Assembly: GCA_034717495.1 (NCBI GenBank)
Contig: JAYELL010000025.1
Location: forward strand, 25,900-89,899
DNA length: 64,000 nucleotides
DNA from: Chloroflexota bacterium
GTDB taxonomy: Bacteria; Chloroflexota; Anaerolineae; JAAEKA01
Direction of reading: 5' to 3'
Part shown: one piece after another, positions 1 to 64,000 of the stretch
Layout of the letters: each line of letters starts with the position of its first letter
Numbering within the stretch: position 1 is the first letter of the stretch
Notes under the pieces: model-generated
Told to the model about the DNA's origin: nothing
What the model saw: only the letters and a program-made list of their open reading frames with translations
The model's database searches: none
Translations under genes and position numbers: made by a program

Positions 1-1104
1 GCGTGGTTGCACCGCAGTCCCATGGCCCGCAGCGGCAAGCAGAAGGCCCGCAAACAACGGCTGGATGAGCTCCAGAAAATACATCATGATGGCGGGCAGG
101 GACGAGTGTCAATGATTCTCGCCAGCCGACGTCTGGGGAAAAAGGTGCTTTCGGCCCGAGGTCTGAAAAAATCCTATGGCGACCACACTGTGATCAACGG
201 ACTGGACTTTGAGTTGGAACCGGGCGACCGGATCGGGATCATCGGGCCCAACGGCGCTGGAAAGAGCACCTTCCTGGACATTCTGGCCGGTACTCGCAAA
301 CCGGACAGCGGTGAGCTGGATTGGGGAAAGACAGTCCAGCTGGGCTACTACGACCAGCGCAATCTAGACCTGGACGAATCCATGCGTGTCATCGACTTTG
401 TCCAGGAACAGGCGTCGCTTATCCTCACGGACAACGGACAGCGGGTGGAGGCAGCGCAAATGCTGGAGTGGTTTCTCTTTCCCAGGCCACAGCAGTGGGC
501 AAGAATCGCTGCTCTGAGTGGTGGGGAACGGCGCCGGCTATACCTGCTTCGAACACTGATTCACCAACCAAATGTCCTGTTGCTGGACGAGCCGAGCAAT
601 GATCTTGACATCCAGACCTTGACCGTTTTGGAGGAATTCCTGGATCACTTCAAGGGTTGTCTGATCGTCGCAAGCCATGACCGCTACTTCCTGGATCGAA
701 CAGTGGACTATCTGGTCAACTTCGAAGCAGGCGGGAGGGTCAGCGGGCGCTACCCGACCCCCTTCAGCCTCTACCGCCAGATGCGAGAAGAAAATATCCG
801 GCAAACCCAGGAAAGGGCCCACGGCCGTGCGTCCGGATCAGTATCTACGACAAGAGATGCAAGGGCGCACACTGGCGCACCCCGACCTCAAAAACTGAGC
901 TGGAAAGAAGAACGAGAGTTGGAAGCGCTCGAGGTCAGTATCGAGGAAATGGAAGGGGAAAAAGAAACGCTCCAGTCCCAGATCAATGCCAGTGGCGACG
1001 ATTACGCTCGCCTGCAGACACTGGCTGAGCGTTTGCAGGAAATCGATGCCAAACTGGACCGTGCCATGGAGCGCTGGCTGGAGCTGTCCGAATTGACAGC
1101 GTAA
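1..1104 (+). CDS. ABC-F family ATPase (energy-dependent translational throttle / Uup-like), C-terminal part; 5' end truncated by window edge
   Basis: Second ABC domain motifs (GPNGAGKST Walker A, LSGGERRRLYLL signature, LLLDEPSNDLD Walker B, ASHDRYFL) followed by a charged coiled-coil C-terminal extension typical of ABC-F; ORF open to base 1. Confidence 0.8.
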   Translation, partial: AWLHRSPMARSGKQKARKQRLDELQKIHHDGGQGRVSMILASRRLGKKVLSARGLKKSYGDHTVINGLDFELEPGDRIGIIGPNGAGKSTFLDILAGTRKPDSGELDWGKTVQLGYYDQRNLDLDESMRVIDFVQEQASLILTDNGQRVEAAQMLEWFLFPRPQQWARIAALSGGERRRLYLLRTLIHQPNVLLLDEPSNDLDIQTLTVLEEFLDHFKGCLIVASHDRYFLDRTVDYLVNFEAGGRVSGRYPTPFSLYRQMREENIRQTQERAHGRASGSVSTTRDARAHTGAPRPQKLSWKEERELEALEVSIEEMEGEKETLQSQINASGDDYARLQTLAERLQEIDAKLDRAMERWLELSELTA

Positions 1105-1158
1105 GTATAGGACAGCTACAGGCTGGTGGTCCAACCACGGAACATACGTTCTTTTGAT

Positions 1159-1187
1159 TTGACAGAAACCGCATCCTGCGCTATACT
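1159..1187 (+). promoter_or_regulatory. sigma70-type promoter TTGACA-N17-TATACT upstream of ssb
   Basis: Read directly: ttgaca(1159-1164), 17-nt spacer, tatact(1182-1187); ~220-nt leader before ssb. Confidence 0.5.
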
Positions 1188-1415
1188 TCTGGCAACGATA
1201 CAGTCGCAGCGGTCTGCACCATTCACGCACGAAAACCTGGGAAGACACGCACGAAAAAGGCCGTTGCGGATCCCCTCTTTGGGCGGTTTCCGCAACTCTT
1301 CACTGCCCACCTGCTACGCTTCCCCGGTAACCTGTTGCATTTCGGTCATTCCGCCACACTGGCGATTCCCTGATATTCTGTATTTCCCGGCATTGCTTGG
1401 GACAAGGAGGCACCT

Positions 1416-1823
1416 GTGGTATACAGCAAAACAACGATCGTAGGACACTTGGGGCGCGATCCCGAATTGAGGTACACGCCCAGCGGCGCAGCCGTTTGCA
1501 GCTTCACCGTTGCTACCAACCGCCGATGGACCGGACAGGACGGTGAGCAACAGGAAAAGACCACGTGGTTCCGGGTGACCGCCTGGCGCAAGCTGGCCGA
1601 ACTGTGCAACCAGTATCTGTCCAAGGGCCGGCTGGTGCTTGTCGAGGGCGACATCGAGGCTTCTGCCTGGACCTCGCAGGATGGCGAGGCGCGCGCAAGC
1701 CTGGAACTGACGGCCCGAAACGTCCGGTTCCTCGGCGGGCGTGACATGGTAGGCCAGGTTCCCGGTCAAATGGCCGGTGATCAGGAGGCGCCCACCATAG
1801 ACGAAGAAGAGATCCCCTTCTAA
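1416..1823 (+). CDS. ssb: single-stranded DNA-binding protein
   Basis: OB-fold SSB sequence (TIVGHLGRDPELRYTPSGAAVCSFTVATN...TTWFRVTAW) with acidic C-terminal tail DEEEIPF; GTG start 5 nt after AAGGAGG. Confidence 0.9.
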   Translation: MVYSKTTIVGHLGRDPELRYTPSGAAVCSFTVATNRRWTGQDGEQQEKTTWFRVTAWRKLAELCNQYLSKGRLVLVEGDIEASAWTSQDGEARASLELTARNVRFLGGRDMVGQVPGQMAGDQEAPTIDEEEIPF

Positions 1824-2056
1824 AACGACACCAGGTTTACCTCCTGGCTGACGTACACAAGGTCGGATTATCATTGCCTCTTTGGTCGCCAATGTTCGAT
1901 CATCGGAACATGGATGCTGATCGTTGGCATTGATGAATTTTGGCATTGTTGTGAAAACGCCTTGTTTTTGCTTGACGGCGCGCGCCAGTTGTGGTAATAT
2001 CGAGACATAACATTGGAAGAATGTCACCGTTTACCTGTCGGGGCAGGAGTACACTT

Positions 2057-2902
2057 ATGAACTGTAACATGCGCCGTTTGGCCGTCATCCTCGCGCTGCT
2101 TCTCATCATCGCTTCATTGCTTGCGGCGTGCCAGCGGGATCGACCGGAGGTGGAGGAGGAAGGATGGACGGTTTCCCCTCTGCCGGAAACGACCAATACA
2201 CCGATCGTCGAAAAAGGAACACCGTTGCCGGAAACGGTCGTAACAACAGTGTCCGTCGACGGCAGTCAGCCGGTGGTTGAGCCTGTGACAGGTCTCGAAT
2301 CCGAGATCACGCCGGTGGTCAACACCCCCATCCCTCTGCCAACCAATACGCCCGTGGGCGCGGTTGGTACTATCATCGATAGTGGGCCAACATTCGAGTA
2401 TCTGGTGCAGGGAGGGGATACGCTTTTCTCCATTGCCCTGGCCCAGGACACAGATATCGAGACCATTCGCCGACTCAACAACTTAGCAGATCACACAATT
2501 CACAGCGGCCAGGTTCTGATTGTGCCCGGGTTGGGTAACTCAGGCGATTCCTCAGGGCAGGCCGGTGCGGGGGCTGAGGTCTTCGTCTACACTGTGGCTT
2601 CCGGAGACACATTGAGTAGCATCGCCGAGCAGTTCGCCGTGGATTGGCGAGATGTTGCATCCGCCAACGACATTGGCGGTCCTAATTTCACGATCTTCCG
2701 TGGACAGAACCTGGAGATCCCGGGTGTTGTGCCGACAGCAATCCCGCGATCTGCCTTGAACCTCCACGTGGTGCTGCCCGGAGAATCCTTGTACGCCATC
2801 GCTATTCAATATGGCGTCACATTGCAGGATCTGATGGCGGCCAACCAGATCACTAATCCTGACTTGATCCAGCGAGGCCAGGAGATCATCATCCCTGATT
2901 GA
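2057..2902 (+). CDS. LysM-domain lipoprotein (3 LysM repeats; peptidoglycan-binding)
   Basis: Signal peptide with lipobox LLAAC; three LysM motifs (YLVQGGDTLFSIA, YTVASGDTLSSIA, HVVLPGESLYAIA); Thr/Pro-rich linker. Confidence 0.8.
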   Translation: MNCNMRRLAVILALLLIIASLLAACQRDRPEVEEEGWTVSPLPETTNTPIVEKGTPLPETVVTTVSVDGSQPVVEPVTGLESEITPVVNTPIPLPTNTPVGAVGTIIDSGPTFEYLVQGGDTLFSIALAQDTDIETIRRLNNLADHTIHSGQVLIVPGLGNSGDSSGQAGAGAEVFVYTVASGDTLSSIAEQFAVDWRDVASANDIGGPNFTIFRGQNLEIPGVVPTAIPRSALNLHVVLPGESLYAIAIQYGVTLQDLMAANQITNPDLIQRGQEIIIPD

Positions 2903-3121
2903 TGCGGGTCCGGCAGGCAGGTTCGAAACCTAACTGGAAAAGAGACGTCGTCGAAAGGCGGCGTTCTTTTTTCGTTGCATGGATTTACTGACAGGAGGTT
3001 GTCAGCGCCATGCCAGCGTGCTGTCTAGAATGGGATGCGCAAGTGTGGTATCATATGGGTAATGATGCGGTTGGCACCAGGCCTGCTGCAGAGCTAAGCT
3101 AATCGAAAGGGAAAGGTAATC

Positions 3122-4207
3122 ATGGGTTCGTTAATAACGGTAATCACGGCTGCTGTTCTGTTGGGAGGTCTGTTGGCCGTTCTCATAGCGGTAGTTGGCA
3201 GCCGAAATGGGAACATGAACCTGGGAGCGGCCATTATCGCCGGCATCCTCGTGGCGGTGCTTGTCTTTGGCCTGGCTGCGATTTTGGACTCTTTCACTCA
3301 GGTGGAAGCAGGATCGGTGGCAGTGGTCAAACAATTCGGTGAGGTTGTGGATGTCTTCAAGCCCGGGTTGAACTGGAAACTCCCCTTTATCCAGGATACG
3401 GTCACCTACCGTACCCAGGAGATCATCTACGAAACCAGTGAAGATCCGAGTTCGTCAAGAGCCGACTACACCGATTATGAGGTTGACACGGCCACTTCTG
3501 ACGGACAGCAGATCCTCGCCAGGTACACGGTGCGCTTCCGCATTGACCCGAATCAGGCTGCCCAGATCATCCGGAACCTGGGTACCGAATCCGAGCTGGT
3601 TGAGAAGGTGATCAAGGCTGACAGCCGCGTCCGAGTCCGCAACATTCTCAAACAATACCCCGCAAGGGACCTGTACTCTGGCAATGTCGAGCGTGCAGAA
3701 GAGGCCATCGGCGAGCGGCTGAAGGGAAATTTCGCCGCGGAGGGCATCGAGCTTGTGTTTTTCGGCCTACGGTCCATTCAGTTCACAGACGAATATAAGA
3801 ACGCGGTCGAACTGAAGCAGATCGAGGCTGAGAACATTGTAACCAAGGAGAACCTGGCCAAACAGGCCGAGTTCGAGAAGGATCGAACCATCACCCAAGC
3901 CCAGGGTGAGGCAGAACGCCAAAAGCTGGAGCGAATCGGTATTGCCCAGGGTGAAGCCGAGTCGATCAAGGTCAAGGCTGAGGCCGATGCCGGGGCCACG
4001 CTTATCAAAGCCCAGGCCCAGGCGGAAGCCAATCGTCTCATTGCCGAAAGCCTGACTGGGGAGGTGATAAACTGGCAGGCGATCCTGGGCTGGAACGGGC
4101 AATTCCCCCTGGTCACAGGTGGCGGCGACTATATCCTTCCAGGCGATCTATTCAATCTTTCGACACCGTTGGCTCTGCCAACACCCCTGCCACCTCCGGT
4201 CCAGTAG
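3122..4207 (+). CDS. SPFH/band-7 (prohibitin/HflC-like) membrane protein with coiled-coil C-terminus
   Basis: Two N-terminal TM helices, SPFH core (AVVKQFGEVVDVFKPGLNWKLPFIQDTVTY...), Ala/Glu-rich coiled coil. Confidence 0.8.
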   Translation: MGSLITVITAAVLLGGLLAVLIAVVGSRNGNMNLGAAIIAGILVAVLVFGLAAILDSFTQVEAGSVAVVKQFGEVVDVFKPGLNWKLPFIQDTVTYRTQEIIYETSEDPSSSRADYTDYEVDTATSDGQQILARYTVRFRIDPNQAAQIIRNLGTESELVEKVIKADSRVRVRNILKQYPARDLYSGNVERAEEAIGERLKGNFAAEGIELVFFGLRSIQFTDEYKNAVELKQIEAENIVTKENLAKQAEFEKDRTITQAQGEAERQKLERIGIAQGEAESIKVKAEADAGATLIKAQAQAEANRLIAESLTGEVINWQAILGWNGQFPLVTGGGDYILPGDLFNLSTPLALPTPLPPPVQ

Positions 4208-4297
4208 GCAACGGGATCAACCCGGGACCTGGAAAACCAATAGCCCCAAGTGCCTGACTGAGCACTCGGGGCTATTTTGCCGTCAAGGGAATTTGAC

Positions 4298-4942
4298 TTA
4301 TGCTGCGATAGCCACTGAGCTACCGTTGCTGCTGCCGATGCCTATTAACAGAAGGTCGATTACCTGCTCCAGGCGGTCACCCAGCTCAAAGTTGAAATCC
4401 TCCTGGCACCAGAGCACAAGTTGTTGGTAATACAAGCCCTCCAGCATTTGAGCGACCAATTCCGGGTCGATCGCTGGATGGAATTCACCGGTGCGTTGTC
4501 CCCGGCTGATGAGGATGGCTACCAGGCCCTGAAAGCTGAAGCGTCCACTTCCTGTTGAGGGCGCCAAATGCGCAATCTTCATCGCCTTGTTAACAGCCAA
4601 TTTGACCAGGTCCTTGTCCTCTTCCAGGCTGTCGGCCAATGCCCGCATGAGGAACTTGAGCGCAGCTACCATGCTGCGTTCCTGTGAAAGCGAGGCTCCT
4701 GAGCCATTAGCCAGGGCCGCGCCCAGTCGCGACATATGTCGTTCCCCGATGTAAAGCAGGACATCTTCCTTCGAGGGGAAATAGTTGAAGAATGTGCCTT
4801 TGGCCACGCCGGCTGCCTGGGTGATATCCTCTACCCGTGTTTCCTCAAAGCCTTGACGACGGAAAAGATCCATCGCCACACTATACAGCATCTCTTTGCG
4901 CTGTCGCTTTTTTGTCTGTCGTTTACCAAGGGGCTTGTTCAT
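4298..4942 (-). CDS. TetR/AcrR family transcriptional regulator
   Basis: N-terminal TetR HTH (ITQAAGVAKGTFFNYFPSKEDVL). Confidence 0.85.
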   Translation of the reverse strand: MNKPLGKRQTKKRQRKEMLYSVAMDLFRRQGFEETRVEDITQAAGVAKGTFFNYFPSKEDVLLYIGERHMSRLGAALANGSGASLSQERSMVAALKFLMRALADSLEEDKDLVKLAVNKAMKIAHLAPSTGSGRFSFQGLVAILISRGQRTGEFHPAIDPELVAQMLEGLYYQQLVLWCQEDFNFELGDRLEQVIDLLLIGIGSSNGSSVAIAA

Positions 4943-4987
4943 GGTACGCTGCCATCATCCCTATGAAAAACCAGTTCAATAACTAAT

Positions 4988-5006
4988 GTTAACCGAATAT
5001 GTTAAC
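4988..5006. promoter_or_regulatory. candidate TetR operator: GTTAAC-N7-GTTAAC inverted repeat
   Basis: gttaaccgaatatgttaac lies ~45 bp upstream of the TetR start codon; each half-site is itself palindromic. Confidence 0.35.
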
Positions 5007-5290
5007 CAACTTGCTATCCAAATAGACGCAAGCAGGGTAAAAAGGACGCGCTCGTTTGAAAAACCGCCCGCAATCGGGTTGAGGCATCAACAATCCGCCA
5101 CGCAATCCACGGTCAATGGACCCACGGGCTACAGTGCGATGTGGCGGACGTTGCTGATCGATTGGGATATGGAGCCACTGGGGTATGGTGGAATCAGCGA
5201 TTGGTAGTGGCTCAACCCCAGTATAGCACAGAGAGGAATGGCAGGCAAGAGTGAATTTTGGTGATTCGTCAAAAAACGAAGCTGTGCATG

Positions 5291-5330
5291 AAAAACGAGA
5301 GTGTCCCATTGACACTCTCGTCGTTTTGGA
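5291..5330. terminator. bidirectional intrinsic terminator downstream of sodA
   Basis: 11-bp perfect stem ACGAGAGTGTC/GACACTCTCGT with 5-nt loop, flanked by AAAAA (5') and TTTT (3'). Confidence 0.7.
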
Positions 5331-5385
5331 TTTCTATTTTGTGGTCAGGAATCGCGCCTGACAGGCAAAACCATGGCTCTTGCTC

Positions 5386-5997
5386 TTACCCGCGAGCAGC
5401 GGCGTATTTCCCTGTAACCGCGTCCCAGTTGACGACGTTCCACCAGGAGCTCACGTAATCAGGACGGCGATTCTGGTAGTTCAGGTAGTAAGCATGTTCC
5501 CATACATCGATGCCCAGAATAGGGATGTCTCCCTGCATGAAGGGGCTATCCTGGTTGGGCGTGCTGTATGCGTCCAGGCTACCATCGGGCTTGACAACCA
5601 GCCAGGCCCAACCGCTACCAAAGCGGGTGCCAGCAGCAGCACTGAACCTGGCCTGGAATTCGGCGAAACTGCCGAAGGCGTCATCGATGGCAGCAGCCAA
5701 TTGGCCACTGGGAGCGCCACCAGCATTGGGGCCCATAATTTCCCAGAAGAGGCTATGGTTCACATACCCACCGCCGTTGTTGCGCACTGCGGTGCGGATA
5801 TCCTCGGGAAGGTCGTCCAGCTGCGCCAGCAACGAGGGGACGGGCAGATTCTCGAATTTGCTGCCCTCGATAGCGGCATTCAACTTGTTGGTATAGCCGG
5901 CGTGATGCTTGTCGTGGTGAATCTCCATGGTCCTGGCGTCGATGTAAGGCTCCAGGGCATCGAAAGCATAGGGAAGCGCGGGAAGTTCGTGTGCCAT
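5386..5997 (-). CDS. sodA: Fe/Mn superoxide dismutase
   Basis: [15 protein letters not shown] motifs; full-length 203 aa. Confidence 0.95.
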
Positions 5998-6144
5998 TTT
6001 GACAGCTCCTTGTTTGTCTTAACTAATGGTTTCCAATTGATGCTGCCCTCAATTATACCAGGTTTTGCTAAGTTGTCAAACTTAAGATAGTTTATAAACT
6101 TTTATGTTTGCAAACTATCATAGATTCACTGGGATCGAGGCGTG

Positions 6145-7545
6145 TTACAGTTCGAAACTCTGGCCGCGTTCAGGAAACTCGATGTCGCGATAACCCTCTT
6201 TATAGAGCATGCCGCTCAGGGCATAGCCAGCATCTTGCTCGCCGTGAACCAGGAAGATATTCTGAAGCCGATCCTTGTCTATGTTACTCACCCACGCTAT
6301 CAGTTCATCGCTATCGGCATGGGCGCTGTACCCATCGATCTTCTCCACTTTGGCGCGGACATCGTATTCCTCGCCGAAGATACGCACTCGCGGATGGCCG
6401 TCAAGGATACGGCGCCCCAGGGTATGCTCTGCCTGGAAACCGGAGAAAAGTATGGTGTTATCCGCATCCTCTATGTTGTTTTTCAGATGGTGGAGAATCC
6501 GACCTGCTTCACACATGCCAGAGGCACTGATGATAACGGCTGAATCGCGCAGGAAGTTGAGTTTTTTCGAGTCTCCCACATGGCGTACATAGGTTAATTG
6601 CTCAAAACCGAACGGGTCCCGATGGCGATCGTTCAGCATAAACTCCTGGATCTTCGGGTTGTAATATTCGGGATGGAGCCGGAAGGTCTCGGTGACATTG
6701 ACTGCCAGAGGGCTATCCACGTAGATATCGATTTTTGGAATCTTCTGGGTATCGGAAAGCAGGTGGAGGGCAAAAACCAATTGTTGTGTGCGCCCCACGG
6801 CAAATGCAGGCACAATGACCTTGCCCCGCCGTTTGTAGGTCTTTGAGATCACCCGCCTGAGAATGGCCATTGCCTCACTCTTACTCTCATGCTGACGATT
6901 GCCATAGGTCGATTCCATGATCAGGAAGTCGGCTTCGTTGATGATCTGAGGTTCTCTCAGGATAATAGACTTTGGCCGTCCTAAGTCACCGGAAAAGACC
7001 AGCCGTCGCGTGGTTCCGTTTTCGGTGATATCGAGTACCGTGATGGCGGATCCCAGTATGTGTCCGGCGTCGAGAAAATGGGCAGTCACTCCTGGAACGA
7101 CAGGAAACTGGCGCTCATAACCGAGTGAAAAAAAACTTTTCAGGGAATTTAAGGCGTCCTGGCGCGTATAGAGCGGCTCGACGGGCGGTTCGCCTTTTCG
7201 GGCGCGTTTGCGGTTCACATACTCGATGTCCTTTTCCTGGATGTAGCCACTATCCAGGAGCATAGATGCGCAGAGGTCCCGCGTTGCAGAGGTGCACCAG
7301 ACCGGGCCTGTGTAGCCTAACTTGATCAGATTTGGCAGATTGCCTGAATGGTCAATGTGGGCATGAGAAAGGATGACGGCATCAATAGATTCTGGTTCGA
7401 AGGGAAAGTTCAAGTTTCTTTCGTAGGTAAGACTTCGTCGACCCTGGAACAGGCCGCAATCGAGAAGAATACGCTGGCCGTTGACCTCCAGCAAGTGCAT
7501 GGAGCCGGTGACTGTTCGGGCTGCGCCCCAAAAAGTAAGTTGCAT
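6145..7545 (-). CDS. MBL-fold beta-CASP family ribonuclease (RNA-metabolising metallo-beta-lactamase)
   Basis: HAHIDHSG (HxHxDH) motif, beta-CASP and C-terminal RMMBL-like regions; likely start MQLTFWG at 7545 (the longer ORF to 7665 overlaps rnd). Confidence 0.75.
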   Translation of the reverse strand: MQLTFWGAARTVTGSMHLLEVNGQRILLDCGLFQGRRSLTYERNLNFPFEPESIDAVILSHAHIDHSGNLPNLIKLGYTGPVWCTSATRDLCASMLLDSGYIQEKDIEYVNRKRARKGEPPVEPLYTRQDALNSLKSFFSLGYERQFPVVPGVTAHFLDAGHILGSAITVLDITENGTTRRLVFSGDLGRPKSIILREPQIINEADFLIMESTYGNRQHESKSEAMAILRRVISKTYKRRGKVIVPAFAVGRTQQLVFALHLLSDTQKIPKIDIYVDSPLAVNVTETFRLHPEYYNPKIQEFMLNDRHRDPFGFEQLTYVRHVGDSKKLNFLRDSAVIISASGMCEAGRILHHLKNNIEDADNTILFSGFQAEHTLGRRILDGHPRVRIFGEEYDVRAKVEKIDGYSAHADSDELIAWVSNIDKDRLQNIFLVHGEQDAGYALSGMLYKEGYRDIEFPERGQSFEL

Positions 7546-7579
7546 GAGTACCCTTCCAGAAACGAATCTTTGTCTTCGA

Positions 7580-8755
7580 TTACGCAGAGGCGATGATGTC
7601 AAGAATTTCAGCGCCATATTCCTGGAGCTTCCACGGGCCCAGGATTTCGGAATTTGCCAACTCATCCATCGTCGCGGGGCAGAGGCGTGCGATTGTCATG
7701 AGCGTATCGTTGGTAAAAACGATATCGGAATCCACCCCTCGTTGTTGGGCCCGTTTCTTGCGCCAGCCCCGCAACGCCTCGTAACGGCTCAACGCTTCAG
7801 GAGTTGGGCGATCTTTGTTGTTTGTGCGGCGACGAGGTTGCTCCGGAAAAGGGGCCCTTTGGCCTCGCTCTACCGCTTGCACGATACCCTTGCCGTGCCT
7901 TCGCAGCTGCTGCGCACTGAGGCCATGCGTATCCCGAAGCTGATTCATGTTGGCGGGTTGATTCTGGCTAATAGTCAGCAGAACCCGTTGGTTCAGCACT
8001 TTGAATGGGGGACGATCCAGCTGCTGCGCCCGCTGTTCGCGGTAGAGGAATACCTCTTTCAAAATCGCTCGCTCTCGATGAGAAAGCTCTCTTGCGCCAT
8101 TGATCTTCCAGAAGGCATCGGGGTTGAAGGGTTTTTCGGACCATTCCAGGCCAGGTAGGCGCTCAAAGGTTTCCAGAGCCTCCTCCCAACGACCTATTGC
8201 CCGAAGTTCCTGTTCCTGCTCATTGCGAAGGGATAATAAGTAATGGGTATCCAACTGGGCATAGGCCAGAAGGTCTGCCGGAATCGGGCGGCGACCCCAA
8301 TTGGCGCGCTGCAACCGCTTGTTGGTCTTGATGCCGTAGCGCTCTTGCAGGATTGCTGCCAGGCTTGCTCGAGGCCATCCCAGGATTCGCGCTGCCATCA
8401 TGGTATCAAAGATATTGGCGAACTCGAAATCGAAGTCTCGCTTCAATCCCAGGATGTCGTTTTCGGCGGCATGAAATATCTTTTGGTACTGAGGAGAGCT
8501 GAACAGCTCATTCAGTGGCAGTATATCGACCGCCAGTGGGTCTATCAGATAGTCCGCACCTGGGAAAGAGACCTGGATAAGGCAGATTTGATGGTAATAA
8601 GCGTACAAGCTGTTGGATTCGGTGTCCACGCTCAAGATGGGCGCACGCCTGGCAACAGCCATAAAGGAGTGCAGGTCATTTTCGTTTGTCACCAGGATGG
8701 GCGTGCCGAGGGTGTCCCGGTGATCCCCAGTGCGTTTGACGCCAGTCTTACTCAT
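7580..8755 (-). CDS. rnd: ribonuclease D (DEDDy 3'-5' exonuclease + HRDC domain)
   Basis: Exo motif ILSVDTESNSLYAY, YAQLDTHYLL, C-terminal HRDC-like region. Confidence 0.8.
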   Translation of the reverse strand: MSKTGVKRTGDHRDTLGTPILVTNENDLHSFMAVARRAPILSVDTESNSLYAYYHQICLIQVSFPGADYLIDPLAVDILPLNELFSSPQYQKIFHAAENDILGLKRDFDFEFANIFDTMMAARILGWPRASLAAILQERYGIKTNKRLQRANWGRRPIPADLLAYAQLDTHYLLSLRNEQEQELRAIGRWEEALETFERLPGLEWSEKPFNPDAFWKINGARELSHRERAILKEVFLYREQRAQQLDRPPFKVLNQRVLLTISQNQPANMNQLRDTHGLSAQQLRRHGKGIVQAVERGQRAPFPEQPRRRTNNKDRPTPEALSRYEALRGWRKKRAQQRGVDSDIVFTNDTLMTIARLCPATMDELANSEILGPWKLQEYGAEILDIIASA

Positions 8756-8951
8756 GGGCGAGGCAATGTTGTAGTTCGCTGAACCGAATGCGGACAGAAT
8801 TGTATCTTCGACGCAGCCCCATCTGCGAACGTGAAGTAATGAGTCATTCCGCTGGAAGTCAGCACATAGTTCGTGATGACAATGGGGATAATCGGAAGAA
8901 CACGGCTATTATGCCTGTGATTTTCGGAGATGTCAATTAGTCGTTCCCTCG

Positions 8952-8981
8952 TTTGACTCCTGTGTGGGTCTTGCGCTATAA
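8952..8981 (+). promoter_or_regulatory. sigma70-type promoter TTGACT-N18-TATAAT ~270 nt upstream of hppA
   Basis: Read directly: ttgact(8952-8957), 18-nt spacer, tataat(8976-8981). Confidence 0.5.
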
Positions 8982-9251
8982 TCCGCAAGCTGTTCGGGCG
9001 TCACCAGGTGGCGCTCATGGCTCATGAGTGATGTCGATTCTGGTTTATTTCATAGCGTTATTCACTACGCCTCAAGGAGCCTCTGACTTGCGTCCCAAAG
9101 CAGCGGCTTCTTTTTGTTTAACAACTGTCCATTTTCCTGTTTTGCCAATTACCTTTATCGACTGGTGATGGCAATAGCAGGATTCGCCGGCGTATCCAGC
9201 CAAATGAGCTGGACGCTATAATCTCTTTCAGGGAGGTATGAAGCAAGTCCT

Positions 9252-11528
9252 ATGTATCAAATGGGCCTAACTCAGTTTGAGCTCATCGCCGTCTGGGTCG
9301 TGTTCGGCATCGCCATTATTGGGCTCCTCTATGCTTTGTTCCTGCGCAGGCAGGTACTGGCAGAACCCAAGGGCACAGCCGAAATGATGGAGGTCTGGAA
9401 TGCGATCCGCACTGGTGCGGATGCTTATCTCAGCCGCCAGCTGCGATCGATCATTCCCTTTATCGCTTTACTCACTATTGCGCTGTTCCTCAGTGTCTAC
9501 ATTGTCCCGCCCAGCCACGAAGCTATGGAGCGGTTCAAGGCAATGTCAGATGACCAGATTCGTCTGATTGTTGGCTTTGGGCGCGCCGGTGCCTTTGTCA
9601 TGGGTGCGTTGTTTAGTTTGACGGTGGGACAGATCGGTATGCGCATGGCTGTTCAGGCGAATGTGCGCGTGGCCCAGGCTGCGCGTGTTGGCTTCGCCGG
9701 CGCTCTCAAGGTCGGATACCGCGCAGGCACCATCACAGGCATGTTGACCGATGGCCTTGGCCTGCTCGGAGGTACCTTGATCTTCATCATCTTTGGTGTT
9801 GCCTCACCCGACGTTCTGCTGGGTTTCGGTTTTGGCGGTACACTGATCGCTCTCTTCATGCGTGTAGGTGGTGGTATCTATACCAAGGCTGCTGATGTCG
9901 GCGCCGACCTGGTGGGCAAGGTTGAGCAAGATCTGCCCGAAGATGATCCTCGCAACGCTGCCGTCATCGCTGACCTGGTTGGCGACAACGTTGGCGACTG
10001 CGCTGGTATGGCGGCTGATATCTTCGAGAGCTACGAAGTAACCATTGTTTCCGCCCTGATTCTGGGCCTGGCTTTGCGAGCCCTCACCGGCCATAATGCC
10101 TGGATGATCTATCCACTATTGGTTCGAGGCGTCGGGGTTTTGGCATCCATTGTTGGCACTTATATGGTGCGAACGGAACCGGGAAAACCGGGCGACGCCA
10201 TGGGAGCAATCTTCAAGGGATTTCTCACCTCTGCGGCCATATCAGTTGTCCTGTTCGGCATCATCGCCTTCCTGTATTTGGACACAGTGCCTGGCGGTTG
10301 GTGGCGGCCTTTCCTGGCAACCGCTGTCGGTGTTGCTTTGGCAATTGCCATTGACCGTGTCACTGAATACTTTACCGGGACCCATGGCGCCCCTGTGCAG
10401 GAGGTCTATAATTCTACCGACACCGGTTCAGCTACCACGATTCTTTCTGGCCTCAGCCTGGGAATGGAAGCTACGGTGTGGGCTACTCTGACTATCGCAG
10501 CGGCGATCGCTGCTTCCATCATCCTCTACTCGGGCGTTGGCCAGAATCCGGCTGAGCAGTTCGTATTTGTGCTCTATGGTGTGGCTTTGACGGGCATCGG
10601 CATGCTGACACTGACAGGCAACAACGTCGCAATGGACTCCTTCGGTCCCATTGCCGACAACGCCAATGGCATCGGCGAAATGGCCGGCCTTGAGGATGAT
10701 GCCCGCCAGATCATGGCAGATCTCGATGCGGTTGGCAACACGACCAAAGCGATCACCAAGGGAATCGCGATTGGTTCCGCAGTCATCGCAGCCGTTGCGC
10801 TGTTCGGCGCCTTCATCACCGATGTCGGCCGGATCGATCCGACGGCCCTTCTTCATGGGATTCGCGTTTCCGATCCAAAGGTCTTCGTCGGGTTGCTGAT
10901 CGGTGGTTCAGTACCATGGCTCTTCTCCTCCCTTTCGATCAAGGCAGTCACCCGGGCAGCCAGCCAGATCGTGCAGGAAGTTCGCCGTCAATTCCAGATC
11001 CCCGGGATTTTGGAAGGCACGGTCAAGCCGGACTATGAGCGGCCAGTTGCCATTACCACTTTGGCTGCCCAGAAAGAACTTGCCCCGTTGGCCTGGCTGG
11101 CGGTCGGCACGCCAATCCTGGTCGGTCTGGCGCTCAACGTGGAGGCCCTTGGTGGCTTCCTGGCAGGTGTGATCCTTTCCGGTCAGTTGCTGGCGGTCTT
11201 TATGTCCGATGCTGGCGGCGCCTGGGATAATGCCAAAAAACTTATCGAGGACGAGCCTACCGATCCAGCCAACGATCTGGGCAAGGGCTCGGAGCGGCAC
11301 AAGGCCAGCGTGGTCGGCGACACGGTTGGTGACCCGCTGAAAGACACCGCAGGTCCCGCGCTTAACCCGATGATCAAGGTGATCAACCTGGTTAGCTTGA
11401 TCATTGCACCCATCGTGGTGGCGCAGGAGGGCTTCAGTCTTGGCAGTGCTTTGGTTGTCATCGCTCTGCTGGTGTCTATTGTTTTGGCCATTCGCACCAG
11501 CAAGAGAGAGGTTGAACCAATGACCTAA
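9252..11528 (+). CDS. hppA: membrane-bound H+-translocating pyrophosphatase
   Basis: 16-TM H+-PPase signatures (GGIYTKAADVGADLVGKVE, DNVGDCAGMAADIFESY, GDTVGDPLKDTAGP). Confidence 0.95.
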   Translation: MYQMGLTQFELIAVWVVFGIAIIGLLYALFLRRQVLAEPKGTAEMMEVWNAIRTGADAYLSRQLRSIIPFIALLTIALFLSVYIVPPSHEAMERFKAMSDDQIRLIVGFGRAGAFVMGALFSLTVGQIGMRMAVQANVRVAQAARVGFAGALKVGYRAGTITGMLTDGLGLLGGTLIFIIFGVASPDVLLGFGFGGTLIALFMRVGGGIYTKAADVGADLVGKVEQDLPEDDPRNAAVIADLVGDNVGDCAGMAADIFESYEVTIVSALILGLALRALTGHNAWMIYPLLVRGVGVLASIVGTYMVRTEPGKPGDAMGAIFKGFLTSAAISVVLFGIIAFLYLDTVPGGWWRPFLATAVGVALAIAIDRVTEYFTGTHGAPVQEVYNSTDTGSATTILSGLSLGMEATVWATLTIAAAIAASIILYSGVGQNPAEQFVFVLYGVALTGIGMLTLTGNNVAMDSFGPIADNANGIGEMAGLEDDARQIMADLDAVGNTTKAITKGIAIGSAVIAAVALFGAFITDVGRIDPTALLHGIRVSDPKVFVGLLIGGSVPWLFSSLSIKAVTRAASQIVQEVRRQFQIPGILEGTVKPDYERPVAITTLAAQKELAPLAWLAVGTPILVGLALNVEALGGFLAGVILSGQLLAVFMSDAGGAWDNAKKLIEDEPTDPANDLGKGSERHKASVVGDTVGDPLKDTAGPALNPMIKVINLVSLIIAPIVVAQEGFSLGSALVVIALLVSIVLAIRTSKREVEPMT

Positions 11529-11555
11529 CGACGCCATTCGGGCGTGATAGGATGC

Positions 11556-11593
11556 AAAAGGCTGGGTGAGTCTGAACTCACCCAGCCTTTATG
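11556..11593. terminator. intrinsic terminator after hppA
   Basis: 11-bp stem GGCTGGGTGAG/CTCACCCAGCC, loop tctgaa, followed by TTT; preceded by AAAA. Confidence 0.6.
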
Positions 11594-11612
11594 CTAAGAA
11601 GATCATTATCTG

Positions 11613-12737
11613 GTGCGAAAGAGACTTGTCCACACTGAACCGAGGGAAAAGATGAGCGAGCAAGGCCAATCTGAAAGGCAAGATGCGATGGTGCAAGAGC
11701 AAGGTAATCTGCCGGCAGCCTATTGTTATGACCCCTTCAACCTGCGGCATCATATGACGGGGCATCCTGAAAACCGGGAGCGCCTGCGGGGAACCTGGGA
11801 TCTGCTGCAACAAGATGGTGTTTTGCAGAATATGTTGGAGATACCCTCTACACCTGTGAGCGACGAGCGCTTGCTGAGAATCCACACGAAACGCCATCTT
11901 TCCCGGGTAAGACAGGCTGCAGAACGGGGCACCCACCTGGACCCGGACACCTACGTTGGATCCGATTCTGAAGAGGCCGCCAGGTTAGCTTGCGGCGGCC
12001 TATGCAATCTGGTCAACGCGGTGCTCAGCGGCACAGCTCGCAATGGATTTGCCCTGGTGCGTCCTCCGGGTCATCACGCTACCCCCGATCACGCCATGGG
12101 TTTCTGTTTGTACAACAATGTGGCTGTGGCTGCTCGGGCCGCACAGGAAGAGCATGGCGTGGAGCGAGTCTTGATCGTGGACTTCGACGTTCACCATGGG
12201 AACGGCACCCAGGATGCCTTCTACCAGGATGGCAGCGTGATGTTCTTCAGCACCCACCAGTATCCCTATTATCCCGGCTCAGGAGACTGGAACCAGACCG
12301 GCCTCGGGCAGGGCACTGGCGCGACGGTGAATGTTCCCTTCTCCGCCGGCGTGGGCGACGAGGGGTATCAAAGTGCGTTCGCGCAGATATTGTTGCCCCT
12401 GGCTCATCGGTTTCGACCCGATTTGATCCTGGTCTCCGCCGGCTATGATGCACACTGGAATGATCCGTTGGCGAGCATGCAACTTACCCTGACAGGCTAT
12501 GCCGATCTGGTGGGCCGCTTGATCGAGATGGCAGATGAGTTAAACAATGGACGGATTGTTTTTTCTCTGGAAGGTGGCTATCATCTGGAAGTGTTGGCCC
12601 ATGCCGTGCTCAATACGTTGCGTCTGTTGAGTGACGGGTCCCAGGAAATCAGTGATCCCCTGGGGCCGTGCCCATGGCCTGACCGGGAGCATCATGAGGT
12701 AGTGATGCAGGTGCGCCATGTCCATGGGCTGCGGTGA
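11613..12737 (+). CDS. histone deacetylase-family protein (AcuC/acetylpolyamine amidohydrolase-like)
   Basis: HDAC motifs (GFCLYNNVAVA, DFDVHHGNGTQ, SAGYDAH); start could be the internal ATG at ~11652. Confidence 0.85.
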   Translation: MRKRLVHTEPREKMSEQGQSERQDAMVQEQGNLPAAYCYDPFNLRHHMTGHPENRERLRGTWDLLQQDGVLQNMLEIPSTPVSDERLLRIHTKRHLSRVRQAAERGTHLDPDTYVGSDSEEAARLACGGLCNLVNAVLSGTARNGFALVRPPGHHATPDHAMGFCLYNNVAVAARAAQEEHGVERVLIVDFDVHHGNGTQDAFYQDGSVMFFSTHQYPYYPGSGDWNQTGLGQGTGATVNVPFSAGVGDEGYQSAFAQILLPLAHRFRPDLILVSAGYDAHWNDPLASMQLTLTGYADLVGRLIEMADELNNGRIVFSLEGGYHLEVLAHAVLNTLRLLSDGSQEISDPLGPCPWPDREHHEVVMQVRHVHGLR

Positions 12738-12793
12738 TCCTGCCATCTACAACCACTTGCTGATCTTGGCTGCGTGGGTGACCTCATGTTAAA

Positions 12794-13288
12794 ATGGACT
12801 TCACAACCCATAACATTCAGAGATTTAAGGAGAAAAACGTGGAACGAACCCTGGTGATCATCAAACCTGATGGTGTACAGCGAGGCTTGATCGGTGAAAT
12901 TATCACGCGATTGGAAAGACGCGGCCTGCGAATTGCCGGTATGAAGCTGTTGCAGGTCAGCAATGAGTTGGCGCACACACATTATGCCGTGCATGAGGGC
13001 AAGCCCTTTTTTGCCGGCCTGATCCAGTTCATTACTTCGGGTCCTGTGGTCGTGATGGCTCTGGAGGGCAGCAACGCTATCGCGGTGACCCGCAAGACTC
13101 TGGGAACGACCTCGCCGGGTCAGGCTGAGCCGGGCACCATTCGGGCAGATTTCGGCATGGATATCGGATTCAATCTCGTTCACGGATCTGATGGTGCTGA
13201 GACCGCAGCGCAGGAACTGGCATTATGGTTCGGCGAGAATGAACTGGTGAGTTTCGAGCGAGCCATCGATCCCTGGATCTATGAGTGA
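12794..13288 (+). CDS. ndk: nucleoside diphosphate kinase
   Basis: [28 protein letters not shown] motifs; N-terminal start uncertain (possibly GTG ~12838). Confidence 0.9.
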
Positions 13289-13314
13289 TACCTGATTCCC
13301 GGCCTGATCAGGCC

Positions 13315-13681
13315 CTACTGGATCTTCAAGACCACCTGTGCGTCCTTCCAGAGCTGCTCGAGGTCATAGAATTGACGGGTGGATTCGTTAAAGACGTGTA
13401 CGACGACGTCCCCGTAATCGAGTAGCGTCCAGCCGGCATCGGGCTTGCCTTCCGGTGGCCTGAGAGGAAGAATATCCTCTTTTTTGAGATCCGATGCGAT
13501 CGAATCGAGTATCGCTTTGGTCTGGCGGGTACTATCCGACGTACAGATCACAAAGTAGTCGGCCAGCACCGAAATCTCACGCAGGTCGAGCAACGTGATG
13601 GCCGATGCCTGCTTTTCTTCAGCCAATTCGATGATCTTTCGTGCGAGTTCAGATGAGTTCAGAGTGGTATCTCCTGATATG
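13315..13681 (-). CDS. rsfS: ribosomal silencing factor RsfS (Iojap)
   Basis: DLREISVLADYFVICTSDSTRQ...VVVHVFNESTRQFYDLEQLW; start codon uncertain (GTG candidate at 13681). Confidence 0.8.
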
Positions 13682-13751
13682 CTGGAACTGTTTTGACCCA
13701 CTGGCGACCCGAATTTTAGCACAGGGTGGGCGCTAGCACAAAGGAACCGGA

Positions 13752-15320
13752 TCAGGGTGCTTGTTCCCCTTCGATGGTACAACTGGTGTCGATAGGGGAG
13801 GGAAGAGAAAGCCCCCATCGGTGCGCCTGGGTTGGTTCCGAAACAGGCTGGCGAGTTGTGGTATGGTCATAGGCTCGACCGGCGATACCGGGCCACTGTA
13901 ACTCAGCGGCTATCTTCCGGGAAGCGGCGAACTCTGCCGGCAGGGTTGCGTTCAGGTCCCGATAGGGGGAGACCGTACCGACGACCCAGGCCCGTTGGCC
14001 TGCGGGAATCTGATTGAGGGCTTCCAGGTTGTTGGCGAAGAGAGGATGCCAACTCAGAGCCTGTTGCCAGTAATAGTTGAATACCGGTGCATCCAATTCG
14101 TCGACCCAGAGCGAATCATCCGGCCGGGTTTCTCTCGCCAGCGCGGCAGCAACCTGGTTCCAGGGAGGTTTGGGCGCCGTCAGAATAGTCATCAGGCTTA
14201 GCGTCAATAATATAGCAAACAGGCCTGTCGCGAGAATTCCCCACCTGTTTCGGTGTTGGCTGAATGACGGCCTGTCACGTACGATTACCCACGCGGCGGC
14301 CACCGCCGCGAAGGGAAGCAGGATGACGAGATGCCTCTTGATAGTGAAGAGCGCTGGCAGCACGCCCAGGATTGCCAACCCTGCGAACAGAACAAGCAGG
14401 ATGACCCCGGCCGGTAGACTTCGCAACCCATCGCGGGACCGAGGATACCTCGCCAGGATGAAAGCCAGGACAAACGCCAGGCAGATAGCTGCCAGCAAGG
14501 TGAAGGAAAGTAATGGTCGGGCCAGCTCCGGCGTCAAAGATACCCCCAGTGCCTGTGCCCGGACCGCCAGAAAATCGGCCTGGTAGGAGAACCTTCTCAG
14601 AACCTGCCGTTGAGGTGAGATCAGCCACCAGCCCACGAAGGGCAGCAACAATGCTGCCTGCAACAGCGCCCACCGCAACCCCCTGTTGTGTGGTTGGTTC
14701 TTCTCCTGTTCTCTCCAGGGCCAACCGCTGGCGAGAATCAGGTTCAGGCCACCCCAAATGACCAGGGCCCCATACTCCACGAAAAGCGCTGACCATCCAA
14801 GGATCAGGTAAATGAAGGCGCTGACCAATCTCGGGTGTTTCCACCAGCGTAATCCGGCCAGCACCATGCCCAGGGCCAGCGTAGTCAGAAGCGCGTATGG
14901 ACGAGCCTCTTGACTGTACCACACGTGAAGGGGAGCCACGGCAATCAGGGCGGCAGTGGCGATAGCCGCCCACTCTCTCCACCGGCTATCCAGTGAAGCT
15001 GGGATAACTTCTCTCGCCAGCGTCCAGGTCAAGGGCACGGCAAGCGCTCCCAACAGCGCTGACGGGAAACGAAGCCACCATTCACTGGTGCCCAGCGTTG
15101 TCACTGCGCGCAGCATGAGGTAGTACCCGGGAGGATGAGGGTCGCAGAGTTGCCAGATGAGCCTCTGGAGGGGAAGTTGAGAGAAGAAGTAGCTGCTACC
15201 CTCGTCGGGAACCAGCGATTTGCTTCCCAGTGCCAGCAGTCGAAGCAGAAATGCCCCAAGGGTCAGCAGAATCAACAGATAGATGAAAAGGTTAGGAGGT
15301 TTGCTCTGGGTCTTCACGAG
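13752..15320 (-). CDS. GT-C fold glycosyltransferase (GT39/ArnT/PMT-like, polyprenyl-phosphate-sugar dependent)
   Basis: Multi-TM PMT_2-like N-terminus (SKSLVPDEGSSYFFSQ...), large C-terminal extracytoplasmic domain; start ambiguous (GTG ~15320 or TTG just downstream of ligase stop). Confidence 0.6.
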   Translation of the reverse strand, partial: LVKTQSKPPNLFIYLLILLTLGAFLLRLLALGSKSLVPDEGSSYFFSQLPLQRLIWQLCDPHPPGYYLMLRAVTTLGTSEWWLRFPSALLGALAVPLTWTLAREVIPASLDSRWREWAAIATAALIAVAPLHVWYSQEARPYALLTTLALGMVLAGLRWWKHPRLVSAFIYLILGWSALFVEYGALVIWGGLNLILASGWPWREQEKNQPHNRGLRWALLQAALLLPFVGWWLISPQRQVLRRFSYQADFLAVRAQALGVSLTPELARPLLSFTLLAAICLAFVLAFILARYPRSRDGLRSLPAGVILLVLFAGLAILGVLPALFTIKRHLVILLPFAAVAAAWVIVRDRPSFSQHRNRWGILATGLFAILLTLSLMTILTAPKPPWNQVAAALARETRPDDSLWVDELDAPVFNYYWQQALSWHPLFANNLEALNQIPAGQRAWVVGTVSPYRDLNATLPAEFAASRKIAAELQWPGIAGRAYDHTTTRQPVSEPTQAHRWGLSLPSPIDTSCTIEGEQAP

Positions 15321-16791
15321 AATCGCTGTCGCCGGATGATGATGTTGATGCCCCACTGCTCTCGTCCAAACAAGGTCGCGTGAGCAGGTGGGTCGAGACT
15401 GCTGCTGCTGCGCCAAACACGGCGAAGCTCAAGGCATACCCCCGCTGGGCCACCAGGGGTGCATCGGTCAGTCCATGGCTGGCATAGGCGATCAGACTGC
15501 CAAACAAACCAATGGCCAGCGCGGTCAGATCAGCGGTCGCTGAGTCCTTTTGCTCCCGACTCTGCCAGCTTTTTGATGCAACAACAAGACCGGCCGCCAG
15601 AGCCAGAAACATGGCAAGTTGTGCGATCAATCCCGGAATCCCCAGTTCAGCAGCTGTCAACAGGAAGATGTTGTGGGCGTGAATGAACTCCCCGGTGAAC
15701 TCGTTGAAGAAAGGAGGATAAAGTACCATGACGACCCGTTCGAACATACCAGGTCCCACGCCCGAAAGGCCGAAGTCCCTGACAATCGCCAGGGATCGGA
15801 TCCACAGTTCAATGCGGCTGGGCAAGGTATCAAGCGACGTGCCTGTTGTCTGTACAGGTTCGAAGAGGTTGGAGACCAGCCATCCAGGCCTGGTTAGCAG
15901 AAGGATCACACCTCCGACGATACCGGCGATGACCACGACCATCCACCAGCGCCGGTATCGCAGCAACGGCATCAGCAACAGTGCCACAACCGCAGCAACC
16001 CAGGCGCCTCTTGACTGGGTAAGCATCAAGACCAATGCCACCAGAATCACGGCGATGATGGCAAGGATGCGCAGCCAACGAGTCCTGGACCATGCTGCCA
16101 GTGCGACTGCCGGCGGCAACAGAATTACCATAGCGCCCCCGGTCAGGTTGGGATGGGTCCCTTCCGATTGCCATGGCAGAAACCTGGTGGGCAGGAAGTC
16201 ATAGAGGATTGATGGCAGAAGCCCTTTCCCGGGAAACCAGCGTGTGCCTGCCACCATGAGCAAGGCCAGGACAAGCGAACCTGTCAGGAACACCCCCGGC
16301 AGATACCGCATCCAGGCGCTGCCGGCCAACCCAGCCAGGCCGTACAAGATTGCCCACCCGGCGATGATCTTGTACACCGCTGGCCAACTGGTCATTGGAT
16401 CGGCGCTGGCCCAGACTCCCAGCGGCAACAGGAGCAGAAAAAGTAGATTGGGCCAGTCGACAGGGGTTCTCGGTACCAGGGTGCCGCTGCTCAAGGCCCG
16501 CCAGGCAAACAGCGTCGCAAGCCCCGCCAGCGCGGCAACGAGGACAGCACCGGGAATGCGACCTGGAAACAGCAACGGGACCGCCAAGGCTGCACAACCC
16601 ATCAAGAAGGCCAGGGCGCGCCATTCCACAGCCAGGTGTGTTCTGAAATTAGAGGGGGATGTTTCGCCGGCGTGCGTCATGTGAGCCCCACTATAACATA
16701 TTGCCAGAACTGATGCAAAGCGTTTTACCTGTCGAATGGCATACGGCCTGGCAACGCTAAGCTGACCACTCGATGAACAGGGAACAAGCAT
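15292..16791 (-). CDS. O-antigen ligase/Wzy_C family membrane protein
   Basis: 10-12 TM with LTQSRGAWVAAVVALLLMP Wzy_C motif region; alternative start MTHAGETS at 16680. Confidence 0.65.
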   Translation of the reverse strand: MLVPCSSSGQLSVARPYAIRQVKRFASVLAICYSGAHMTHAGETSPSNFRTHLAVEWRALAFLMGCAALAVPLLFPGRIPGAVLVAALAGLATLFAWRALSSGTLVPRTPVDWPNLLFLLLLPLGVWASADPMTSWPAVYKIIAGWAILYGLAGLAGSAWMRYLPGVFLTGSLVLALLMVAGTRWFPGKGLLPSILYDFLPTRFLPWQSEGTHPNLTGGAMVILLPPAVALAAWSRTRWLRILAIIAVILVALVLMLTQSRGAWVAAVVALLLMPLLRYRRWWMVVVIAGIVGGVILLLTRPGWLVSNLFEPVQTTGTSLDTLPSRIELWIRSLAIVRDFGLSGVGPGMFERVVMVLYPPFFNEFTGEFIHAHNIFLLTAAELGIPGLIAQLAMFLALAAGLVVASKSWQSREQKDSATADLTALAIGLFGSLIAYASHGLTDAPLVAQRGYALSFAVFGAAAAVSTHLLTRPCLDESSGASTSSSGDSDSREDPEQTS

Positions 16792-16976
16792 AGAGTATGT
16801 TGCGTCTGAAACTGAGATGAACCCTGTACCCGGACAACATCAGAAATCACCGAAGAGACCGCATGGCAGAGCTGTGTCATGCTTCTCCTGGTTTGGTGAT
16901 AATGACCTTTGATGTTAGAATCTCTGCACGTTCTTCAAAAGAACACCCCATTCCAGAAAGGAGGATGCGGTATCTT

Positions 16977-19421
16977 ATGAATATGTTCAAGAAGCCAGGT
17001 CTGCCAATTCTCATAGCCACCTTGTTGGTGGTAAGTGTGTTGGCTGCCTGTGCCACCGCAAGTGCCGAAACAATCGTCGAACATGAAGCGGCCGCTGCTC
17101 AGAGCAGTGGCGAGACTATCGTCCTGTACGTCGGACCAACCCTGGTTGATTGTGTGGGCGCATCGCCCCAGAAGTGCATGCTCGTCAAACAGAATCCTGA
17201 AGACGACTACCAGTATTTCTATGATCAGATCGAGGGCTTCGACTACGAGGAAGGCTACGAATACCAACTGTTGGTCAACGTCCAGCAGGTGGAGAACCCA
17301 CCGGCCGATGCCTCCAGCCTGAAGTTCACCCTGGTGGAGATGGTCGAGAAAACACCTGTCGATGCCGCCGTTGGCACCGGCGAGTCCGCTGGCAGCCATG
17401 AAGGCACCCTTTGGGTGCTTCAATCCTACGCCAACGTTGATGGAGAGACGGTGTCCGTCTTGCCAAATACGCGCGTTACCGCTGAATTCCTGGAAGGTCA
17501 AGTTGCCGGGGACACCGGATGCAACCGCTATTTCGGAACTTACGTTCTTGATGGGAGCAACCTGACTGTTGAACTCGGAGGGGTCACCATGAGGGCTTGT
17601 CCTGGGCTCATCATGACCCAGGAGAAGGATTTCCTGGATGCACTGGCCAGTTCGGCGACCTATGCGGTCGATGGTGAACAGTTGGAAATTTCCAACACCG
17701 ACGGTGACGTCGTTCTCACCTTCGCGGCTGATCAGCCCCTGTCTCTGACAGGCACCCCCTGGCAATTGATCTCCTTCAACACCGGCAATGCCCTGTTGTC
17801 CAGCCTGACAACCGAGTTGATCACGGCCGAATTCGGTGAAGATGGAAACATGACCGGGTTTGCCGGTTGCAACAATTATACAGCACGCTACCGCACCAAG
17901 GATGATAGCATCGAGATCGGTCCGGCGGCCACCACACGCAAGATGTGTGCGGAGCCGCAGGATGTGATGGAAACGGAAGCAGGCTATCTGGCTGCCCTGG
18001 AGCGAGCTGCCAGCTACCAGATCGAGGGAATCGAGCTGACTCTGCTAGACCAGGATGGCACGCGGGTTGCAATCTATCGGGCTTCAGGCGAGACAGCGGA
18101 AGTTGCACCTGATACTGAAGTGATTGCACCAGCAGTTCCCGTGGCAGAGCCAACACCGGAGGTAGTGGACACCTATCACGCCCTGCTGCCGTCGGCCGAC
18201 AGCCGGGGCCGCGTGGTTGAGCTCGATTTGATGGATGATGGCAGCGCTACGCTGATCATCGATTACCTCAATGATGAGCCACCGATTGTTGAGACGGGCA
18301 CCTGGCAGGCTAACGACGATGGCACAGTGACTCTCACATTGCTTGCCATAGATGATCGTGCCCTTAACGATCCCGATGTGATCACCTTCGAAACAGACGG
18401 GGATAACTTGCGGGCGGTTGACTATGACGCGGAGCTTTACGGCTCGGCCGGCCTGCCGCTCAGCAGACAAGGGGACTACCACGAGCAGATCGAAGGCGCG
18501 AAGCGTGCATTCCTGATACTTGATCTGGAAGCAGGCTTCCCGCTGGATCCCTTCTTCGTCAGTGTCAACGGTGGCGGTGAGCTGGATGCCAGCACCTATG
18601 TGGATGGCTGCACCGGCTTCGTGCATAAGGATCCAATTGTCAGCGTTGATTGGGAAGGTGAAACCGACTTCATCGAGGTCTTCTTCTACAGCGATCATGA
18701 CCCGACCTTGATCATTCAGAAGCCGGACGGCAGCTTCGTCTGCAATGACGATGCCAATGCCCTGCTTCTGGATCCGGTCGTCGAGATGGCGAATCCTGAG
18801 AAGGGTATCTATAACATCTGGGTCGGTAGTTACCACGAGAATCAGTTGATTCCCGGTGTGTTGGTGATTACGACGCGACCCGATGTGAACATCGGAACCT
18901 TCACCCTGGACGGGCTGGTCAGCCGTGAAGCCATCCCCGAGGTTTTGCAGACGCCTGAAGGGCGCAAGGCTGCGGAAGAGTTGCTGGCCATGATCGAAGC
19001 CCGGCAAGGCGACATCGAGAAGCTGACCTCTGGCAGCGAGCCGAAGCAGGTGGATATCACCGCCGAGGGCGATGTTGCTGCCTTTGAGTTCGACATCGAA
19101 GGTGCGATCTGTAACGGACATATCGGGGAAATCCCTGACTACGTCTTTGACTGGTCGGGTACCGATCCTTTTGCCGTGTACTTCGAGGGTAATCAGGATG
19201 CGACCCTGGTTTTGGTCCAGCCTGGCGGCGCTGTGGTCTGCAACGACGACGCAGTTGCCGGGGAAAACCTCAATCCCTACGTGGTGCTCGAACAACCCCC
19301 TGAGGGCCTGTACGCCATCTTCGTCGGGCGAATCGATCCGGAGACCCCGGTCACAGGCCAATTGACGATCGCCGGAATTCCTGACGCGGACGTCGATGTC
19401 CTGGAACCGGCCGGCGAGTAA
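16977..19421 (+). CDS. large secreted lipoprotein with two META/HslJ-like domains and two C-terminal pre-peptidase-like repeats
   Basis: Lipobox LAAC; META motifs (TGCNRYFGTY...MRACP; AGCNNYTARY...RKMC); internal C-terminal repeat (DWEGETDF...VCNDD / DWSGTDPF...VCNDD); SD AAGGAGG 12 nt upstream. Confidence 0.6.
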   Translation: MNMFKKPGLPILIATLLVVSVLAACATASAETIVEHEAAAAQSSGETIVLYVGPTLVDCVGASPQKCMLVKQNPEDDYQYFYDQIEGFDYEEGYEYQLLVNVQQVENPPADASSLKFTLVEMVEKTPVDAAVGTGESAGSHEGTLWVLQSYANVDGETVSVLPNTRVTAEFLEGQVAGDTGCNRYFGTYVLDGSNLTVELGGVTMRACPGLIMTQEKDFLDALASSATYAVDGEQLEISNTDGDVVLTFAADQPLSLTGTPWQLISFNTGNALLSSLTTELITAEFGEDGNMTGFAGCNNYTARYRTKDDSIEIGPAATTRKMCAEPQDVMETEAGYLAALERAASYQIEGIELTLLDQDGTRVAIYRASGETAEVAPDTEVIAPAVPVAEPTPEVVDTYHALLPSADSRGRVVELDLMDDGSATLIIDYLNDEPPIVETGTWQANDDGTVTLTLLAIDDRALNDPDVITFETDGDNLRAVDYDAELYGSAGLPLSRQGDYHEQIEGAKRAFLILDLEAGFPLDPFFVSVNGGGELDASTYVDGCTGFVHKDPIVSVDWEGETDFIEVFFYSDHDPTLIIQKPDGSFVCNDDANALLLDPVVEMANPEKGIYNIWVGSYHENQLIPGVLVITTRPDVNIGTFTLDGLVSREAIPEVLQTPEGRKAAEELLAMIEARQGDIEKLTSGSEPKQVDITAEGDVAAFEFDIEGAICNGHIGEIPDYVFDWSGTDPFAVYFEGNQDATLVLVQPGGAVVCNDDAVAGENLNPYVVLEQPPEGLYAIFVGRIDPETPVTGQLTIAGIPDADVDVLEPAGE

Positions 19422-19471
19422 GCTGGGAGCTTTCGATGACTAACTCAACTATGGTTAAACAAGGAGCCTGA

Positions 19472-20248
19472 ATGATGAAACGCTTCTTTCTGATACTGAT
19501 AATCGTGGCGCTCCTGGCGGTGATCCCCCTGGCAACTACGGACGTGGGGGCCCAGAGCGGAAACCAGTGGCGCGCCGACTACTACCCCAATCTGGACTGG
19601 GCAGGCAATCCGGTCTTCACCCAGGTTATTCCCTACCTGAACCTGAATTGGGGTGCAGGGGTACCTGGGCCCAACATGCCGGCCGACAACTGGACGATGC
19701 GGGGCACTTCCGATGCCTACTTCTACAGCGGCGTCTATCGTTTCTCGGCATTGGCTGACGATGAGGTTTTGCTGATGATCGACAACGCGGTCTATCTGGA
19801 CACGCGAGGTAAAGGTCAGTCCGGCAAAAACCAGATGATCGACGTTACCATGACCCAGGGAACCCACCACGTTCAGGTGGATTTCCGGGAGTACACCGGG
19901 AACGCCTATATCACGATAAACTGGGAGCTGATCAAGGGCCCAACACCTCCTCCGCCATCCTCCTCCTGTCCCTATCCACCAGCGTCGGCGCCAAGCGTGC
20001 AGACGCAATTTGGTGACTATACACCCTGCATTCAGAGCGGCTCACACCAATCGCAGTGTTATGTTTCAGACGGTGCATGGGATTCACCCAATCAGGGTTC
20101 CATTCAGATGGAGCCAAAGATCACCATCTGGGGCAATTGCCAACCGGCAGACAGCGATACGACCTGGGCACTTGACTGCTCAACAGATCCGTGGAAGACC
20201 CAGAACTACCGTTGTTCGAAGACTCTGTCAGGGTGGTTCCCCTCTTAG
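19472..20248 (+). CDS. secreted PA14-domain protein with Pro-rich linker and 8-Cys C-terminal module
   Basis: Signal peptide; PA14-like region (NWTMRGTSDAYFYSGVYRFSALADDEVLLMIDNAVY...HVQVDFREYTGNAYITINWE); PPPPSSSCPYPP linker. Confidence 0.6.
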   Translation: MMKRFFLILIIVALLAVIPLATTDVGAQSGNQWRADYYPNLDWAGNPVFTQVIPYLNLNWGAGVPGPNMPADNWTMRGTSDAYFYSGVYRFSALADDEVLLMIDNAVYLDTRGKGQSGKNQMIDVTMTQGTHHVQVDFREYTGNAYITINWELIKGPTPPPPSSSCPYPPASAPSVQTQFGDYTPCIQSGSHQSQCYVSDGAWDSPNQGSIQMEPKITIWGNCQPADSDTTWALDCSTDPWKTQNYRCSKTLSGWFPS

Positions 20249-20295
20249 AGCTATGAACTGACCCCCGGTGCGTCAACGGGACAAAATCGAATCAA

Positions 20296-20335
20296 CCGCA
20301 CCCGAGAGTCGACTCTCGGGTGCGGTTTGTATTTT
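20296..20335. terminator. strong bidirectional intrinsic terminator between convergent PA14 gene and serine-hydrolase gene
   Basis: Perfect 13-bp stem CCGCACCCGAGAG/CTCTCGGGTGCGG, loop tcga, then tttgtatttt. Confidence 0.8.
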
Positions 20336-20414
20336 CAACAGTGTTGCACCTCGCCCCCGCCCGGATAAACGTACGGTTTGCGAGACAGATCCTGGATACG
20401 TCAGTGAGGTCAGG

Positions 20415-21959
20415 TCAGCTTGTTTCAGGTGCAGCAGGAAACTCGACAGGCTCAACTGTTTCCTCTTCGGGAGAGCTTTCCACTTTGGGTGGCTCGCCCC
20501 CATTTGCCACCAGCGTGAAGTAGTCCCAGGCAGCTTTGCTGACGTCAGCCATGATGCTGCTGCTCAGGTCCCACTCGACCCAACCGAATTTGTGGATAAA
20601 GACGGCGACGACATAAGGACCTGCCGGACTCCAGACGATGGCTGCATCACTGTGGCTGTCCTCTACAAAACCGTGCTTGTGGACCATCCTTACATCGGGT
20701 GGAAGACCTGTTTCCAGTAGAATGTCCTTTTTGTTCAAGTCCATGAATTCCAGCATCTGGCTGCACTCGTCCGCAGTCAATTGATCTGGATAGATTGCCA
20801 GCAAAGTCCCCCCACCTTCACTACACTGAACAAGCCACTCGAGCAACAAGGCACTGTCTTTGGCCGTAGTCTGCATGTGTTTGTCGGGCGCCGTGGAAAC
20901 ATCGGTGCGGCTATTGGCAGGAGTAGAGTAAGTTTTGGGCAAGGAGTCTTTGTCGTAGGGTGTGGCCATGAAACTGTTCTCCAGACCCAGGTTACGCAGG
21001 GTAGCGGTGACCCGATCCGCGCCACTCCATTCATCACCGATATTGCCCCCCCCGATCAATCGCAACAGCAGATTGGCTGTAAAATTGCCGCTCAGGCCCA
21101 TGGTGCTGGTCAGTAGCTTGGTGGTCTCCACGCCAGGCCCCTTTCCCAGCACGCTGCGGTAGAGTTCCGCCATGATCGGTACCTTCATGGTACTCATGCC
21201 GGCGAAGGCAATATCGGGATCGACGCTGACCTCCTCATCTCCCCCCACCTGGCGCACGAAGATACTCACCAGACCGGGGAACTGATCGGCGCGATTGGCC
21301 AGAAGGCGCTCCAGCTCCTTGATAGTGGGCGGTGGTGGCGGAATCTCCACCAATACGAGATGTGCCTCACGCTGCACTGGATCCTCCAGCGCGTCCAATA
21401 GACCTGGCATCGACAGGTTCGGTTCCAGTTCCAAACCCGGTTTCCCTGCCTGGAACATGAAGGTGGATGTATATGGGGTGCCCGGCACCAGGGCCACCCC
21501 GGAGGGAGGACGCGGCTCCTGGTCGAAATCCTGAGCCACCTCGTAGAACCAGGCACCCAGCTTCTCTTCGTCCAACGTGTATTTCAACGGGATATCGAGT
21601 GGGTCGGGAGGGTGGTCCATCAACTGGCTGGGAAATGGACGCCAGAATCCCAATCCCTCTCCAAAGGGCACCGCTTCGGCGATCATCGCGTTGACGTCTG
21701 GTTGGAAGCCGATGTCCTCTGGATAGAGGATAATGCGTTCACCATCGTAATAGACGGCAACCGGCTGCATGAAGGTCTCGTGCAAATTGCCGGCGATCTC
21801 CTCCAGGTCCTGGCCCGAGGGATCGAGACCTGCCAGTGAAATCCCCCCGGGCAGTGGTCCCTGGCTGTTGTAATACGCGAGGGCACTGGGGCCCAGCAAA
21901 ACAGCCACGGCCACAAGGATCACGAGAAGGAGCAGCAGTAGATTGCGCATCACTCCCAC
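20415..21959 (-). CDS. membrane-anchored class-A beta-lactamase-fold serine hydrolase with N-terminal accessory domain
   Basis: N-terminal TM; SxxK (STMK), SGN (SDN-like) and KHG (KTG-like) motifs in the C-terminal half. Confidence 0.55.
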
Positions 21960-23595
21960 TCGATAGTTCCAGGCGGCTTGCTGGTGATGTCGTATACCAC
22001 CCGGTTTATCCCTGCTACCTCATTGACGATGCGGTTGCTGATGCGAGCGAGCAGGGCATGAGGAAGCCGCGCCCAATCGGCGGTCATGAAATCATCTGTT
22101 GTCACCGCCCGAAGGGCTACCACATCAGCGTAAGTGCGATTGTCTCCCATGACGCCTACGCTCTTGACCGGCAACAAGACGGCAAAAACCTGGGCAGTCT
22201 TTCTATATAAGCCAGCCTCCCGCAGTTCTTCCAGCAGAATGGCGTCGGCCTGGCGCAGGGTCTCCAGCCGTTCCCAGGTGACTTCTCCCAGGATACGTAT
22301 GGCCAATCCCGGACCAGGGAATGGGTGTCGCCAGACAATCTCCTCCGGTAGGCCCAGGGCTTCGCCGACTGCACGAACCTCGTCCTTGAACAGGAGCCGA
22401 AGAGGCTCGATCAGGGTGAAAGCCATATCCTCTGGCAATCCCCCTACGTTGTGATGGGTCTTGATGGTACGTGCGGCCCGTTCTTTGCCGCCGCTGGCGC
22501 TCTCGATCACATCGGGGTACAGCGTGCCCTGGGCCAGGAATCCGATAGTCTCTCCGGAGTGTTTGCCGTCCCTGGACCAATCTAACGCAATACGGGCTGC
22601 TTCTTCCTCAAAAACACGGATAAAACGATGGCCAATCTGGCGCCGCTTCTGCTCAGGATCGCTGACTTCGGCCAGGTCCGCGAGAAAGGCCTCAATGGCA
22701 TTGACCGCGACTAATTGCATCTGCATGTTTCGTTCGAATGTGTCGATCACTTGCTGCGCTTCGCCAAGGCGCAGCAACCCATGGTCCACGAAAAAGCATG
22801 TCAATTGATCGCCGATCGCTTCATGAAGCAGGGCCGCCACCACCGACGAGTCGACCCCGCCCGATAGACCACAGATCACATGCTGCCCTCCAACCCGTTC
22901 GCGAATACACAGCACGCTTTCCTCGATGAAATTGCTGGCAGTCCAATCGGGGATGGCGCCACAGATATCCACCGCGAAGGCGCGCAACATCTCGGATCCT
23001 TGGGGCGTGTGGGTTACTTCAGGATGGAATTGCAAGCCGTAACAGCTGCTTTCCTGGTCTCCTATGGCTGCGCAGGGTGAATTTTGCGAGGTAGCCAGGA
23101 CCTGCCAGCCCGGCGGCAAGGCCTCGAGTCGATCGCCGTGGCTCATCCAGACAGACATGGGATTGGCGACCGGGGCATGGGATTGTGCGGTTGCAGTCGA
23201 ACTGCCCTCCCGCTCGGTCCGCTCGCCAATCCTGGCAAACAGCGCATTGTCCGGCTGCAGCAACTCTATATCGGCCGGCCCGTACTCACGGGCGGCAGCC
23301 GGAGCCACGCGGCCACCCAGGTTGTGAGCCAGAAGTTGCATGCCGTAACAGATGCCCAAAACCGGCAGGCCCGACTCGAGAACATAGGAGGGCAGGGCTG
23401 GCGCGCCAGGCTCGTAGACACTGGCCGGGCCACCGCTGAGAATGAAACCCTTGATGGTCCTGTTAGCCAACACCTCTTCAGCGGGTTCATCCCAATAAAC
23501 CAGTTCTGAAAAGACGTTCTGCTCTCGCACCCGCCGGGCGATCAGCTGGGCGTATTGAGAGCCGAAATCGAGCACGATAATGGTGTCGTGGGGCA
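21950..23595 (-). CDS. guaA: GMP synthase (glutamine-hydrolysing)
   Basis: GATase domain (GICYGMQLL), ATP-PPase SGGVDSSV motif, C-terminal dimerisation domain ending ...KPPGTIEWE; start [15 protein letters not shown]. Confidence 0.95.
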
Positions 23596-23642
23596 TGATA
23601 GAACTGCCATTTACTCCAGAGCTCTTGGGGACTCGTGCAATC

Positions 23643-24215
23643 TTAATCCTGAAAAACGATCCTGCCGTTGTCCATATTGCTGATAATGGCCAGGGATTCG
23701 ATGGGCACTTGCCAGTGGCCAAGGTCGTTCCTGCCGCTTTCGAAGGACTTTTCGATGACAGCGCCGATTCCAACCATGGTTGCACCAGCGGTTAAAACCA
23801 GGCGAGCCATAGCTTCGATGGTTTTACCGGTAGCCAGGAAGTCGTCGATCACCAGCACACGGTCTCCAGGTCCGAGGAACTCTGGCGAGACGGTTAATGT
23901 TACCTCCCGGCCTTTGGTGTGGCTGGGTGCGGTTTCGACTATGGCATTGGGGTGCATGGTGATCGGTTTTGTCTTGCGCGCGTAGACGACCGGTACTCCC
24001 AGGGCCAGGGCTGTGGTTAGCGCAGGCGCAATGCCGCTAATCTCCGCGGTGAACACCTTGTTGGGTTGAAGGTGAGCAAAGCGGGCTGCAAGCGCTCCAC
24101 CCACAGCCAACATCAGGGTGGGATCCACCTGGTGGTTGATGAAGCTGTCAACTTTCAGGATGCCGTTCCCCAAATTGACGCCGTCGCGCCGAATGCGTTC
24201 CTTGAGGATTTCCAC
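23643..24215 (-). CDS. xpt: xanthine phosphoribosyltransferase
   Basis: Full-length Xpt ([17 protein letters not shown]-binding motif); GTG start. Confidence 0.9.
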
Positions 24216-24288
24216 AGGAGCTCTCCTCTACTAATAAAGCGAAAAGGGTAACTGAACAACTTGTGCTGAGTTGCAAACATTGTAGCCC

Positions 24289-24317
24289 ACGGTGACGTGC
24301 ACGGCAAGTTCCCTCCT
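24289..24317 (-). promoter_or_regulatory. sigma70-type promoter TTGCCG-N17-TACAAT for xpt-guaA
   Basis: Read on minus strand; leaves only a ~65-nt leader. Confidence 0.5.
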
Positions 24318-24557
24318 TTTATGTACTCAAAAGTACTCAGCAATTCTCAATATGCAGGGGAGTCGAGGCTGTACGAAGTCCCCACTTTTCTGGGTTAGCC
24401 GGGTTGATCTTGCACAAACTCAGCTGACAAACCGCCTGACCCAAAGAATGGGGGCTACGCACAGGCTAGACTCCAGCCCCCAGATTCGTCATATTGAGAA
24501 TTGCTGCTTTGTACTTCCAGCTTCCTAGAGGAAATTAGAGGGACCTGGTCGACTTCA

Positions 24558-24566
24558 TGGTATAAT
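24558..24566 (+). promoter_or_regulatory. extended -10 promoter element TGgTATAAT upstream of ammonia-lyase gene
   Basis: tggtataat ~110 nt upstream of ATG 24675. Confidence 0.4.
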
Positions 24567-24674
24567 CCAACCAACCGCAACAGTGGCGGTCCTTGGGAAA
24601 AGGCAGGTCTGTGGCTAAACTGATTCGCTGAACCACTGGTTTGCCATTCCCCACTAATTCGAGGAGACTTGTCA

Positions 24675-26264
24675 ATGGTGACATACCTATTGGATGGCCA
24701 ACACTTGACGATAGAAGATGTCGTGGCAGTGGCAGCAGCGCCACCAAACACGGTCAAGCTTGATCTGACGGCAGATGCGCGAAAGAGAGTGGCTCGATCC
24801 CGAGAGGCCGTGGAGGATTTCGTGCAGCGCCGTCAGGTGGTCTATGGGATTACCACCGGATTTGGCGCATTCTGTGACCGGTTCATCGATCCCGAGCAAG
24901 CAGCACAGCTTCAGCGCAACATCGTGATGAGCCATGCGGTCGGAGTCGGGGATCCTCTGGAACGGCAAGAGGTGCGGGCCATGATGCTGATTCGCGCCAA
25001 TACCCTGGCAAAAGGCTATTCCGGTTGCCGGCAGGATCTGATCGATCTTTTGCTGCGCATGTTGGAGCAAGGGGTTCACCCAGTGATCCCCCGACAAGGT
25101 TCTCTGGGAGCCAGCGGAGACCTGGCGCCCCTGGCCCACATGGCCCTGGTGATGATAGGATTAGGGGAAGCGGAGTATCAGGGAGAGATCATGCCCGGGG
25201 CAACTGCCCTGGCGGTTACCGGGTTGGCACCAGTATCCTTGCAGCCCAAGGAGGGACTTGCATTGACCAATGGTACAACCTTGATGGCCGCTCTGGGGTC
25301 CCTGGCAGTAGTTGAGGCGGAGAACGCCGCCAGCATCGCCGACATCGCAGGCTGCCTGAGCCTGGAGGCCTTGCACGGCACAGCGACCGCGTATGATCCG
25401 CGGCTTCAGGCTGTGCGTCCCCATCCCAGAGCCGGGGAGTGTGCGGCTCATCTGCGGCGCCTGTTGGGGGGATCGACCTTTGTACGCGATGTCGCCGTGG
25501 ACGTGGCGGGACCGCAAGCGAACGTTTCCCGGGAGCCGCAGGATGCCTATACCTTACGGTGTATCCCCCAGGTGCACGGCGCGTGTCACGATGCAATCAA
25601 ATACGCGCGCTGGGTGGTAGAGATCGAACTCAACGCCGCCACGGACAACCCACTGATCTTCGTCGACGAGCAGAGCGGTCAAGTGGATGTCATAAGCGGA
25701 GGCAATTTCCATGGCGAGCCCCTCGCTATTGCCTTCGACTATCTGGCCCTCGCGCTGACGGAGTTGGGCAATATGTCGGAGCGGCGATTGTGTCGATTGA
25801 CCGACGGGGCCAGCAATCGACACGTTCTTCCCGATTTTCTGACAGCCGAAGGAGGGTTGAACAGCGGCTTCATGTTGGTCCAATACACAGCAGCTGCTCT
25901 GGCTTCGGAGAACAAATCGCTTTCCCATCCTGCCAGCGCTGATACGATCCCTACCAGTGCCAACTGGGAGGACCACGTCAGCAATGGGCCGATTGCGGCC
26001 CGCCAGGCGCGACGGGTGCTTCGCAACGTAGAGACCATGTTGGCCATCGAACTGATGGCAGCCGCCCAGGGTATCGATTTTCGACGCGAGGCGTTGCCTG
26101 ATGCAACATTGGGACGCGGTACCCTGGTGGCTTACGATCTGATTCGCCAGGAGGTACCCTTTCTGGAGCAAGACGCGGTCATGTATCCTCACATTGAGGC
26201 CTCGCGTCGCCTGGTGGCAGAGGGCAGATTGCAGGCAGCAGTGCGCGATGCCTTGGATTCGTGA
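24675..26264 (+). CDS. hutH: histidine ammonia-lyase / aromatic amino acid ammonia-lyase (MIO-cofactor enzyme)
   Basis: ASG MIO-forming triad in GSLGASGDLAPLAHMAL; full-length; SD GAGGAG 8 nt upstream; no hutU/hutI nearby so substrate (His vs Tyr/Phe) unresolved. Confidence 0.8.
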   Translation: MVTYLLDGQHLTIEDVVAVAAAPPNTVKLDLTADARKRVARSREAVEDFVQRRQVVYGITTGFGAFCDRFIDPEQAAQLQRNIVMSHAVGVGDPLERQEVRAMMLIRANTLAKGYSGCRQDLIDLLLRMLEQGVHPVIPRQGSLGASGDLAPLAHMALVMIGLGEAEYQGEIMPGATALAVTGLAPVSLQPKEGLALTNGTTLMAALGSLAVVEAENAASIADIAGCLSLEALHGTATAYDPRLQAVRPHPRAGECAAHLRRLLGGSTFVRDVAVDVAGPQANVSREPQDAYTLRCIPQVHGACHDAIKYARWVVEIELNAATDNPLIFVDEQSGQVDVISGGNFHGEPLAIAFDYLALALTELGNMSERRLCRLTDGASNRHVLPDFLTAEGGLNSGFMLVQYTAAALASENKSLSHPASADTIPTSANWEDHVSNGPIAARQARRVLRNVETMLAIELMAAAQGIDFRREALPDATLGRGTLVAYDLIRQEVPFLEQDAVMYPHIEASRRLVAEGRLQAAVRDALDS

Positions 26265-26788
26265 CTGGTTTGCATCGCGGTGGCGTCGAGGATGTAGGGG
26301 GCGTGGATGACGGTTTTCTGACCGTTCTCTTTGTTCAACAGGGTAACGGACAACATCCGGTCACCGTCGGTCTCGGCAAAAATGGGTCGATGGCGCAAGA
26401 GCACCTCTATTTGCCGGCCAGAGCGGTAGGGGGCCAGCATCTCCTCCAGCGCGGCCAGAGCTACGCGTGGTTCGTGACACAAGGGGCTGACGCCGCCCAG
26501 GCCCGGATTGAGATTCACATCGGCGCGGGCCGCAGGTGTGAGCGGGTAGTTTCGCCGGTAATAATTACGAATCTTGTACCGGAGTTGGCGATAGCTGGCC
26601 GTGCAGCCGGTGGTCTCGATCCAGGGATGTTCATCCGGCGGTACGGCCTGGGCCGTCAATTGGCCGCCCATCCAATCGGTTTCTTCGGTCATGATGACTT
26701 TTTTACCCAGGCGCAGGGCAGCCAGCGCTGCGCCCACACCGCCCAAACCGGCGCCTACAATCAGAATGTCTGTTTGTTGTTCTTTCAT
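26189..26788 (-). pseudogene. truncated FAD-dependent oxidoreductase fragment (N-terminal ~190 aa only)
   Basis: Rossmann FAD motif DILIVGAGLGGVGAALAALRLG; homologous proteins are ~450 aa; reading frame runs antisense into the 3' end of the ammonia-lyase gene. Confidence 0.45.
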
Positions 26789-27150
26789 TGGTATGGATTT
26801 TCCGTCGGTTTTGAGCTCGGTACCGGGTTTAGGGCAACCCATCATACCCTTGCCTGCTGGATTCACGCTCGATGCCCAGGAGGAACGTATGGTAGAAATC
26901 CTCTTCTTCGCAAGGGGAATTGGGCTTGTAGGTCAAGACACTGATCAAGCGGCTACTACGTATTCTAAACGTATATCATACTTCAATATTTGCTGTCAAC
27001 AGCCCCCCGGCGACGCTAGATCGGGTTTCAGCGACGATGGAGCGGAATTCGGGTAGTTAGAAAGTACTAACCTTGCCTTAATGCTTCATTAAGGTTGGCG
27101 CACTAGAATATGGTTAAGTCGTTCGGTAAGACGAATGATGCTCCTTCCTT

Positions 27151-27193
27151 CCTCCTTGCGGGGCGGTGGTTTGGGACGGACCGCCGCCCCTCT
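27151..27193 (+). terminator. strong intrinsic terminator (possible 3' end of a small RNA)
   Basis: 10-bp GC stem GGGGCGGTGG/CCGCCGCCCC (one G-U), 11-nt loop, then tctttcttttct. Confidence 0.6.
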
Positions 27194-27293
27194 TTCTTTT
27201 CTACACATTTTGCCTTTACTTTGCCAAAGAGATATAATCTCGCAGCGGAACAGGTCAATCCTGTTCTGAAAAGTTTGCATTTTGGAGGCACCC

Positions 27294-27443
27294 GTGAGTA
27301 AGGAAACAAGCGCTTCTCCGGTAGCAGCAGATGTCGAAAGCCTGAAGTCTCAGGTCAAGGCACTCAAGGAGGCGATCCGCCGTCTTGAACTGCACATGGA
27401 AGAAATCGAAGAGGAACTCGCTTCGTTACGCAATTTGATCTAG
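27294..27443 (+). CDS. 49-aa coiled-coil small protein (hypothetical)
   Basis: GGAGG 5 nt upstream of GTG; heptad-like sequence SLKSQVKALKEAIRRLELHMEEIEEELASLRNLI; own promoter-like TTGCCT-N17-TATAAT at ~27209-27240; terminator follows. Confidence 0.4.
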   Translation: MSKETSASPVAADVESLKSQVKALKEAIRRLELHMEEIEEELASLRNLI

Positions 27444-27485
27444 CGCCGTTAAATCGCTGATCCAATTGAGTTAGAAGCCAGCCTT

Positions 27486-27539
27486 CCGCGCTGGATGTAG
27501 ACCGATTGAGGCCTGCATCCAGCGCGGTTTGCTTTCTCC
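27486..27539 (+). terminator. intrinsic terminator after small coiled-coil ORF
   Basis: 12-bp stem CCGCGCTGGATG/CATCCAGCGCGG, 18-nt loop, then tttgctttctcc. Confidence 0.55.
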
Positions 27540-27679
27540 GTTGACCGATCCGTAACCCAGGCGGTAGCTCATGCATCCAAGAAGTGCCGAGGGCAGACAA
27601 GAGTCTGGCTGCCCAGGTTGAAACAAAAAAGAACACCGATTATTGCATTATGCAGGAATACAGGAAATAGGAGTGAACA

Positions 27680-28336
27680 ATGGCATTGTTAACAGAACAA
27701 GACGCCGCTGCCGTCAAAGAGCAATTTGATGAGGCGCTGAGCCAACCGATAAAACTGGTCATGTTTACCCAGGAGTTTGAGTGTTCCTACTGCCGGGAGA
27801 CACGGGAGATTCTGGAGGAACTGGCGGGACTCTCTTCACTGATCACCGTCGAGGTCTACGACTTCGTCGAGGACAAGGAATTGGCCGATCAATATGGCGT
27901 GGACAAGATACCGGCGGTCTTGGCGTTGGGGACTGGTGAGGATGGCGACATCGACTTCGGCATTCGCTTCTTCGGCATTCCCAGCGGCTATGAGTTTGTG
28001 AGTCTTCTGGAGGCCATCAAGTTGGTGGGCGGTGGCGACGTCGAGTTAAGCCAGGCAACCCTGGACAAGTTGGCAACTCTGGAAGAGCCATTGCACCTCC
28101 AGGTATTTGTGACGCCGACCTGCCCCTATTGCCCCCGGGCGGTAGTGCTGGCGCATCAACTGGCTTTTGCCAGCCCGAAGGTGACTGCAGATATGGTGGA
28201 AGCGACCGAATTCCCCCACCTGTCAAACAAATACAATGTGATGGGTGTACCTCGAACCATCGTCAATGAGGACACGCACATCGAGGGCGCGGTCCCAGAG
28301 CCAATGTTGATGGCTCGCCTGCCAATCGGCGACTGA
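27680..28336 (+). CDS. two-domain thioredoxin-fold protein disulfide oxidoreductase (glutaredoxin-like, two CxxC sites)
   Basis: CSYC and CPYC active sites in tandem thioredoxin folds, PDO-like architecture. Confidence 0.75.
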   Translation: MALLTEQDAAAVKEQFDEALSQPIKLVMFTQEFECSYCRETREILEELAGLSSLITVEVYDFVEDKELADQYGVDKIPAVLALGTGEDGDIDFGIRFFGIPSGYEFVSLLEAIKLVGGGDVELSQATLDKLATLEEPLHLQVFVTPTCPYCPRAVVLAHQLAFASPKVTADMVEATEFPHLSNKYNVMGVPRTIVNEDTHIEGAVPEPMLMARLPIGD

Positions 28337-28447
28337 ATTCATCACACACCCCCTGTTTGAACCGGGCGCGTGCGTTCCAGGGAACCCATTCGCCCGGTTT
28401 TTGATTCCCGGCTGTATCGACTGAGGCAGCAAACATGAGTCTCTCTG

Positions 28448-28477
28448 TTGGACAGGGTGAACTGCTGAGAGTATAAT
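28448..28477 (+). promoter_or_regulatory. sigma70-type promoter TTGGAC-N18-TATAAT for ECF transporter operon
   Basis: Read directly; ~100-nt leader to S-component start. Confidence 0.5.
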
Positions 28478-28574
28478 GAAATCGCAGGTATGGTTGCGGA
28501 GGATTGGCCTGCTTGGTGTATTGTTGCCTTGAAATACATTGAACGATCCGTGGACAAGGAGTGAACGAGTAGAT

Positions 28575-29108
28575 ATGTCCGATCGCGCTTCTCCTCGCGA
28601 TATTGCGTTGGCGGCGCTGATGATTGCCTTGGTAGCCGTTGTAACCCGTTTCCTGATCGTGCCGATCGGACAAGGGTTCTTCAATTTTTCCGATACCGCC
28701 GTCTATTTCGCGGCATTCACTTTTGGTCCATGGATTGGCTTCGTAGCAGGCGGCGTTGGCGGCGCCATTGCCGATCTCTCGGCGGGTTATCCCAGTTTTG
28801 CTCCCCTGACCTTTCTTGCCCATGGCTTACAGGGCCTGGTGGCCGGATGGCTGGTGAGGCGGACTCTTGGCTCTTTGTTTCAACGGATGATCATCGGTTT
28901 GATTGGTGGCACCGTAGTTATGGCGGGTGTTTATTTTCTGGGCGAGTATTTCTTTTTGATCTGGGGGGGTCCACCTCAGGCAGTTACTGAATTACCCTTC
29001 AATCTGCTTCAGAATGTAATAGGCGGCATCATCGCCATTCCCCTTTCTTTCTTTGTTCGGCGGGCCTATCCTCCTCTGTCTCGTTATACCGACCCACCGC
29101 AGGAATAA
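28575..29108 (+). CDS. ECF transporter S (substrate-capture) component, substrate unknown
   Basis: 6-TM small hydrophobic protein with Gly-rich helices, immediately upstream of EcfAA'T; ATG 28575 after AAGGAG (alt TTG 28539). Confidence 0.65.
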   Translation: MSDRASPRDIALAALMIALVAVVTRFLIVPIGQGFFNFSDTAVYFAAFTFGPWIGFVAGGVGGAIADLSAGYPSFAPLTFLAHGLQGLVAGWLVRRTLGSLFQRMIIGLIGGTVVMAGVYFLGEYFFLIWGGPPQAVTELPFNLLQNVIGGIIAIPLSFFVRRAYPPLSRYTDPPQE

Positions 29109-29114
29109 ACGGCC

Positions 29115-30863
29115 TTGATGTCCGCCATCGTTCTGGACGACGTAAGCTTCGCCTATCCCTCCTATTCATCCGACACACCCCCCTCCAATCTTTTGCGGGG
29201 GCTGTCCCTTTCTGTTCCCAAGGGCCAGCGTATAGCTGTGATGAGCGCTATCGGCGCTGGCAAGACCACCCTGGCGCTCATTCTGACCGGCCTGGCCCCT
29301 GCCATGACAGGCGGAAAACTGCAAGGTTCTGTTTCTATCGACGGGCTGGATGCTCGCCTGATGTCGGCCGCTGAATTGAGCACCCACGTGGGACTGATTT
29401 TCCAGGAACCGGAACGGCAGTTGTTCACTATGGCTGTGGACCAGGAAGTTGCCTTTGGTCTGGAGGGCCTGGCCCTGGCACCTGTCGAAATTAGAGAGAG
29501 GGTGGCATGGATCCTTGACCGTACCGGGCTGACCGGTTTGGAGGACCGGCCACCATGGCAACTGTCTGGAGGCGAAAAGAAACGTCTAGCCATTGCTGCC
29601 GTACTGGCCATGGAACCCTCCGTCCTGGTACTGGACGAGCCCATGGCCGGATTGGACCCTCAGGGGCGTCGTCAGGTTGCCAGGCTGCTGGCAGAACTGA
29701 CCGGCATGACGCAGGTGGCCTTGGAAAAAAACGCTGAATTTGTTGCTCGCTGGGCCGATCGCGTTGTCGTTCTGGCTGATGGCAAGATCGCCATGGATGG
29801 TACGCCCCACGTCATCTTTCGAGACGTAGCCTCTCTGAAGGAACTGGGGATTGCCGTTCCGCAGATTGCCGAGCTGGCAGATCGACTGAGGCAGGCCGGT
29901 GAGCAGGTGGACTTTCTTACCGCCCAGGCTGCTTTTGATCGGCTGCCGCAGCAGTCATCTGACACAGGGCCGGTGACCATGCCAGCCGTCGATTGTGGGG
30001 AAAAGGCCGATGCCTCGCCCGAGCTTCGGTCCGGTGCAATAGACATTCGCGAGCTCGTATTCAGTTACGAAGACGGCCCTCGTGCACTTGACGGAGTCGC
30101 GCTTCAAGTGCCGGCTGGACAGTTTGTGGCAATCGTGGGGCCTAATGGCAGTGGAAAGAGTACCCTTGCGCGCCACTTGAATGGCCTGCTTCGTCCCCAA
30201 TCGGGAACGGTCAGCGTCAATGGCTTGCCCACCGAGGGGAGGCATGTCGGTGATCTTGCCAGGGATGTGGGCTATGTGTTTCAGAATCCCGATCACCAGA
30301 TCTTTGCTGCGACGGTACGGGAGGAGATAGCGTTCGGCGCCAGCAACCTGGGCTTTTCGGGCGATGCTCTGGAATCACGGGTCGACCAGGCACTTTCGGA
30401 CTTTGGCCTGGAAGCAGTCGCTGAAACACCCCCGGCGATCCTCAACTATGGCATGCGCAAGCTGGTTACGACAGCCTCCGTATGGGTCATGCAGCCATCT
30501 ATCTGGGTGTTGGACGAGCCCTTTGTCGGTCTTGACGGCCGCTATACAGGCGTATTGAAACAGCATCTGCAGTCGCTCCATGAGGACGGTTATACCATCG
30601 TGTTAATAAGCCACGATTTAAGCATCGTGGCTGAGGTCGCCGAGCGGCTGGTTGTTCTCAATCGAGGAGAGGTTGTGATGGATGGATCGGTGGCTTCGGT
30701 CCTGGCCAGGACGGGGGAGTTGGCTCGCTACGGCCTTCGTCCACCACCCATCACGCGTCTTTCCAGGCAACTCGCTCCCCTGGGGTTTCCCCACCCGATT
30801 CTGACGGTGGATCAGTTTATGCAGCAACGGCGATCCTATTCAGAGGCTCTTGTCCAGGGTTAA
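29115..30863 (+). CDS. ECF transporter fused tandem ATPase (EcfA-EcfA')
   Basis: Two ABC domains (Walker A GAGKTT / GPNGSGKST; LSGGEKKRL signature; Walker B). Confidence 0.9.
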   Translation: MMSAIVLDDVSFAYPSYSSDTPPSNLLRGLSLSVPKGQRIAVMSAIGAGKTTLALILTGLAPAMTGGKLQGSVSIDGLDARLMSAAELSTHVGLIFQEPERQLFTMAVDQEVAFGLEGLALAPVEIRERVAWILDRTGLTGLEDRPPWQLSGGEKKRLAIAAVLAMEPSVLVLDEPMAGLDPQGRRQVARLLAELTGMTQVALEKNAEFVARWADRVVVLADGKIAMDGTPHVIFRDVASLKELGIAVPQIAELADRLRQAGEQVDFLTAQAAFDRLPQQSSDTGPVTMPAVDCGEKADASPELRSGAIDIRELVFSYEDGPRALDGVALQVPAGQFVAIVGPNGSGKSTLARHLNGLLRPQSGTVSVNGLPTEGRHVGDLARDVGYVFQNPDHQIFAATVREEIAFGASNLGFSGDALESRVDQALSDFGLEAVAETPPAILNYGMRKLVTTASVWVMQPSIWVLDEPFVGLDGRYTGVLKQHLQSLHEDGYTIVLISHDLSIVAEVAERLVVLNRGEVVMDGSVASVLARTGELARYGLRPPPITRLSRQLAPLGFPHPILTVDQFMQQRRSYSEALVQG

Positions 30864-30869
30864 CCCCTG

Positions 30870-31682
30870 TTGTCAATCATTATGCTCTTTGACCTATACA
30901 CGCATCCGGAAGGCTGGCTTCATCGCCTGGATCCTCGCACCAAGATCGCTATTCTGCTCTTTGGTTCGGTGCTATTCGTCGTGATCAACAATGTGTGGTT
31001 GTTGGCAGGGCTGCTGGTGATCGTTCAATTGATGTTGCTGAGCTCGCATGTGCCTTTCCATGACATCGTTCGGGCGTGGCGACAATTGCTCAGGCTGATC
31101 GTCGTCGTCGTGCTGCTGTGGCCCTTTTTCGCCAGAACTGGCGACCCTGCGCTGTTTTCCATAGGCCCACTCACCGCAACCAGAACAGGTATCCTGATGG
31201 GTGTCACCACAGCCATGCGCATCGTGGGCACCTCGTTTCTCTTTTATCTCATCCTCTTTACGACCCGTCAAAATGACCTGGTGGCCGGGTTGCGTCGACT
31301 CGGGCTGCCTTTCGAGTGGGCACTGACACTGGCAACCGCTCTACGATTCATTCCCTCCTTCTCCGCAACCATCACCCAGATCCAGGCCGCTCAGGCTGCA
31401 CGCGGCTGGCAGGTAGATCGCGGGGACCTGATTGGGCGTTTTCGGGGCATGATCCCGGTGTTGACAGCCCTCATTATCAGCATATTACGTACCAGCGATA
31501 CCCTGGGAATGGCGCTGGCAGCCCGCGGTGTGGGCAGTGGACGCCCCCGCACCGTGTGGCAAGACGTGAAGATGCAGCCTCTGGATTGGATCGTGCTGGT
31601 GACCATCGGCTTTTTTTTCGTTTCTCTTTTGATCGCTCGGCTGAGATTCGGAATGGGCGCCGAACTCGTGGACGTGTTCTAG
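30870..31682 (+). CDS. ECF transporter transmembrane component EcfT (CbiQ family)
   Basis: CbiQ-like 5-6 TM protein directly after EcfAA'. Confidence 0.85.
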   Translation: MSIIMLFDLYTHPEGWLHRLDPRTKIAILLFGSVLFVVINNVWLLAGLLVIVQLMLLSSHVPFHDIVRAWRQLLRLIVVVVLLWPFFARTGDPALFSIGPLTATRTGILMGVTTAMRIVGTSFLFYLILFTTRQNDLVAGLRRLGLPFEWALTLATALRFIPSFSATITQIQAAQAARGWQVDRGDLIGRFRGMIPVLTALIISILRTSDTLGMALAARGVGSGRPRTVWQDVKMQPLDWIVLVTIGFFFVSLLIARLRFGMGAELVDVF

Positions 31683-31686
31683 GCTC

Positions 31687-32211
31687 ATGCAGGAAGCGAC
31701 CCTCTGTTTACTTCTGCAGGAAGGAAACCCTGGCGTACTCTTGTTGGGGAAGAAAAAGCGCGGTTTCGGTAAAGGAAAGATAGTCGGTTTTGGCGGCAAG
31801 ATTGAGCATGGAGAGACCAGTGCCATGGCCGCAGTACGGGAACTGGAGGAGGAAACAGGCCTTCGCGTGCGAGAGGATGAGTTACACCAGCTTGCCCGCC
31901 TGACCTTCCTGTTCCCTGCCAGGCCTGAGTGGAACCACCTGGTGGCTGTCTATGTGACGACCATCTGGCATGGCGATTTGACCGAGAGTCACGAAATCAC
32001 GCCGGCATGGTTCCGACTCGATGCGATCCCCTTCGAAGAAATGTGGGATGACGCCTATTACTGGATGCCCTACGTGTTGAACGGGAAACGTATCCAGGCC
32101 ACCTTCACCTTCAATGATGACAACGAATCCGTTGACCGTTACGTGATCGAGCCGTGGACTGGCAAAACAGACACAGTGAGAAAATCAGGTCCTTCAACGA
32201 GCGGGGTTTAG
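31687..32211 (+). CDS. NUDIX hydrolase (MutT/8-oxo-dGTPase-like)
   Basis: Nudix box GGKIEHGETSAMAAVRELEEETGL. Confidence 0.85.
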   Translation: MQEATLCLLLQEGNPGVLLLGKKKRGFGKGKIVGFGGKIEHGETSAMAAVRELEEETGLRVREDELHQLARLTFLFPARPEWNHLVAVYVTTIWHGDLTESHEITPAWFRLDAIPFEEMWDDAYYWMPYVLNGKRIQATFTFNDDNESVDRYVIEPWTGKTDTVRKSGPSTSGV

Positions 32212-33368
32212 GGCAGAAGACCGGCCTGGCTGAGACCGCTGAACAACTCCTGTGCCATGAGCCGGTGCCCCTCTTCGCTGGGATGGCCCATATCGAGAAA
32301 GACAGAGAGGTCGGGTCCGCTGGCAGCGCGCATGGCAGGCAGGGGATCGACCACGATCCAGCCATTTTGCGCTGCCCTGTCGCCAATTGCCTCTTGAAAG
32401 AGGGTATCGTCGATCCATGTCCGCGAGTCCTCGATGCCAGTATCTATCTGCCAGCGCATTGGAGAGACCAACAACACCAGCGGGACATCCTGTTCAGTGA
32501 CCGTGGCCTGGATATCATCCAGTAGCTGGGTCGTCCGATCCCAGCATACCTCGCTTGAATCGATCTTCCAGTCGCTGCCACAGGGTTCGTCGCTGCTGCC
32601 AGCCTGGTTGGATGATAAAACCCGTTGTGCCAGCCGAGCCAACATGCTGTAACGCGCCAGTCCTTTTTCGCCTCCCCTGTCCCAACCGAGCGTTCCCCAC
32701 AGGTTGTCTGCTGCGTCGTTGAGATGTAATTGCACGACGACAACATCTGGCTTGAGATCCATTCCGTTGGCATCCAGCCACAGCGCTTCCTGCCATGTAC
32801 TGTAACCGCTAACCCCAGCGTTGATAACTTCGAATCCCTGGTCCGGGCTTAAGGTAGCCAACAGACTGGCCAGCTGGCTGGGAAAGGTATCCTCGCCACG
32901 TACCCCCCAGCCGAAAGTGACTGAGTCGCCCAGGATGAGGATGCGATAGCTTCCCGCCGGCTTTGGATCCAGTACCTCCGGTGAACGCAGGCCGATGCTG
33001 TTGATGCGAATGGGAATATTGGCGCGTCCGACCTGCTCCATGATCTCATCAGGGAAAAAGCCCGACCAGTTGGGCATCATTTGATGGTGAAATCTGTCAT
33101 CGCCGATGTATAAGGGCTGATTACCACCTGGATCTTCCAGAGAGACCTGATCCTCGATCTCCTCCGGTGTGGGAATGTCCGCCAGGGTTGGCGCCAGATT
33201 GACCACGCCGACGCTGTCTGCCAGGCGCACCAATCCTTCCGCAAGGAAGAGGGAAACCACTATGGAGAAGAGTAGAATCGCCAGACCGGGCAGAAGTTGC
33301 CGTGCGGATCCTGTCTCAGTCTGTTCCGGTTCCGTTTCGTGTACGTTCTGGTCAGCTTGCTGTGCCAT
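32208..33368 (-). CDS. membrane-anchored SGNH/GDSL-family hydrolase
   Basis: N-terminal TM, GDSVTFG block I, SGNH fold motifs. Confidence 0.7.
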   Translation of the reverse strand: MAQQADQNVHETEPEQTETGSARQLLPGLAILLFSIVVSLFLAEGLVRLADSVGVVNLAPTLADIPTPEEIEDQVSLEDPGGNQPLYIGDDRFHHQMMPNWSGFFPDEIMEQVGRANIPIRINSIGLRSPEVLDPKPAGSYRILILGDSVTFGWGVRGEDTFPSQLASLLATLSPDQGFEVINAGVSGYSTWQEALWLDANGMDLKPDVVVVQLHLNDAADNLWGTLGWDRGGEKGLARYSMLARLAQRVLSSNQAGSSDEPCGSDWKIDSSEVCWDRTTQLLDDIQATVTEQDVPLVLLVSPMRWQIDTGIEDSRTWIDDTLFQEAIGDRAAQNGWIVVDPLPAMRAASGPDLSVFLDMGHPSEEGHRLMAQELFSGLSQAGLLP

Positions 33369-34356
33369 TGAGCCTTTCTTCAGGGATGCTTACATCCAGG
33401 AGATGTGTGGTGTGAATGTGCCGTCGGGTACGGGTTTCGGCGCGCAATACCAGGGATTCCGTCTCGGCCACCGTGCCATGGTATATCGCACCGGAAAGCA
33501 GCAAGCCGTCGGTGATACCGGTAGCGGCAAAAAAGATCTCGTCGGTTCTGACCAATTCGTCGCAGTCGACGACCTGTTTTGGATCGAGTCCCGCGGCTTG
33601 AACAGCAGTCCACTCAGATTCGCTTTGTGGGGCCAATCGACCCAGCATATGCCCGCCCAATGACTTCACTGCACAGGCCGAAATGACACCTTCTGAAATG
33701 CCTCCAACTCCCATGAGAATATCAACATTGGATGTGGGGTGAGCCGCTATCAGAGCGCCGGCAACATCGCCATCGGAACGCAGAAGAACCCGAGCGCCGG
33801 CAGAACGTATCTCTTCCACCAAATCTCGATGCCGGGGGCGATCCAGAATGAAGACCACCAGGTCCCGTACCGATTTTCTTTTTACCCGGGCTACCAGGGC
33901 AAGGGTCCAGGCAGCAGGTGCGTCCATGCATTCCGGAACCAGTGCGTCGGCCGCAGCATAATCTACCACGATCTTTTCCATGTAGGCGGCCGGTGCAGGT
34001 GCCCACATGGTATCCCTTGGCGCTACCCCGACAACTGAGATAGCGTCCGAATACCCCAGGGCCAAACGATTCCTGCCATCGATGGGATCGACGACAACGT
34101 CCACTTCCGGCCCCTCACCGTTTCCGACGCGGGTTCCACTGTCCAACAGGGAATGTTGGCCAAGTCTACCCTCCTCGCCAATTACAATCCGCCCTTCCAT
34201 CGAAAGAGAGTTCAACGCGCGAAACATGGCTTCAGAGGCTTCATTGTCTGCCGCATCAGGGTTTCCGAGACCCATCCAGCGTCCGGCTTTCAGGGCAGCT
34301 GCTTCGGTAACCCTAACCAGATCCAGACCCAGATTACGGGGGGGATGATCTGACAT
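33352..34356 (-). CDS. glpX: class II fructose-1,6-bisphosphatase (GlpX)
   Basis: Full-length GlpX homology (VVDPIDGRN..., GGHMLGRL...); start MMSDHPP. Confidence 0.85.
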   Translation of the reverse strand: MSDHPPRNLGLDLVRVTEAAALKAGRWMGLGNPDAADNEASEAMFRALNSLSMEGRIVIGEEGRLGQHSLLDSGTRVGNGEGPEVDVVVDPIDGRNRLALGYSDAISVVGVAPRDTMWAPAPAAYMEKIVVDYAAADALVPECMDAPAAWTLALVARVKRKSVRDLVVFILDRPRHRDLVEEIRSAGARVLLRSDGDVAGALIAAHPTSNVDILMGVGGISEGVISACAVKSLGGHMLGRLAPQSESEWTAVQAAGLDPKQVVDCDELVRTDEIFFAATGITDGLLLSGAIYHGTVAETESLVLRAETRTRRHIHTTHLLDVSIPEERLNGTAS

Positions 34357-34399
34357 CATTATAACTCCTGTGAGCAAAGTTGGCGAAAATCGTCCACTT

Positions 34400-36574
34400 T
34401 TAATCAACTGCTTCCAGTAGCTTCGCTGCTTCCCAGGCCACCAGCCCACCCTCCAGAACCATCACGTTCTCGTAGCCCTCGCTTCGTAGTTTCTGGGCTG
34501 CCCGGGTACTGCGACGGCCAGTTTGGCACGTCAGCACGACCGGACGATCCGACGGGATTTCGACCCCGTTCATCAAAATCTGGGGCAACGGCAGAAGCTC
34601 AGCCTGGGGAACATGTGCTCGACGGTACTCCCTCGGTTCCCTTACGTCCAGGACCAGGGGTGGACCCTCGCTGCTCAGCTCTTTCCACAGATCCGCGGGA
34701 GCGATGGTGGGAATCGAGCTAGCGGGAACAGCGGTGTGGAGCGCAGGATCCACCGGCAGCGTGCGTTTCGGGAGGTTTTGGCATTCTTTGAAGACCCGAA
34801 CCTCACATTCATAGATACATATGGCAGGATCCAACACCTTATGGAAAAGGTATCCCAGGGCTCCATCCTCATCCAGGATATGGTCCGTTCCAACCATGTC
34901 AATGAAATCGACCGATTCCATCAACTCCAGTACCGGTTCTCTAACTCGAACGAAGAAGACATCGCCGCCCATATCCCGGTAGATGCGCACGACATTTTCC
35001 AGCATGTGAATGCCGCTGATATCGATCTCGTTCACGCTGTGCATGCGGAGGACGAGATAGCGCTGACCAGGATGGGCGTCCAGATTCTCGATAATCGCAT
35101 CCTCTATGTTGTTGGCTGCGCCAAAATAGATGTCGCCCATGATCTCCAGCATACCCAGTTGAGGGCAGGCAGGTCGTGCTTCGCTTCCGGAACTACTGAC
35201 CTCCTCAACCATGTGCTGATAGCTCTCATCGGGCACGACCGAGCGAACCTGGGGTACACTTGTGCGCCAAAGGTAGAAGGCCAGGGACATCAGGATGCCT
35301 GTTAAAACGGCAAATTGAAGGGGAAGCAACAGGGTCGCAAGCAGGGTCGCAAGCATTATGATCTTGTCCCCCTGGGTGCCTTGCCAGATGCGACTGATCT
35401 CAGCGCGATCGATCATACCCAACGCTGTCACGATCAAGACAGCTGCCAGCGCTGTGCGGGGCACATAGGTGGCCATCGGAGCCACCGCCAGCATGATGAC
35501 CATGACAAGAAGCCCGGAGATTACTGAAGCCACCTGTGAGCGCGCCCCTGACTCGAAGTTTACGGCGGAACGGGTGAATGAACCAGAACATGGATAGCCA
35601 GAAAAGAAACCGCACGCGATATTGGCGAGACCCTGCCCGATGAACTCCTGATTGCTGTCCAATCGCTGCCCGGTCTGGCTGGCGATAGAGCGCGAGATGG
35701 ACATAGCTTCAATCAAACCGATAACCGACACGGCCAGCGCACCGGTTGAGAGATCGGCGATCAACTCAAAATTAAAGATCGGCGGAACAGCGAACTGCGG
35801 CAACGTGCGTGGCAATTCGCCCAGCACCCTGACTCCTTGTTGGTCCGCACCCGATAGGGCCACGACCACTGAGGCCGCTATCATGCCGAGCAGGGGTGCC
35901 GGCAGCTTGGGCCAGAATCGTCGTATCAACAGGATCAAGATCAGCGTGCCGATACCCAGGAGGATGGTCTGGGCATGCGTTTCTGGCAGGTGGATGATAA
36001 TTGCCCCGGAGGTCGTGATCAGGCTGGGAGAACTGGGAATATTCAGGCCCAACAGGTGACTCAGCTGACTGACACAGATTAGTATTCCCGCACCGGCAGT
36101 AAAGCCAACAACCACGGAATCTGACACAAAGTTTACGAGAACGCCAAGCCCTGCCAGGCCCATCACGAGGCGAAAGACCCCTATCATGACCGCCATCAGG
36201 GCCGCTGCCGCCACATATTCCTGCGGTCCGGCCACGGCGAGAGGCAGCAAGACCGAAAGAGCCAACAAGGACGATGTGTTGGTGGGGCCTGTATGGAGTT
36301 GATGGGATGACCCCCAGAGCGCGCCGACGATAGCTGCGACGACGGCTGTGTACAGGCCGACTTGTGGTGGCAAGTCGGCAACCAGCGCAAATACGATGGC
36401 TTGTGGCACCAACACCACAGCCACCGTTAAACCAGCGATGAAATCGGGGCGAAAATTGCTGCGATCGTATGATCGGAGGATACGAGCGGGTTGGAAAAAG
36501 AAGGAGGACGCCTTGCCCAGACTTGCCAGGAGCGACTTATCCAGAGGTCGGCGCTGGGCCACACTACCTTCCAC
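34400..36574 (-). CDS. SulP-family anion transporter fused to STAS and C-terminal rhodanese domains
   Basis: SulP TM core, STAS region (YLVLRMHSVNEIDISGIHMLENV), rhodanese (LVLDVREPREY...LTCQTGRRS active-site Cys loop). Confidence 0.8.
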   Translation of the reverse strand: MEGSVAQRRPLDKSLLASLGKASSFFFQPARILRSYDRSNFRPDFIAGLTVAVVLVPQAIVFALVADLPPQVGLYTAVVAAIVGALWGSSHQLHTGPTNTSSLLALSVLLPLAVAGPQEYVAAAALMAVMIGVFRLVMGLAGLGVLVNFVSDSVVVGFTAGAGILICVSQLSHLLGLNIPSSPSLITTSGAIIIHLPETHAQTILLGIGTLILILLIRRFWPKLPAPLLGMIAASVVVALSGADQQGVRVLGELPRTLPQFAVPPIFNFELIADLSTGALAVSVIGLIEAMSISRSIASQTGQRLDSNQEFIGQGLANIACGFFSGYPCSGSFTRSAVNFESGARSQVASVISGLLVMVIMLAVAPMATYVPRTALAAVLIVTALGMIDRAEISRIWQGTQGDKIIMLATLLATLLLPLQFAVLTGILMSLAFYLWRTSVPQVRSVVPDESYQHMVEEVSSSGSEARPACPQLGMLEIMGDIYFGAANNIEDAIIENLDAHPGQRYLVLRMHSVNEIDISGIHMLENVVRIYRDMGGDVFFVRVREPVLELMESVDFIDMVGTDHILDEDGALGYLFHKVLDPAICIYECEVRVFKECQNLPKRTLPVDPALHTAVPASSIPTIAPADLWKELSSEGPPLVLDVREPREYRRAHVPQAELLPLPQILMNGVEIPSDRPVVLTCQTGRRSTRAAQKLRSEGYENVMVLEGGLVAWEAAKLLEAVD

Positions 36575-36817
36575 GGCCTGCCGGTCCTTTGGTTCCAGGT
36601 CTACGCGATGGCTTCGGATGCGGCGATATTATTCTGCAACCTGAATCGATCCATCGAACCCGATCGGCCAGAGCAGCATGGGTGTGGTTGGGAAAAGGCT
36701 TGGCGTTGCGATAGGCGATATAACCACAAGTAATACAGACCACTCGCCGCCGTTGATCGCCGGGCGGCAGACGTTCCTCCAATGCCTGACCACAGTGCGG
36801 ACAATAGAGGGGAAACA
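36575..36817 (-). CDS. small zinc-ribbon protein (hypothetical)
   Basis: CPHCG...(18)...CITCG four-Cys ribbon right after start MFPLY; no SD, TACAAT 6 nt upstream (possible leaderless); 3' end uncertain. Confidence 0.3.
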
Positions 36818-37009
36818 TGAGCAAATTGTAACACAAGGCTTGTGAAATGGGAAGGGTTGAAACCTTGACAAACAGGATGGTTCGATCTAGAATTGCCTCG
36901 CGAGCGAAGGCTCGCATCAGGGTTCCTGATGGCTCTGCCCATCTAGCCACGTTGCAGCCACTGTGAGGGCAATGTCACTGGAAAGTCCTCGTCCCGCATC
37001 GTCCGGTTC

Positions 37010-37798
37010 ATGGTCGTCCAGTTTATTATGTCGGTTAATACATCACCCAGATCTAACAATGTTCAGCAAGAGAACCAGCCTCCTGGTCAAATGCGTGCCA
37101 GCGGCGGTGCTTTGCCTAACCTGCTGCTCTACGTAAATCGTCAGGCGAGCAACCCTTTGCGATATGCTTGGGAACAGGCGATCATGGCACTGATCGGCTG
37201 GATTCCCACGGTTGTGGGGGTTGCATTGCGCTCCGCCCTTTACCGGTTTATTCTGCGCATGGACGGTGTGGCTGCTGTCGAAAACAGTGTGCGGCTGCGT
37301 TTTGCCAGCAATATCAGGTTGGGTGACGGTGTCTATCTGGATCAGGGCAGCTATCTGCATGCAACCCCTGGCGGAATCGAGATTGGTAGCGGTAGTTTCG
37401 TCATGCACGGGGCTGTTTTGCATGTCTACAATTTTCGTGCTTTGCCCCACGCCTTTATTCGTATTGGCGAGGATAGTCTGATTGGCGAATACTGTGTGTT
37501 GCGAGGGCAGGGCGGCATCTCCATTGGTGATCGGGTCTATTTTGCCCCTCAGGTTCAGGTGTTGGCGGTGAATCACAACTACGACGATCCGAAAAGACCG
37601 ATGGTAGATCAGGGCCTCACCGCGGACGGAATTGTGATCGAGGACGATGTTTGGATCGGAGCCGGTGCTATCATCACCGATGGCGTGCATATCGGCAAGC
37701 GTTCAATCGTTGCGGCTGGAGCCGTGGTTACCTCGGACGTGCCGGACCGAACTGTAGTGGGTGGTGTGCCAGCCCGCCCTTTGAAGACCCTGTCCTGA
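37010..37798 (+). CDS. left-handed beta-helix (hexapeptide-repeat) O-acetyltransferase, WcaF/NeuD-like
   Basis: Hexapeptide repeats ([13 protein letters not shown]...[27 protein letters not shown]). Confidence 0.8.
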
Positions 37799-37859
37799 TG
37801 TCGCGAATGGATTATCCACGCACACTGTGCAAAAAAAAGAAGAAATGGGAGATTTCTCC

Positions 37860-39062
37860 ATGACAACACTTTCCGTCGTCATTCCGGCTCTTAACGAAGA
37901 AGACGGCATTGCGGAAATAATGGCGCGGGTGCTGGCGGTTGGTTCCGACCTGGCGTCCATGGGCGTCGATGATCTGGAGTTGATCGTGGTAGATGACGGT
38001 TCCACCGACCGCACCGCTGAGATCGTGGAATCCACACCGGGCGTAAAGCTTGTGCAGCATCCGGTGAACAAAGGTTATGGTGCCGCTCTGAAATCGGGTT
38101 TTCGTTCAGCCGAAGGTGAGTTTTTGGGCTTTCTTGATGCTGATGGCACCTATCCGCCCGAGTATTTCCCTCAGTTGTGCCAGGTTTTGCTGCAAAATGG
38201 CAACGATATTGTCGTGGGGTCGAGAATGGCTGGCGCTGACAGCGATATGCCAATGACCCGCCGTATCGGCAATACCGTTTTTGCCAGCATGATCAGTATT
38301 CTCAGCCGTCAACGGATCACTGATAGCGCCAGCGGTATGCGGGTTTTCCGTCGAGAGGCCCTTGAGAAGCTCTATCCGCTGCCCGATGGCCTCAACTTCA
38401 CACCGATCATGAGTACTCGCGCCCTTCACGAGGATATTCACATGGTGGAGGTGCCGATTCCCTACAGCGAGCGAGTGGGCGATTCCAAGCTTAGCGTCGT
38501 ACGGGATGGAACTCGCTACGTCCAGACCATTACCTGGACGGCGATGAACTACAATCCTGTGCGAATTTTGGGTGGCCTGGGTCTTATTGCACTGGGCCTG
38601 GCAGGCGTGATCGCACTGGTCACCTTCGTTGCCCGGCTTAGCGGGGTGACTGAGGTCGGTCCTATTGGAGCGTTTGCCCTGTTTTCGATGATGATATTGG
38701 CAATGACCGGAGTCAGTCTCTTCAACCTGGGGGCAACTTTCAATTATCTCGTGTCTCTATTTCACCATCGCCCCGTCAAGCAGGGGTTGTTCGGTAAGCC
38801 GATTTTTGATCCATCCCTGGATCGCCATTTTTGGTGGATGGGATTGCTCTTGGGCGTTGCCGGGCTTTTGCTGGGCGTTGCGAGTCTGATTATGGCGCTC
38901 AACGGCTGGCCCGCGGGCAAGATGTGGTTTTACTACCTTCTCAGCGCTGTACTCTTTCTCTTGGGACTCCAGTTTGTCATGTCGTGGATTCTGATGCGGG
39001 TTCTCGAGGAGTTGAGTGAGCGTGATGCGCTGGCAGCTAAGGACCTTGGTACCAAGTTTTAG
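37860..39062 (+). CDS. GT2 polyprenyl-phosphate sugar synthase (DPM1/GtrB-like) with C-terminal TM anchor
   Basis: LSVVIPALNEE, VVDDGSTDRT, DAD motifs; 4 C-terminal TM helices as in GtrB/ArnC. Confidence 0.8.
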   Translation: MTTLSVVIPALNEEDGIAEIMARVLAVGSDLASMGVDDLELIVVDDGSTDRTAEIVESTPGVKLVQHPVNKGYGAALKSGFRSAEGEFLGFLDADGTYPPEYFPQLCQVLLQNGNDIVVGSRMAGADSDMPMTRRIGNTVFASMISILSRQRITDSASGMRVFRREALEKLYPLPDGLNFTPIMSTRALHEDIHMVEVPIPYSERVGDSKLSVVRDGTRYVQTITWTAMNYNPVRILGGLGLIALGLAGVIALVTFVARLSGVTEVGPIGAFALFSMMILAMTGVSLFNLGATFNYLVSLFHHRPVKQGLFGKPIFDPSLDRHFWWMGLLLGVAGLLLGVASLIMALNGWPAGKMWFYYLLSAVLFLLGLQFVMSWILMRVLEELSERDALAAKDLGTKF

Positions 39063-39105
39063 TGTTTGAGGGGATAACGTCTGAGGTGAAAGTGGAGAGT
39101 TCGAT

Positions 39106-40815
39106 ATGACTGAAAAAGACCAACTGAAGCGCAATCTGGGTACTCGCCGGATGCCTGCACTGCGCCCGTCCAGTTTTCCTGATGCCGGTGCCATCGTGGA
39201 GACACTGACCTCGTCAGCACGTCCCCCGGTCGGTGTAGATATTCTGCTCGTCAACCCACCATCACCCGATGGTGGGATATGGATCCGCAGCCAGCATCGG
39301 GTAGGCCGACGCAGCCGGGAGAACATGATATGGCCTCAGATCGGTCTTGCTCAAATGGCTGCCTTGTTGGCCCCAGACTATACTGTCGAGGTCGTTGATG
39401 CCATCGCGAGCAGGATGTCCTGGCAGGAATTCGAACGTTTGCTGGAAGAAAAATATCCCAGGTATTACCTTACTCAGGTTACGGCGCCGACGTTGCGCAA
39501 CGATATGTATGGTGTCTTTCTGGCCAAATCCTTGGGGTCTCAGACGATTGCGTTCGGAACCCACGTCACGCCCATGACCCTCGAGACCATGCGCCCTTTT
39601 CCTGCGCTGGACTTCATTCTGCGCGGCGAACCGGAGGCCACACTACGCGAACTACTGGATACTTTGCAGGATCAGGAACCCAGTGACCCTCACGTCGCCA
39701 AGATGGTGGAAGACACCAGGTTGGCCAGAGGCACCACGGCACGCAAGACCAGGGACAGCGACCTGGAGCTGCAGTTGTCACCGTTCGCGCCTGCCACACT
39801 TGAACGAATAGGGAAGGCAACGACGGCATCGGCCATGGAGTCGCCGCTTGCCGGTATTCTGGGCCTTGCATGGCGGTATGATAATGAGATCATAATCAAC
39901 CGGGATCGCCCCTTTTTTCCCGATCTGGACGATCTGCCCATGCCACTGCACCATCTGTTGCCATATGAAAAGCAGCATATGCCGATGCTGAAGGGCCCAT
40001 TTACGTTCATCGTGACCAGCCGCGGCTGCCCTGCAGGTTGTAAATATTGCATCAAACATGTGTCGTACCAGAACAGCGTTCGCCTGCGCTCGCCAGAGAA
40101 GCTATACGAAGAACTGGTTATCCTTTCAGAACTGGGGATTCACAATGTTCATATGTACGCCGATCTGTTCACGGTCAGCCGCGAGCAAGTTGTAACTTTG
40201 TGCAATCTCATCATCGAAAATGGCTTGAAGGTGACCTGGACCTGCAACAGCCGTGTCGACTTCGTTGACGCGGAAATGTTGCAACTGATGGGGCAAGCCG
40301 GGTGCTTCATGATTTCCTGGGGAATCGAAAGCGCCAATGAGGAGATATTGAAACGGGCTCGCAAGGGCTATCGCAAGGAACAGGCCTACGATGCACTTGT
40401 GTGGGCCAGAGAAGCCGGAATCAAGAATTGGGGCTATTTCATCATTGGACTGCCCGGTGAAACCGAGGAGTCGATCCAGGAAACGATCACGTACAGCAAA
40501 ATGCTGCCCCTTGACATCGCCCTGTTCCACATTGCGGCACCCTATCCTGGCACCCCTTTCTTCTACGATGTGGTGGAGAATGGTTGGTTTCGACCGGGTA
40601 CCAAGTGGGAGGAGGTCGACATGGATCAGTCTACCGTGCTCGACTATAGTAATCTGTCGGCTGAAAGGCTCGAGTATTGGCAGAAGCGTGCCACGCGGGA
40701 ATGGTCCTTCAGGCCGGGCCCGATGTGGACCTTTGTTAAAGGCCTCAATAGCTGGGAGGGGTTCAAGAGCGCCATGAGTATCGGCGTTCAGACGCTTAAG
40801 TACGTATGGAGCTAG
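39106..40815 (+). CDS. B12-binding domain radical SAM enzyme
   Basis: N-terminal cobalamin-binding-like domain (ILLVNPP...), radical SAM CxxxCxxC (TSRGCPAGCKYC); stop 2 nt before next gene. Confidence 0.8.
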   Translation: MTEKDQLKRNLGTRRMPALRPSSFPDAGAIVETLTSSARPPVGVDILLVNPPSPDGGIWIRSQHRVGRRSRENMIWPQIGLAQMAALLAPDYTVEVVDAIASRMSWQEFERLLEEKYPRYYLTQVTAPTLRNDMYGVFLAKSLGSQTIAFGTHVTPMTLETMRPFPALDFILRGEPEATLRELLDTLQDQEPSDPHVAKMVEDTRLARGTTARKTRDSDLELQLSPFAPATLERIGKATTASAMESPLAGILGLAWRYDNEIIINRDRPFFPDLDDLPMPLHHLLPYEKQHMPMLKGPFTFIVTSRGCPAGCKYCIKHVSYQNSVRLRSPEKLYEELVILSELGIHNVHMYADLFTVSREQVVTLCNLIIENGLKVTWTCNSRVDFVDAEMLQLMGQAGCFMISWGIESANEEILKRARKGYRKEQAYDALVWAREAGIKNWGYFIIGLPGETEESIQETITYSKMLPLDIALFHIAAPYPGTPFFYDVVENGWFRPGTKWEEVDMDQSTVLDYSNLSAERLEYWQKRATREWSFRPGPMWTFVKGLNSWEGFKSAMSIGVQTLKYVWS

Positions 40816-40816
40816 C

Positions 40817-42526
40817 TTGAGTCATCAATACGGCGATCCAACCCTGGGCGATGGCGTTGGGCCACACTCGCCGGTCACTCTCTTTCGGCCACTGCCACTG
40901 CTCATTTCGGGGGGCTTGATCATTAGCGCTTTGATAGGTGTTTGGGCAGCCTACGACCGGGAACAAGCCTGGATGCGGTTCTCGCTCATCTCCATCGGTG
41001 TGGCACTGATGCTCGGCATTGCCTGGATGGGTTGGCGGGGACGAATGGATATACTGGGCATCTTTGGCCTGCTCTGTGCACTGCTTGGGGCAGCAATCGG
41101 TGCCTATTTCCTTCTGACCTTCGACTGGGCGGGCAATCAGGGAAAATTTGCGCCGATCCAAGCGGCAGGCCTCTGGCTTCAGGTCCATCGCCCCGCAATC
41201 CCGGTTCCCGAGGATATCAACGCCAATGTGGCTGGTAGCAGTCTGGCGATTCTTCTTCCACTGGGGGCTGTGGGCCTTTTCTGGGGATGGAGTCGCGACA
41301 AGCGTACCGTGGCGATCATCGCTGCCCTGTCGTTGCTCTTCGGGTTTCTGATTCTATTCCTGACGCAGTCCCGAGCAGCCTGGCTCGGACTGGCAGCCGG
41401 CCTGGCTGTGGCCCTCTACCTGGCAGTGCGACCAGGCCTGGAAAACTTCCCGCGCCGGCGTCTGCTGTTGGACCTGGTTGCTTTGGCAGGGGGGCTTCTT
41501 GTCCTTGTCCTCTTCTGGCTGGTGGCATCGAGCCCCACTCTTGCCGAATCGTTGGGCTCGATCGGCGTTGGTGTCAGCCTCACCAATCGCGCCGAGCTCT
41601 GGCGCGACGGGATGAACCTGGTAGCAGATTACCCCTTCACGGGCAGCGGCCTGGGCAGCACCATGATGGTCTACTCCACCTATGGACGGTTGTTGCATGT
41701 CGGATTTATCACCCATATGCACAATCTGTTCTTGCAGATCACCATCGAGCAGGGAATACCCGGGCTTCTTTTTTTTCTGCTGTTGCTTGTCCTGGCCTGG
41801 TGGAGTCTGCTAAGCGCCTACCGGTCGGGTGAAAACCGCTGCTTCTGCGTACCGGTGGCAGCATCCTTGGTCGCCCTGGTGGTGCAAGGCCTTGTCGACG
41901 TTGGTATTTATGCCAGCTACGCGCTTCCGGTTCTTTTCTTGCCCATCGGGTTTGCACTGGCCCTGGGGCAGCCACCCAGGGTACTCCGGCGAAGCAAGAA
42001 TGTCACCCTGGCACTGACGAGTGTATCGATCATCGTCGTGGCAATGTGTGTAGTGTTGATTGTACCTTCCAGTCAGGCTGCATTGCAAGCCAATCTGGGC
42101 GCCGTTGCCCAAACACAGCGGGAACTCTCCGCTTACAGCTGGCCCGAGTGGCCCATTCAGGATGCCCTCAGGCGCTCACCTGATATTGACCTGTCAGCTG
42201 CAATTGCCCGATACAAAGCAGCACTTGATCGTGATCCAAAGAATGCAACCGGCAACCGGCGACTGGGGCAGATTGAGCTTTCAAGAGGCAGGTATGAAGC
42301 GGCCCGATGGTACCTGGAAGCAGCGTATGCGACATCACCTCGTCAATCGGTGACCCGGCATCTGCTGGGCGAGGTATATGCCATCGATGGCGATCTGGAC
42401 CTGGCAACGTCCTTTCTTCGCAGCGTCGACATCGGCCATGGCCAGTTTCAGACCAGGGTATGGTGGTACGAAACTGTCGGCGAGACTGAAGGAGCTCAGC
42501 GGTTACGGGAAGCTGGCGGGTTTTGA
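40817..42526 (+). CDS. WaaL/O-antigen-ligase-family (Wzy_C) membrane protein with C-terminal TPR domain
   Basis: ~11 TM with LTQSRAAWLGLAAGLAVALYL Wzy_C block; C-terminal soluble TPR-like repeats. Confidence 0.7.
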   Translation: MSHQYGDPTLGDGVGPHSPVTLFRPLPLLISGGLIISALIGVWAAYDREQAWMRFSLISIGVALMLGIAWMGWRGRMDILGIFGLLCALLGAAIGAYFLLTFDWAGNQGKFAPIQAAGLWLQVHRPAIPVPEDINANVAGSSLAILLPLGAVGLFWGWSRDKRTVAIIAALSLLFGFLILFLTQSRAAWLGLAAGLAVALYLAVRPGLENFPRRRLLLDLVALAGGLLVLVLFWLVASSPTLAESLGSIGVGVSLTNRAELWRDGMNLVADYPFTGSGLGSTMMVYSTYGRLLHVGFITHMHNLFLQITIEQGIPGLLFFLLLLVLAWWSLLSAYRSGENRCFCVPVAASLVALVVQGLVDVGIYASYALPVLFLPIGFALALGQPPRVLRRSKNVTLALTSVSIIVVAMCVVLIVPSSQAALQANLGAVAQTQRELSAYSWPEWPIQDALRRSPDIDLSAAIARYKAALDRDPKNATGNRRLGQIELSRGRYEAARWYLEAAYATSPRQSVTRHLLGEVYAIDGDLDLATSFLRSVDIGHGQFQTRVWWYETVGETEGAQRLREAGGF

Positions 42527-42626
42527 CATCGGCATGGCCCTGGAATTTGATCATTTTGGCATTGGAGACTATCATGAGGGTTCGTGATGTATCTAGCATC
42601 TTGTGATGGCGAAAAAACTACTGGCT

Positions 42627-42656
42627 TTCGCAAGCGACCTGGTGGGTTGCTAACAT
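42627..42656 (+). promoter_or_regulatory. candidate promoter TTCGCA-N18-TAACAT abutting sulfotransferase ATG (leaderless start?)
   Basis: -10 hexamer ends 1 nt before ATG 42657; no SD. Confidence 0.3.
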
Positions 42657-43307
42657 ATGAAAAAACTATTCAGAAACCTTAGAAAATCCAAGCCTTCCTT
42701 GCCTGTGATCGTCGTTTCCGGTTTGCCTCGATCTGGAACGTCGATGATGATGAAAATGTTGGAAGCAGGTGGCCTGACGGTGGTAACCGACCAGATTCGT
42801 ACCGCGGACGAGGATAATCCAAAGGGATACTATGAGTTCGAACGGGTAAAACAGCTTGATAAGGGTGATACATCATGGGTATCCGACGCGCAGGGAAAAG
42901 TGGTCAAAGTAATCTCGGCCTTGTTGGAACACCTGCCACCTGACTATGACTACAACGTAATCTTCCTGCAGCGCAGTATCGAGGAAGTTTTGGCATCCCA
43001 GAAGAGAATGCTGGAACGTCGCGGGGAACCAACCGATCGGGTAAGTGATGAGGAGATGGCCCGCTTGTTTGCCAAGCACACTCAGAAAGTGGATCTGTGG
43101 TTAAACAGTCAGCCGAATATCTCAGTTCTCTATGTAGATTACAACGAGGTGGTGAGTAACCCCCATCAATCCGTAGGTCAGGCGAATCGATTCCTGGGCG
43201 GGCATTTGGATGAGCAAGCGATGATCTCAGCTGTCGATCCTCAACTCTATCGAAATCGGGCAAACCTGAACCAAATCTCAACTCGAGAAGACTCATTGTC
43301 AAAATGA
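42657..43307 (+). CDS. sulfotransferase-family protein (Sulfotransfer_3-like)
   Basis: 5'-PSB-like VVSGLPRSGTSMM near N-terminus, later RSIEEV.. 3'-PB-like block; soluble 216 aa; stop overlaps next start (ATGA). Confidence 0.6.
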   Translation: MKKLFRNLRKSKPSLPVIVVSGLPRSGTSMMMKMLEAGGLTVVTDQIRTADEDNPKGYYEFERVKQLDKGDTSWVSDAQGKVVKVISALLEHLPPDYDYNVIFLQRSIEEVLASQKRMLERRGEPTDRVSDEEMARLFAKHTQKVDLWLNSQPNISVLYVDYNEVVSNPHQSVGQANRFLGGHLDEQAMISAVDPQLYRNRANLNQISTREDSLSK

Positions 43308-43696
43308 ACCAACAGCTTCTGTCGTCATTGTGGCTGATCCTGGTGTCCACGATAGCTGGGGTAGCCGGTCAGGTTTCGCTCAAGCTGGGCATGAGCCAGC
43401 CGGGCGCTGAGGAGACGGTCTCAGAGGGTGTGTTGTCTCTGATAGCTTTGATTCTGCGCACTCCCCTGGTGTGGCTCGGACTGATGTTTTACGGGATAGG
43501 AGCGCTTGCCTGGATCGCCGTCTTGTCTCGTCTGGATCTTAGCGTGGCATACCCCTTTCTTGCCTTAAACTTTGTGTTGATTACTATCATATCCCGCCTG
43601 TTCCTTGGCGAGACTGTGCCCCTCCTTCGATGGGCAGGGATCGGTGTAATCGTAGTTGGTATTCTTCTGGTGGCGCGCAGCACTACGGCGTCATAA
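43304..43696 (+). CDS. 4-TM SMR/EamA-like flippase subunit (ArnE/ArnF/GtrA-like)
   Basis: 130 aa, 4 TM, EamA-like signature (LALNFVLITIISRLFLGE). Confidence 0.6.
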   Translation: MNQQLLSSLWLILVSTIAGVAGQVSLKLGMSQPGAEETVSEGVLSLIALILRTPLVWLGLMFYGIGALAWIAVLSRLDLSVAYPFLALNFVLITIISRLFLGETVPLLRWAGIGVIVVGILLVARSTTAS

Positions 43697-45233
43697 AAAC
43701 AAAGTGCACGAATCGCTTAGAAAACGCCACAACCGCTCCAAAGCTGGTACTTTGGTTTCCCTTTGTCTGCTGCTGGCAATTGCCGTGCCCTGGCTGGCTG
43801 GCACTGCCAAGGTATCGGCTGACCAACCAGTGATCTGGTCCAAACCGGTCAACTTATCCCAATCGGACGAGAGCTCGGTTCACCCGGCCATTGTCGCCGA
43901 CAGCATGGGGAATATCCACCTCTTTTGGAGTGAAGAGGTGGGTGGGGAACCGATGCTGCAGGACGAAATGGCCCGGCCTGGTAATACGATCCTCTATACT
44001 CGCTGGGACGGCCAATCATGGATCGAACCAAGGGATGTTCTGTACGTGCGGGGTGAATACCTTGGTGACTATGTTTCGGTCGCAATCGATGACAACAACC
44101 GGCTCCATGCAGTGTGGACGGGACTGGATAACATTTACTACAGTTCGGCGCCGGCGGCTGTAGCTGAGACAGCCCAGTCGTGGAGCAAACCGGTGGTGGT
44201 TGGAACCGGCAGCGCCCGCTCCGCCTTCGAGTCTGCTGTTGCTGTTGATTCACAAGGTGTTATTCATGTTGCCTATGGCGCCCGACGCGATGTGCCGGGA
44301 GTCAACTACGTGCAATCGAGCAACGGCGGCGAGACCTGGTCGGCGCCAGTGACATTGTCACTTCCCCTGGATCGTTTGGAGAGTGGCTATTCGCAGGTGC
44401 GCTTGGTGGTAGACAGTGCAGACCGAATCCATGCTACCTGGACAACCTTCCAGAGACAAGGCTTTGGCCAAGGTGTCTATCATAGTCGCAGCACAGATGG
44501 TGGTCTTACATGGAATACGCCCTACCGGCTCGCTTATCGAGAGGATGACGATATTTTCGTGGAGTGGCCCTATCTCACCGAGTTTGCCGACCAGGAACTG
44601 CGTGTGATCTTCACCGATGGTGATGGCAAGGGCCGGTTGCAGCGCATATCGACCGACGGGGGCGAAACCTGGGGTGAACCAACGGTCATCCTGACCGAAT
44701 TGGAAGGCATTAACGGCTATATCATTTCTCTGCTCGATGCCGCCGAGCAACCCCACTTGATCGCAAACATGCGTACCCGGTCTGACGGCACCGTCGGCCT
44801 GTTTTATGCCCCCGGCGCCGGGGGAGGCTGGCAACCGACTGTTCCGATCGCAACCGATCTACCCTACGGCCCCTCATCACACTATCCTGCAGCCGCCGTT
44901 CGCCTGGGCAATGAGATACACATCGTGTGGACCCAGTTGCGACGGGGTGAGATATGGCATATGAAGGGGGAGGTCTCCGGGGTTGAACCTCTTCCGGTGA
45001 TGGAGAGGCTTCCGCCACAAGAAGTTGTGCAGCCATCGCCTACGATTAGCATCTCTACACCAACCCCAGAACCGCTGGAAACGGTGGCACCATCCCGGGA
45101 GCGGGGCGTTGCCGGGCCGACGCCCGCGCCCGTTGCACCGCCATCGCCGCTCGGCGCAGTGCTACCCGGTATAACACTTTCGCTGCTCCTGGTGCTTGGT
45201 GTGATCGTTTGGAAGGGTGTTCGCGCCAGATAG
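43656..45233 (+). CDS. BNR/Asp-box repeat (sialidase-fold) exported protein with C-terminal TM anchor
   Basis: Asp-box repeats SNGGETWSAP, STDGGLTWNTP, STDGGETWGEP; signal peptide; C-terminal hydrophobic anchor; true start likely downstream of 43696 (non-ATG). Confidence 0.65.
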   Translation: MVFFWWRAALRRHKNKVHESLRKRHNRSKAGTLVSLCLLLAIAVPWLAGTAKVSADQPVIWSKPVNLSQSDESSVHPAIVADSMGNIHLFWSEEVGGEPMLQDEMARPGNTILYTRWDGQSWIEPRDVLYVRGEYLGDYVSVAIDDNNRLHAVWTGLDNIYYSSAPAAVAETAQSWSKPVVVGTGSARSAFESAVAVDSQGVIHVAYGARRDVPGVNYVQSSNGGETWSAPVTLSLPLDRLESGYSQVRLVVDSADRIHATWTTFQRQGFGQGVYHSRSTDGGLTWNTPYRLAYREDDDIFVEWPYLTEFADQELRVIFTDGDGKGRLQRISTDGGETWGEPTVILTELEGINGYIISLLDAAEQPHLIANMRTRSDGTVGLFYAPGAGGGWQPTVPIATDLPYGPSSHYPAAAVRLGNEIHIVWTQLRRGEIWHMKGEVSGVEPLPVMERLPPQEVVQPSPTISISTPTPEPLETVAPSRERGVAGPTPAPVAPPSPLGAVLPGITLSLLLVLGVIVWKGVRAR

Positions 45234-45251
45234 CGCGTTGAGGCATTACGG

Positions 45252-46031
45252 ATGCATCATTTCACTGAGCTGTTTGGGTATCGTGACCTGCTCTGGCTAT
45301 GGACCTTGCGAGAAGTCAGGGTACGGTATAAACAATCTTTCCTGGGCGTTGCCTGGGCGATCATTCAACCGCTGGCCCTGACTGTCGTCTTTACCGTCGT
45401 TTTTTCTTTTCTGCTTAAGATCGATACCGGGGATGTGCCCTATCCGGTTTTTGCCTATACTGGACTGGTCCCCTGGACGTTCTTTGCAACCTCGCTGGCT
45501 TTCGGGATTCCCAGCCTTGTCAACAATATGAATCTGGTCACAAAAATCTACTTTCCCCGGGAGATACTGCCCCTTGCCAGTATCGGAGCCGCCTTTGTAG
45601 ATTTTCTGATCGCCTGCGCGATTCTGGCCGGGTTGATGTTGATTTATCGGGTCTTTCCAGGAATCGAGGCCTTGTGGCTCGGCCCGCTGCTCTTGCTGCA
45701 GATCATTCTGAGTATCGGTGTGATTTTGCTGGGCGCTGCGCTCATTGTGTTCTTCCGCGATATTCGTTTCGTCGTACCCTTATTGACGCAGGTCTGGATG
45801 TATGCTACGCCAATCATCTACCCGGTGGATTTCGTACCTGAACAGTTGCGACCCTTCTATTTTCTGAATCCAATGGCCGGTATCATCGACGGATATCGAC
45901 GGGTGCTGATTTATGGTGAGGCGCCCAATATGCAAGCGCTGACATTGGCCACGATAGTGTCCGTGATACTGTTTGTGGTAGGATACCTGGTTTTCAAGCG
46001 AACAGAACCGGTATTTGCGGATATCATATGA
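45252..46031 (+). CDS. wzm: ABC-2 type polysaccharide exporter permease
   Basis: ABC-2 membrane protein (YKQSFLGVAWAIIQP...). Confidence 0.85.
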   Translation: MHHFTELFGYRDLLWLWTLREVRVRYKQSFLGVAWAIIQPLALTVVFTVVFSFLLKIDTGDVPYPVFAYTGLVPWTFFATSLAFGIPSLVNNMNLVTKIYFPREILPLASIGAAFVDFLIACAILAGLMLIYRVFPGIEALWLGPLLLLQIILSIGVILLGAALIVFFRDIRFVVPLLTQVWMYATPIIYPVDFVPEQLRPFYFLNPMAGIIDGYRRVLIYGEAPNMQALTLATIVSVILFVVGYLVFKRTEPVFADII

Positions 46032-47275
46032 CCGATCAACTTCCATTGGGGTCTGTAATTTGTGATAAGGTTTCCAAACGCTATCGACTGGGTGCGTTTG
46101 GATCATTGCGCGGCACGGTGTCATCCCTTTTCGAGCGGCGGAGTGAGGAAGAAGAGGCACAGCGTACTCTGTGGGCATTGCAGGATGTTAGCTTTCGGTT
46201 GCAGCCTGGCGAGTCACTGGGCTTGCTGGGTCCCAATGGTGCCGGAAAGACGACCACCCTGAAGCTCCTGTCGAAGATTACCAGGCCAACATCGGGCAAC
46301 ATTACACTGCTTGGGCGCTCCTCATCCTTAATCGAGTTGGGGGCGGGATTCCATCCGGAACTTACTGGCAAGGAGAATATCTTTCTGAATGGAGCGATTC
46401 TGGGATTGAGTCGCCACGAGATTCAACGGCGTCTTGATGAGATTATTGCATTCTCTGAATTGGAAAGGTTCATCGATACCCCTGTCAAACGTTACTCTTC
46501 AGGCATGTATGTCCGTCTTGGCTTTGCCGTGGCTGCCTACGTCGAGCCGAATGTGCTTCTGGTTGATGAAGTGTTGGCAGTGGGAGATATTAGCTTTCGG
46601 CAGCGCTGCATCAAACGAATGAAGGAGTTGCAGGAATCGGGCACGACAGTTATCTTTGTCTCTCACAACATGCATCTGGTTCGCAACATGTGTCAACGCT
46701 CGTTGCTCCTGGTTCATGGACAGATCCAGTCAGAGGGTCCCACAGATGATGTGATCGCAGACTATGAACGGCTAATCATGGGAACTGCCGAATTGGCGAA
46801 TGACAAGTCCCAGGACAAGGACCAGTCCCAGGTGTTGTCCGATGTCATTGTGCTGAATGTCGACGTAGCTCCCCTGACACCAAACGATAGGAACCTCATC
46901 GATTCGCATCAGTCTGGTGTAGTGACAATTCGTTACCGTACCCAGGCGCCCCGGGAAATCGGGCGTATCGATGTCCGCGTATTACGCGACGATGGCACAC
47001 TGTGTAGTTCACTTGATGCCAGGGCAGCCGCCAAAAACGATCCTCGATTCCGCCACCTGGATCGGGAAGGTTCGTTTGTCTTGACCTTTTCACCCATGCA
47101 GTTGACTTCAGGCACCTATTTCGTGCTCGTTCGTATTACCGACTCATCCGATGCCCTGGTTATCGCATCCGGACAATCCAAGTTATTTCAGGCCTACGCA
47201 GGCGACCTGCCTTCGCCGCCGGGGGTTTTTGTTCCCTCAGTTGCATGGGACGTCGGGAAAGAGAATCGAAGTTAG
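46028..47275 (+). CDS. wzt: polysaccharide exporter ATP-binding protein with C-terminal extension (Wzt)
   Basis: NBD (GPNGAGKTT, YSSGMYVRLGFA, LLVDEVLAVGD) plus ~170-aa beta-rich C-terminal extension. Confidence 0.8.
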   Translation: MTDQLPLGSVICDKVSKRYRLGAFGSLRGTVSSLFERRSEEEEAQRTLWALQDVSFRLQPGESLGLLGPNGAGKTTTLKLLSKITRPTSGNITLLGRSSSLIELGAGFHPELTGKENIFLNGAILGLSRHEIQRRLDEIIAFSELERFIDTPVKRYSSGMYVRLGFAVAAYVEPNVLLVDEVLAVGDISFRQRCIKRMKELQESGTTVIFVSHNMHLVRNMCQRSLLLVHGQIQSEGPTDDVIADYERLIMGTAELANDKSQDKDQSQVLSDVIVLNVDVAPLTPNDRNLIDSHQSGVVTIRYRTQAPREIGRIDVRVLRDDGTLCSSLDARAAAKNDPRFRHLDREGSFVLTFSPMQLTSGTYFVLVRITDSSDALVIASGQSKLFQAYAGDLPSPPGVFVPSVAWDVGKENRS

Positions 47276-47372
47276 TTGAAAATCCACAGCTTCAGGGGAA
47301 AGACTTTTCGTGACCCACGCAGGGTTTCGCGGAGTCTCGAAATCGGACAAACAGTTCCCGGGTGAGAATCGC

Positions 47373-49109
47373 ATGGATATTGGCGCAATAGGTTGGTGGC
47401 ATCACGATAACCACGGTGACTGGGCGATGCTGAATGCCCTGACGCACGCTATGAAGCCACATCGCATCGTGCCGATTGATACCGGCTTTGAGGTCAATGA
47501 GGACACGCTCTATCGTCTAAATCGGCTTGATTTTCTTATCCTTGGCGGTGGCACGTTGATGCGCGAGAGGCCTGTCGAACCCTTTGACCGATTCGATAGT
47601 TGGGGCGAATATCTTACAACTCCTATTGGCATTGCGGGGATGGGTGTCGAGACCGTGGCCCCTAACTATGCAGACGCGATGGGAGCATTGTTGGACAAAA
47701 GTGAGTTCTTCTACGTCCGGGATCAGACCAGCCTGGCGTTGCTGGATCATCCCAAAGCCCGTTATGCTCCCGATCTCACATTTTCTCAGCCGTTGCCAAT
47801 TGCCGGGGCCAGGTCCGTGGTCGAAGGACGATCACCTCTTTGCGGTGTCAATCTTCGTCGGCTTCCCGGGGATGTTTTGACGAACTGGATCGATGTTCTT
47901 CAACAATTGCCGGTGGAGTTTCGGGGCATTTCGCTCTCTTCCCATCCCGAGTTCTCTGAGGGCGGGTTGTTGCGACAACTGGATCCTCAGTATCCGGATG
48001 GCTTTGACCCGCGCTCTTATGCCGATCTTAACCTGATGATTGGCACCGCCTTTCATTCGGTGGTCTACGCCATTCAATCGGCGATCCCCGTGATCGCGAT
48101 CGCCTATGCGCCAAAGGTCCGACGGTTGATGACTGATATCGGTCTCGGCGACTTCGTGCTTGAGCCAACGGAGTGGGACCTCCTGCCCGGGCTGGTACAG
48201 ACGGCCATCGAGAGGCAAGAGGAAATGGCCGAGCGGTTGAGGGAGACCACGACTGAGTTGACTCGGGCCGCCAACGCCAACGCAACAGCGATCAAAGAAC
48301 ATATCGAGGCCGTCGCCCAACCACATGAACGGCTTGGTCCCAGGGTCAGCATCGCCGTTCTGGTAACGGGCAGTGATGAAGAAACCAGGCGAACGATCCA
48401 ATCCTGTTTGGACCAGACCCATGAGAATGTAGAAGTGGTCGTTGTAGCCAATCAAGCTGGTGAGCCAGAGCTCGGAACGGAACATTCTGACCAGATCCGT
48501 ATCATTCGAATGGAACGCGAGTCAGAGGCGGGCGATCTTCTGCAAGCCGGGTTGCTAGAAGCTGACGGTTGCTATGTGACCTGGATCCGCTCCGGGGATC
48601 GTTTCACGCGGGATGCTATTGACTGCATGGTCAGCTGGCTGGAAGCCGATAGCATGTGCGATATGGTCTATTCGGATTATTTCGTGACCGGTGGTCATGA
48701 TCGCATCTTGGATTGGCAAGTAGTACACCCTGCCTACAAACTCTTTCGGCGCAACGTGGTTGGACCCTGTTTCCTGCTGCGGACATCACTTATGTCGGAC
48801 CTTGGCATGCACCATGCTACCTCGCTCTTGCCCGACTATGACTACTGGTTGCGTGCCCAGAACGAGGGTGAGCTCGAACCCCGGCATACCAGGCTCTTTT
48901 ACCGTCACATTTCCAATGGCGCCATCGATGATCCGGTCGAGGAACAGCAGGTGCGACGGGAGTGGATTGCCGGTTTGCCGCTATCGCGTCAAGTAGTGTG
49001 GCGGGTCCGGGATAACAATTTTATCAACCAACAGGTGATTCCCTGGTCGATGGCAGCTGCTCGCAACGTGGCAGGAACACTCAAGCAAAGCCGCAGGGAC
49101 CAGGACTAA
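47373..49109 (+). CDS. fusion protein: polysaccharide pyruvyl transferase (CsaB/WcaK-like) + GT2-like domain
   Basis: N-terminal IGAIGWWHHDNHGDWAMLNAL...ILGGGTL (PS_pyruv_trans); C-terminal VSIAVLVTGSDEE...VEVVVV, DYDYW (GT2-like). Confidence 0.65.
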   Translation: MDIGAIGWWHHDNHGDWAMLNALTHAMKPHRIVPIDTGFEVNEDTLYRLNRLDFLILGGGTLMRERPVEPFDRFDSWGEYLTTPIGIAGMGVETVAPNYADAMGALLDKSEFFYVRDQTSLALLDHPKARYAPDLTFSQPLPIAGARSVVEGRSPLCGVNLRRLPGDVLTNWIDVLQQLPVEFRGISLSSHPEFSEGGLLRQLDPQYPDGFDPRSYADLNLMIGTAFHSVVYAIQSAIPVIAIAYAPKVRRLMTDIGLGDFVLEPTEWDLLPGLVQTAIERQEEMAERLRETTTELTRAANANATAIKEHIEAVAQPHERLGPRVSIAVLVTGSDEETRRTIQSCLDQTHENVEVVVVANQAGEPELGTEHSDQIRIIRMERESEAGDLLQAGLLEADGCYVTWIRSGDRFTRDAIDCMVSWLEADSMCDMVYSDYFVTGGHDRILDWQVVHPAYKLFRRNVVGPCFLLRTSLMSDLGMHHATSLLPDYDYWLRAQNEGELEPRHTRLFYRHISNGAIDDPVEEQQVRREWIAGLPLSRQVVWRVRDNNFINQQVIPWSMAAARNVAGTLKQSRRDQD

Positions 49110-49120
49110 GAAGATGAGTC

Positions 49121-50320
49121 ATGCTCACAGTTAGCGCCATCGTGGTGACCTTCAATCGAGCAGACTATCTTCCCGAGGCGCTTGACAGCATTTTCTCGCA
49201 GGAGATGCCGCCGCTGGAAGTCATTGTCGTCGACGACGGATCCGTTGACGATACGAAGGAAGTCGTTGGCAGCTATGGCGACCGGATTCTGTATGTATGG
49301 CAGGAGAACCAGGGTGTATCCGCTGCGCGGAATCGGGGTCTTTCTGTTGCTCAAGGCGACTTGATCGCCTGGCTTGACTCGGATGATGCCTGGCAGCCTG
49401 CGTTCCTGTCGACCCTTGTGCAGCGCATCGAGCGTGATCCAGGTGTCGATGGCGCCTACAGCGGGAGAGTTTATATCGACAGCGAAGGAAAGGCACTTTC
49501 CCAATCGGTGCGAGTGGAACCGGACGAAGCGTTATATGCCAGTTTGATTGAGGATAACTTCCTCACGACTTCCTCGCTTATCGTTAAACGAAGCTGTTAT
49601 GAATCGGCCGGTCCATTTGACCGTCAGTTCCGTATCGGTGAGGATTACGATATGTGGCTTCGTTTCGCCCGGCGACACAGGATTGTTGGCATGCCGGAAC
49701 CTCTGGTAAGATACAGGGTGCACAGTGGCAATACCGTGGCGGATGCCGACAAATATAAATACTACCGGCTTGCGTTGACCGGGAAGCAGTTTGGTGAACT
49801 GGGCAGTGACCGCGATCAATGGACCGAAGAAGCACGACTTGCCCACGGATTTTCCTTTCGATCCGTTGCCTTCAACTACTTCCAGGCAGGTCAGATGGAC
49901 GAAGGGTGGTACTACCTGCAGCAGGCGATATCGATATATCCGGATATTCTGGAGCGCCTTGACACCTACTACGAAGTGCTCTGCGGAGATCAGCCCTTGG
50001 GTCTGCGAGGCCAGGCGCAATTGTTGGATATCGATGCCAATAGTGCAGATTTGCTAAGACGGTTGGATGCCCTGTTTTACGAAGGTGGCAATACTCTGCA
50101 GCCGCGACGGCCCGCCGCTTACGGCAACGCTTACCTCGCCATGGCCATGCTGAATGATCAGGCTGGCAATTGGTCGCAGGCCCGGCGTTGCATCGCCCGA
50201 GCGATTCGGCACTATCCCGCTTTGCTTGGCCAGCAAGGTGTGTTGCGGCGTTTCGTCAAGTTGTCGGTGGGCCAGTCAGGAGCAGAACTGGGAAGATCGT
50301 TTTTGGATCGGTCGCCCTGA
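49121..50320 (+). CDS. GT2 glycosyltransferase with C-terminal helical/TPR-like domain
   Basis: VSAIVVTFNRADYL, VIVVDDGSVDDT, DSDD motifs. Confidence 0.8.
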   Translation: MLTVSAIVVTFNRADYLPEALDSIFSQEMPPLEVIVVDDGSVDDTKEVVGSYGDRILYVWQENQGVSAARNRGLSVAQGDLIAWLDSDDAWQPAFLSTLVQRIERDPGVDGAYSGRVYIDSEGKALSQSVRVEPDEALYASLIEDNFLTTSSLIVKRSCYESAGPFDRQFRIGEDYDMWLRFARRHRIVGMPEPLVRYRVHSGNTVADADKYKYYRLALTGKQFGELGSDRDQWTEEARLAHGFSFRSVAFNYFQAGQMDEGWYYLQQAISIYPDILERLDTYYEVLCGDQPLGLRGQAQLLDIDANSADLLRRLDALFYEGGNTLQPRRPAAYGNAYLAMAMLNDQAGNWSQARRCIARAIRHYPALLGQQGVLRRFVKLSVGQSGAELGRSFLDRSP

Positions 50321-50359
50321 CGATTGAGTTCGTTGCTGTTGTCGATTGAGAAGAAATCA

Positions 50360-51613
50360 ATGCGTTTCCTTTTCTTATCCAATTTATATCCGCCGGCCCA
50401 TTTGGGAGGCTGGGAGTTGATGTGTCGCGACATTGCGGGCGCGTTCATTGACCGCGGTCACCAGGTGGAGGTTTTGACGAGTCGCTTCCAAAAGGAAATG
50501 ATTGAGCAGGATGATCCCAATATCCATCGGGAACTGTATCTGGAAAGCGATGTCCACCATTACAATCCAGTTGACTATTTCCTGCAATCGCAACGGAACG
50601 ACGAACGAAACTTCGAGACGCTAACCCGGAATATTCAGGACTTCCAGCCCGATGCTGTGGTGGTGTGGGGCATGTGGCTGCTGAATCCGCAGTTGGCTGC
50701 GCTGGCGGAAAAGCTATGTCCCGGCCGGGTTGCCTATTATTTCTGCGGCTATTGGCCCATCGAAGAGGACCCGCACAGCCAGTACTGGCGCGCCTTCGTT
50801 GATAACAAGCGGTTGCCGGGATGGCTCAGTCAACGAATCAGCCGGCAGGCGTTGGCACGGCAGGAGAACCGCTCGAAAGATCAACTCGAATTCCGACATG
50901 TGACATGCGTGAGCCAGGCGGTACTGGACATACTGAGAGAAGGTGGTATCCCCTTACCGAATGCAACTGTAACCTACAATGGCATCGATCTGGATGAGTT
51001 CTATGCGCCCCTGGACCAAAAGGGATTCCACACCCCATTGCGCTTGATGTATGCGGGCAGCCTGGGTGCCAACAAGGGTGTGGATACAGCGGTACAGGCG
51101 GTTGCGCTGCTTTCCAAGAAGTTCAGCCCGGGAGATGTTCACCTGACTCTTGTTGGGAAAGGGCATCCCGCCTTCGAGGATCAGTTGCACCAGATTATCG
51201 GGGATGCCGGGATTGAGCAGTTTGTGACGATGACCGGCTGGATCGATCGCGTTGAGATGCCGCAAGTTTTGCACCAGCACGACGTACTGCTGTTTCCTTC
51301 CAGATGGCCTGAACCATTGGCGCGCATGATGATGGAGGGCATGGCGGCCGGCTTAACCCTGGTGAGCACCACCACCGGTGGCACTGCGGAGTTCCTTGAA
51401 CATCGTCAAAACAGCCTGACATTTGAAGCTGGCGATGCAGTGGATCTGGCTCATCAGATTGACTGCCTGCTTTCCGAGCCCGGCCTGGCAAGGCGATTGG
51501 CGAAGGCTGGCCAGGAATTAGCCCTTGAGCAGTTTGACGAGAATCGCATGTACGACGAAATCGAAGAATTCGCTGTGCAGGCCGCGCAGCAGACCTCTTC
51601 GGTCTCGCCATAG
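50360..51613 (+). CDS. GT4 (GT-B) glycosyltransferase
   Basis: MRFLFLSNLYPPAHLGGWE N-terminus; C-terminal EPLARMMMEGMAAGLTLVSTTTGG (E-x7-E region). Confidence 0.8.
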   Translation: MRFLFLSNLYPPAHLGGWELMCRDIAGAFIDRGHQVEVLTSRFQKEMIEQDDPNIHRELYLESDVHHYNPVDYFLQSQRNDERNFETLTRNIQDFQPDAVVVWGMWLLNPQLAALAEKLCPGRVAYYFCGYWPIEEDPHSQYWRAFVDNKRLPGWLSQRISRQALARQENRSKDQLEFRHVTCVSQAVLDILREGGIPLPNATVTYNGIDLDEFYAPLDQKGFHTPLRLMYAGSLGANKGVDTAVQAVALLSKKFSPGDVHLTLVGKGHPAFEDQLHQIIGDAGIEQFVTMTGWIDRVEMPQVLHQHDVLLFPSRWPEPLARMMMEGMAAGLTLVSTTTGGTAEFLEHRQNSLTFEAGDAVDLAHQIDCLLSEPGLARRLAKAGQELALEQFDENRMYDEIEEFAVQAAQQTSSVSP

Positions 51614-51641
51614 AGACCTGGTCAGGAGGCCACCGGAAGTC

Positions 51642-52895
51642 GTGCGTATCCTTTTCCTGAGCAATTACTATCCACCCCTGGAAGTGGGCGGATATGAGCA
51701 GTTGTGCCGGGATGTCGCTGAACGCCTTGCCGGGCGTGGCCATACAATTGCGGTTTTGACGTCGACTTACGGCCTGGGAAAAGAGCCGGTCGGACAGGAT
51801 GTGGATTACGATGTGCATCGGTTGCTGAGGTTACAGCCCGATTTCGACCGCCGGCTTGGTGCCACGCTGCAGTTCTTTTTGACGCGTCAACCGGATGAAC
51901 AATACGACCTGGCATGCTTCAGGAAGGTTATTGCCGAATTCGATCCCGTTGTGATCTCGATCTGGAACATGCAAAGGTTGCCCCGGTCCCTGGCGCTGGA
52001 GGCGGAGGCACTCCCGGATACAGGCGTGGCCTATTGGGTGGCCAGTTCTACCCCGGCCGAACCCGACGAGTTCTGGCGGTATTGGGACCTGGTTCCCCCC
52101 AACCCGTGGAAGGCCCGCTTCAAAGGGTTGTTTAGCGATCGGGCCTTGCGCACTATGCAAGCCGAAGGCCATCCCCTGCAGCCCGAGATGAAACACGTGG
52201 GCGTTGTCAGTAATTTCATGCGCGAGAGAGGAATCGACGACGGAACATTGCCTTCCTGGACGAAGGTCATCTATAACGGCGTGGAGATCGATTCCTTTTT
52301 TCAACCAGTGCAGCCGTTAGGCGAGGGGCCAATGTGTTTCCTGCAGGCCGGCCGTGTCAGTGATGACAAAGGTGTGCATACAGCCATTGAGGCGGTCGGA
52401 TTGGCGGTTCAGAAATCGGGCCTCGGAAACGTCCGCCTTGTTATTGCAGGATCTGGTCCGGCGGATTACCGGCAGCGACTGGACGAGTTGGTAAAGCGGT
52501 ACCAGATAGAGGAACAAGTCGTTTTCACTGGCTGGTTGCCGCGGGAACAGATGCCGGCGCTTATGGCTGAAAGCCATGTGCTGCTGTTGCCGACTACTCA
52601 TCAGGAGCCCTTTGCCCGGGTAGTCCTGGAAGCAATGGCCAGCGGGCTGGCTGTTGTCGCCACGCCTACTGGCGGAACCGAAGAGATCGTCCAGCATGGC
52701 AAAACGGGCCTGCTGTTTCCGGTCGGTGACAGCAAAAAACTCACTGACCAAATTGGAGGCCTGGTTGAAAACGACGATTTCAGAATTCAACTGGCTGAAG
52801 CAGGCCAACATCTGGTCGCTCAGCGGTATAGCCTGGAGCATATGGTCGACGAGATCGAGAATCTGCTGAATCTGGCGACCAGTGACGGATCATAA
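51642..52895 (+). CDS. GT4 (GT-B) glycosyltransferase
   Basis: GTG start after AGGAGG; VRILFLSNYYPPLEVGGYE; EPFARVVLEAMASGLAVVATPTGG. Confidence 0.8.
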   Translation: MRILFLSNYYPPLEVGGYEQLCRDVAERLAGRGHTIAVLTSTYGLGKEPVGQDVDYDVHRLLRLQPDFDRRLGATLQFFLTRQPDEQYDLACFRKVIAEFDPVVISIWNMQRLPRSLALEAEALPDTGVAYWVASSTPAEPDEFWRYWDLVPPNPWKARFKGLFSDRALRTMQAEGHPLQPEMKHVGVVSNFMRERGIDDGTLPSWTKVIYNGVEIDSFFQPVQPLGEGPMCFLQAGRVSDDKGVHTAIEAVGLAVQKSGLGNVRLVIAGSGPADYRQRLDELVKRYQIEEQVVFTGWLPREQMPALMAESHVLLLPTTHQEPFARVVLEAMASGLAVVATPTGGTEEIVQHGKTGLLFPVGDSKKLTDQIGGLVENDDFRIQLAEAGQHLVAQRYSLEHMVDEIENLLNLATSDGS

Positions 52896-52976
52896 TGTCA
52901 CCATGTCAATATGTCAAAATGATATCTTGGCATCATGACATTGTAGCATCATGACATTGTGACATTCTTGCAACTC
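52893..52976. repeat. array of direct repeats (gcatcatgacattgt x2) and 6 TGTCA/TGACA half-sites in intergenic region
   Basis: cataatgtcaccatgtcaatatgtcaaaatga...gcatcatgacattgtagcatcatgacattgtgacattc read directly. Confidence 0.6.
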
Positions 52977-54197
52977 ATGCGCATCTTATTCCTGGCAACG
53001 TGGTTCCCGTTCCCACCTGATAATGGCTCAAAAATCAGGGACTTCAACCTGTTAAGAGAATTAGGAAGGACTCACGATGTGACATTGGTGGCCTTCGCTT
53101 TTGACACCGCCACTCCCGATCGAGCAGAGCCATTGAATGAGTTTTGCACACAGATTGAGGTGGTCCCGATCGATCCGTTCGATCGGGGAGAGCAGGCTGA
53201 AATTTTCAGGTTTTTGTCCCCCGCGCCCATTGTCGATAAACCGGTGCCCGAGATGGAAGCGCTGGTGGAAAAAATCCTCCGGGACAACACCTTTGATGCT
53301 GTAATTGCGTCTACAACAGTGATGGCAACCTATGCCCTCCAGGCCAGGAATGCCTGCAAGATTCTACAGGAGCACAATTTTCACACCATCTGGACATTGG
53401 ACCGGTACCAAAATGAAACAACTTTGCCTGGCAAAATGCAGGCCTGGGTGAGTCTGCAAAAACGGCGCCGCTATGACGACAAGCTGTTCTCCCAGTTTGA
53501 TCTCTGTGCCATGGTATCGGAGAGGGATCGGGATGCCACGCTCAGGATGTTGCCTCGCTTCGACGGTCCTGTGGCCGTGGTTCCCAATGGTGTAGATTGT
53601 CAGCACAATCATCCCGGGCTGGCCGGGGTGGTACCCGATAGCCTGATTTACAACGGAGCTCTCACCTATTACACCAATCATGATGCCATGGCTTTCTTTC
53701 TCTCGGAAGTCTTCCCCCTGGTGCGCCAACAGGTGCCACAGGCACAGGTGACCATCACGGGATCGACCAAGGGTGTTGATGTTGACTCCCTGCCATTGGG
53801 CGGCGGCGTCCATCTCAGCGGGTATGTCGACGATATTCGGCCATTGGTAGCGGCAGCCAGGGTCTGTATTGTGCCCTTGCGGCTAGGTGGTGGATCCAGG
53901 CTGAAGGTGTTGGAAGCGATGGCACTTGGAACGCCAGTGGTAGCCACAAAAAAGGGTGCAGAAGGCCTGGACGTCGTGGACGGCAAGCATATCCTGGTGG
54001 CCGACAGTCCGTTGGAATTCGCGTCGGCCACCATCAGGTTGCTGCAAGAGGACGCGTTGAGAGATGAATTGTCCGCCAACGCACGCCAGCTGGTCGAGCA
54101 GCAGTATGACTGGTCCAGGATAGGGCAGCAATTCGTATCGTTGGTTGAACAGACTACTCGCGAGTGCCAGGACCCTGAGCGGGACAAGTTAGTATGA
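52977..54197 (+). CDS. GT4 (GT-B) glycosyltransferase
   Basis: MRILFLATWFPFPPDNGSKIR; ...GGGSRLKVLEAMALGTPVVATKKG. Confidence 0.8.
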   Translation: MRILFLATWFPFPPDNGSKIRDFNLLRELGRTHDVTLVAFAFDTATPDRAEPLNEFCTQIEVVPIDPFDRGEQAEIFRFLSPAPIVDKPVPEMEALVEKILRDNTFDAVIASTTVMATYALQARNACKILQEHNFHTIWTLDRYQNETTLPGKMQAWVSLQKRRRYDDKLFSQFDLCAMVSERDRDATLRMLPRFDGPVAVVPNGVDCQHNHPGLAGVVPDSLIYNGALTYYTNHDAMAFFLSEVFPLVRQQVPQAQVTITGSTKGVDVDSLPLGGGVHLSGYVDDIRPLVAAARVCIVPLRLGGGSRLKVLEAMALGTPVVATKKGAEGLDVVDGKHILVADSPLEFASATIRLLQEDALRDELSANARQLVEQQYDWSRIGQQFVSLVEQTTRECQDPERDKLV

Positions 54198-55627
54198 ATC
54201 TATCCAACCGTGACGTGCGGCAATTTACAGCCAATCGAAACTTGCTGATCATCATGGTAATCGTCGGCGTATTGGCGTCCGCCTGGTTCCTGGGTCAGCG
54301 AGCGTCAATACTATGGCTTGGGCTGTTGGTCGTTGGAATCGGCGCGACCCTTGTGTTGAAGCAGCCATTGATCGGCCTGCTGGCCCTGGTGGTCATAGCT
54401 CTTGTGGGACCCATAAAAATCAACACAGGGACGACCGTACAGATAAACCCAACTACTTTGGTTATCCCTGCTCTCCTGGTTTTGTGGGTCCTGGTAATGA
54501 TCCTGCAAAAGGATGTCCGATTGGTCCCTTCGGCGGTTAACAAGCCGCTGATAGCTTTCGTAATTGCCGGTCTGATCTCATTATTGGTGGGAAGTGTTCT
54601 GTGGAATCCGCTGGTACCCCGCTCGGGTAACTTTCTATTGGTGCAGATGGCCCAGTGGGCGATCTTCGCTTTCTCGGCCGGAGCGTTTCTGTTGACTGCG
54701 AATCTGGTGAAGGACGAGTTGTGGCTCCAGCGTCTGACCTTTGCTTTTCTGGTAGTGAGCGGCGGCCTGGCCATTCTCAGTCTCATTCCGGTCACACGAA
54801 GTCTGGTCTATGACATTTCGACGATTGCATTCATTCGGGCCCCTTTCTGGATGTTGATCGCCGCTTTGGCCGGTGGACAACTTCTTTTCAATGGCAAGCT
54901 GTCCGCTGGATGGCGCATTTTTCTGATAGTCTCACTGCTTGCGGTGGTAAATTATGCGTTCTTTCTGTCGCGCGACTCGGCATCGACCTGGGGCGGCGTG
55001 GGAACCGCCTTTGCAGTGCTGATTTGGTTTCGTTTTCCGCGTGTGCGCTGGCTCCTGGTGCTCTTTGTACTTGCCCTGGCAGCCACCGGCGCTCTTTTCC
55101 CTGCCCTATGGGATTTTGCCGGTGGGGATACAGAGTGGAAAACCACAGGCGGCTCGCGGATTGCATTGATCGAGCGGGTGATGCAAGTGTCAATGTTCAA
55201 TCCAGTTACAGGTTTGGGACCTGCCGCGTATCGCAAATATGCCGCAATGGAGCCGCTGAAATACGGTAACGCCTTCTGGGTGGCGCCTCAGGTGAACTCT
55301 CACAACAACTTTGTCGATCTCTTTTCCCATGTTGGCATCGTTGGCCTGGTACTTTTTGCCTGGTTTGTTTGGGAGATGAGCAAAATCGGTGGTAAGCTGC
55401 GCAGCTGTTACCTGGAGGGTTTTTCGGCAGGCTACGTAAATGGCACGCTGGCGGCCGGTGTTGGGGCACTGGTTTTGATGATGTTCGCGGACTGGATTCT
55501 GCCGTTCGTCTACAATATAGGGTTTCATGGTTTTCAGGCGAGTGTCCTTGTCTGGCTGTTCCTGGGAGGGCTGGTGGCTCTTGAGCAAATGATGCCGGCG
55601 CCTGAAGCTTGCCCGCCGGGGGCATAG
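54194..55627 (+). CDS. Wzy_C-family membrane protein (O-antigen polymerase/ligase-like)
   Basis: ~12 TM, central large loop; start overlaps preceding stop. Confidence 0.6.
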   Translation: MNLSNRDVRQFTANRNLLIIMVIVGVLASAWFLGQRASILWLGLLVVGIGATLVLKQPLIGLLALVVIALVGPIKINTGTTVQINPTTLVIPALLVLWVLVMILQKDVRLVPSAVNKPLIAFVIAGLISLLVGSVLWNPLVPRSGNFLLVQMAQWAIFAFSAGAFLLTANLVKDELWLQRLTFAFLVVSGGLAILSLIPVTRSLVYDISTIAFIRAPFWMLIAALAGGQLLFNGKLSAGWRIFLIVSLLAVVNYAFFLSRDSASTWGGVGTAFAVLIWFRFPRVRWLLVLFVLALAATGALFPALWDFAGGDTEWKTTGGSRIALIERVMQVSMFNPVTGLGPAAYRKYAAMEPLKYGNAFWVAPQVNSHNNFVDLFSHVGIVGLVLFAWFVWEMSKIGGKLRSCYLEGFSAGYVNGTLAAGVGALVLMMFADWILPFVYNIGFHGFQASVLVWLFLGGLVALEQMMPAPEACPPGA

Positions 55628-55676
55628 GTTTGGTTTGCGATTTCCACTGTCTGCATGACACGTCCGTTGGTCGTGT

Positions 55677-56648
55677 TTGCCGCAAGGATTCTCCCTGGTG
55701 ACCTCAAAAAAAGATCTTTCTGTCATCATTGTGAACTGGAATACCTGTGATTTTCTGGCTCAGTGTCTGGAATCAGTACCTGGCGGCCAGCTGTCAGAAA
55801 CCGGGTTGGGCCAGCATGTTGAGGTTGGTACCCGTAACCTCGATATTGAGGTCATCGTCGTTGACAATGCTTCCAGTGATGGCAGCGCGGAGATGGTGCG
55901 CCGGAGGTTTCCACAGGTTAAGCTGATTGAAAACAGCCGGAACATCGGATTCGCCATGGCCAACAACCAGGCTATCGCTTATAGCAGAGGGCGTTATGTT
56001 CTCCTGCTGAACAGCGATACGGTGGTGCATTCGGGCGCGTTGCAGCGAATGGTCGCTTTCATGGAAGATCATTCCAGGGCTGGGGCAGTCGGTCCTCGAT
56101 TGCTGAACGAAGATGGAACGCTTCAACCCTCGGTACACCCGATGATGACGCCGGCGCGGGAGTTCTGGCGTTTGATCTTTCTGGAGAAACTCTGGCCCCT
56201 TGCACGCTATCAACAGGAGCAGTGGGATACAGAAACGCCTCGTCTCGTCGATGTCATAAAGGGCGCCTGCTTGATGGTGCGTCGCCGTGCCCTGGAGCAA
56301 ACCGGCCTGTTGGATGACCGGTACTTTATGTATACTGAGGAAGTTGACCTTTGTTATCGACTGGCACGCGATGGCTGGAATCTTTGTTACGTGCCGGCAG
56401 CAGTGGTAACCCATTTCGGTGAGGCCAGTAGCCGTCAGATGGCCGAGGATATGTATATTCAACTCTATCGCAGCAAACTTCAGTTTTTCCGCAAATTCGG
56501 TGGAGCTGGCCGAGCGCGCCGGTTCAAGGTCCTCGTGAGCCTTGCCTATGCACCGCGAGCCATGGTGGCGACAACCAGTGGCCTGATAAGCGAGCCATGG
56601 CGCACCCGTGGCAAAACATACCGTCGATTGCTTCGAGAACTTGATTGA
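55677..56648 (+). CDS. GT2 glycosyltransferase (rhamnosyltransferase-like)
   Basis: SVIIVNWNT, VIVVDNASSDGS, NSDTVV motifs. Confidence 0.8.
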   Translation: MPQGFSLVTSKKDLSVIIVNWNTCDFLAQCLESVPGGQLSETGLGQHVEVGTRNLDIEVIVVDNASSDGSAEMVRRRFPQVKLIENSRNIGFAMANNQAIAYSRGRYVLLLNSDTVVHSGALQRMVAFMEDHSRAGAVGPRLLNEDGTLQPSVHPMMTPAREFWRLIFLEKLWPLARYQQEQWDTETPRLVDVIKGACLMVRRRALEQTGLLDDRYFMYTEEVDLCYRLARDGWNLCYVPAAVVTHFGEASSRQMAEDMYIQLYRSKLQFFRKFGGAGRARRFKVLVSLAYAPRAMVATTSGLISEPWRTRGKTYRRLLRELD

Positions 56649-56654
56649 TCCTTT

Positions 56655-58109
56655 ATGAAACAACGACTGAATAGCCAGAATGGAAAAGTAAAAGCGCTGG
56701 CACCCCTGCTTCTCATCATTATTCTCGCAGTATTGTTGAGGGTTGCTGTCGCCTTCTACCTTGGAAACAGCATCGAAGAGGTGCGCGGTGGGACCTTCGA
56801 CCAGATATCCTACGATGCGTTGGCATTGCGAGTGATGGACGGCCACGGTTTCAGCTTTGCCACTGACTCATGGCCGTATGCCAAGGCAAATCAGCCAACT
56901 GCCTTCTGGTCCTATCTCTTCACCCTGTTTCTGGCCGGAATTTACAGCCTGGCCGGCCATGAGCCTCTGGTCGCGCGAATCATCCAGGCTATCCTGGTGG
57001 GCATTGTGATGCCCTGGTTGGTATATCGTATCGGTGCGCGGGTATTTGATCGACGCGTGGGCCTCATAGCGGCCCTGATTGCTGCCATCTACTTCTATTT
57101 CATCAACTATGCAGCCTCGTTGATGACGGAGTCGCTCTATATCGTCGGAATACTGTGGACTATCGATGTGGCAATGCGTTTGGCTATCCAGGCAGAAGGG
57201 TGCAGTGCCGGGGAGTTGACCTGTTCACAAAGGCACATGCTGCGTCTGGGGCTCGAGTTGGGTCTGGCGATGGCTTTCACACTCCTGATGCGTCAAGTGA
57301 TCGTGATTTTCCTTCCAGTGCTCGGCTTGTGGCTACTCTGGATTGCATGGCGACGAAATCAACTCAAGGGCACCATCCTGGCGCTGGCGGTTGCAGCCTT
57401 TGTAACAGCGCTGGCACTTTTGCCTTTCGTGATCCGGAACTACCGGGCCTTTGGTCAGGTAAGCATGCCAAATACCAATGTTGGTTTCAATTTCTTCTGG
57501 AGCAACCACCCCATCTACGGCACAACCTTTGTGCCCGTCATCTATGAGTCCAGCGGTATCACCTACCCGGAATTGATTCCTCCCGAGCTGCGCCATCTCA
57601 ACGAAGCGGAGCTGGACCGTGCCTTGTTGGCCCGTGGAATACAGATCGTGCTGGAGGATCCGACACGCTATCTACAGCTCTCCTTGAGCCGCTTCCCAGT
57701 ATACTTCCTTTTCTGGCCTACCGGGACCTCGTCGACGCTGAGCAACGCGGCCCGGGTTCTCAGTTTTGGCATTTTTCTGCCCTTTATGATTTACGGTTTG
57801 ATCACTGCCTTCTTGCGGGCGAAAATCGGCAAATCGGAACAAGTCGCAGACACCCAGGATCCCGTTTCGATGGCCTGTGCTCATCTTCATTGCGAATTTC
57901 TTGCGCTGCTTGGCGCTTACATGATAGTCTATACGGCCATCCATATTGCGTCGTGGGCAAACGTACGCTACCGGTTACCGGTAGATGTGTTTCTCATCAT
58001 TTTCGCCGCCTATGCCATCGATGACCTCCTGTGGAGAGTGTTGAAGATCGGTTCGGGAAAGCAAAAGCGGCAGAATCCTGACCTTGTTTTTCCGATGGAA
58101 GGCTCATGA
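56655..58109 (+). CDS. GT-C fold glycosyltransferase (GT39/GT83 ArnT/PMT-like)
   Basis: Multi-TM with conserved N-terminal loop (NSIEEVRGGTFDQISYDALALRVMDGHGF). Confidence 0.7.
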   Translation: MKQRLNSQNGKVKALAPLLLIIILAVLLRVAVAFYLGNSIEEVRGGTFDQISYDALALRVMDGHGFSFATDSWPYAKANQPTAFWSYLFTLFLAGIYSLAGHEPLVARIIQAILVGIVMPWLVYRIGARVFDRRVGLIAALIAAIYFYFINYAASLMTESLYIVGILWTIDVAMRLAIQAEGCSAGELTCSQRHMLRLGLELGLAMAFTLLMRQVIVIFLPVLGLWLLWIAWRRNQLKGTILALAVAAFVTALALLPFVIRNYRAFGQVSMPNTNVGFNFFWSNHPIYGTTFVPVIYESSGITYPELIPPELRHLNEAELDRALLARGIQIVLEDPTRYLQLSLSRFPVYFLFWPTGTSSTLSNAARVLSFGIFLPFMIYGLITAFLRAKIGKSEQVADTQDPVSMACAHLHCEFLALLGAYMIVYTAIHIASWANVRYRLPVDVFLIIFAAYAIDDLLWRVLKIGSGKQKRQNPDLVFPMEGS

Positions 58110-58855
58110 ACGCAATGGAATTTGACGAGGTTGCCCTGCAAAAGGTGCGTGAAGATCGACTTCTGATCGACGAGCTCGACCGCTGGCTCTACGACGAGAT
58201 CAGGCCTTTTTTCGGCCAACGGGTTCTCGATGTCGGTTGCGGCCTGGGTAATTTCGCACGGCATTTAACTGCTAAGGACTTATATATTGGCACCGATGTT
58301 TCGCCGGCCAGTGTCGCTGCCGTGAACAAGACCTACGGTGCCTATCCGAATATGCACGCCCAGGTCGCAAACGCTACCGATCCCCGCTTTCGAAAATTCA
58401 AACGATTCGAGATCGACACGGTATTTTCTTTGAACGTGTTTGAACACATAGACGATCATGAGACCGCTCTTGAGAATGTGGCCTATGTTCTGAAACCAGG
58501 TGGTGTATTGATCCTGGTCGTTCCCGCCCACAAGTGGCTTTATGGAAGTATCGATCGCTCCATTGGGCACTACAGGCGCTATGACATGACGTTGCTAGCC
58601 GAAATGTTTCGAGAGGTTGGCATCAATTGTGTCAAACTGAAGTACATCAACGCCCTGGGCGCGGTGGGATGGTTTGCAAATGGGCGTGTTCGCAGGCAGG
58701 ATACACCGCCTTCGGGCCAGTTAAAGCTGTTCAACAAGTTGGTTCCGTTGATCAGGCGATTCGAGAGTCTGGTGCCGGTTCCCTTCGGTATCTCCTTGCT
58801 GGCTGTCGCCAGAAAGGGATCATCATTGGCGCCGGAATTGAACGGCAAATCATGA
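58106..58855 (+). CDS. class I SAM-dependent methyltransferase
   Basis: Motif I VLDVGCGLGNF; stop overlaps next start (ATGA). Confidence 0.8.
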   Translation: MNAMEFDEVALQKVREDRLLIDELDRWLYDEIRPFFGQRVLDVGCGLGNFARHLTAKDLYIGTDVSPASVAAVNKTYGAYPNMHAQVANATDPRFRKFKRFEIDTVFSLNVFEHIDDHETALENVAYVLKPGGVLILVVPAHKWLYGSIDRSIGHYRRYDMTLLAEMFREVGINCVKLKYINALGAVGWFANGRVRRQDTPPSGQLKLFNKLVPLIRRFESLVPVPFGISLLAVARKGSSLAPELNGKS

Positions 58856-60063
58856 TTGTCCTCCATCTGCTTTTTTTTGTGGTCACTCTGGTCATCGCGG
58901 GCGGCCTGGCTTATCACTATTTCCTGTTGATCGCAGGCAAACCCCAACAGGCAGGAGATATCGATGAGTTGCCACAACCCAACCTCCGGTTTGCGTTGGC
59001 AGTACCGGCACACGATGAAGAGGATGTGATCGCTGCCACTGTCCGGCAGATGCAGGAGATAGACTACCCGGAGCGGTTGTTTGATGTCCATGTCGTTGCT
59101 GACCATTGCAGCGATGACACTGCGGTGGTGGCAGAGGATGCGGGTGCAACTGCTCATCTCCGTACAGATGAGCCTAGCGGGCGAAAGGGCTTCGCCGTGG
59201 ACTGGCTCATCAAAAGATTATTGGCTGATCCAATAGGCTATGACATCATTGCTGTTTTCGACGCGGACAGCAAGGTCGATTCACTTTTTTTGACCGCGGT
59301 CAGCCATGTTTTGGCCGATGGTTCCCGGGTGGTTCAGGGGAAACATGTCATCGCCAACCCCGACAGCAGCATGTTTAGTACGCTGGCCGATGCCGATATG
59401 AAGCTCAACAACCGGATCCGCAATCAGGCCAAGGAAAACCTCGGATTGTCGGCCCGGCTTATGGGCGACGCGATGGTGTTTCGGCGCGGGATTCTTGATG
59501 AGCAATCCTGGATCGGTGCAGAATCCCTGGCGGAAGACCGGGATTTCGGTATTTTCCTGGTTACCCAGGGCGTTCGCATTCGCTTCGCTCCTGATGCTGT
59601 TTCTGAAGGACAGGCGGTCACGGCCTGGGCCGACGCGACACCCCAACGCATGCGCTGGTACGGAGGTGCATTCGATTTGCAAAAACGTTATCTCGGGAAA
59701 TTGGGATCTCTGGTTGTGAGTGAGGGTAACCTGGATGCCCTGGATAAGTTTTTGGAACTCGCGCTACCTCCATTCTCACTGATAGCAATCGGCTGCGTTA
59801 CCTTGTTGCTTGTTCAAGGGTTGCTGCTCATGCTTGGTTTGCCGATTACCGGCTGGATCGTTGCCACTGCCCTGTTAACACTGCTGGCAATACTATTCCC
59901 CTTCCTGGGGTTGGCAATGACAGGAGCACCTCGCCATGCCTATAAGGCTATGATTGCAGGGCCATTTTATGTGCTATGGCGCGTGTGGATTGGACTTGTA
60001 GTGCGAGTACGGCACGGAAGTGTTTCCTGGGTTCGGACAAAACGGATCGAGCCTGAGCCCTAG
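58852..60063 (+). CDS. processive-type GT2 synthase (QxxRW; cellulose/chitin/PNAG-synthase-like) with N- and C-terminal TM helices
   Basis: DEEDVIAATV, D.D (FDADSKVD), QGKHV, QRMRWYGG motifs; TM helices flank the catalytic domain. Confidence 0.75.
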   Translation: MIVLHLLFFVVTLVIAGGLAYHYFLLIAGKPQQAGDIDELPQPNLRFALAVPAHDEEDVIAATVRQMQEIDYPERLFDVHVVADHCSDDTAVVAEDAGATAHLRTDEPSGRKGFAVDWLIKRLLADPIGYDIIAVFDADSKVDSLFLTAVSHVLADGSRVVQGKHVIANPDSSMFSTLADADMKLNNRIRNQAKENLGLSARLMGDAMVFRRGILDEQSWIGAESLAEDRDFGIFLVTQGVRIRFAPDAVSEGQAVTAWADATPQRMRWYGGAFDLQKRYLGKLGSLVVSEGNLDALDKFLELALPPFSLIAIGCVTLLLVQGLLLMLGLPITGWIVATALLTLLAILFPFLGLAMTGAPRHAYKAMIAGPFYVLWRVWIGLVVRVRHGSVSWVRTKRIEPEP

Positions 60064-60120
60064 TTGTTATCCCAGAATGGACAAGAGGTAATTTTCAAAA
60101 GCGAATAGGGTTGACCGGTG

Positions 60121-60129
60121 TGTTATAAT
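60121..60129 (+). promoter_or_regulatory. extended -10 element TGtTATAAT (internal promoter within cluster)
   Basis: tgttataat ~110 nt upstream of GT4 GTG start. Confidence 0.4.
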
Positions 60130-60236
60130 TGGGTTGTTCAGGTTGTTTGTTCCAATTGGTGCTTTCAGTGCGTGGTCTCCTTACTCGTGACGACTCTTCG
60201 AGTTGGCCGCGTTTTGGGCTGCCAGGTGGGCCTGCT

Positions 60237-61337
60237 GTGCGTATAGTCTACGTATTGCCCTCGCCTACCTTTGGTATGCATCAGTACACGGCGGACCTCG
60301 CCAATCGCATGGCCGCGGCGGGACATGATGTAAGTCTGGTTACGACGTCCACCTTGCCGAGGGATCGATACAGCCCTGCAGTTACCATCGAAGCTCCCAT
60401 CACTACTCACAATACCGGATTTTCTTCCGAGGGACTGCATATCGAACCATACCGTGTGTTGGAGCGGACGATTCGGGACCTGGTTCCGGACGTTGTTCAT
60501 ATCACCGGTGTTCACCTTTGGAATGTGTTGCTGGTGCGTCGGTTGCGAACCCAGGGGCTTCCAGTTATCCATAGTTTGCATGATCTCGATCCCCACTTTG
60601 GGGTGCGTTTCGGGAGACTGATCCGGCTGTGGAACCGGCTCATCGTTGCCAACGCAAGCCATGTTCTCGTTCATGGGCAGATATACAAGGAACGGCTGCT
60701 GGCCGGTGGTATGGCGCCCGATCGGGTTAGCTATACCCCGCTGCTTCATTTGTTTCTGAGCTACGATGAATTTGCCGAATTGGTGGATGGTGAAGTAAAC
60801 TACGAACAATGGGCGCTCTTTTTTGGTCGTTTCGAGCCATATAAGGGCGTTGCCCAACTCCTCGACGCTGTTACCAAAGAACCGTCCTTTCAAAGTCACA
60901 CGCCCAGATTGGTACTGGCAGGGAATGGGGCACTTCCAACCAGGTGTCTAGAGGAGAATCCGCCAGGGATTGAGGTGCGAAACCGGCAAATAGAAGACCG
61001 GGAGGCCATAGACCTCTTTTCCCGGTGCGGCTTGCTGGTACTGCCCTACCTTGATGCTTCGCAATCAGCCTTGATTGGCGCGGCGTATTATTTCCGGAAA
61101 CCGGTGATTGTTACCCGTACCGGCGCACTGGCGGAGTACGTCATAGATGGTGAGACCGGTTGGATCGTTTCACCAGGAGACGTCACAGCTCTGGGAAACC
61201 GTCTGTCTGAGGCACTGTCAGATCCAACTGAAATGAAACGCATGGGAATGGCGGGTCGGGCGTGGTATGATCGGCAGCGCATTCTGGAATTCGGCATCTT
61301 ACTGGATATGTATCAGAGTGTTGTTGCTTCAGCGTAG
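60237..61337 (+). CDS. GT4 (GT-B) glycosyltransferase
   Basis: GTG start after AGGTGG; VRIVYVLPSPTFGMHQYTADL; C-terminal GT-B donor-binding region. Confidence 0.75.
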   Translation: MRIVYVLPSPTFGMHQYTADLANRMAAAGHDVSLVTTSTLPRDRYSPAVTIEAPITTHNTGFSSEGLHIEPYRVLERTIRDLVPDVVHITGVHLWNVLLVRRLRTQGLPVIHSLHDLDPHFGVRFGRLIRLWNRLIVANASHVLVHGQIYKERLLAGGMAPDRVSYTPLLHLFLSYDEFAELVDGEVNYEQWALFFGRFEPYKGVAQLLDAVTKEPSFQSHTPRLVLAGNGALPTRCLEENPPGIEVRNRQIEDREAIDLFSRCGLLVLPYLDASQSALIGAAYYFRKPVIVTRTGALAEYVIDGETGWIVSPGDVTALGNRLSEALSDPTEMKRMGMAGRAWYDRQRILEFGILLDMYQSVVASA

Positions 61338-61352
61338 TTTGCGGAAAATATC

Positions 61353-62843
61353 ATGAGACTTGAGACTTCGGGAACCCGGCCACCGGGTTCTGCAGGACAG
61401 TCGGGAGAACTGGAGCGGCGCTTTACTCTTCCATTCCCCCGTCTTCGCACATCGGAACGCAAACTGCTGCTGGTCGTGGTGGATGCAGTGATCATCAATG
61501 CTGCATTGTTGCTGGCCTGGCGCCTGGGCTCTGATCTGGATGCAACGGTGCTGGACCTTCTCGCTCCATACAAGTGGTATATCACACTCACCATAGTCTG
61601 GTATCTCTCCGCACTCCTGTTTGACCTCTACGACCTTGCTCGAGCCGCCAGCACATACAATATTGTTCGCAATAGCCTGGCTGCGGTGCTCGTTACAGTG
61701 CTGGTCTATTCACTCATTCCAAGCCTCTCCCCCCCGTTGCTGCGGCGTACCCTGATCTTCCTGTTCACAGGCTTTGCCGTGGTGGGTATTGTTGGGTGGC
61801 GTATAGCCTACGTACAGCTTTTTGTTCAGCCCTGGTTCACGCAACGGGCGCTTGTCGTGGGAGCCGGATGGGCCGGGCGCACCCTTGTTCAGGAGATGGC
61901 ATTGGCGCCCCAGGACGCCAACCCCTACCGGGGAACCGGGTACGAGCTATTGGGTTTCATTGACGACGACCCCAACTATGAGGGCACAGACGTGGATGGC
62001 ATTCCCGTGTTGGGCGGGCAAGAGGTGTTGATACCCATGGCCGAAGCCCTGCAGGTTGAAGAGGTGATCGTGGCCATCACGCATCGCCACGCCATGGCGG
62101 ATGAACTCTTCGACGATCTGCTTCGTTGTCGTGAATTGGGAATTCACGTCTCCCCAATGTCCACTGTCTACGAGCGTTTGCTGGGCCGGGTTCCGGTTCT
62201 GCACGTCGGTCGCGATCTCTTCACGGCCCTACCTACAAAAGACGAGTCCTCATACCGGCTCTATCGAATCTTCAAGCGTGGCGTAGACCTGCTTTCGGCG
62301 TCTGTGGGTTTGCTGGTGCTTGCCGTCGTCGCGCCGCTGATCGCATTGGTGAATGCTGTTACCTCGCCTGGCCCTCTGTTTTACGACCAGGAGCGGGTCG
62401 GCAAGGGTGGGCGCACTTTTGGCTGCTACAAATTCCGCTCCATGATTCCCGATGCTGAGGCTGACACCGGTGCCGTTTGGGCGCAATCGGATGACGATCG
62501 GATCACACCGGTCGGCCGCGTGATCCGGCGGGCGCGCATTGACGAGTTACCTCAATTCATCAATGTACTGAAGGGTGACATGAGTCTGATCGGCCCCCGC
62601 CCGGAACGCCCCCAATTCGTGGAAACCTTGTCCCATACAATTCCCTTTTACCGGGCACGTCATGCTATGCGGCCGGGCATCACCGGCTGGGCCCAGGTCC
62701 AGTACGACTATGGCAGTTCCGAAGAGGATTCCAGGATCAAACTGGAGTATGATCTTTATTACGTGAAACATGCCGGTCCCATGTTGGATCTTCGCATACT
62801 CCTTCAGACCGTATCGGTCATGTTGCAGTTCAAGGGTCGTTGA
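61353..62843 (+). CDS. polyprenyl-phosphate hexose-1-phosphate transferase (WbaP/WcaJ-like initiating enzyme)
   Basis: N-terminal 4-5 TM, central Rossmann-like region, C-terminal sugar-transferase motifs (FRSMIPDAE, DELPQFINVLKGDMSLIGPRP). Confidence 0.85.
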   Translation: MRLETSGTRPPGSAGQSGELERRFTLPFPRLRTSERKLLLVVVDAVIINAALLLAWRLGSDLDATVLDLLAPYKWYITLTIVWYLSALLFDLYDLARAASTYNIVRNSLAAVLVTVLVYSLIPSLSPPLLRRTLIFLFTGFAVVGIVGWRIAYVQLFVQPWFTQRALVVGAGWAGRTLVQEMALAPQDANPYRGTGYELLGFIDDDPNYEGTDVDGIPVLGGQEVLIPMAEALQVEEVIVAITHRHAMADELFDDLLRCRELGIHVSPMSTVYERLLGRVPVLHVGRDLFTALPTKDESSYRLYRIFKRGVDLLSASVGLLVLAVVAPLIALVNAVTSPGPLFYDQERVGKGGRTFGCYKFRSMIPDAEADTGAVWAQSDDDRITPVGRVIRRARIDELPQFINVLKGDMSLIGPRPERPQFVETLSHTIPFYRARHAMRPGITGWAQVQYDYGSSEEDSRIKLEYDLYYVKHAGPMLDLRILLQTVSVMLQFKGR

Positions 62844-62958
62844 CTCGATCGGGTCTCTGCTTTCGAATCGCGCGGTAAGGCCTGCTGGTACATTGTTATT
62901 GCCATCTCCGGTTCTTTCCTCAGCACCGTGAGCCTCAAACCCCAAAGATCAATCTGTT

Positions 62959-64000
62959 GTGAACGAGGCGATATCATTGCACCCCACCAATGATGCAACA
63001 TCGAAAACAATTGATCGGAGGAAGAGCAATTGGTCAGGGCGTTGGACCTTTCTGGCCATTGTAGCCAGCATCGGCGTAGCTCTTCTGCTTGCCTACCTCA
63101 AGATGCTTCAGGTGCCTGGGATCTGGGGAGCCGATGCCTATACCTATATTCAGGCTGCACTTCAATTTCCTCGTGGCGAGACCACCTTCATCGGCAGTCT
63201 GGTCGGAGATCGGCACCTGGCAATCTGGTTCTATCACCTCTTTTTCGACCTATTGGGTGAAAACCTAGATTCGCTATCTGTGGCACTAGGAGTATTGCTT
63301 GCAATCAATGGTAGTCTTATTACTGGCATTTCATTCCTGGTATTCCGCTCTCCTCTTTGGGCTTTTCTGATAGCTAGCATTACTAATCTTCTTACCTTTG
63401 GCAGTCAACATTGGTTTTTCCCCACAACCGATCCTCCTTTCATCGTTACCATGTCATTGCTCCTTCTATTGTGGGTTGTCGGATCCAAACATTGGAATTG
63501 GTTCGTGCTGATTTCACTCGCATTGATCGCTGGTATCGCTTCCTCGATTCGTCCAGGACCTGTACTTTTTGTTTCTGGCATGGTCGTTACTGTGATATTG
63601 CTGTCCTCAAGCCCTGTGCTTGAGGACAGTGAAAAAGAAACAAGAACACTCCTGTCCTTCAAGCGCTGGCTGCCGCCTGCGGTGCTTCTGTTCCCTCTGA
63701 TCATCGGTATGATTTTTGGAAACTGGGCATGGAACCTCTGGGTGCCTGCAGAAAAGCCACCAGGTTATACCTTTGCCTATTTATTAGTTGATCCAATCGT
63801 GGGCTACGCAGACTGCGAAAACGGCCCTGTGAGTGCACTTGCATGCCAGGTCTCCAATTCGACACCATCTGGTCCGGCAACCAAAGAAGATCGGTTTGCC
63901 TGGTGGCACGCGGTAATGCAGTCTACCTACCTTTCGTACGGAACGGACCGGAGCGACTCAATCATGAGAGACGTGGGTATAGAGACCCTATCACGCTTCC
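62959..64000 (+). CDS. polytopic membrane protein, function unknown; 3' end beyond window
   Basis: Open frame (not in supplied track because no stop) encoding ≥8 hydrophobic helices (WTFLAIVASIGVALLLAYL...); GTG start candidate 62959. Confidence 0.4.
   Translation, partial: MNEAISLHPTNDATSKTIDRRKSNWSGRWTFLAIVASIGVALLLAYLKMLQVPGIWGADAYTYIQAALQFPRGETTFIGSLVGDRHLAIWFYHLFFDLLGENLDSLSVALGVLLAINGSLITGISFLVFRSPLWAFLIASITNLLTFGSQHWFFPTTDPPFIVTMSLLLLLWVVGSKHWNWFVLISLALIAGIASSIRPGPVLFVSGMVVTVILLSSSPVLEDSEKETRTLLSFKRWLPPAVLLFPLIIGMIFGNWAWNLWVPAEKPPGYTFAYLLVDPIVGYADCENGPVSALACQVSNSTPSGPATKEDRFAWWHAVMQSTYLSYGTDRSDSIMRDVGIETLSRF

What the first reader, a model, noticed from the sequence alone, without database searches (positions are those of the whole stretch)
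45252..47275. Wzt ATPase carries a C-terminal extension, which suggests a capped, length-controlled polymer
The Wzt NBD is followed by an ~170-aa beta-rich extension. In E. coli O9a-type pathways the Wzt C-terminal carbohydrate-binding domain recognises the chain terminator (methyl/phosphate) before export. Here the cluster encodes a SAM-methyltransferase (58106-58855) and a sulfotransferase (42657-43307) that are candidate terminators.
Basis: inference. Interest (0 to 1): 0.55.

Follow-up and report, generated by a model that had tools for sequence, protein, structure and literature searches.

The report
Sugar-binding tail on glycan exporter ATPase

Summary
Window 45252-47275 holds two overlapping genes: wzm (45252-46031) and wzt (46028-47275, 415 aa). 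After the ABC ATPase domain (residues ~1-250) and a disordered linker, residues ~272-411 form a beta-sandwich. A confident AlphaFold model of this tail has as its best PDB matches all three characterised Wzt carbohydrate-binding domains (A. aeolicus, E. coli O9a, R. terrigena O12; TM 0.52-0.68). The tail is kept in all 119 closest homologues, and 27 of 37 of their tails match Pfam Wzt_C. The window's own copy scores below the cutoff.

The sulfotransferase is absent from 16 related loci analysed by tblastn. The methyltransferase is paired with a PMT_2 membrane glycosyltransferase and can lie 34.5 kb from wzt, or in a locus with no wzt nearby. What always travels with this Wzt is the module BNR_2 - Wzm - Wzt - pyruvyl transferase - GT2 - GT4s. 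The pyruvyl transferase lies downstream of wzt wherever downstream DNA is held.

My best reading is a Wzt-type cap-reading exporter for a surface glycan of a Chloroflexota bacterium. A pyruvate ketal is the leading cap candidate, by inference only. This is a new member of a known kind and of moderate interest.

The parts
45252..46031 (+). wzm: ABC-2 type permease of the glycan exporter
   Evidence: PF01061 ABC2_membrane E 3.7e-17; weak hits to galactan Wzm and KpsM models. 58-70% identical orthologues lie beside wzt in related loci.
46028..46777 (+). wzt, nucleotide-binding domain (residues 1-250), including the hinge helix 239-257
   Evidence: ABC_tran E 1.4e-22. The best PDB match is A. aeolicus Wzt NBD, E ~1e-61, 40-41% identity in the Foldseek alignment. 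The start overlaps the wzm stop as ATGA.
46778..46840 (+). wzt, flexible NBD-CBD linker (residues 251-271)
   Evidence: pLDDT <50 at 260-269 and no conservation among homologues.
46841..47275 (+). wzt, C-terminal beta-sandwich carbohydrate-binding-domain-like tail (residues 272-411, then a short end and the stop)
   Evidence: AF2 tail model pLDDT 87. Top Foldseek PDB hits are the Wzt CBDs 8dne/8dku/6o14/8dky, 2r5o and 5hno/5hnp (E 1e-4 to 8e-4, TM 0.52-0.68). Pfam Wzt_C is sub-threshold here (19.3-21.9 bits against 30.4) but matches 27 of 37 relatives' tails, best 1.3e-11. Conserved motifs are GRIDVRxxRxDGTLC, PxQLTxGxY, ITDxSD, ASGQS and GVxVPxxxW.
47310..49109 (+). Pyruvyl transferase fused to a GT2-like domain (probable true start ATG at 47373): the leading candidate cap-adding enzyme
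   Evidence: PS_pyruv_trans 43.4 bits (cutoff 25.3); CsaB TIGR03609 E 6.6e-10, below its cutoff. It is found downstream of wzt in every related locus with downstream DNA, and overlaps wzt by 29 nt in L021. The PyrT half has dense invariant motifs. The GT2-like half has few and no conserved DxD.
43656..45233 (+). BNR_2 beta-propeller protein with a C-terminal Pro/Thr-rich linker and TM anchor; a conserved member of the module, role unknown
   Evidence: PF13088 E 4.5e-12. It lies immediately upstream of wzm in L001-L005, L008, L012, L014, L015, L020, L021 and the P0100 place.
49121..50320 (+). GT2 glycosyltransferase with C-terminal TPR; conserved module member
   Evidence: Glycos_transf_2 E 5e-34 plus TPR hits. 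40-50% identical orthologues are present in 10 loci.
50324..54197 (+). Three GT4 glycosyltransferases (50324-51613, 51525-52895, 52959-54197); the first two are conserved module members
   Evidence: Glycos_transf_1 and Glyco_transf_4 hits; tblastn presence in related loci.
42657..43307 (+).
   Evidence: Sulfotransfer_3/_1 E ~1e-9. Found in 0 of 16 related loci by tblastn although it lies well inside their flanks. No PDB relative.
58106..58855 (+).
   Evidence: Methyltransf_11 E 1e-16. It overlaps PMT_2 by 4 nt. The same pair occurs in L018 and L019. Its orthologue is 34.5 kb from wzt on contig_11380. No WbdD-like PDB match.
40817..42526 (+). Wzy_C + TPR membrane protein: candidate ligase or O-oligosaccharyltransferase for the exported glycan
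   Evidence: Wzy_C E 1e-23 plus TPR_16/19. The same architecture is described for WsfB and PglL (PMC2943079). Orthologues are present in L004 and L014.
61353..62843 (+). Polyprenyl-phosphate hexose-1-phosphate transferase (WbaP/WsaP-like initiator)
   Evidence: Bac_transf E 8e-64 plus CoA_binding_3. The same gene follows the PMT_2-MTase pair in L018.

Best explanation
wzm-wzt encode a type-V (Wzm/Wzt) ABC exporter for a lipid-linked surface polysaccharide of a Chloroflexota bacterium. The last ~140 residues of Wzt are a divergent member of the Wzt C-terminal carbohydrate-binding domain family. By analogy with the E. coli O9a, R. terrigena O12 and A. aeolicus systems, the domain most likely binds the modified non-reducing end of the finished polymer and so admits only completed chains to the channel.

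The enzyme most likely to make the recognised end structure is the pyruvyl transferase encoded directly downstream of wzt (47310/47373-49109). A pyruvate ketal blocks two hydroxyls of the terminal sugar and adds a carboxylate.

The sulfotransferase and the PMT_2-linked methyltransferase are accessory decoration genes. The exported glycan would then be transferred by one of the two Wzy_C proteins to its final acceptor, a surface protein or a wall component.

Shown: gene structure, fold, family link, conservation and synteny. Inferred: ligand binding, the gating role, the cap's identity and length control.
For: Fold and family:
- The tail model (pLDDT 87) best matches the three solved Wzt CBDs.
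- The full-length model matches full-length A. aeolicus Wzt over ~400 columns at E ~1e-34, against ~1e-25 for NBD-only chains.
- The full-length profile aligns into the A. aeolicus CBD up to chain residue 356.
- 27 of 37 relatives' tails hit Pfam Wzt_C.

Conservation:
- The tail is present in all 119 homologues.
- The segment aligned with the A. aeolicus cap-binding strand and trap loop is the tail's most conserved motif, ITDxSD (PMC9445017).

Synteny:
- The pyruvyl transferase follows wzt in the window, L001-L009, L011-L014, L020, L021 and the P0100 place. This includes tails only ~28% identical. In L021 the two genes overlap by 29 nt.
- This is the position of the terminator gene wsaE in Geobacillus (PMC2943079). 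It is also the position of wbdD in E. coli O9a (my own knowledge).
- The PyrT half carries dense invariant motifs.

Precedent (PMC10629545):
- WbbZ pyruvylation of a terminal Gal prematurely terminates O1 polymerisation in vitro.
- Pyruvate has been proposed, without validation, as a chain terminator in some proteobacteria.

Pocket chemistry (tentative):
- The A. aeolicus methyl-pocket residue Leu300 aligns with Arg/Lys317.
- R313 and R320 are also conserved.
- This fits an anionic cap better than a methyl cap.
Against: - No ligand binding was tested, and none can be tested here.
- The window's own tail is below the Pfam Wzt_C cutoff. It is only 8-13% identical to solved CBDs, and generic Ig-like sandwiches (CARDB, RhoGDI, NPC2) score nearly as well in Foldseek.
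- Synteny does not separate a terminal cap from pyruvylation of every repeat unit. The GT2 and GT4 genes are as conserved as the pyruvyl transferase.
- All the loci come from one phylum with collinear clusters, so they are not independent observations.
- Residue equivalences for positions 317 and 330 rest on HMM alignment columns with posterior of only ~0.5-0.6.
- Arg317 is replaced by hydrophobic residues in about a quarter of the wider tail set (sequences).
- No coiled-coil 'ruler' was identified, so length control is unsupported beyond the analogy.
- Other methyltransferases occur near wzt in some relatives, for example a 197-aa Methyltransf_23 between wzt and the pyruvyl transferase in L020.
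Confidence: 0.55

Rival explanations
1. One reading: the CBD reads a methyl or sulfate cap installed by the SAM-methyltransferase (58106-58855) or the sulfotransferase (42657-43307), as WbdD does in E. coli O8/O9a.
For: Both genes lie in the same single-strand cluster. Methyl and methyl-phosphate caps dominate the known and predicted CBM-linked systems (PMC10629545). L018 shows a Sulfotransfer_3 gene and the methyltransferase in a collinear cluster. The methyltransferase is itself well conserved in Chloroflexota, at 55-66% identity.
Against: The sulfotransferase is absent by tblastn from all 16 related loci that keep the CBD motifs. The methyltransferase's fixed partner is PMT_2. It lies 34.5 kb from wzt on one contig, and in L019 there is no wzm/wzt within 10 kb. 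It is a stand-alone 249-aa class-I domain without kinase or coiled coil, and no WbdD match passes E 1e-3. The A. aeolicus methyl-pocket residues do not appear to be kept: Leu300 aligns with Arg317, Ala348 with a variable R/Q/G, and no equivalent of Trp362 falls within the aligned region. Caveat: the ±10-kb flanks did not reach the methyltransferase's position in most loci, so its absence there is uninformative.
Confidence: 0.15
2. The cap is a distinctive terminal sugar added by one of the conserved glycosyltransferases (GT2-TPR 49121-50320 or a GT4), as Kdo is added in Klebsiella O4/O12. The pyruvyl transferase modifies internal repeats or that terminal sugar only secondarily.
For: GT2-TPR and two GT4 genes are as conserved with the CBD as the pyruvyl transferase. 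Sugar caps read by Wzt CBDs are established (5hno; PMC11231755). CsaB-type enzymes pyruvylate every repeat in P. alvei (PMC10629545).
Against: No GT99 or Kdo-transferase-like gene, and no sugar-nucleotide pathway for an unusual sugar, was seen in the conserved module. The gene position directly after wzt favours the pyruvyl transferase.
Confidence: 0.15
3. The tail is a CBD-fold domain that does not gate export by reading a cap. It might bind the polymer backbone or the lipid-linked primer, or serve only in dimerisation or ATPase regulation.
For: Sequence identity to the characterised CBDs is 8-13% and the Pfam score is sub-threshold. The beta-sandwich fold is generic. The A. aeolicus cap-contact residues are not conserved.
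Against: There is strong purifying selection on specific surface-type motifs (R313, R320, D322, ITDxSD, ASGQS) across relatives whose tails are only about 38% identical. The aligned position of the most conserved motif coincides with the known cap-binding strand and trap loop. In every studied Wzt with this domain it binds the chain terminus (PMC9445017, PMC11231755).
Confidence: 0.15

Closest known systems
A. aeolicus WzmWzt O-antigen ABC transporter with C-terminal CBD (PDB 7K2T, 8DKU, 6O14, 8DKY)
   Same: It has the same two-gene exporter and the same NBD-hinge helix-linker-beta-sandwich architecture. It is the best sequence and fold match for both domains.
   Different: The tail is only ~13% identical. 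The residues that hold the 3-O-methyl cap there (Leu300, Ala348, His350, Trp362) are not conserved here. The host is a Chloroflexota bacterium, probably without LPS (my own knowledge). The neighbouring candidate cap enzyme is a pyruvyl transferase.
E. coli O9a / Klebsiella O3 Wzt-CBD with the WbdD terminator (PDB 2R5O)
   Same: A CBD-fold tail on Wzt (TM 0.52), with a candidate modifying enzyme encoded directly after wzt.
   Different: There is no WbdD-like kinase-methyltransferase or coiled-coil ruler. Initiation is by a PHPT (Bac_transf) rather than by WecA, which initiates O9a-type O antigens according to PMC2943079. The product is probably not an LPS O antigen.
S-layer glycan (slg) ABC-transporter pathway of Geobacillus stearothermophilus and Paenibacillus alvei (PMC2943079)
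   Same: It occurs in Gram-positive hosts and has WbaP-type PHPT initiation together with Wzm/Wzt. The wzm, wzt and terminator genes overlap. It has Wzy_C (+TPR) O-oligosaccharyltransferases, and Asn-synthase homologues occur in the clusters.
   Different: The cap there is 2-O-methyl-rhamnose, made by the methyltransferase domain of WsaE. No S-layer protein gene or rml genes are seen in the window. The acceptor here is unknown.
Klebsiella pneumoniae O1b terminal pyruvate (WbbZ), and the proposed pyruvate terminators in B. vietnamiensis and P. protegens (PMC10629545)
   Same: A pyruvyl transferase acts on the non-reducing terminus of an ABC-transporter-dependent glycan. Pyruvylation terminates polymerisation in vitro.
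   Different: The O1 transporter has no CBM and exports chains with or without pyruvate. The proteobacterial CBM-plus-pyruvate candidates are unvalidated. The enzyme here is CsaB-like by NCBIfam, and no sequence relation to WbbZ or Pvg1p was detectable.

Membership tests
Wzt C-terminal carbohydrate-binding domain (Pfam PF14524 Wzt_C) | Domain fused directly to the C-terminus of a Wzt-type NBD, after the hinge helix and a linker | tested here: met
   NBD residues 1-250, linker 251-271 and beta domain 272-411. In all full-length family members the tail sits at ~252-415.
Wzt C-terminal carbohydrate-binding domain (Pfam PF14524 Wzt_C) | Match to the Wzt_C profile above the curated gathering score | tested here: inconclusive
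   The window protein scores 19.3 bits (full length) and 21.9 bits (tail alone) against a cutoff of 30.4. However, 27 of 37 homologous tails match at E<=0.01, best 1.3e-11, and some homologues carry a precomputed PF14524 hit.
Wzt C-terminal carbohydrate-binding domain (Pfam PF14524 Wzt_C) | Beta-sandwich (jelly-roll) fold superimposable on solved Wzt CBDs | tested here: met
   The Foldseek top hits are 8dne/8dku/6o14/8dky, 2r5o and 5hno/5hnp, with E 1e-4 to 8e-4 and TM 0.52-0.68. Caveat: generic Ig-like sandwiches score close behind.
Wzt C-terminal carbohydrate-binding domain (Pfam PF14524 Wzt_C) | Dimer stabilised by exchange of the C-terminal beta-strands | not tested
   Only monomer models were made. 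A conserved final strand, GVxVPxxxW (residues 399-407), follows a long loop, which is compatible with strand exchange but not evidence for it.
Wzt C-terminal carbohydrate-binding domain (Pfam PF14524 Wzt_C) | Specific binding of the non-reducing terminal cap, and a requirement for that binding in export | not testable with these tools
   This needs binding assays and genetics. The only indirect support is conservation of the segment aligned to the A. aeolicus cap-binding strand and trap loop.
Wzm/Wzt type-V polysaccharide ABC exporter | ABC-2 permease gene adjacent to an NBD gene of the Wzt/TagH subfamily | tested here: met
   PF01061 permease. The NBD's best PDB matches are A. aeolicus Wzt, TarH/TagH and mycobacterial Wzt. 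The two genes overlap as ATGA.
O9a-type WbdD terminator / molecular-ruler system | Multidomain terminator (methyltransferase with or without kinase) carrying an extended coiled coil | tested here: not met
   The cluster methyltransferase is a stand-alone 249-aa class-I domain, and no WbdD chain appears among its PDB matches at E<=1e-3. No kinase domain was found in the cluster. Coiled coils were not searched for formally.
Polysaccharide pyruvyl transferase (PF04230; CsaB/WcaK/WbbZ class) | Match to PS_pyruv_trans above cutoff, with family motifs conserved among orthologues | tested here: met
   43.4 bits against a cutoff of 25.3. CsaB TIGR03609 gives E 6.6e-10, below its own cutoff. There are 65 invariant positions in the PyrT half across 8 orthologues. 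Mapping onto the catalytic residues of 5AX7/6X1L failed because there was no sequence hit.
S-layer / surface-protein O-glycosylation (slg-type) cluster | PHPT initiator + Wzm/Wzt + Wzy_C(-TPR) oligosaccharyltransferase + glycosylated surface protein | tested here: inconclusive
   The first three components are present. No S-layer or SLH protein was found in the window. The BNR_2 protein with a Pro/Thr-rich stalk is a possible target, but this was not tested.

The most novel reading that the evidence does not exclude
A phylum-wide Chloroflexota module (BNR_2 - Wzm - Wzt-CBD - pyruvyl transferase - GTs) in which the Wzt carbohydrate-binding domain reads a terminal pyruvate ketal. This would be the first lineage in which pyruvate acts as both chain terminator and export ticket. 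The chemistry has been proposed for a few proteobacteria but never validated. The pocket would be arginine-lined rather than a methyl pocket. Because pyruvylated wall polymers anchor SLH-domain proteins in other bacteria, the check could ensure that only anchoring-competent chains reach the surface.
Probability: 0.35. Interest if true: 0.6.

Novelty: new member of a known kind. Interest (0 to 1): 0.4.

Why it matters
CBD-bearing Wzt transporters are the best-understood example of coupling polymer completion to export, but every validated case reads methyl, methyl-phosphate or Kdo on an LPS O antigen. This locus extends the architecture to Chloroflexota, an abundant, mostly uncultured phylum. 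It also supplies a well-defined conserved gene module in which a different, anionic cap (a pyruvate ketal) can be tested directly with a soluble ~140-residue domain and one enzyme. For annotation, it shows that picking 'the methyltransferase in the cluster' as terminator can mislead. Comparative synteny points to a different gene here.

Tried and rejected
1. Sequence searches of the tail against the PDB, with the single sequence and with a 37-sequence profile, found no CBD. Only the fold comparison and the full-length profile linked it to solved CBDs.

The tighter alignment A3 gave only 5 genome and 7 metagenome loci.

4. A profile of the pyruvyl-transferase half did not reach 5AX7 or 6X1L, so the PEP-binding residues could not be mapped.

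5. The Mann et al. 2019 survey of CBM-linked terminators is not held. Its content is cited only through PMC10629545 and PMC11231755.

6. I considered the fusion protein as a bifunctional terminator that adds a terminal sugar and then pyruvylates it. I rejected this as the default because the GT2-like half lacks a conserved DxD and is absent from the 432-aa orthologue in L021.

7. I considered the sulfotransferase as cap enzyme, given the nearby SulP sulfate permease. I rejected it on its absence from related loci.

8. The promoter and terminator scan of the cluster showed nothing beyond chance, apart from one strong promoter-like site at 36865-36893.
Full report
WHAT IS THERE

The finding's coordinates span two genes on the + strand. 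ORF 45252-46031 (259 aa) is an ABC-2 type permease (PF01061, E 3.7e-17), with weak similarity to galactan Wzm and KpsM models. ORF 46028-47275 (415 aa) starts inside the stop codon of the first, as an ATGA overlap. It is an ABC ATPase of the Wzt/TagH subfamily. Its best solved relatives are the A. aeolicus Wzt NBD and full-length Wzt (E ~1e-61, query residues 46-251), followed by TarH/TagH and mycobacterial Wzt. An identical protein is already deposited as 'MAG: polysaccharide ABC transporter ATP-binding protein [Chloroflexota bacterium]' on a 94-kb contig.

THE EXTENSION

Beyond the NBD lie 165 residues. In an AlphaFold2 model built from 67 homologues (mean pLDDT 85.7), residues 239-257 form the hinge helix, 260-269 are disordered, and 272-411 form an all-beta domain with pLDDT about 88-94. 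A tail-only model gave pLDDT 87 with ten strands. Foldseek of the tail against 350,542 PDB chains returned all three experimentally characterised Wzt carbohydrate-binding domains among its best hits:
- A. aeolicus (8dne, 8dku, 6o14, 8dky; TM up to 0.68)
- E. coli O9a (2r5o; TM 0.52)
- R. terrigena O12 (5hno, 5hnp; TM 0.56-0.58)

The E-values are 1e-4 to 8e-4 at only 8-13% identity. Generic Ig-like sandwiches (CARDB, RhoGDI, NPC2) follow closely, so the fold alone is not diagnostic. Four independent lines make the assignment firm:
(i) The domain sits at the C-terminus of a Wzt.
(ii) The full-length model matches full-length A. aeolicus Wzt over ~400 columns at E ~1e-34, against ~1e-25 for NBD-only chains.
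(iii) A full-length profile aligns continuously into the A. aeolicus CBD, to chain residue 356.
(iv) Pfam Wzt_C is sub-threshold for the window protein (19.3-21.9 bits against 30.4) but matches 27 of 37 homologous tails, best E 1.3e-11.

Direct sequence searches of the tail against the PDB found nothing.

CONSERVATION

All 119 best homologues (52-60% identity, 92-100% query coverage, almost all 403-439 aa; one is a 673-aa Wzm-Wzt fusion) keep the tail. Median identity is 38% over ~136 residues, against 69% for the NBD. Conserved motifs are GRIDVRxxRxDGTLC, PxQLTxGxY, ITDxSD, ASGQS and GVxVPxxxW. An exhaustive profile search of 1.84 billion cluster representatives found 782 members at E<=1e-3 and 121 at E<=1e-10. 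In all full-length members the tail lies at about residues 252-415. The named genome loci are all Chloroflexota MAGs: Anaerolineae, Thermoflexales and Chloroflexia.

THE CLUSTER

From ~37.0 kb to at least 62.8 kb the window carries a single-strand glycan locus. In order:
- hexapeptide acyltransferase
- GT2
- B12-radical-SAM protein
- Wzy_C+TPR protein
- sulfotransferase
- small ArnE/F-like EamA protein
- BNR_2 protein
- Wzm and Wzt
- pyruvyl transferase fused to a GT2-like domain
- GT2+TPR
- three GT4
- Wzy_C protein
- GT2
- PMT_2 (GT-C)
- SAM-methyltransferase
- GT2
- GT4
- WbaP-type PHPT

Chloroflexota are generally regarded as lacking LPS (established knowledge, not tested here), so this is probably not an LPS O antigen. 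The closest complete analogue is the ABC-transporter-dependent S-layer glycan pathway of Geobacillus and Paenibacillus (PMC2943079). That pathway likewise combines a WbaP-type initiator with Wzm/Wzt and has overlapping wzm-wzt-terminator genes. It uses Wzy_C O-oligosaccharyltransferases; WsfB and PglL also carry C-terminal TPRs.

WHICH ENZYME MAKES THE CAP?

I collected the neighbourhoods of homologous Wzt genes (L001-L016, L020, L021 and the P0100 place). I then ran tblastn with all 21 window cluster proteins against the first 16 loci.

The recurrent module is BNR_2 - Wzm - Wzt - pyruvyl transferase - GT2(TPR) - GT4 - GT4, often followed by another GT4 and a Wzy_C gene. The pyruvyl transferase is found downstream of wzt in every locus with enough downstream DNA. 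This includes Wzt proteins whose tails are only ~28% identical to the window's (P0117). In that locus (L021) it is a 432-aa protein without the GT2-like half, and it overlaps the end of wzt by 29 nt. Zero to three variable ORFs may be inserted between the two genes.

The sulfotransferase lies 2.7 kb upstream of wzt in the window, well inside the flanks of the related loci, yet none of the 16 has a counterpart.

The methyltransferase lies 10.8 kb downstream, just beyond the flanks, so I tested it separately. It has many 55-66% identical homologues. Their constant neighbour is a PMT_2 gene: a 4-nt overlap in the window, and the same pair in L018 and L019. On contig_11380 the orthologue is 34.5 kb from wzt. 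In L019 there is no wzm/wzt within 10 kb. It is a stand-alone class-I domain whose best solved relatives are phosphoethanolamine N-methyltransferases, and no WbdD chain passes E 1e-3.

The pyruvyl transferase does. It also occupies the position that the terminator gene wsaE holds in Geobacillus and that wbdD holds in E. coli O9a (my own knowledge).

IS THE PYRUVYL TRANSFERASE PLAUSIBLE AS A TERMINATOR?

Its N-terminal half matches PS_pyruv_trans above cutoff and CsaB below cutoff. That half is densely invariant among orthologues (GWW..N.GD, GG, VRD..S, NLR, GTAxH, K). The GT2-like half has few invariant positions and no conserved DxD, so it may be non-catalytic. The true start is probably the ATG at 47373.

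The literature gives a precedent (PMC10629545). Klebsiella WbbZ puts a pyruvate ketal on the terminal Gal of the O1 antigen and prematurely terminates polymerisation in vitro. The O1 transporter, however, lacks a CBM. [quoted passage not shown]

POCKET CHEMISTRY (TENTATIVE)

I used the HMM alignment to A. aeolicus Wzt and the cap contacts published for that protein (PMC9445017). The chain numbering is the paper's numbering plus one.

| A. aeolicus residue | Role | Window equivalent |
|---|---|---|
| Leu300 | methyl pocket | Arg317 (R or K in all loci in hand) |
| Asn313 | sugar contact | Asp330 |
| Thr346 | methyl pocket | Leu367 |
| Ala348 | methyl pocket | position 369 (variable R/Q/G) |
| His350 | sugar contact | Thr371 |

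No counterpart of the methyl-stacking Trp362 lies in the aligned region. R313 and R320 are also conserved. This fits a cap other than O-methyl, possibly an anionic one. However, the first three equivalences have alignment posteriors of only ~0.5-0.6. Arg317 is also hydrophobic in about a quarter of the wider family (sequences).

LIMITS

Nothing here shows ligand binding, gating or length control. These follow by analogy from the studied systems. Synteny cannot separate a terminal cap from pyruvylation of every repeat. The glycosyltransferases are as conserved as the pyruvyl transferase, and all loci come from one phylum with collinear clusters. No WbdD/WbbB-type coiled-coil ruler was found, though coiled coils were not searched for formally.

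VERDICT

In detail: this is a genuine, conserved, divergent Wzt-type CBD. A cap-reading exporter is the most likely function (about 0.55-0.7). The proposed methyl and sulfate terminators are not supported by comparative evidence. A pyruvate ketal made by the adjacent pyruvyl transferase is the leading candidate (about 0.35-0.4). CBM-linked Wzt transporters are known to be widespread, so this is a new member of a known kind. A pyruvate-reading CBD would be a new variant worth testing.

Noticed in passing
window 43656-45233 (+); also L001-L005, L008, L012, L014, L015, L020, L021: A BNR_2 beta-propeller protein sits immediately upstream of wzm in the window and in nearly every related locus. It has an N-terminal signal or TM segment, a C-terminal Pro/Thr/Ser-rich stalk and a TM anchor. 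It is as conserved a neighbour as the pyruvyl transferase. Its role is unknown; it could be an extracytoplasmic glycan-processing enzyme or the glycosylation target.
   Followed up: partly
window 56655-58855 (+); L018 8585-10708; L019 8599-10708: The PMT_2 (GT-C) gene and the SAM-methyltransferase form a conserved, overlapping gene pair that also occurs away from wzm/wzt. Together with the small ArnE/F-like EamA protein (43304-43696) and the GT2 genes, this looks like a separate post-export decoration route using polyprenyl-phosphate sugars.
   Followed up: partly
window 48320-49109 (+), residues ~340-599 of the pyruvyl-transferase fusion: The GT2-like C-terminal half has few invariant residues and no conserved DxD. 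It is missing from the 432-aa orthologue in L021. It may be a degenerate, non-catalytic scaffold domain. A ~45-residue helical, charged linker (residues 296-340) joins the two halves.
   Followed up: partly
window 40817-42526 and 54194-55627 (+): There are two Wzy_C-domain membrane proteins in an ABC-transporter-type cluster, which needs no Wzy polymerase. The first carries C-terminal TPRs, as the O-oligosaccharyltransferases WsfB and PglL do. This suggests protein O-glycosylation or ligation to a wall acceptor.
   Followed up: no
window 39106-40815 (+); L004 1-1347: A B12-binding radical-SAM enzyme sits inside the glycan cluster and is also present in L004. It matches HpnJ-like and class-B methylase-like models at 194 bits, below the cutoff. 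It may be a C-methylase or another modifier of a sugar.
   Followed up: no
L002, L003, L020 and the P0100 place, upstream or downstream of wzt: Asparagine-synthase homologues, AMP-binding enzymes, DUF362 and Acyl_transf_3 genes recur next to the module in relatives but not in the window. P. alvei's S-layer glycan cluster also has an Asn-synthase homologue (wsfA).
   Followed up: no
window 36865-36893 (+): The best sigma-70-like promoter match in the region (TTGACA-17-TAGAAT, 11 of 12) lies just upstream of the first cluster gene at 37010. Downstream genes are tightly spaced or overlapping on one strand, consistent with one long operon.
   Followed up: no
window 34400-36574 (-): A SulP sulfate permease with STAS and rhodanese domains lies just outside the cluster, near the accessory sulfotransferase. 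No PAPS-synthesis genes were seen in the window.
   Followed up: no

Follow-up and report, generated by a model that had tools for sequence, protein, structure and literature searches.

The window, that is, the whole 64-kb stretch of Chloroflexota DNA that was analysed, contains a gene in which a pyruvyltransferase and a degenerate GT2-like domain are joined. On balance, the product probably combines an active pyruvate-capping enzyme with a non-catalytic pseudo-GT2 module, and it would belong to a glycan pathway with an ABC exporter whose Wzt reads the cap; the capping role is presumed from genomic context.

The fusion gene and its product

The pyruvyltransferase-pseudoGT2 gene extends from 47373 to 49109 on the plus strand and specifies 578 amino acids followed by a stop codon, as determined by ORF analysis. 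The reading frame is unbroken and offers two possible starts, GTG at 47310 and ATG at 47373, with a common end at 49109. The ATG agrees with the N-termini of homologues (M-x-IG-x-IGWW) and with an identical NCBI protein (P0001). An earlier note on this DNA, made from the sequence alone, had proposed that a pyruvyltransferase and a GT2-like domain reside in one polypeptide. This was borne out by two Pfam matches above the respective cut-offs, PS_pyruv_trans in the N-terminal part (PF04230, residues 13-139, 43.6 bits versus 25.3) and Glycos_transf_2 (PF00535, residues 331-427, 34.3 bits versus 23.3). In an AlphaFold2 (AF2) model of the protein (pLDDT 86.3, pTM 0.85) two alpha/beta domains are present. 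Domain-boundary prediction, which the note had recommended, yielded a pyruvyltransferase module comprising residues 1-315 (47373..48317, plus strand), a GT2-like module of residues 323-516 (48339..48920, plus strand), and a helical tail of residues 517-578 (48921..49106, plus strand).

Searches revealed about 70 full-length homologues with 40-48% identity, and every traceable one is from uncultured Chloroflexota. Since these roughly 70 homologue clusters stem from independent assemblies and share the full-length architecture with 16 reference-genome loci, a frameshift or an artificial join of two genes is ruled out. The cluster containing the fusion gene is conserved in Anaerolineales, Caldilineales, and Thermoflexales alike. 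Three homologues (P0003, P0010, and P0016) are variants with an additional methyltransferase domain in the same protein, and a sister group of 640-700 aa was also detected. The view that the architecture as such is unusual was not upheld, because combinations of pyruvyltransferases and GT2 recur in the databases; they include intact GT2-pyruvyltransferase fusions and pyruvyltransferase-GT2 synthases (P0156, P0157, P0167, and P0142), with one synthase of 3,064 aa among them. Judged from the sequences, the unusual point of the window fusion is the degenerate state of its GT2 partner.

The pyruvyltransferase module

WbbZ and other pyruvyltransferases carry conserved NxGD, Rxxx(S/T), and His motifs (PMC10629545), and the PEP-site residues of CsaB are R148, H308, and K328 (PMC10435577). 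Motif pattern and His-Lys spacing were used to map the published NxGD, Rxxx(S/T), His, and PEP-site Lys on the window protein. They correspond to N13-x-G15-D16 (47409-47420), R116-x-x-x-S120 (47718-47732), H228 (48054-48056), and K248 (48114-48116). While N13, G15, and D16 are conserved in 69 of 70 homologues, R116, S120, H228, and K248 are found in all 70. The distance from His to Lys is 20 in the window protein (H228/K248) as well as in CsaB (H308/K328). Mean pairwise identity of the module is 55%, and the homologues P0016 and P0063 match the PF04230 profile from position 1-3 to position 279 of 280, i.e. over nearly its full length. In a sequence search of the PDB with the pyruvyltransferase profile, no pyruvyltransferase was matched even at E<=10. 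From the conserved residues we infer that the N-terminal module is an intact, PEP-dependent ketal-pyruvyltransferase.

The module is terminated by a helix of 33 residues (282-314; 48216..48314, plus strand), the sole long helix in the AF2 model. A coiled-coil acting as 'molecular ruler' was not detected in the fusion protein. Stand-alone pyruvyltransferases (310-340 aa) and those fused to Wzt match the profile to about residue 312-320 and end there, and none of 36 columns in the helix region is conserved to at least 95%. This helix therefore belongs to the pyruvyltransferase module as its last element, and a role as spacer or coiled-coil ruler was ruled out.

The GT2-like module

Foldseek matched the second module to GT-A structures of GT2 enzymes, namely 6p61 (E=1.3e-13, TM 0.82), SpsA, and K4CP. 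It shares the GT-A fold with SpsA-like GT2s of a subfamily characterized by 'TWTSDDN / GPCFLYRR / EDYxYWLR', represented by a stand-alone GT2 in locus L001 (12280-13266), P0203, and P0231. Similarity to this subfamily (28% identity, E=2e-22) includes the motifs GEYLTW, DxVYxDY, GPCFLYRR, and YDYWLR, and by this comparison the module is descended from it. In contrast to these GT2s, the window domain is devoid of PxYN, DD, and DxD, and the general base is missing family-wide.

In the window protein, 'VTGSD' replaces 'PxYN' in beta1, 'VVANQ' replaces 'xDDxS' in beta2, residues 406-409 read 'RSGD' in place of 'SDDN/DxD', and 'P-D488' takes the place of 'E-D', so that the preceding Glu is absent though Asp488 is present. 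Column counts over 70 sequences and HMMER alignments to 6p61, SpsA, and K4CP extended these observations to the family. The PxYN columns read 'G-S-G-S' (G in 53, S in 41, G in 34, and S in 38 sequences). The DDGS motif aligns to a hypervariable beta2 loop, which is deleted in 14 sequences, and Asp is found in 15 of 70 at each of the two DD positions. The metal-binding Asp of DxD aligns to G408, a Gly in 69 of 70, within a family pattern x-[A/G/S]-G-D. At position 488, aligned with the general bases D191 of SpsA, D605 of K4CP, and D167 of WrtF, Ala (37), Asp (11), Thr (6), Gly (5), and Val (4) occur; equivalence of K4CP D605 assumes that the crystallised construct starts near residue 58.

Absence of DxD as a lone argument for an inactive enzyme was dropped, since active GT2s (WrtF and its relatives) lack a canonical DxD. 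The assignment as a pseudoenzyme is made because four motifs, including the general base, were lost together, while close relatives are intact: all outside relatives examined keep all four, and the core family and the sister group are without them. The domain is thus predicted to be catalytically dead, yet it appears to be kept under selection, with 42% mean identity and 16 columns conserved to at least 95% in the 70 sequences. Conserved residues of the GT2-like part include Q348, W404, G408, D414, R459, Y489, and W492.

Coupling of sugar addition to pyruvylation, as put forward in the earlier note, is therefore unlikely: three of the motifs are gone, and most members have no general-base Asp. 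A true bifunctional enzyme, in which the GT2-like domain would add a sugar by a non-canonical, metal-independent reaction and the pyruvyltransferase domain would then pyruvylate that sugar, is accordingly regarded as improbable. It could draw on active GT2s without DxD, such as WrtF ('GADD') and WbdO-type enzymes ('N(A/S)GD'), which resemble the window pattern, on retention of Asp488 in the window protein, on purifying selection acting on the domain, and on the four intact combinations mentioned above, which indicate that coupling is biologically sensible. However, the general base is always Asp or Glu in the known inverting GT-A families, WrtF included (PMC12595478), and residues such as Ala, Thr, Gly, or Val occupy this position in 59 of 70 members. 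In addition, beta1 PxYN and beta2 DD, which are lost, serve nucleotide binding, the sister group has also lost the 'YDYWLR' region, and an intact GT2 able to supply transferase activity is always encoded immediately downstream.

If a conserved degenerate GT-A domain is indeed joined to a modifying enzyme, it would exemplify reuse of a glycosyltransferase as a non-catalytic module. Such reuse of a pseudo-GT2 bears on recognition of chain ends by assembly complexes and on the engineering of glycan binders. The C-terminal tail is basic and aromatic, with helices between residues 521 and 577 modelled by AF2 at lower pLDDT and with E524, R525, R528, W543, and D547 conserved; it possibly contacts the membrane or a partner.

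The exporter and its carbohydrate-binding module

Two exporter genes precede the fusion gene on the plus strand. The first, 45252..46031, encodes Wzm, an ABC-2 permease (PF01061), whose orthologues in related Chloroflexota loci are 63-72% identical and located at the same position. The second, 46028..47275, encodes Wzt, consisting of an ABC ATPase (residues 1-244, PF00005) and a C-terminal carbohydrate-binding module (CBM; residues 245-415, 46760-47272) with a weak match to Wzt_C. Wzt_C was also matched by the C-domains of 12 out of 13 Wzt orthologues, each time below threshold. Searches of the PDB with the single C-domain sequence and with a 13-sequence profile gave no match, and the domain was resolved by the structure model alone; a homologue search with the C-domain alone gave one match. 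In the AF2 model of Wzt (pLDDT 84.5), the C-domain models as a cap-binding-type CBM fold, the top Foldseek matches being the Wzt CBMs 8dky/6o14, 5hno/5hnp, and 2r5o with TM values up to 0.72. These best-matching CBMs bind methyl-mannose, Kdo, and methylphosphate caps.

In all 16 related loci whose upstream flank was long enough, the fusion gene follows wzm-wzt directly or after at most 2.7 kb; these are 14 core loci, one sister-group locus, and one locus with a methyltransferase variant. In other lineages (L001 and P0147/P0146), a pyruvyltransferase is even attached to the C-terminus of a Wzt-CBM. No Arg signature was found that the CBMs of these Wzt::pyruvyltransferase fusions would share with the Chloroflexota CBM.

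Pyruvate as a candidate export cap

In terminator systems with CBM-bearing Wzt, the terminal cap is needed for export, and methyltransferases represent the commonest terminator chemistry (PMC10629545). The fixed place of the fusion gene beside an exporter that apparently reads caps therefore suggests a pyruvate end-cap licensing export of a surface glycan. A capping role is further indicated by the Wzt::pyruvyltransferase fusions elsewhere and by the family variants bearing a methyltransferase domain, the commonest chemistry of terminators. That the pyruvate is terminal, that the CBM recognises it as a cap, and what the pseudo-GT2 does are all deduced from this context.

A rather less probable arrangement is that the pyruvyltransferase modifies sugars within the polymer or in its side chains, as WcaK, GumL, and WcfO do, and that another enzyme, for example a methyltransferase or sulfotransferase, makes the cap read by Wzt, with the GT2-like domain again non-catalytic. 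Most characterised pyruvyltransferases act on repeat units and not on termini (PMC6801904, PMC10629545), and methyl caps dominate among the known terminator systems (PMC10629545). A methyltransferase and a sulfotransferase are present in the window cluster, and methyltransferase genes occur at loci L022 and L001 as well. But orthologues of the window methyltransferase and sulfotransferase were not detected in related loci, whereas the pyruvyltransferase gene always accompanies the conserved CBM-Wzt, which makes the pyruvyltransferase the better conserved candidate for capping. Internal decoration would also make the physical joining of pyruvyltransferase and Wzt-CBM in other lineages hard to explain.

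According to the capping model, the fusion enzyme would be cytoplasmic and act in an ABC-transporter-dependent surface glycan pathway of Chloroflexota (Anaerolineae in the broad sense). The phosphoglycosyltransferase of the cluster would begin the glycan on undecaprenyl phosphate, and the GT2-TPR and GT4 enzymes encoded next to the fusion gene would elongate it in the cytoplasm. A pyruvate ketal would then be added to the non-reducing terminal sugar by the pyruvyltransferase, reading of this cap by the Wzt CBM would license export via Wzm/Wzt, and a Wzy_C-type ligase would join the glycan, once exported, to its final acceptor. Most plausibly, the pseudo-GT2 module would keep the end of the glycan in place or attach the enzyme to the assembly machinery.

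Relation to CsaB

CsaB, the SCWP pyruvyltransferase of Bacillus anthracis and Paenibacillus alvei, belongs to the same Pfam family as the window enzyme and shares the PEP-site Arg, His, and Lys with identical His-Lys spacing. The aromatic pair after the N-terminal Gly, Y14/F16 in CsaB, is WW in the window protein. In contrast, R306 of CsaB is an invariant Ala in the window family, and the window protein has an extra GT2-like module and no SLH context. The CsaB equivalog model TIGR03609 scored 39.1 bits on the fusion protein versus a cut-off of 213.1, and CsaB orthology was ruled out. Of the designation 'CsaB-like polysaccharide pyruvyltransferase' in the earlier note, the pyruvyltransferase domain stood, but the CsaB identity did not.

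The note had also linked the enzyme to ligands of SLH proteins. A CsaB-type function is very unlikely; in that case, surface proteins with SLH domains would be anchored to the Chloroflexota wall through a ligand, the pyruvate ketal of a secondary cell-wall polymer. Pyruvylated ManNAc of SCWP is the SLH ligand in Bacillus and Paenibacillus (PMC10435577), and in Chloroflexota, LPS is absent and the multilayered envelopes, which are poorly understood, are believed to contain polysaccharide and protein (PMC13319060); anchoring of this kind would be compatible with a terminal pyruvate cap, as the two are not mutually exclusive. Against it stand, besides the TIGR03609 score, the absence of SLH domains (Pfam) from the approximately 40 genes of the window, the fact that no TagA/TagO-type ManNAc genes were seen, and the conserved partners, which are Wzm/Wzt-CBM, a BNR propeller, and Wzy_C ligases.

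Comparison with known terminators

WbbZ from Klebsiella pneumoniae O1 (PDB 6X1L) is likewise a PS_pyruv_trans enzyme with NxGD, Rxxx(S/T), and His motifs, and its substrate, which it meets in the cytoplasm, is a glycan exported by an ABC transporter, a setting like that proposed for the window enzyme; its pyruvate is placed on the non-reducing terminus and halts polymerisation in vitro (PMC10629545). Unlike the window protein, WbbZ has a single domain (about 330 aa), its gene is not located beside those of the transporter, and the exporter of the system has no cap-recognition coupling, export being independent of pyruvate (PMC10629545). The window family differs by the added pseudo-GT2 module, by its constant association with wzm-wzt, and by the CBM on Wzt.

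WbdD of E. coli O9a (kinase and methyltransferase) and WbbB of Klebsiella O12 / Raoultella (Kdo transferase and polymerase) are chain terminators whose action is coupled to a Wzt with a CBM. The window resembles these systems in the Wzm/Wzt exporter with a Wzt C-domain modelled in the cap-binding fold and in the candidate cap enzyme encoded alongside. Like WbdD, some variants of the window family bear a methyltransferase domain. A pyruvate ketal is unvalidated as a cap in CBM-Wzt systems; for B. vietnamiensis and P. protegens it has only been proposed (PMC10629545). The window protein differs from WbdD and WbbB by the absence of a coiled-coil ruler, and since the Chloroflexota host has no LPS, the final glycan acceptor should be different, too. 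In the S-layer glycan pathway of Geobacillus stearothermophilus, WsaE combines a methyltransferase with rhamnosyltransferase domains in one polypeptide. The pathway is also ABC-transporter-dependent, operates in a bacterium without outer membrane, and includes a Wzy_C-type transferase in the cluster. WsaE has active GT domains and produces a methyl cap, whereas a degenerate GT2 and a putative pyruvate cap are the features of the window family.

Envelopes of Anaerolineales, Caldilineales, and Thermoflexales are multilayered, LPS-free, and chemically uncharacterised (PMC13319060). Conservation of the cluster across these orders makes it a concrete candidate for the synthesis of one of the layers. 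A more far-reaching proposal, which is tentative, is that the pyruvate ketal is a true export-licensing cap with a dedicated CBM on Wzt as its reader, and that the pathway, widely conserved in Anaerolineae, builds one unexplained outer envelope layer; the dead GT2 would then be a terminus reader or dock that offers the end of the chain to the pyruvyltransferase and replaces the coiled-coil ruler of proteobacterial terminators. With its compact cluster, CBM-bearing Wzt, and natural Wzt::pyruvyltransferase fusions, the window family represents a clean, phylogenetically independent test case.

Other genes of the cluster

All remaining genes of the cluster are on the plus strand. The next gene after the fusion gene (49121..50320) encodes a canonical GT2 (PF00535 at 118 bits) with a C-terminal TPR. 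Its motifs VDDGS, DSDD, and GEDYDMWLR are intact, and orthologues with 45-55% identity are located downstream of the fusion gene in Chloroflexota loci. Three GT4 genes follow between 50324 and 54197, assigned by Pfam and by orthologues in related loci (50324-51613; 51525-52895, start uncertain; 52959-54197). Pfam and synteny identified a gene for an O-antigen-ligase-like Wzy_C membrane protein (54194-55627) and a GT2 gene (55677-56648), which together mark the conserved end of the core cluster. The variable distal part (56655..62843), annotated by Pfam, is poorly conserved in related loci and comprises genes for a PMT_2 GT-C (56655-58109), a methyltransferase (58106-58855), a membrane GT2 (58627-60063), a GT4 (60129-61337), and the initiating phosphoglycosyltransferase Bac_transf (61353-62843). 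The variable proximal part (37010..43307), mostly without conservation in related loci, specifies by Pfam a hexapeptide acyltransferase, a GT2, a radical SAM protein, a Wzy_C-TPR protein, and a sulfotransferase. Directly upstream of wzm, a BNR/sialidase-like beta-propeller (PF13088) with hydrophobic N- and C-terminal segments is encoded (43656..45233). Thirteen related loci have orthologues with 40-46% identity at this very place, and locus L022 harbors a BNR_2 gene at the equivalent position.

Architecture of the fusion protein

A single unbroken open reading frame extends on the forward strand from 47310 (GTG) or 47373 (ATG) to 49109. The N-termini of homologues (M-x-IG-x-IGWW) and an identical NCBI protein (P0001), annotated as 'polysaccharide pyruvyl transferase family protein' of a Chloroflexota bacterium MAG, indicate the ATG at 47373 as the start, resulting in 578 aa. 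In Pfam searches, the N-terminal part matched PS_pyruv_trans with 43.6 bits (cut-off 25.3) and the C-terminal half matched Glycos_transf_2 with 34.3 bits (cut-off 23.3). The AlphaFold2 model, built from 29 sequences (pLDDT 86.3, pTM 0.85), consists of two alpha/beta domains (residues 1-280 and 323-516) separated by a helix of 33 residues (282-314), and of a helical tail (517-578). Since stand-alone and Wzt-fused pyruvyltransferases end with helix 282-314, this helix was assigned to the pyruvyltransferase module. In Foldseek searches, the second domain matched GT-A enzymes of family GT2, namely 6p61 (E=1e-13, TM 0.82), SpsA, K4CP, and heparosan synthase. Thus, the fusion of a pyruvyltransferase to a GT2-like domain proposed in an earlier note is correct for 47373-49109.

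The note had also considered that a frameshift could have joined two genes artificially. A protein search yielded 79 relatives from JGI, ENA, NCBI, and Logan assemblies, about 70 of them full-length with 40-48% identity. When one genome per species was scanned, the fusion gene was detected at 16 loci, all in MAGs of Chloroflexota with the labels Anaerolineae, Anaerolineales, Caldilineales/Caldilineaceae, Thermoflexales, or 'Chloroflexia'. This recurrence across independent assemblies rules out a frameshift or assembly join.

Conservation of the pyruvyltransferase half

In an alignment of 70 full-length homologues, the core family, the pyruvyltransferase half shows 55% mean pairwise identity, and 55 of its 280 columns are at least 95% conserved. 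These columns include every motif reported to be common to glycan pyruvyltransferases: NxGD (N13-x-G15-D16) is conserved in 69 of the 70 sequences, and Rxxx(S/T) (R116-x-x-x-S120), the His motif (H228), and the PEP-site Lys (K248) are conserved in all. NxGD, Rxxx(S/T), and His have been described for pyruvyltransferases including WbbZ (PMC10629545), and R148, H308, and K328 of P. alvei CsaB are required to bind PEP (PMC10435577). K248 follows H228 by 20 residues, the spacing of H308 and K328 in P. alvei CsaB; the equivalences to WbbZ and CsaB are based on motif pattern and spacing rather than on superposition. The window enzyme is a member of PS_pyruv_trans and falls outside CsaB, WcaK, and other equivalog families, and the designation 'CsaB-like' used previously is not supported.

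Loss of catalytic motifs in the GT2-like half

In the same alignment, conservation is lower over the GT2-like half, with 42% identity and with 16 columns out of 194 conserved to 95% or more; the conserved columns differ from the catalytic ones. When the family profile was compared with solved GT2s by HMMER, 'DDGS/DGS' of 6p61, SpsA, and K4CP fell on a hypervariable beta2 stretch, which is deleted in 14 of 70 members; Asp is found at each of the two DDGS Asp positions in just 15. The DxD of the solved enzymes (DAD, DD, or DSD) aligns with x-[A/G/S]-G, the metal-binding Asp being replaced by Gly408 in 69 of 70 sequences, and 'PxYN' in beta1 is replaced by G-S-G-S. Position 488 (Ala in 37, Asp in 11, Thr in 6, Gly in 5, and Val in 4 of 70) aligns with the first Asp of 'DYDMYLK' in K4CP (chain index 547), which we take to be the general base Asp605, assuming that the crystallised construct begins near residue 58. 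The general base is absent in 59 of 70 members, and both nucleotide-binding motifs are gone too. The window protein itself keeps Asp488, but without the preceding Glu, DxD, DD, and PxYN.

A missing DxD alone proves nothing, because motifs of the WrtF type resemble the [A/G/S]-G-D of the core family. One of our matches was WrtF, a fucosyltransferase of family GT2 that acts in O-polysaccharide synthesis. It is active without metal and has 'GADD' in place of DxD, while 'N(A/S)GD' occurs in its relatives (PMC12595478). The general-base Asp/Glu is conserved in all known inverting GT-A families, and WrtF D167A gave no product (PMC12595478).

Searching 1.84 billion representatives exhaustively with an HMM gave 515 matches at E<=1e-30, and close relatives were compared directly. 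PxYN, xDDxS, the DxD region, and the E-D base are all kept in stand-alone GT2s of about 300 aa (P0203, P0231, P0239, P0248), in the GT2 encoded beside a Wzt::pyruvyltransferase fusion (L001:12280-13266; 28% identity, E=2e-22), in modules of giant multi-GT proteins (P0158 and P0176, the latter with Gln-Asp as base), and in the GT2-TPR protein encoded downstream in the window (49121-50320). All four are lost in the core family (window protein, P0002, P0011), where the beta2 Asp remains in a minority and the base Asp in 11 of 70, and in a sister group of 640-700 aa (P0073, P0116, P0120). GEYLTW, DxVYxDY, GPCFLYRR, and YDYWLR are common to the window domain and the intact relatives, which clearly places the origin of the degenerate domain in their GT2 subfamily. 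From these comparisons, residues 323-516 very probably constitute a non-catalytic GT-A module still under selection. The suggestion that this half adds a sugar coupled to pyruvylation was not borne out, as DxD, DD, PxYN, and the E-D base are lost.

Members of the sister group (P0073 = L021:5189-7156, P0116, P0120, P0123, P0130, P0135) combine the pyruvyltransferase and degenerate GT2-like domains with a distinct C-terminal region of about 170 aa. Their N-terminus reads 'GYYGYGNAGDE' versus 'GWWxxDNxGD' in the core family, and the gene in L021 is also located downstream of wzm-wzt(CBM).

Fusions in other lineages

In locus L001 (GCA_040961635.1), a 718-aa protein (P0079, L001:10001-12157) comprises an ABC ATPase, Wzt_C, and a pyruvyltransferase, and the next gene specifies an intact GT2 from the subfamily to which the window's degenerate domain belongs. 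The same fusion is found in P0147 (702 aa) and fragment P0146 from a different, low-GC-looking lineage. Such triple fusions with a Wzt_C carbohydrate-binding module (CBM), occurring in at least two lineages, tie the pyruvyltransferase to the exporter. The reverse order, an intact GT2 followed by a pyruvyltransferase, is seen in P0156, P0157, and P0167 (~550-900 aa). The 3,064-aa synthase P0142 starts with pyruvyltransferase and intact GT2 modules and also contains further GT2 modules, a GT4, TPR-like regions, and a radical-SAM/SPASM-like region. This GT2 subfamily and this pyruvyltransferase clade have thus been paired repeatedly, and the Chloroflexota fusion is the degenerate form of the pairing. 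Addition of a sugar and then pyruvylation is the logic that probably holds in the intact-GT2 fusions. In the literature covered, which was incomplete, fusions of pyruvyltransferases with GT2 or pseudo-GT2 domains were not found described.

The core-family variants P0003 (L022:8001-10304), P0010, and P0016 have an extra C-terminal methyltransferase domain (residues ~607-746), which suggests a double terminal modification, pyruvyl plus methyl, in some organisms. Among chain terminators, methyl transfer is the most common chemistry (PMC10629545).

Gene cluster and synteny

The fusion gene is part of a glycan cluster at roughly 37-63 kb of the window, with the order hexapeptide acyltransferase, GT2, radical SAM protein, Wzy_C-TPR, sulfotransferase, BNR propeller, Wzm, Wzt, fusion gene, GT2-TPR, three GT4 genes, Wzy_C, GT2, PMT_2 (GT-C), methyltransferase, GT2, GT4, and initiating phosphoglycosyltransferase (Bac_transf). 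Comparison by tblastn with all fetched loci defined a conserved core, BNR-Wzm-Wzt-(0 to 2.7 kb)-fusion gene-GT2-TPR-GT4s-Wzy_C-GT2. In all 16 related loci whose upstream flank is long enough (14 core loci, sister-group locus L021, and methyltransferase-variant locus L022), wzm-wzt are present upstream of the fusion gene, and Wzm orthologues in Chloroflexota loci are 63-72% identical. Orthologues of the window methyltransferase and sulfotransferase were not detected in related Chloroflexota loci by tblastn.

In L007, L009, L011, L013, L015, and L016, the fusion gene is separated from wzt by 1.3-2.7 kb. Between wzt and the pyruvyltransferase gene, several loci have one or two additional genes that match no Pfam family, for example L003:8710-9973 (products of 360 and 74 aa); such inserts are absent from the window. 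The BNR/sialidase-like beta-propeller (43656-45233, +) has hydrophobic segments at both termini. In 13 related loci, its gene immediately precedes wzm (tblastn, 40-46% identity; e.g. L003:5067-6581, L004:6456-7916), and L022 has a BNR_2 gene at the same position. The protein may be a glycan receptor, a processing enzyme, or an anchor. Pyruvylated galactose reportedly resembles sialic acid in its lectin-binding properties (PMC10629545), which makes a partner with a sialidase fold intriguing.

Three Wzy_C (O-antigen-ligase-like) membrane proteins are encoded in the window (15292-16791, -; 40817-42526, +; 54194-55627, +), one of them fused to TPR repeats, in a host expected to be without LPS. The 569-aa radical SAM protein (39106-40815, +) adjoins the Wzy_C-TPR gene; it has no Pfam match over the first ~300 residues and no orthologue in the related loci. 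Reading frames overlap at 51525-51613 (GT4b with GT4a) and 58627-58855 (membrane GT2 with methyltransferase), and the true start codons of GT4b and the membrane GT2 probably lie further downstream.

The Wzt carbohydrate-binding module and possible capping

Wzt (415 aa) extends about 170 residues beyond the ATPase domain. Wzt_C was the best Pfam family for 12 of 13 orthologue C-domains, each single sequence remaining below threshold. The C-domain model (pLDDT 84.5, alignment of 31 sequences) matched best to characterised cap-binding domains (E ~1e-5, TM 0.6-0.72): the A. aeolicus Wzt CBD with bound 3-O-methyl-mannose (8dky, 6o14), the Kdo-cap binder of the O12 system (5hno, 5hnp), and E. coli O9a Wzt-C (2r5o). 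By its modelled fold, the window exporter carries a cap-reading module.

The mechanism that we consider most likely, with moderate confidence, would start with glycan assembly in the cytoplasm on undecaprenyl phosphate. The pyruvyltransferase module would add a PEP-derived pyruvate ketal to the non-reducing terminal sugar, the Wzt CBM would bind this cap, the chain would be exported, and a Wzy_C-type enzyme would move it onto an acceptor, which may be a protein or a wall polymer. Lipid A-core is not a candidate acceptor, since Chloroflexota have no LPS genes (PMC13319060). The pseudo-GT2 module most plausibly would keep ancestral acceptor binding or dock the enzyme to the GT2-TPR polymerase or the exporter. 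Several points count against this mechanism. In Klebsiella WbbZ, terminal pyruvate can be a mere epitope (PMC10629545); the window encodes other potential capping enzymes; invariant Arg residues of the Chloroflexota CBM are absent from the CBMs of the Wzt::pyruvyltransferase fusions; and the window protein contains no coiled-coil ruler, helix 282-314 belonging to the pyruvyltransferase module. The proposed system would share its working logic with the terminator/CBM-Wzt systems of WbdD and WbbB, but differ in cap chemistry, the pseudo-GT2 partner, the LPS-free Chloroflexota host, and the lack of a ruler. Pyruvate cap chemistry has been proposed, unvalidated, for Burkholderia and Pseudomonas (PMC10629545).

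Elsewhere in the window, a 554-aa reading frame without Pfam match (13752-15416, -), an 852-aa protein with DUF4377, two META domains, and an NlpE N-terminal domain (16863-19421, +), a protein with three LysM domains (1991-2902, +), and a PA14-domain protein (19472-20248, +) are probably envelope-associated, and unrelated to the fusion gene.
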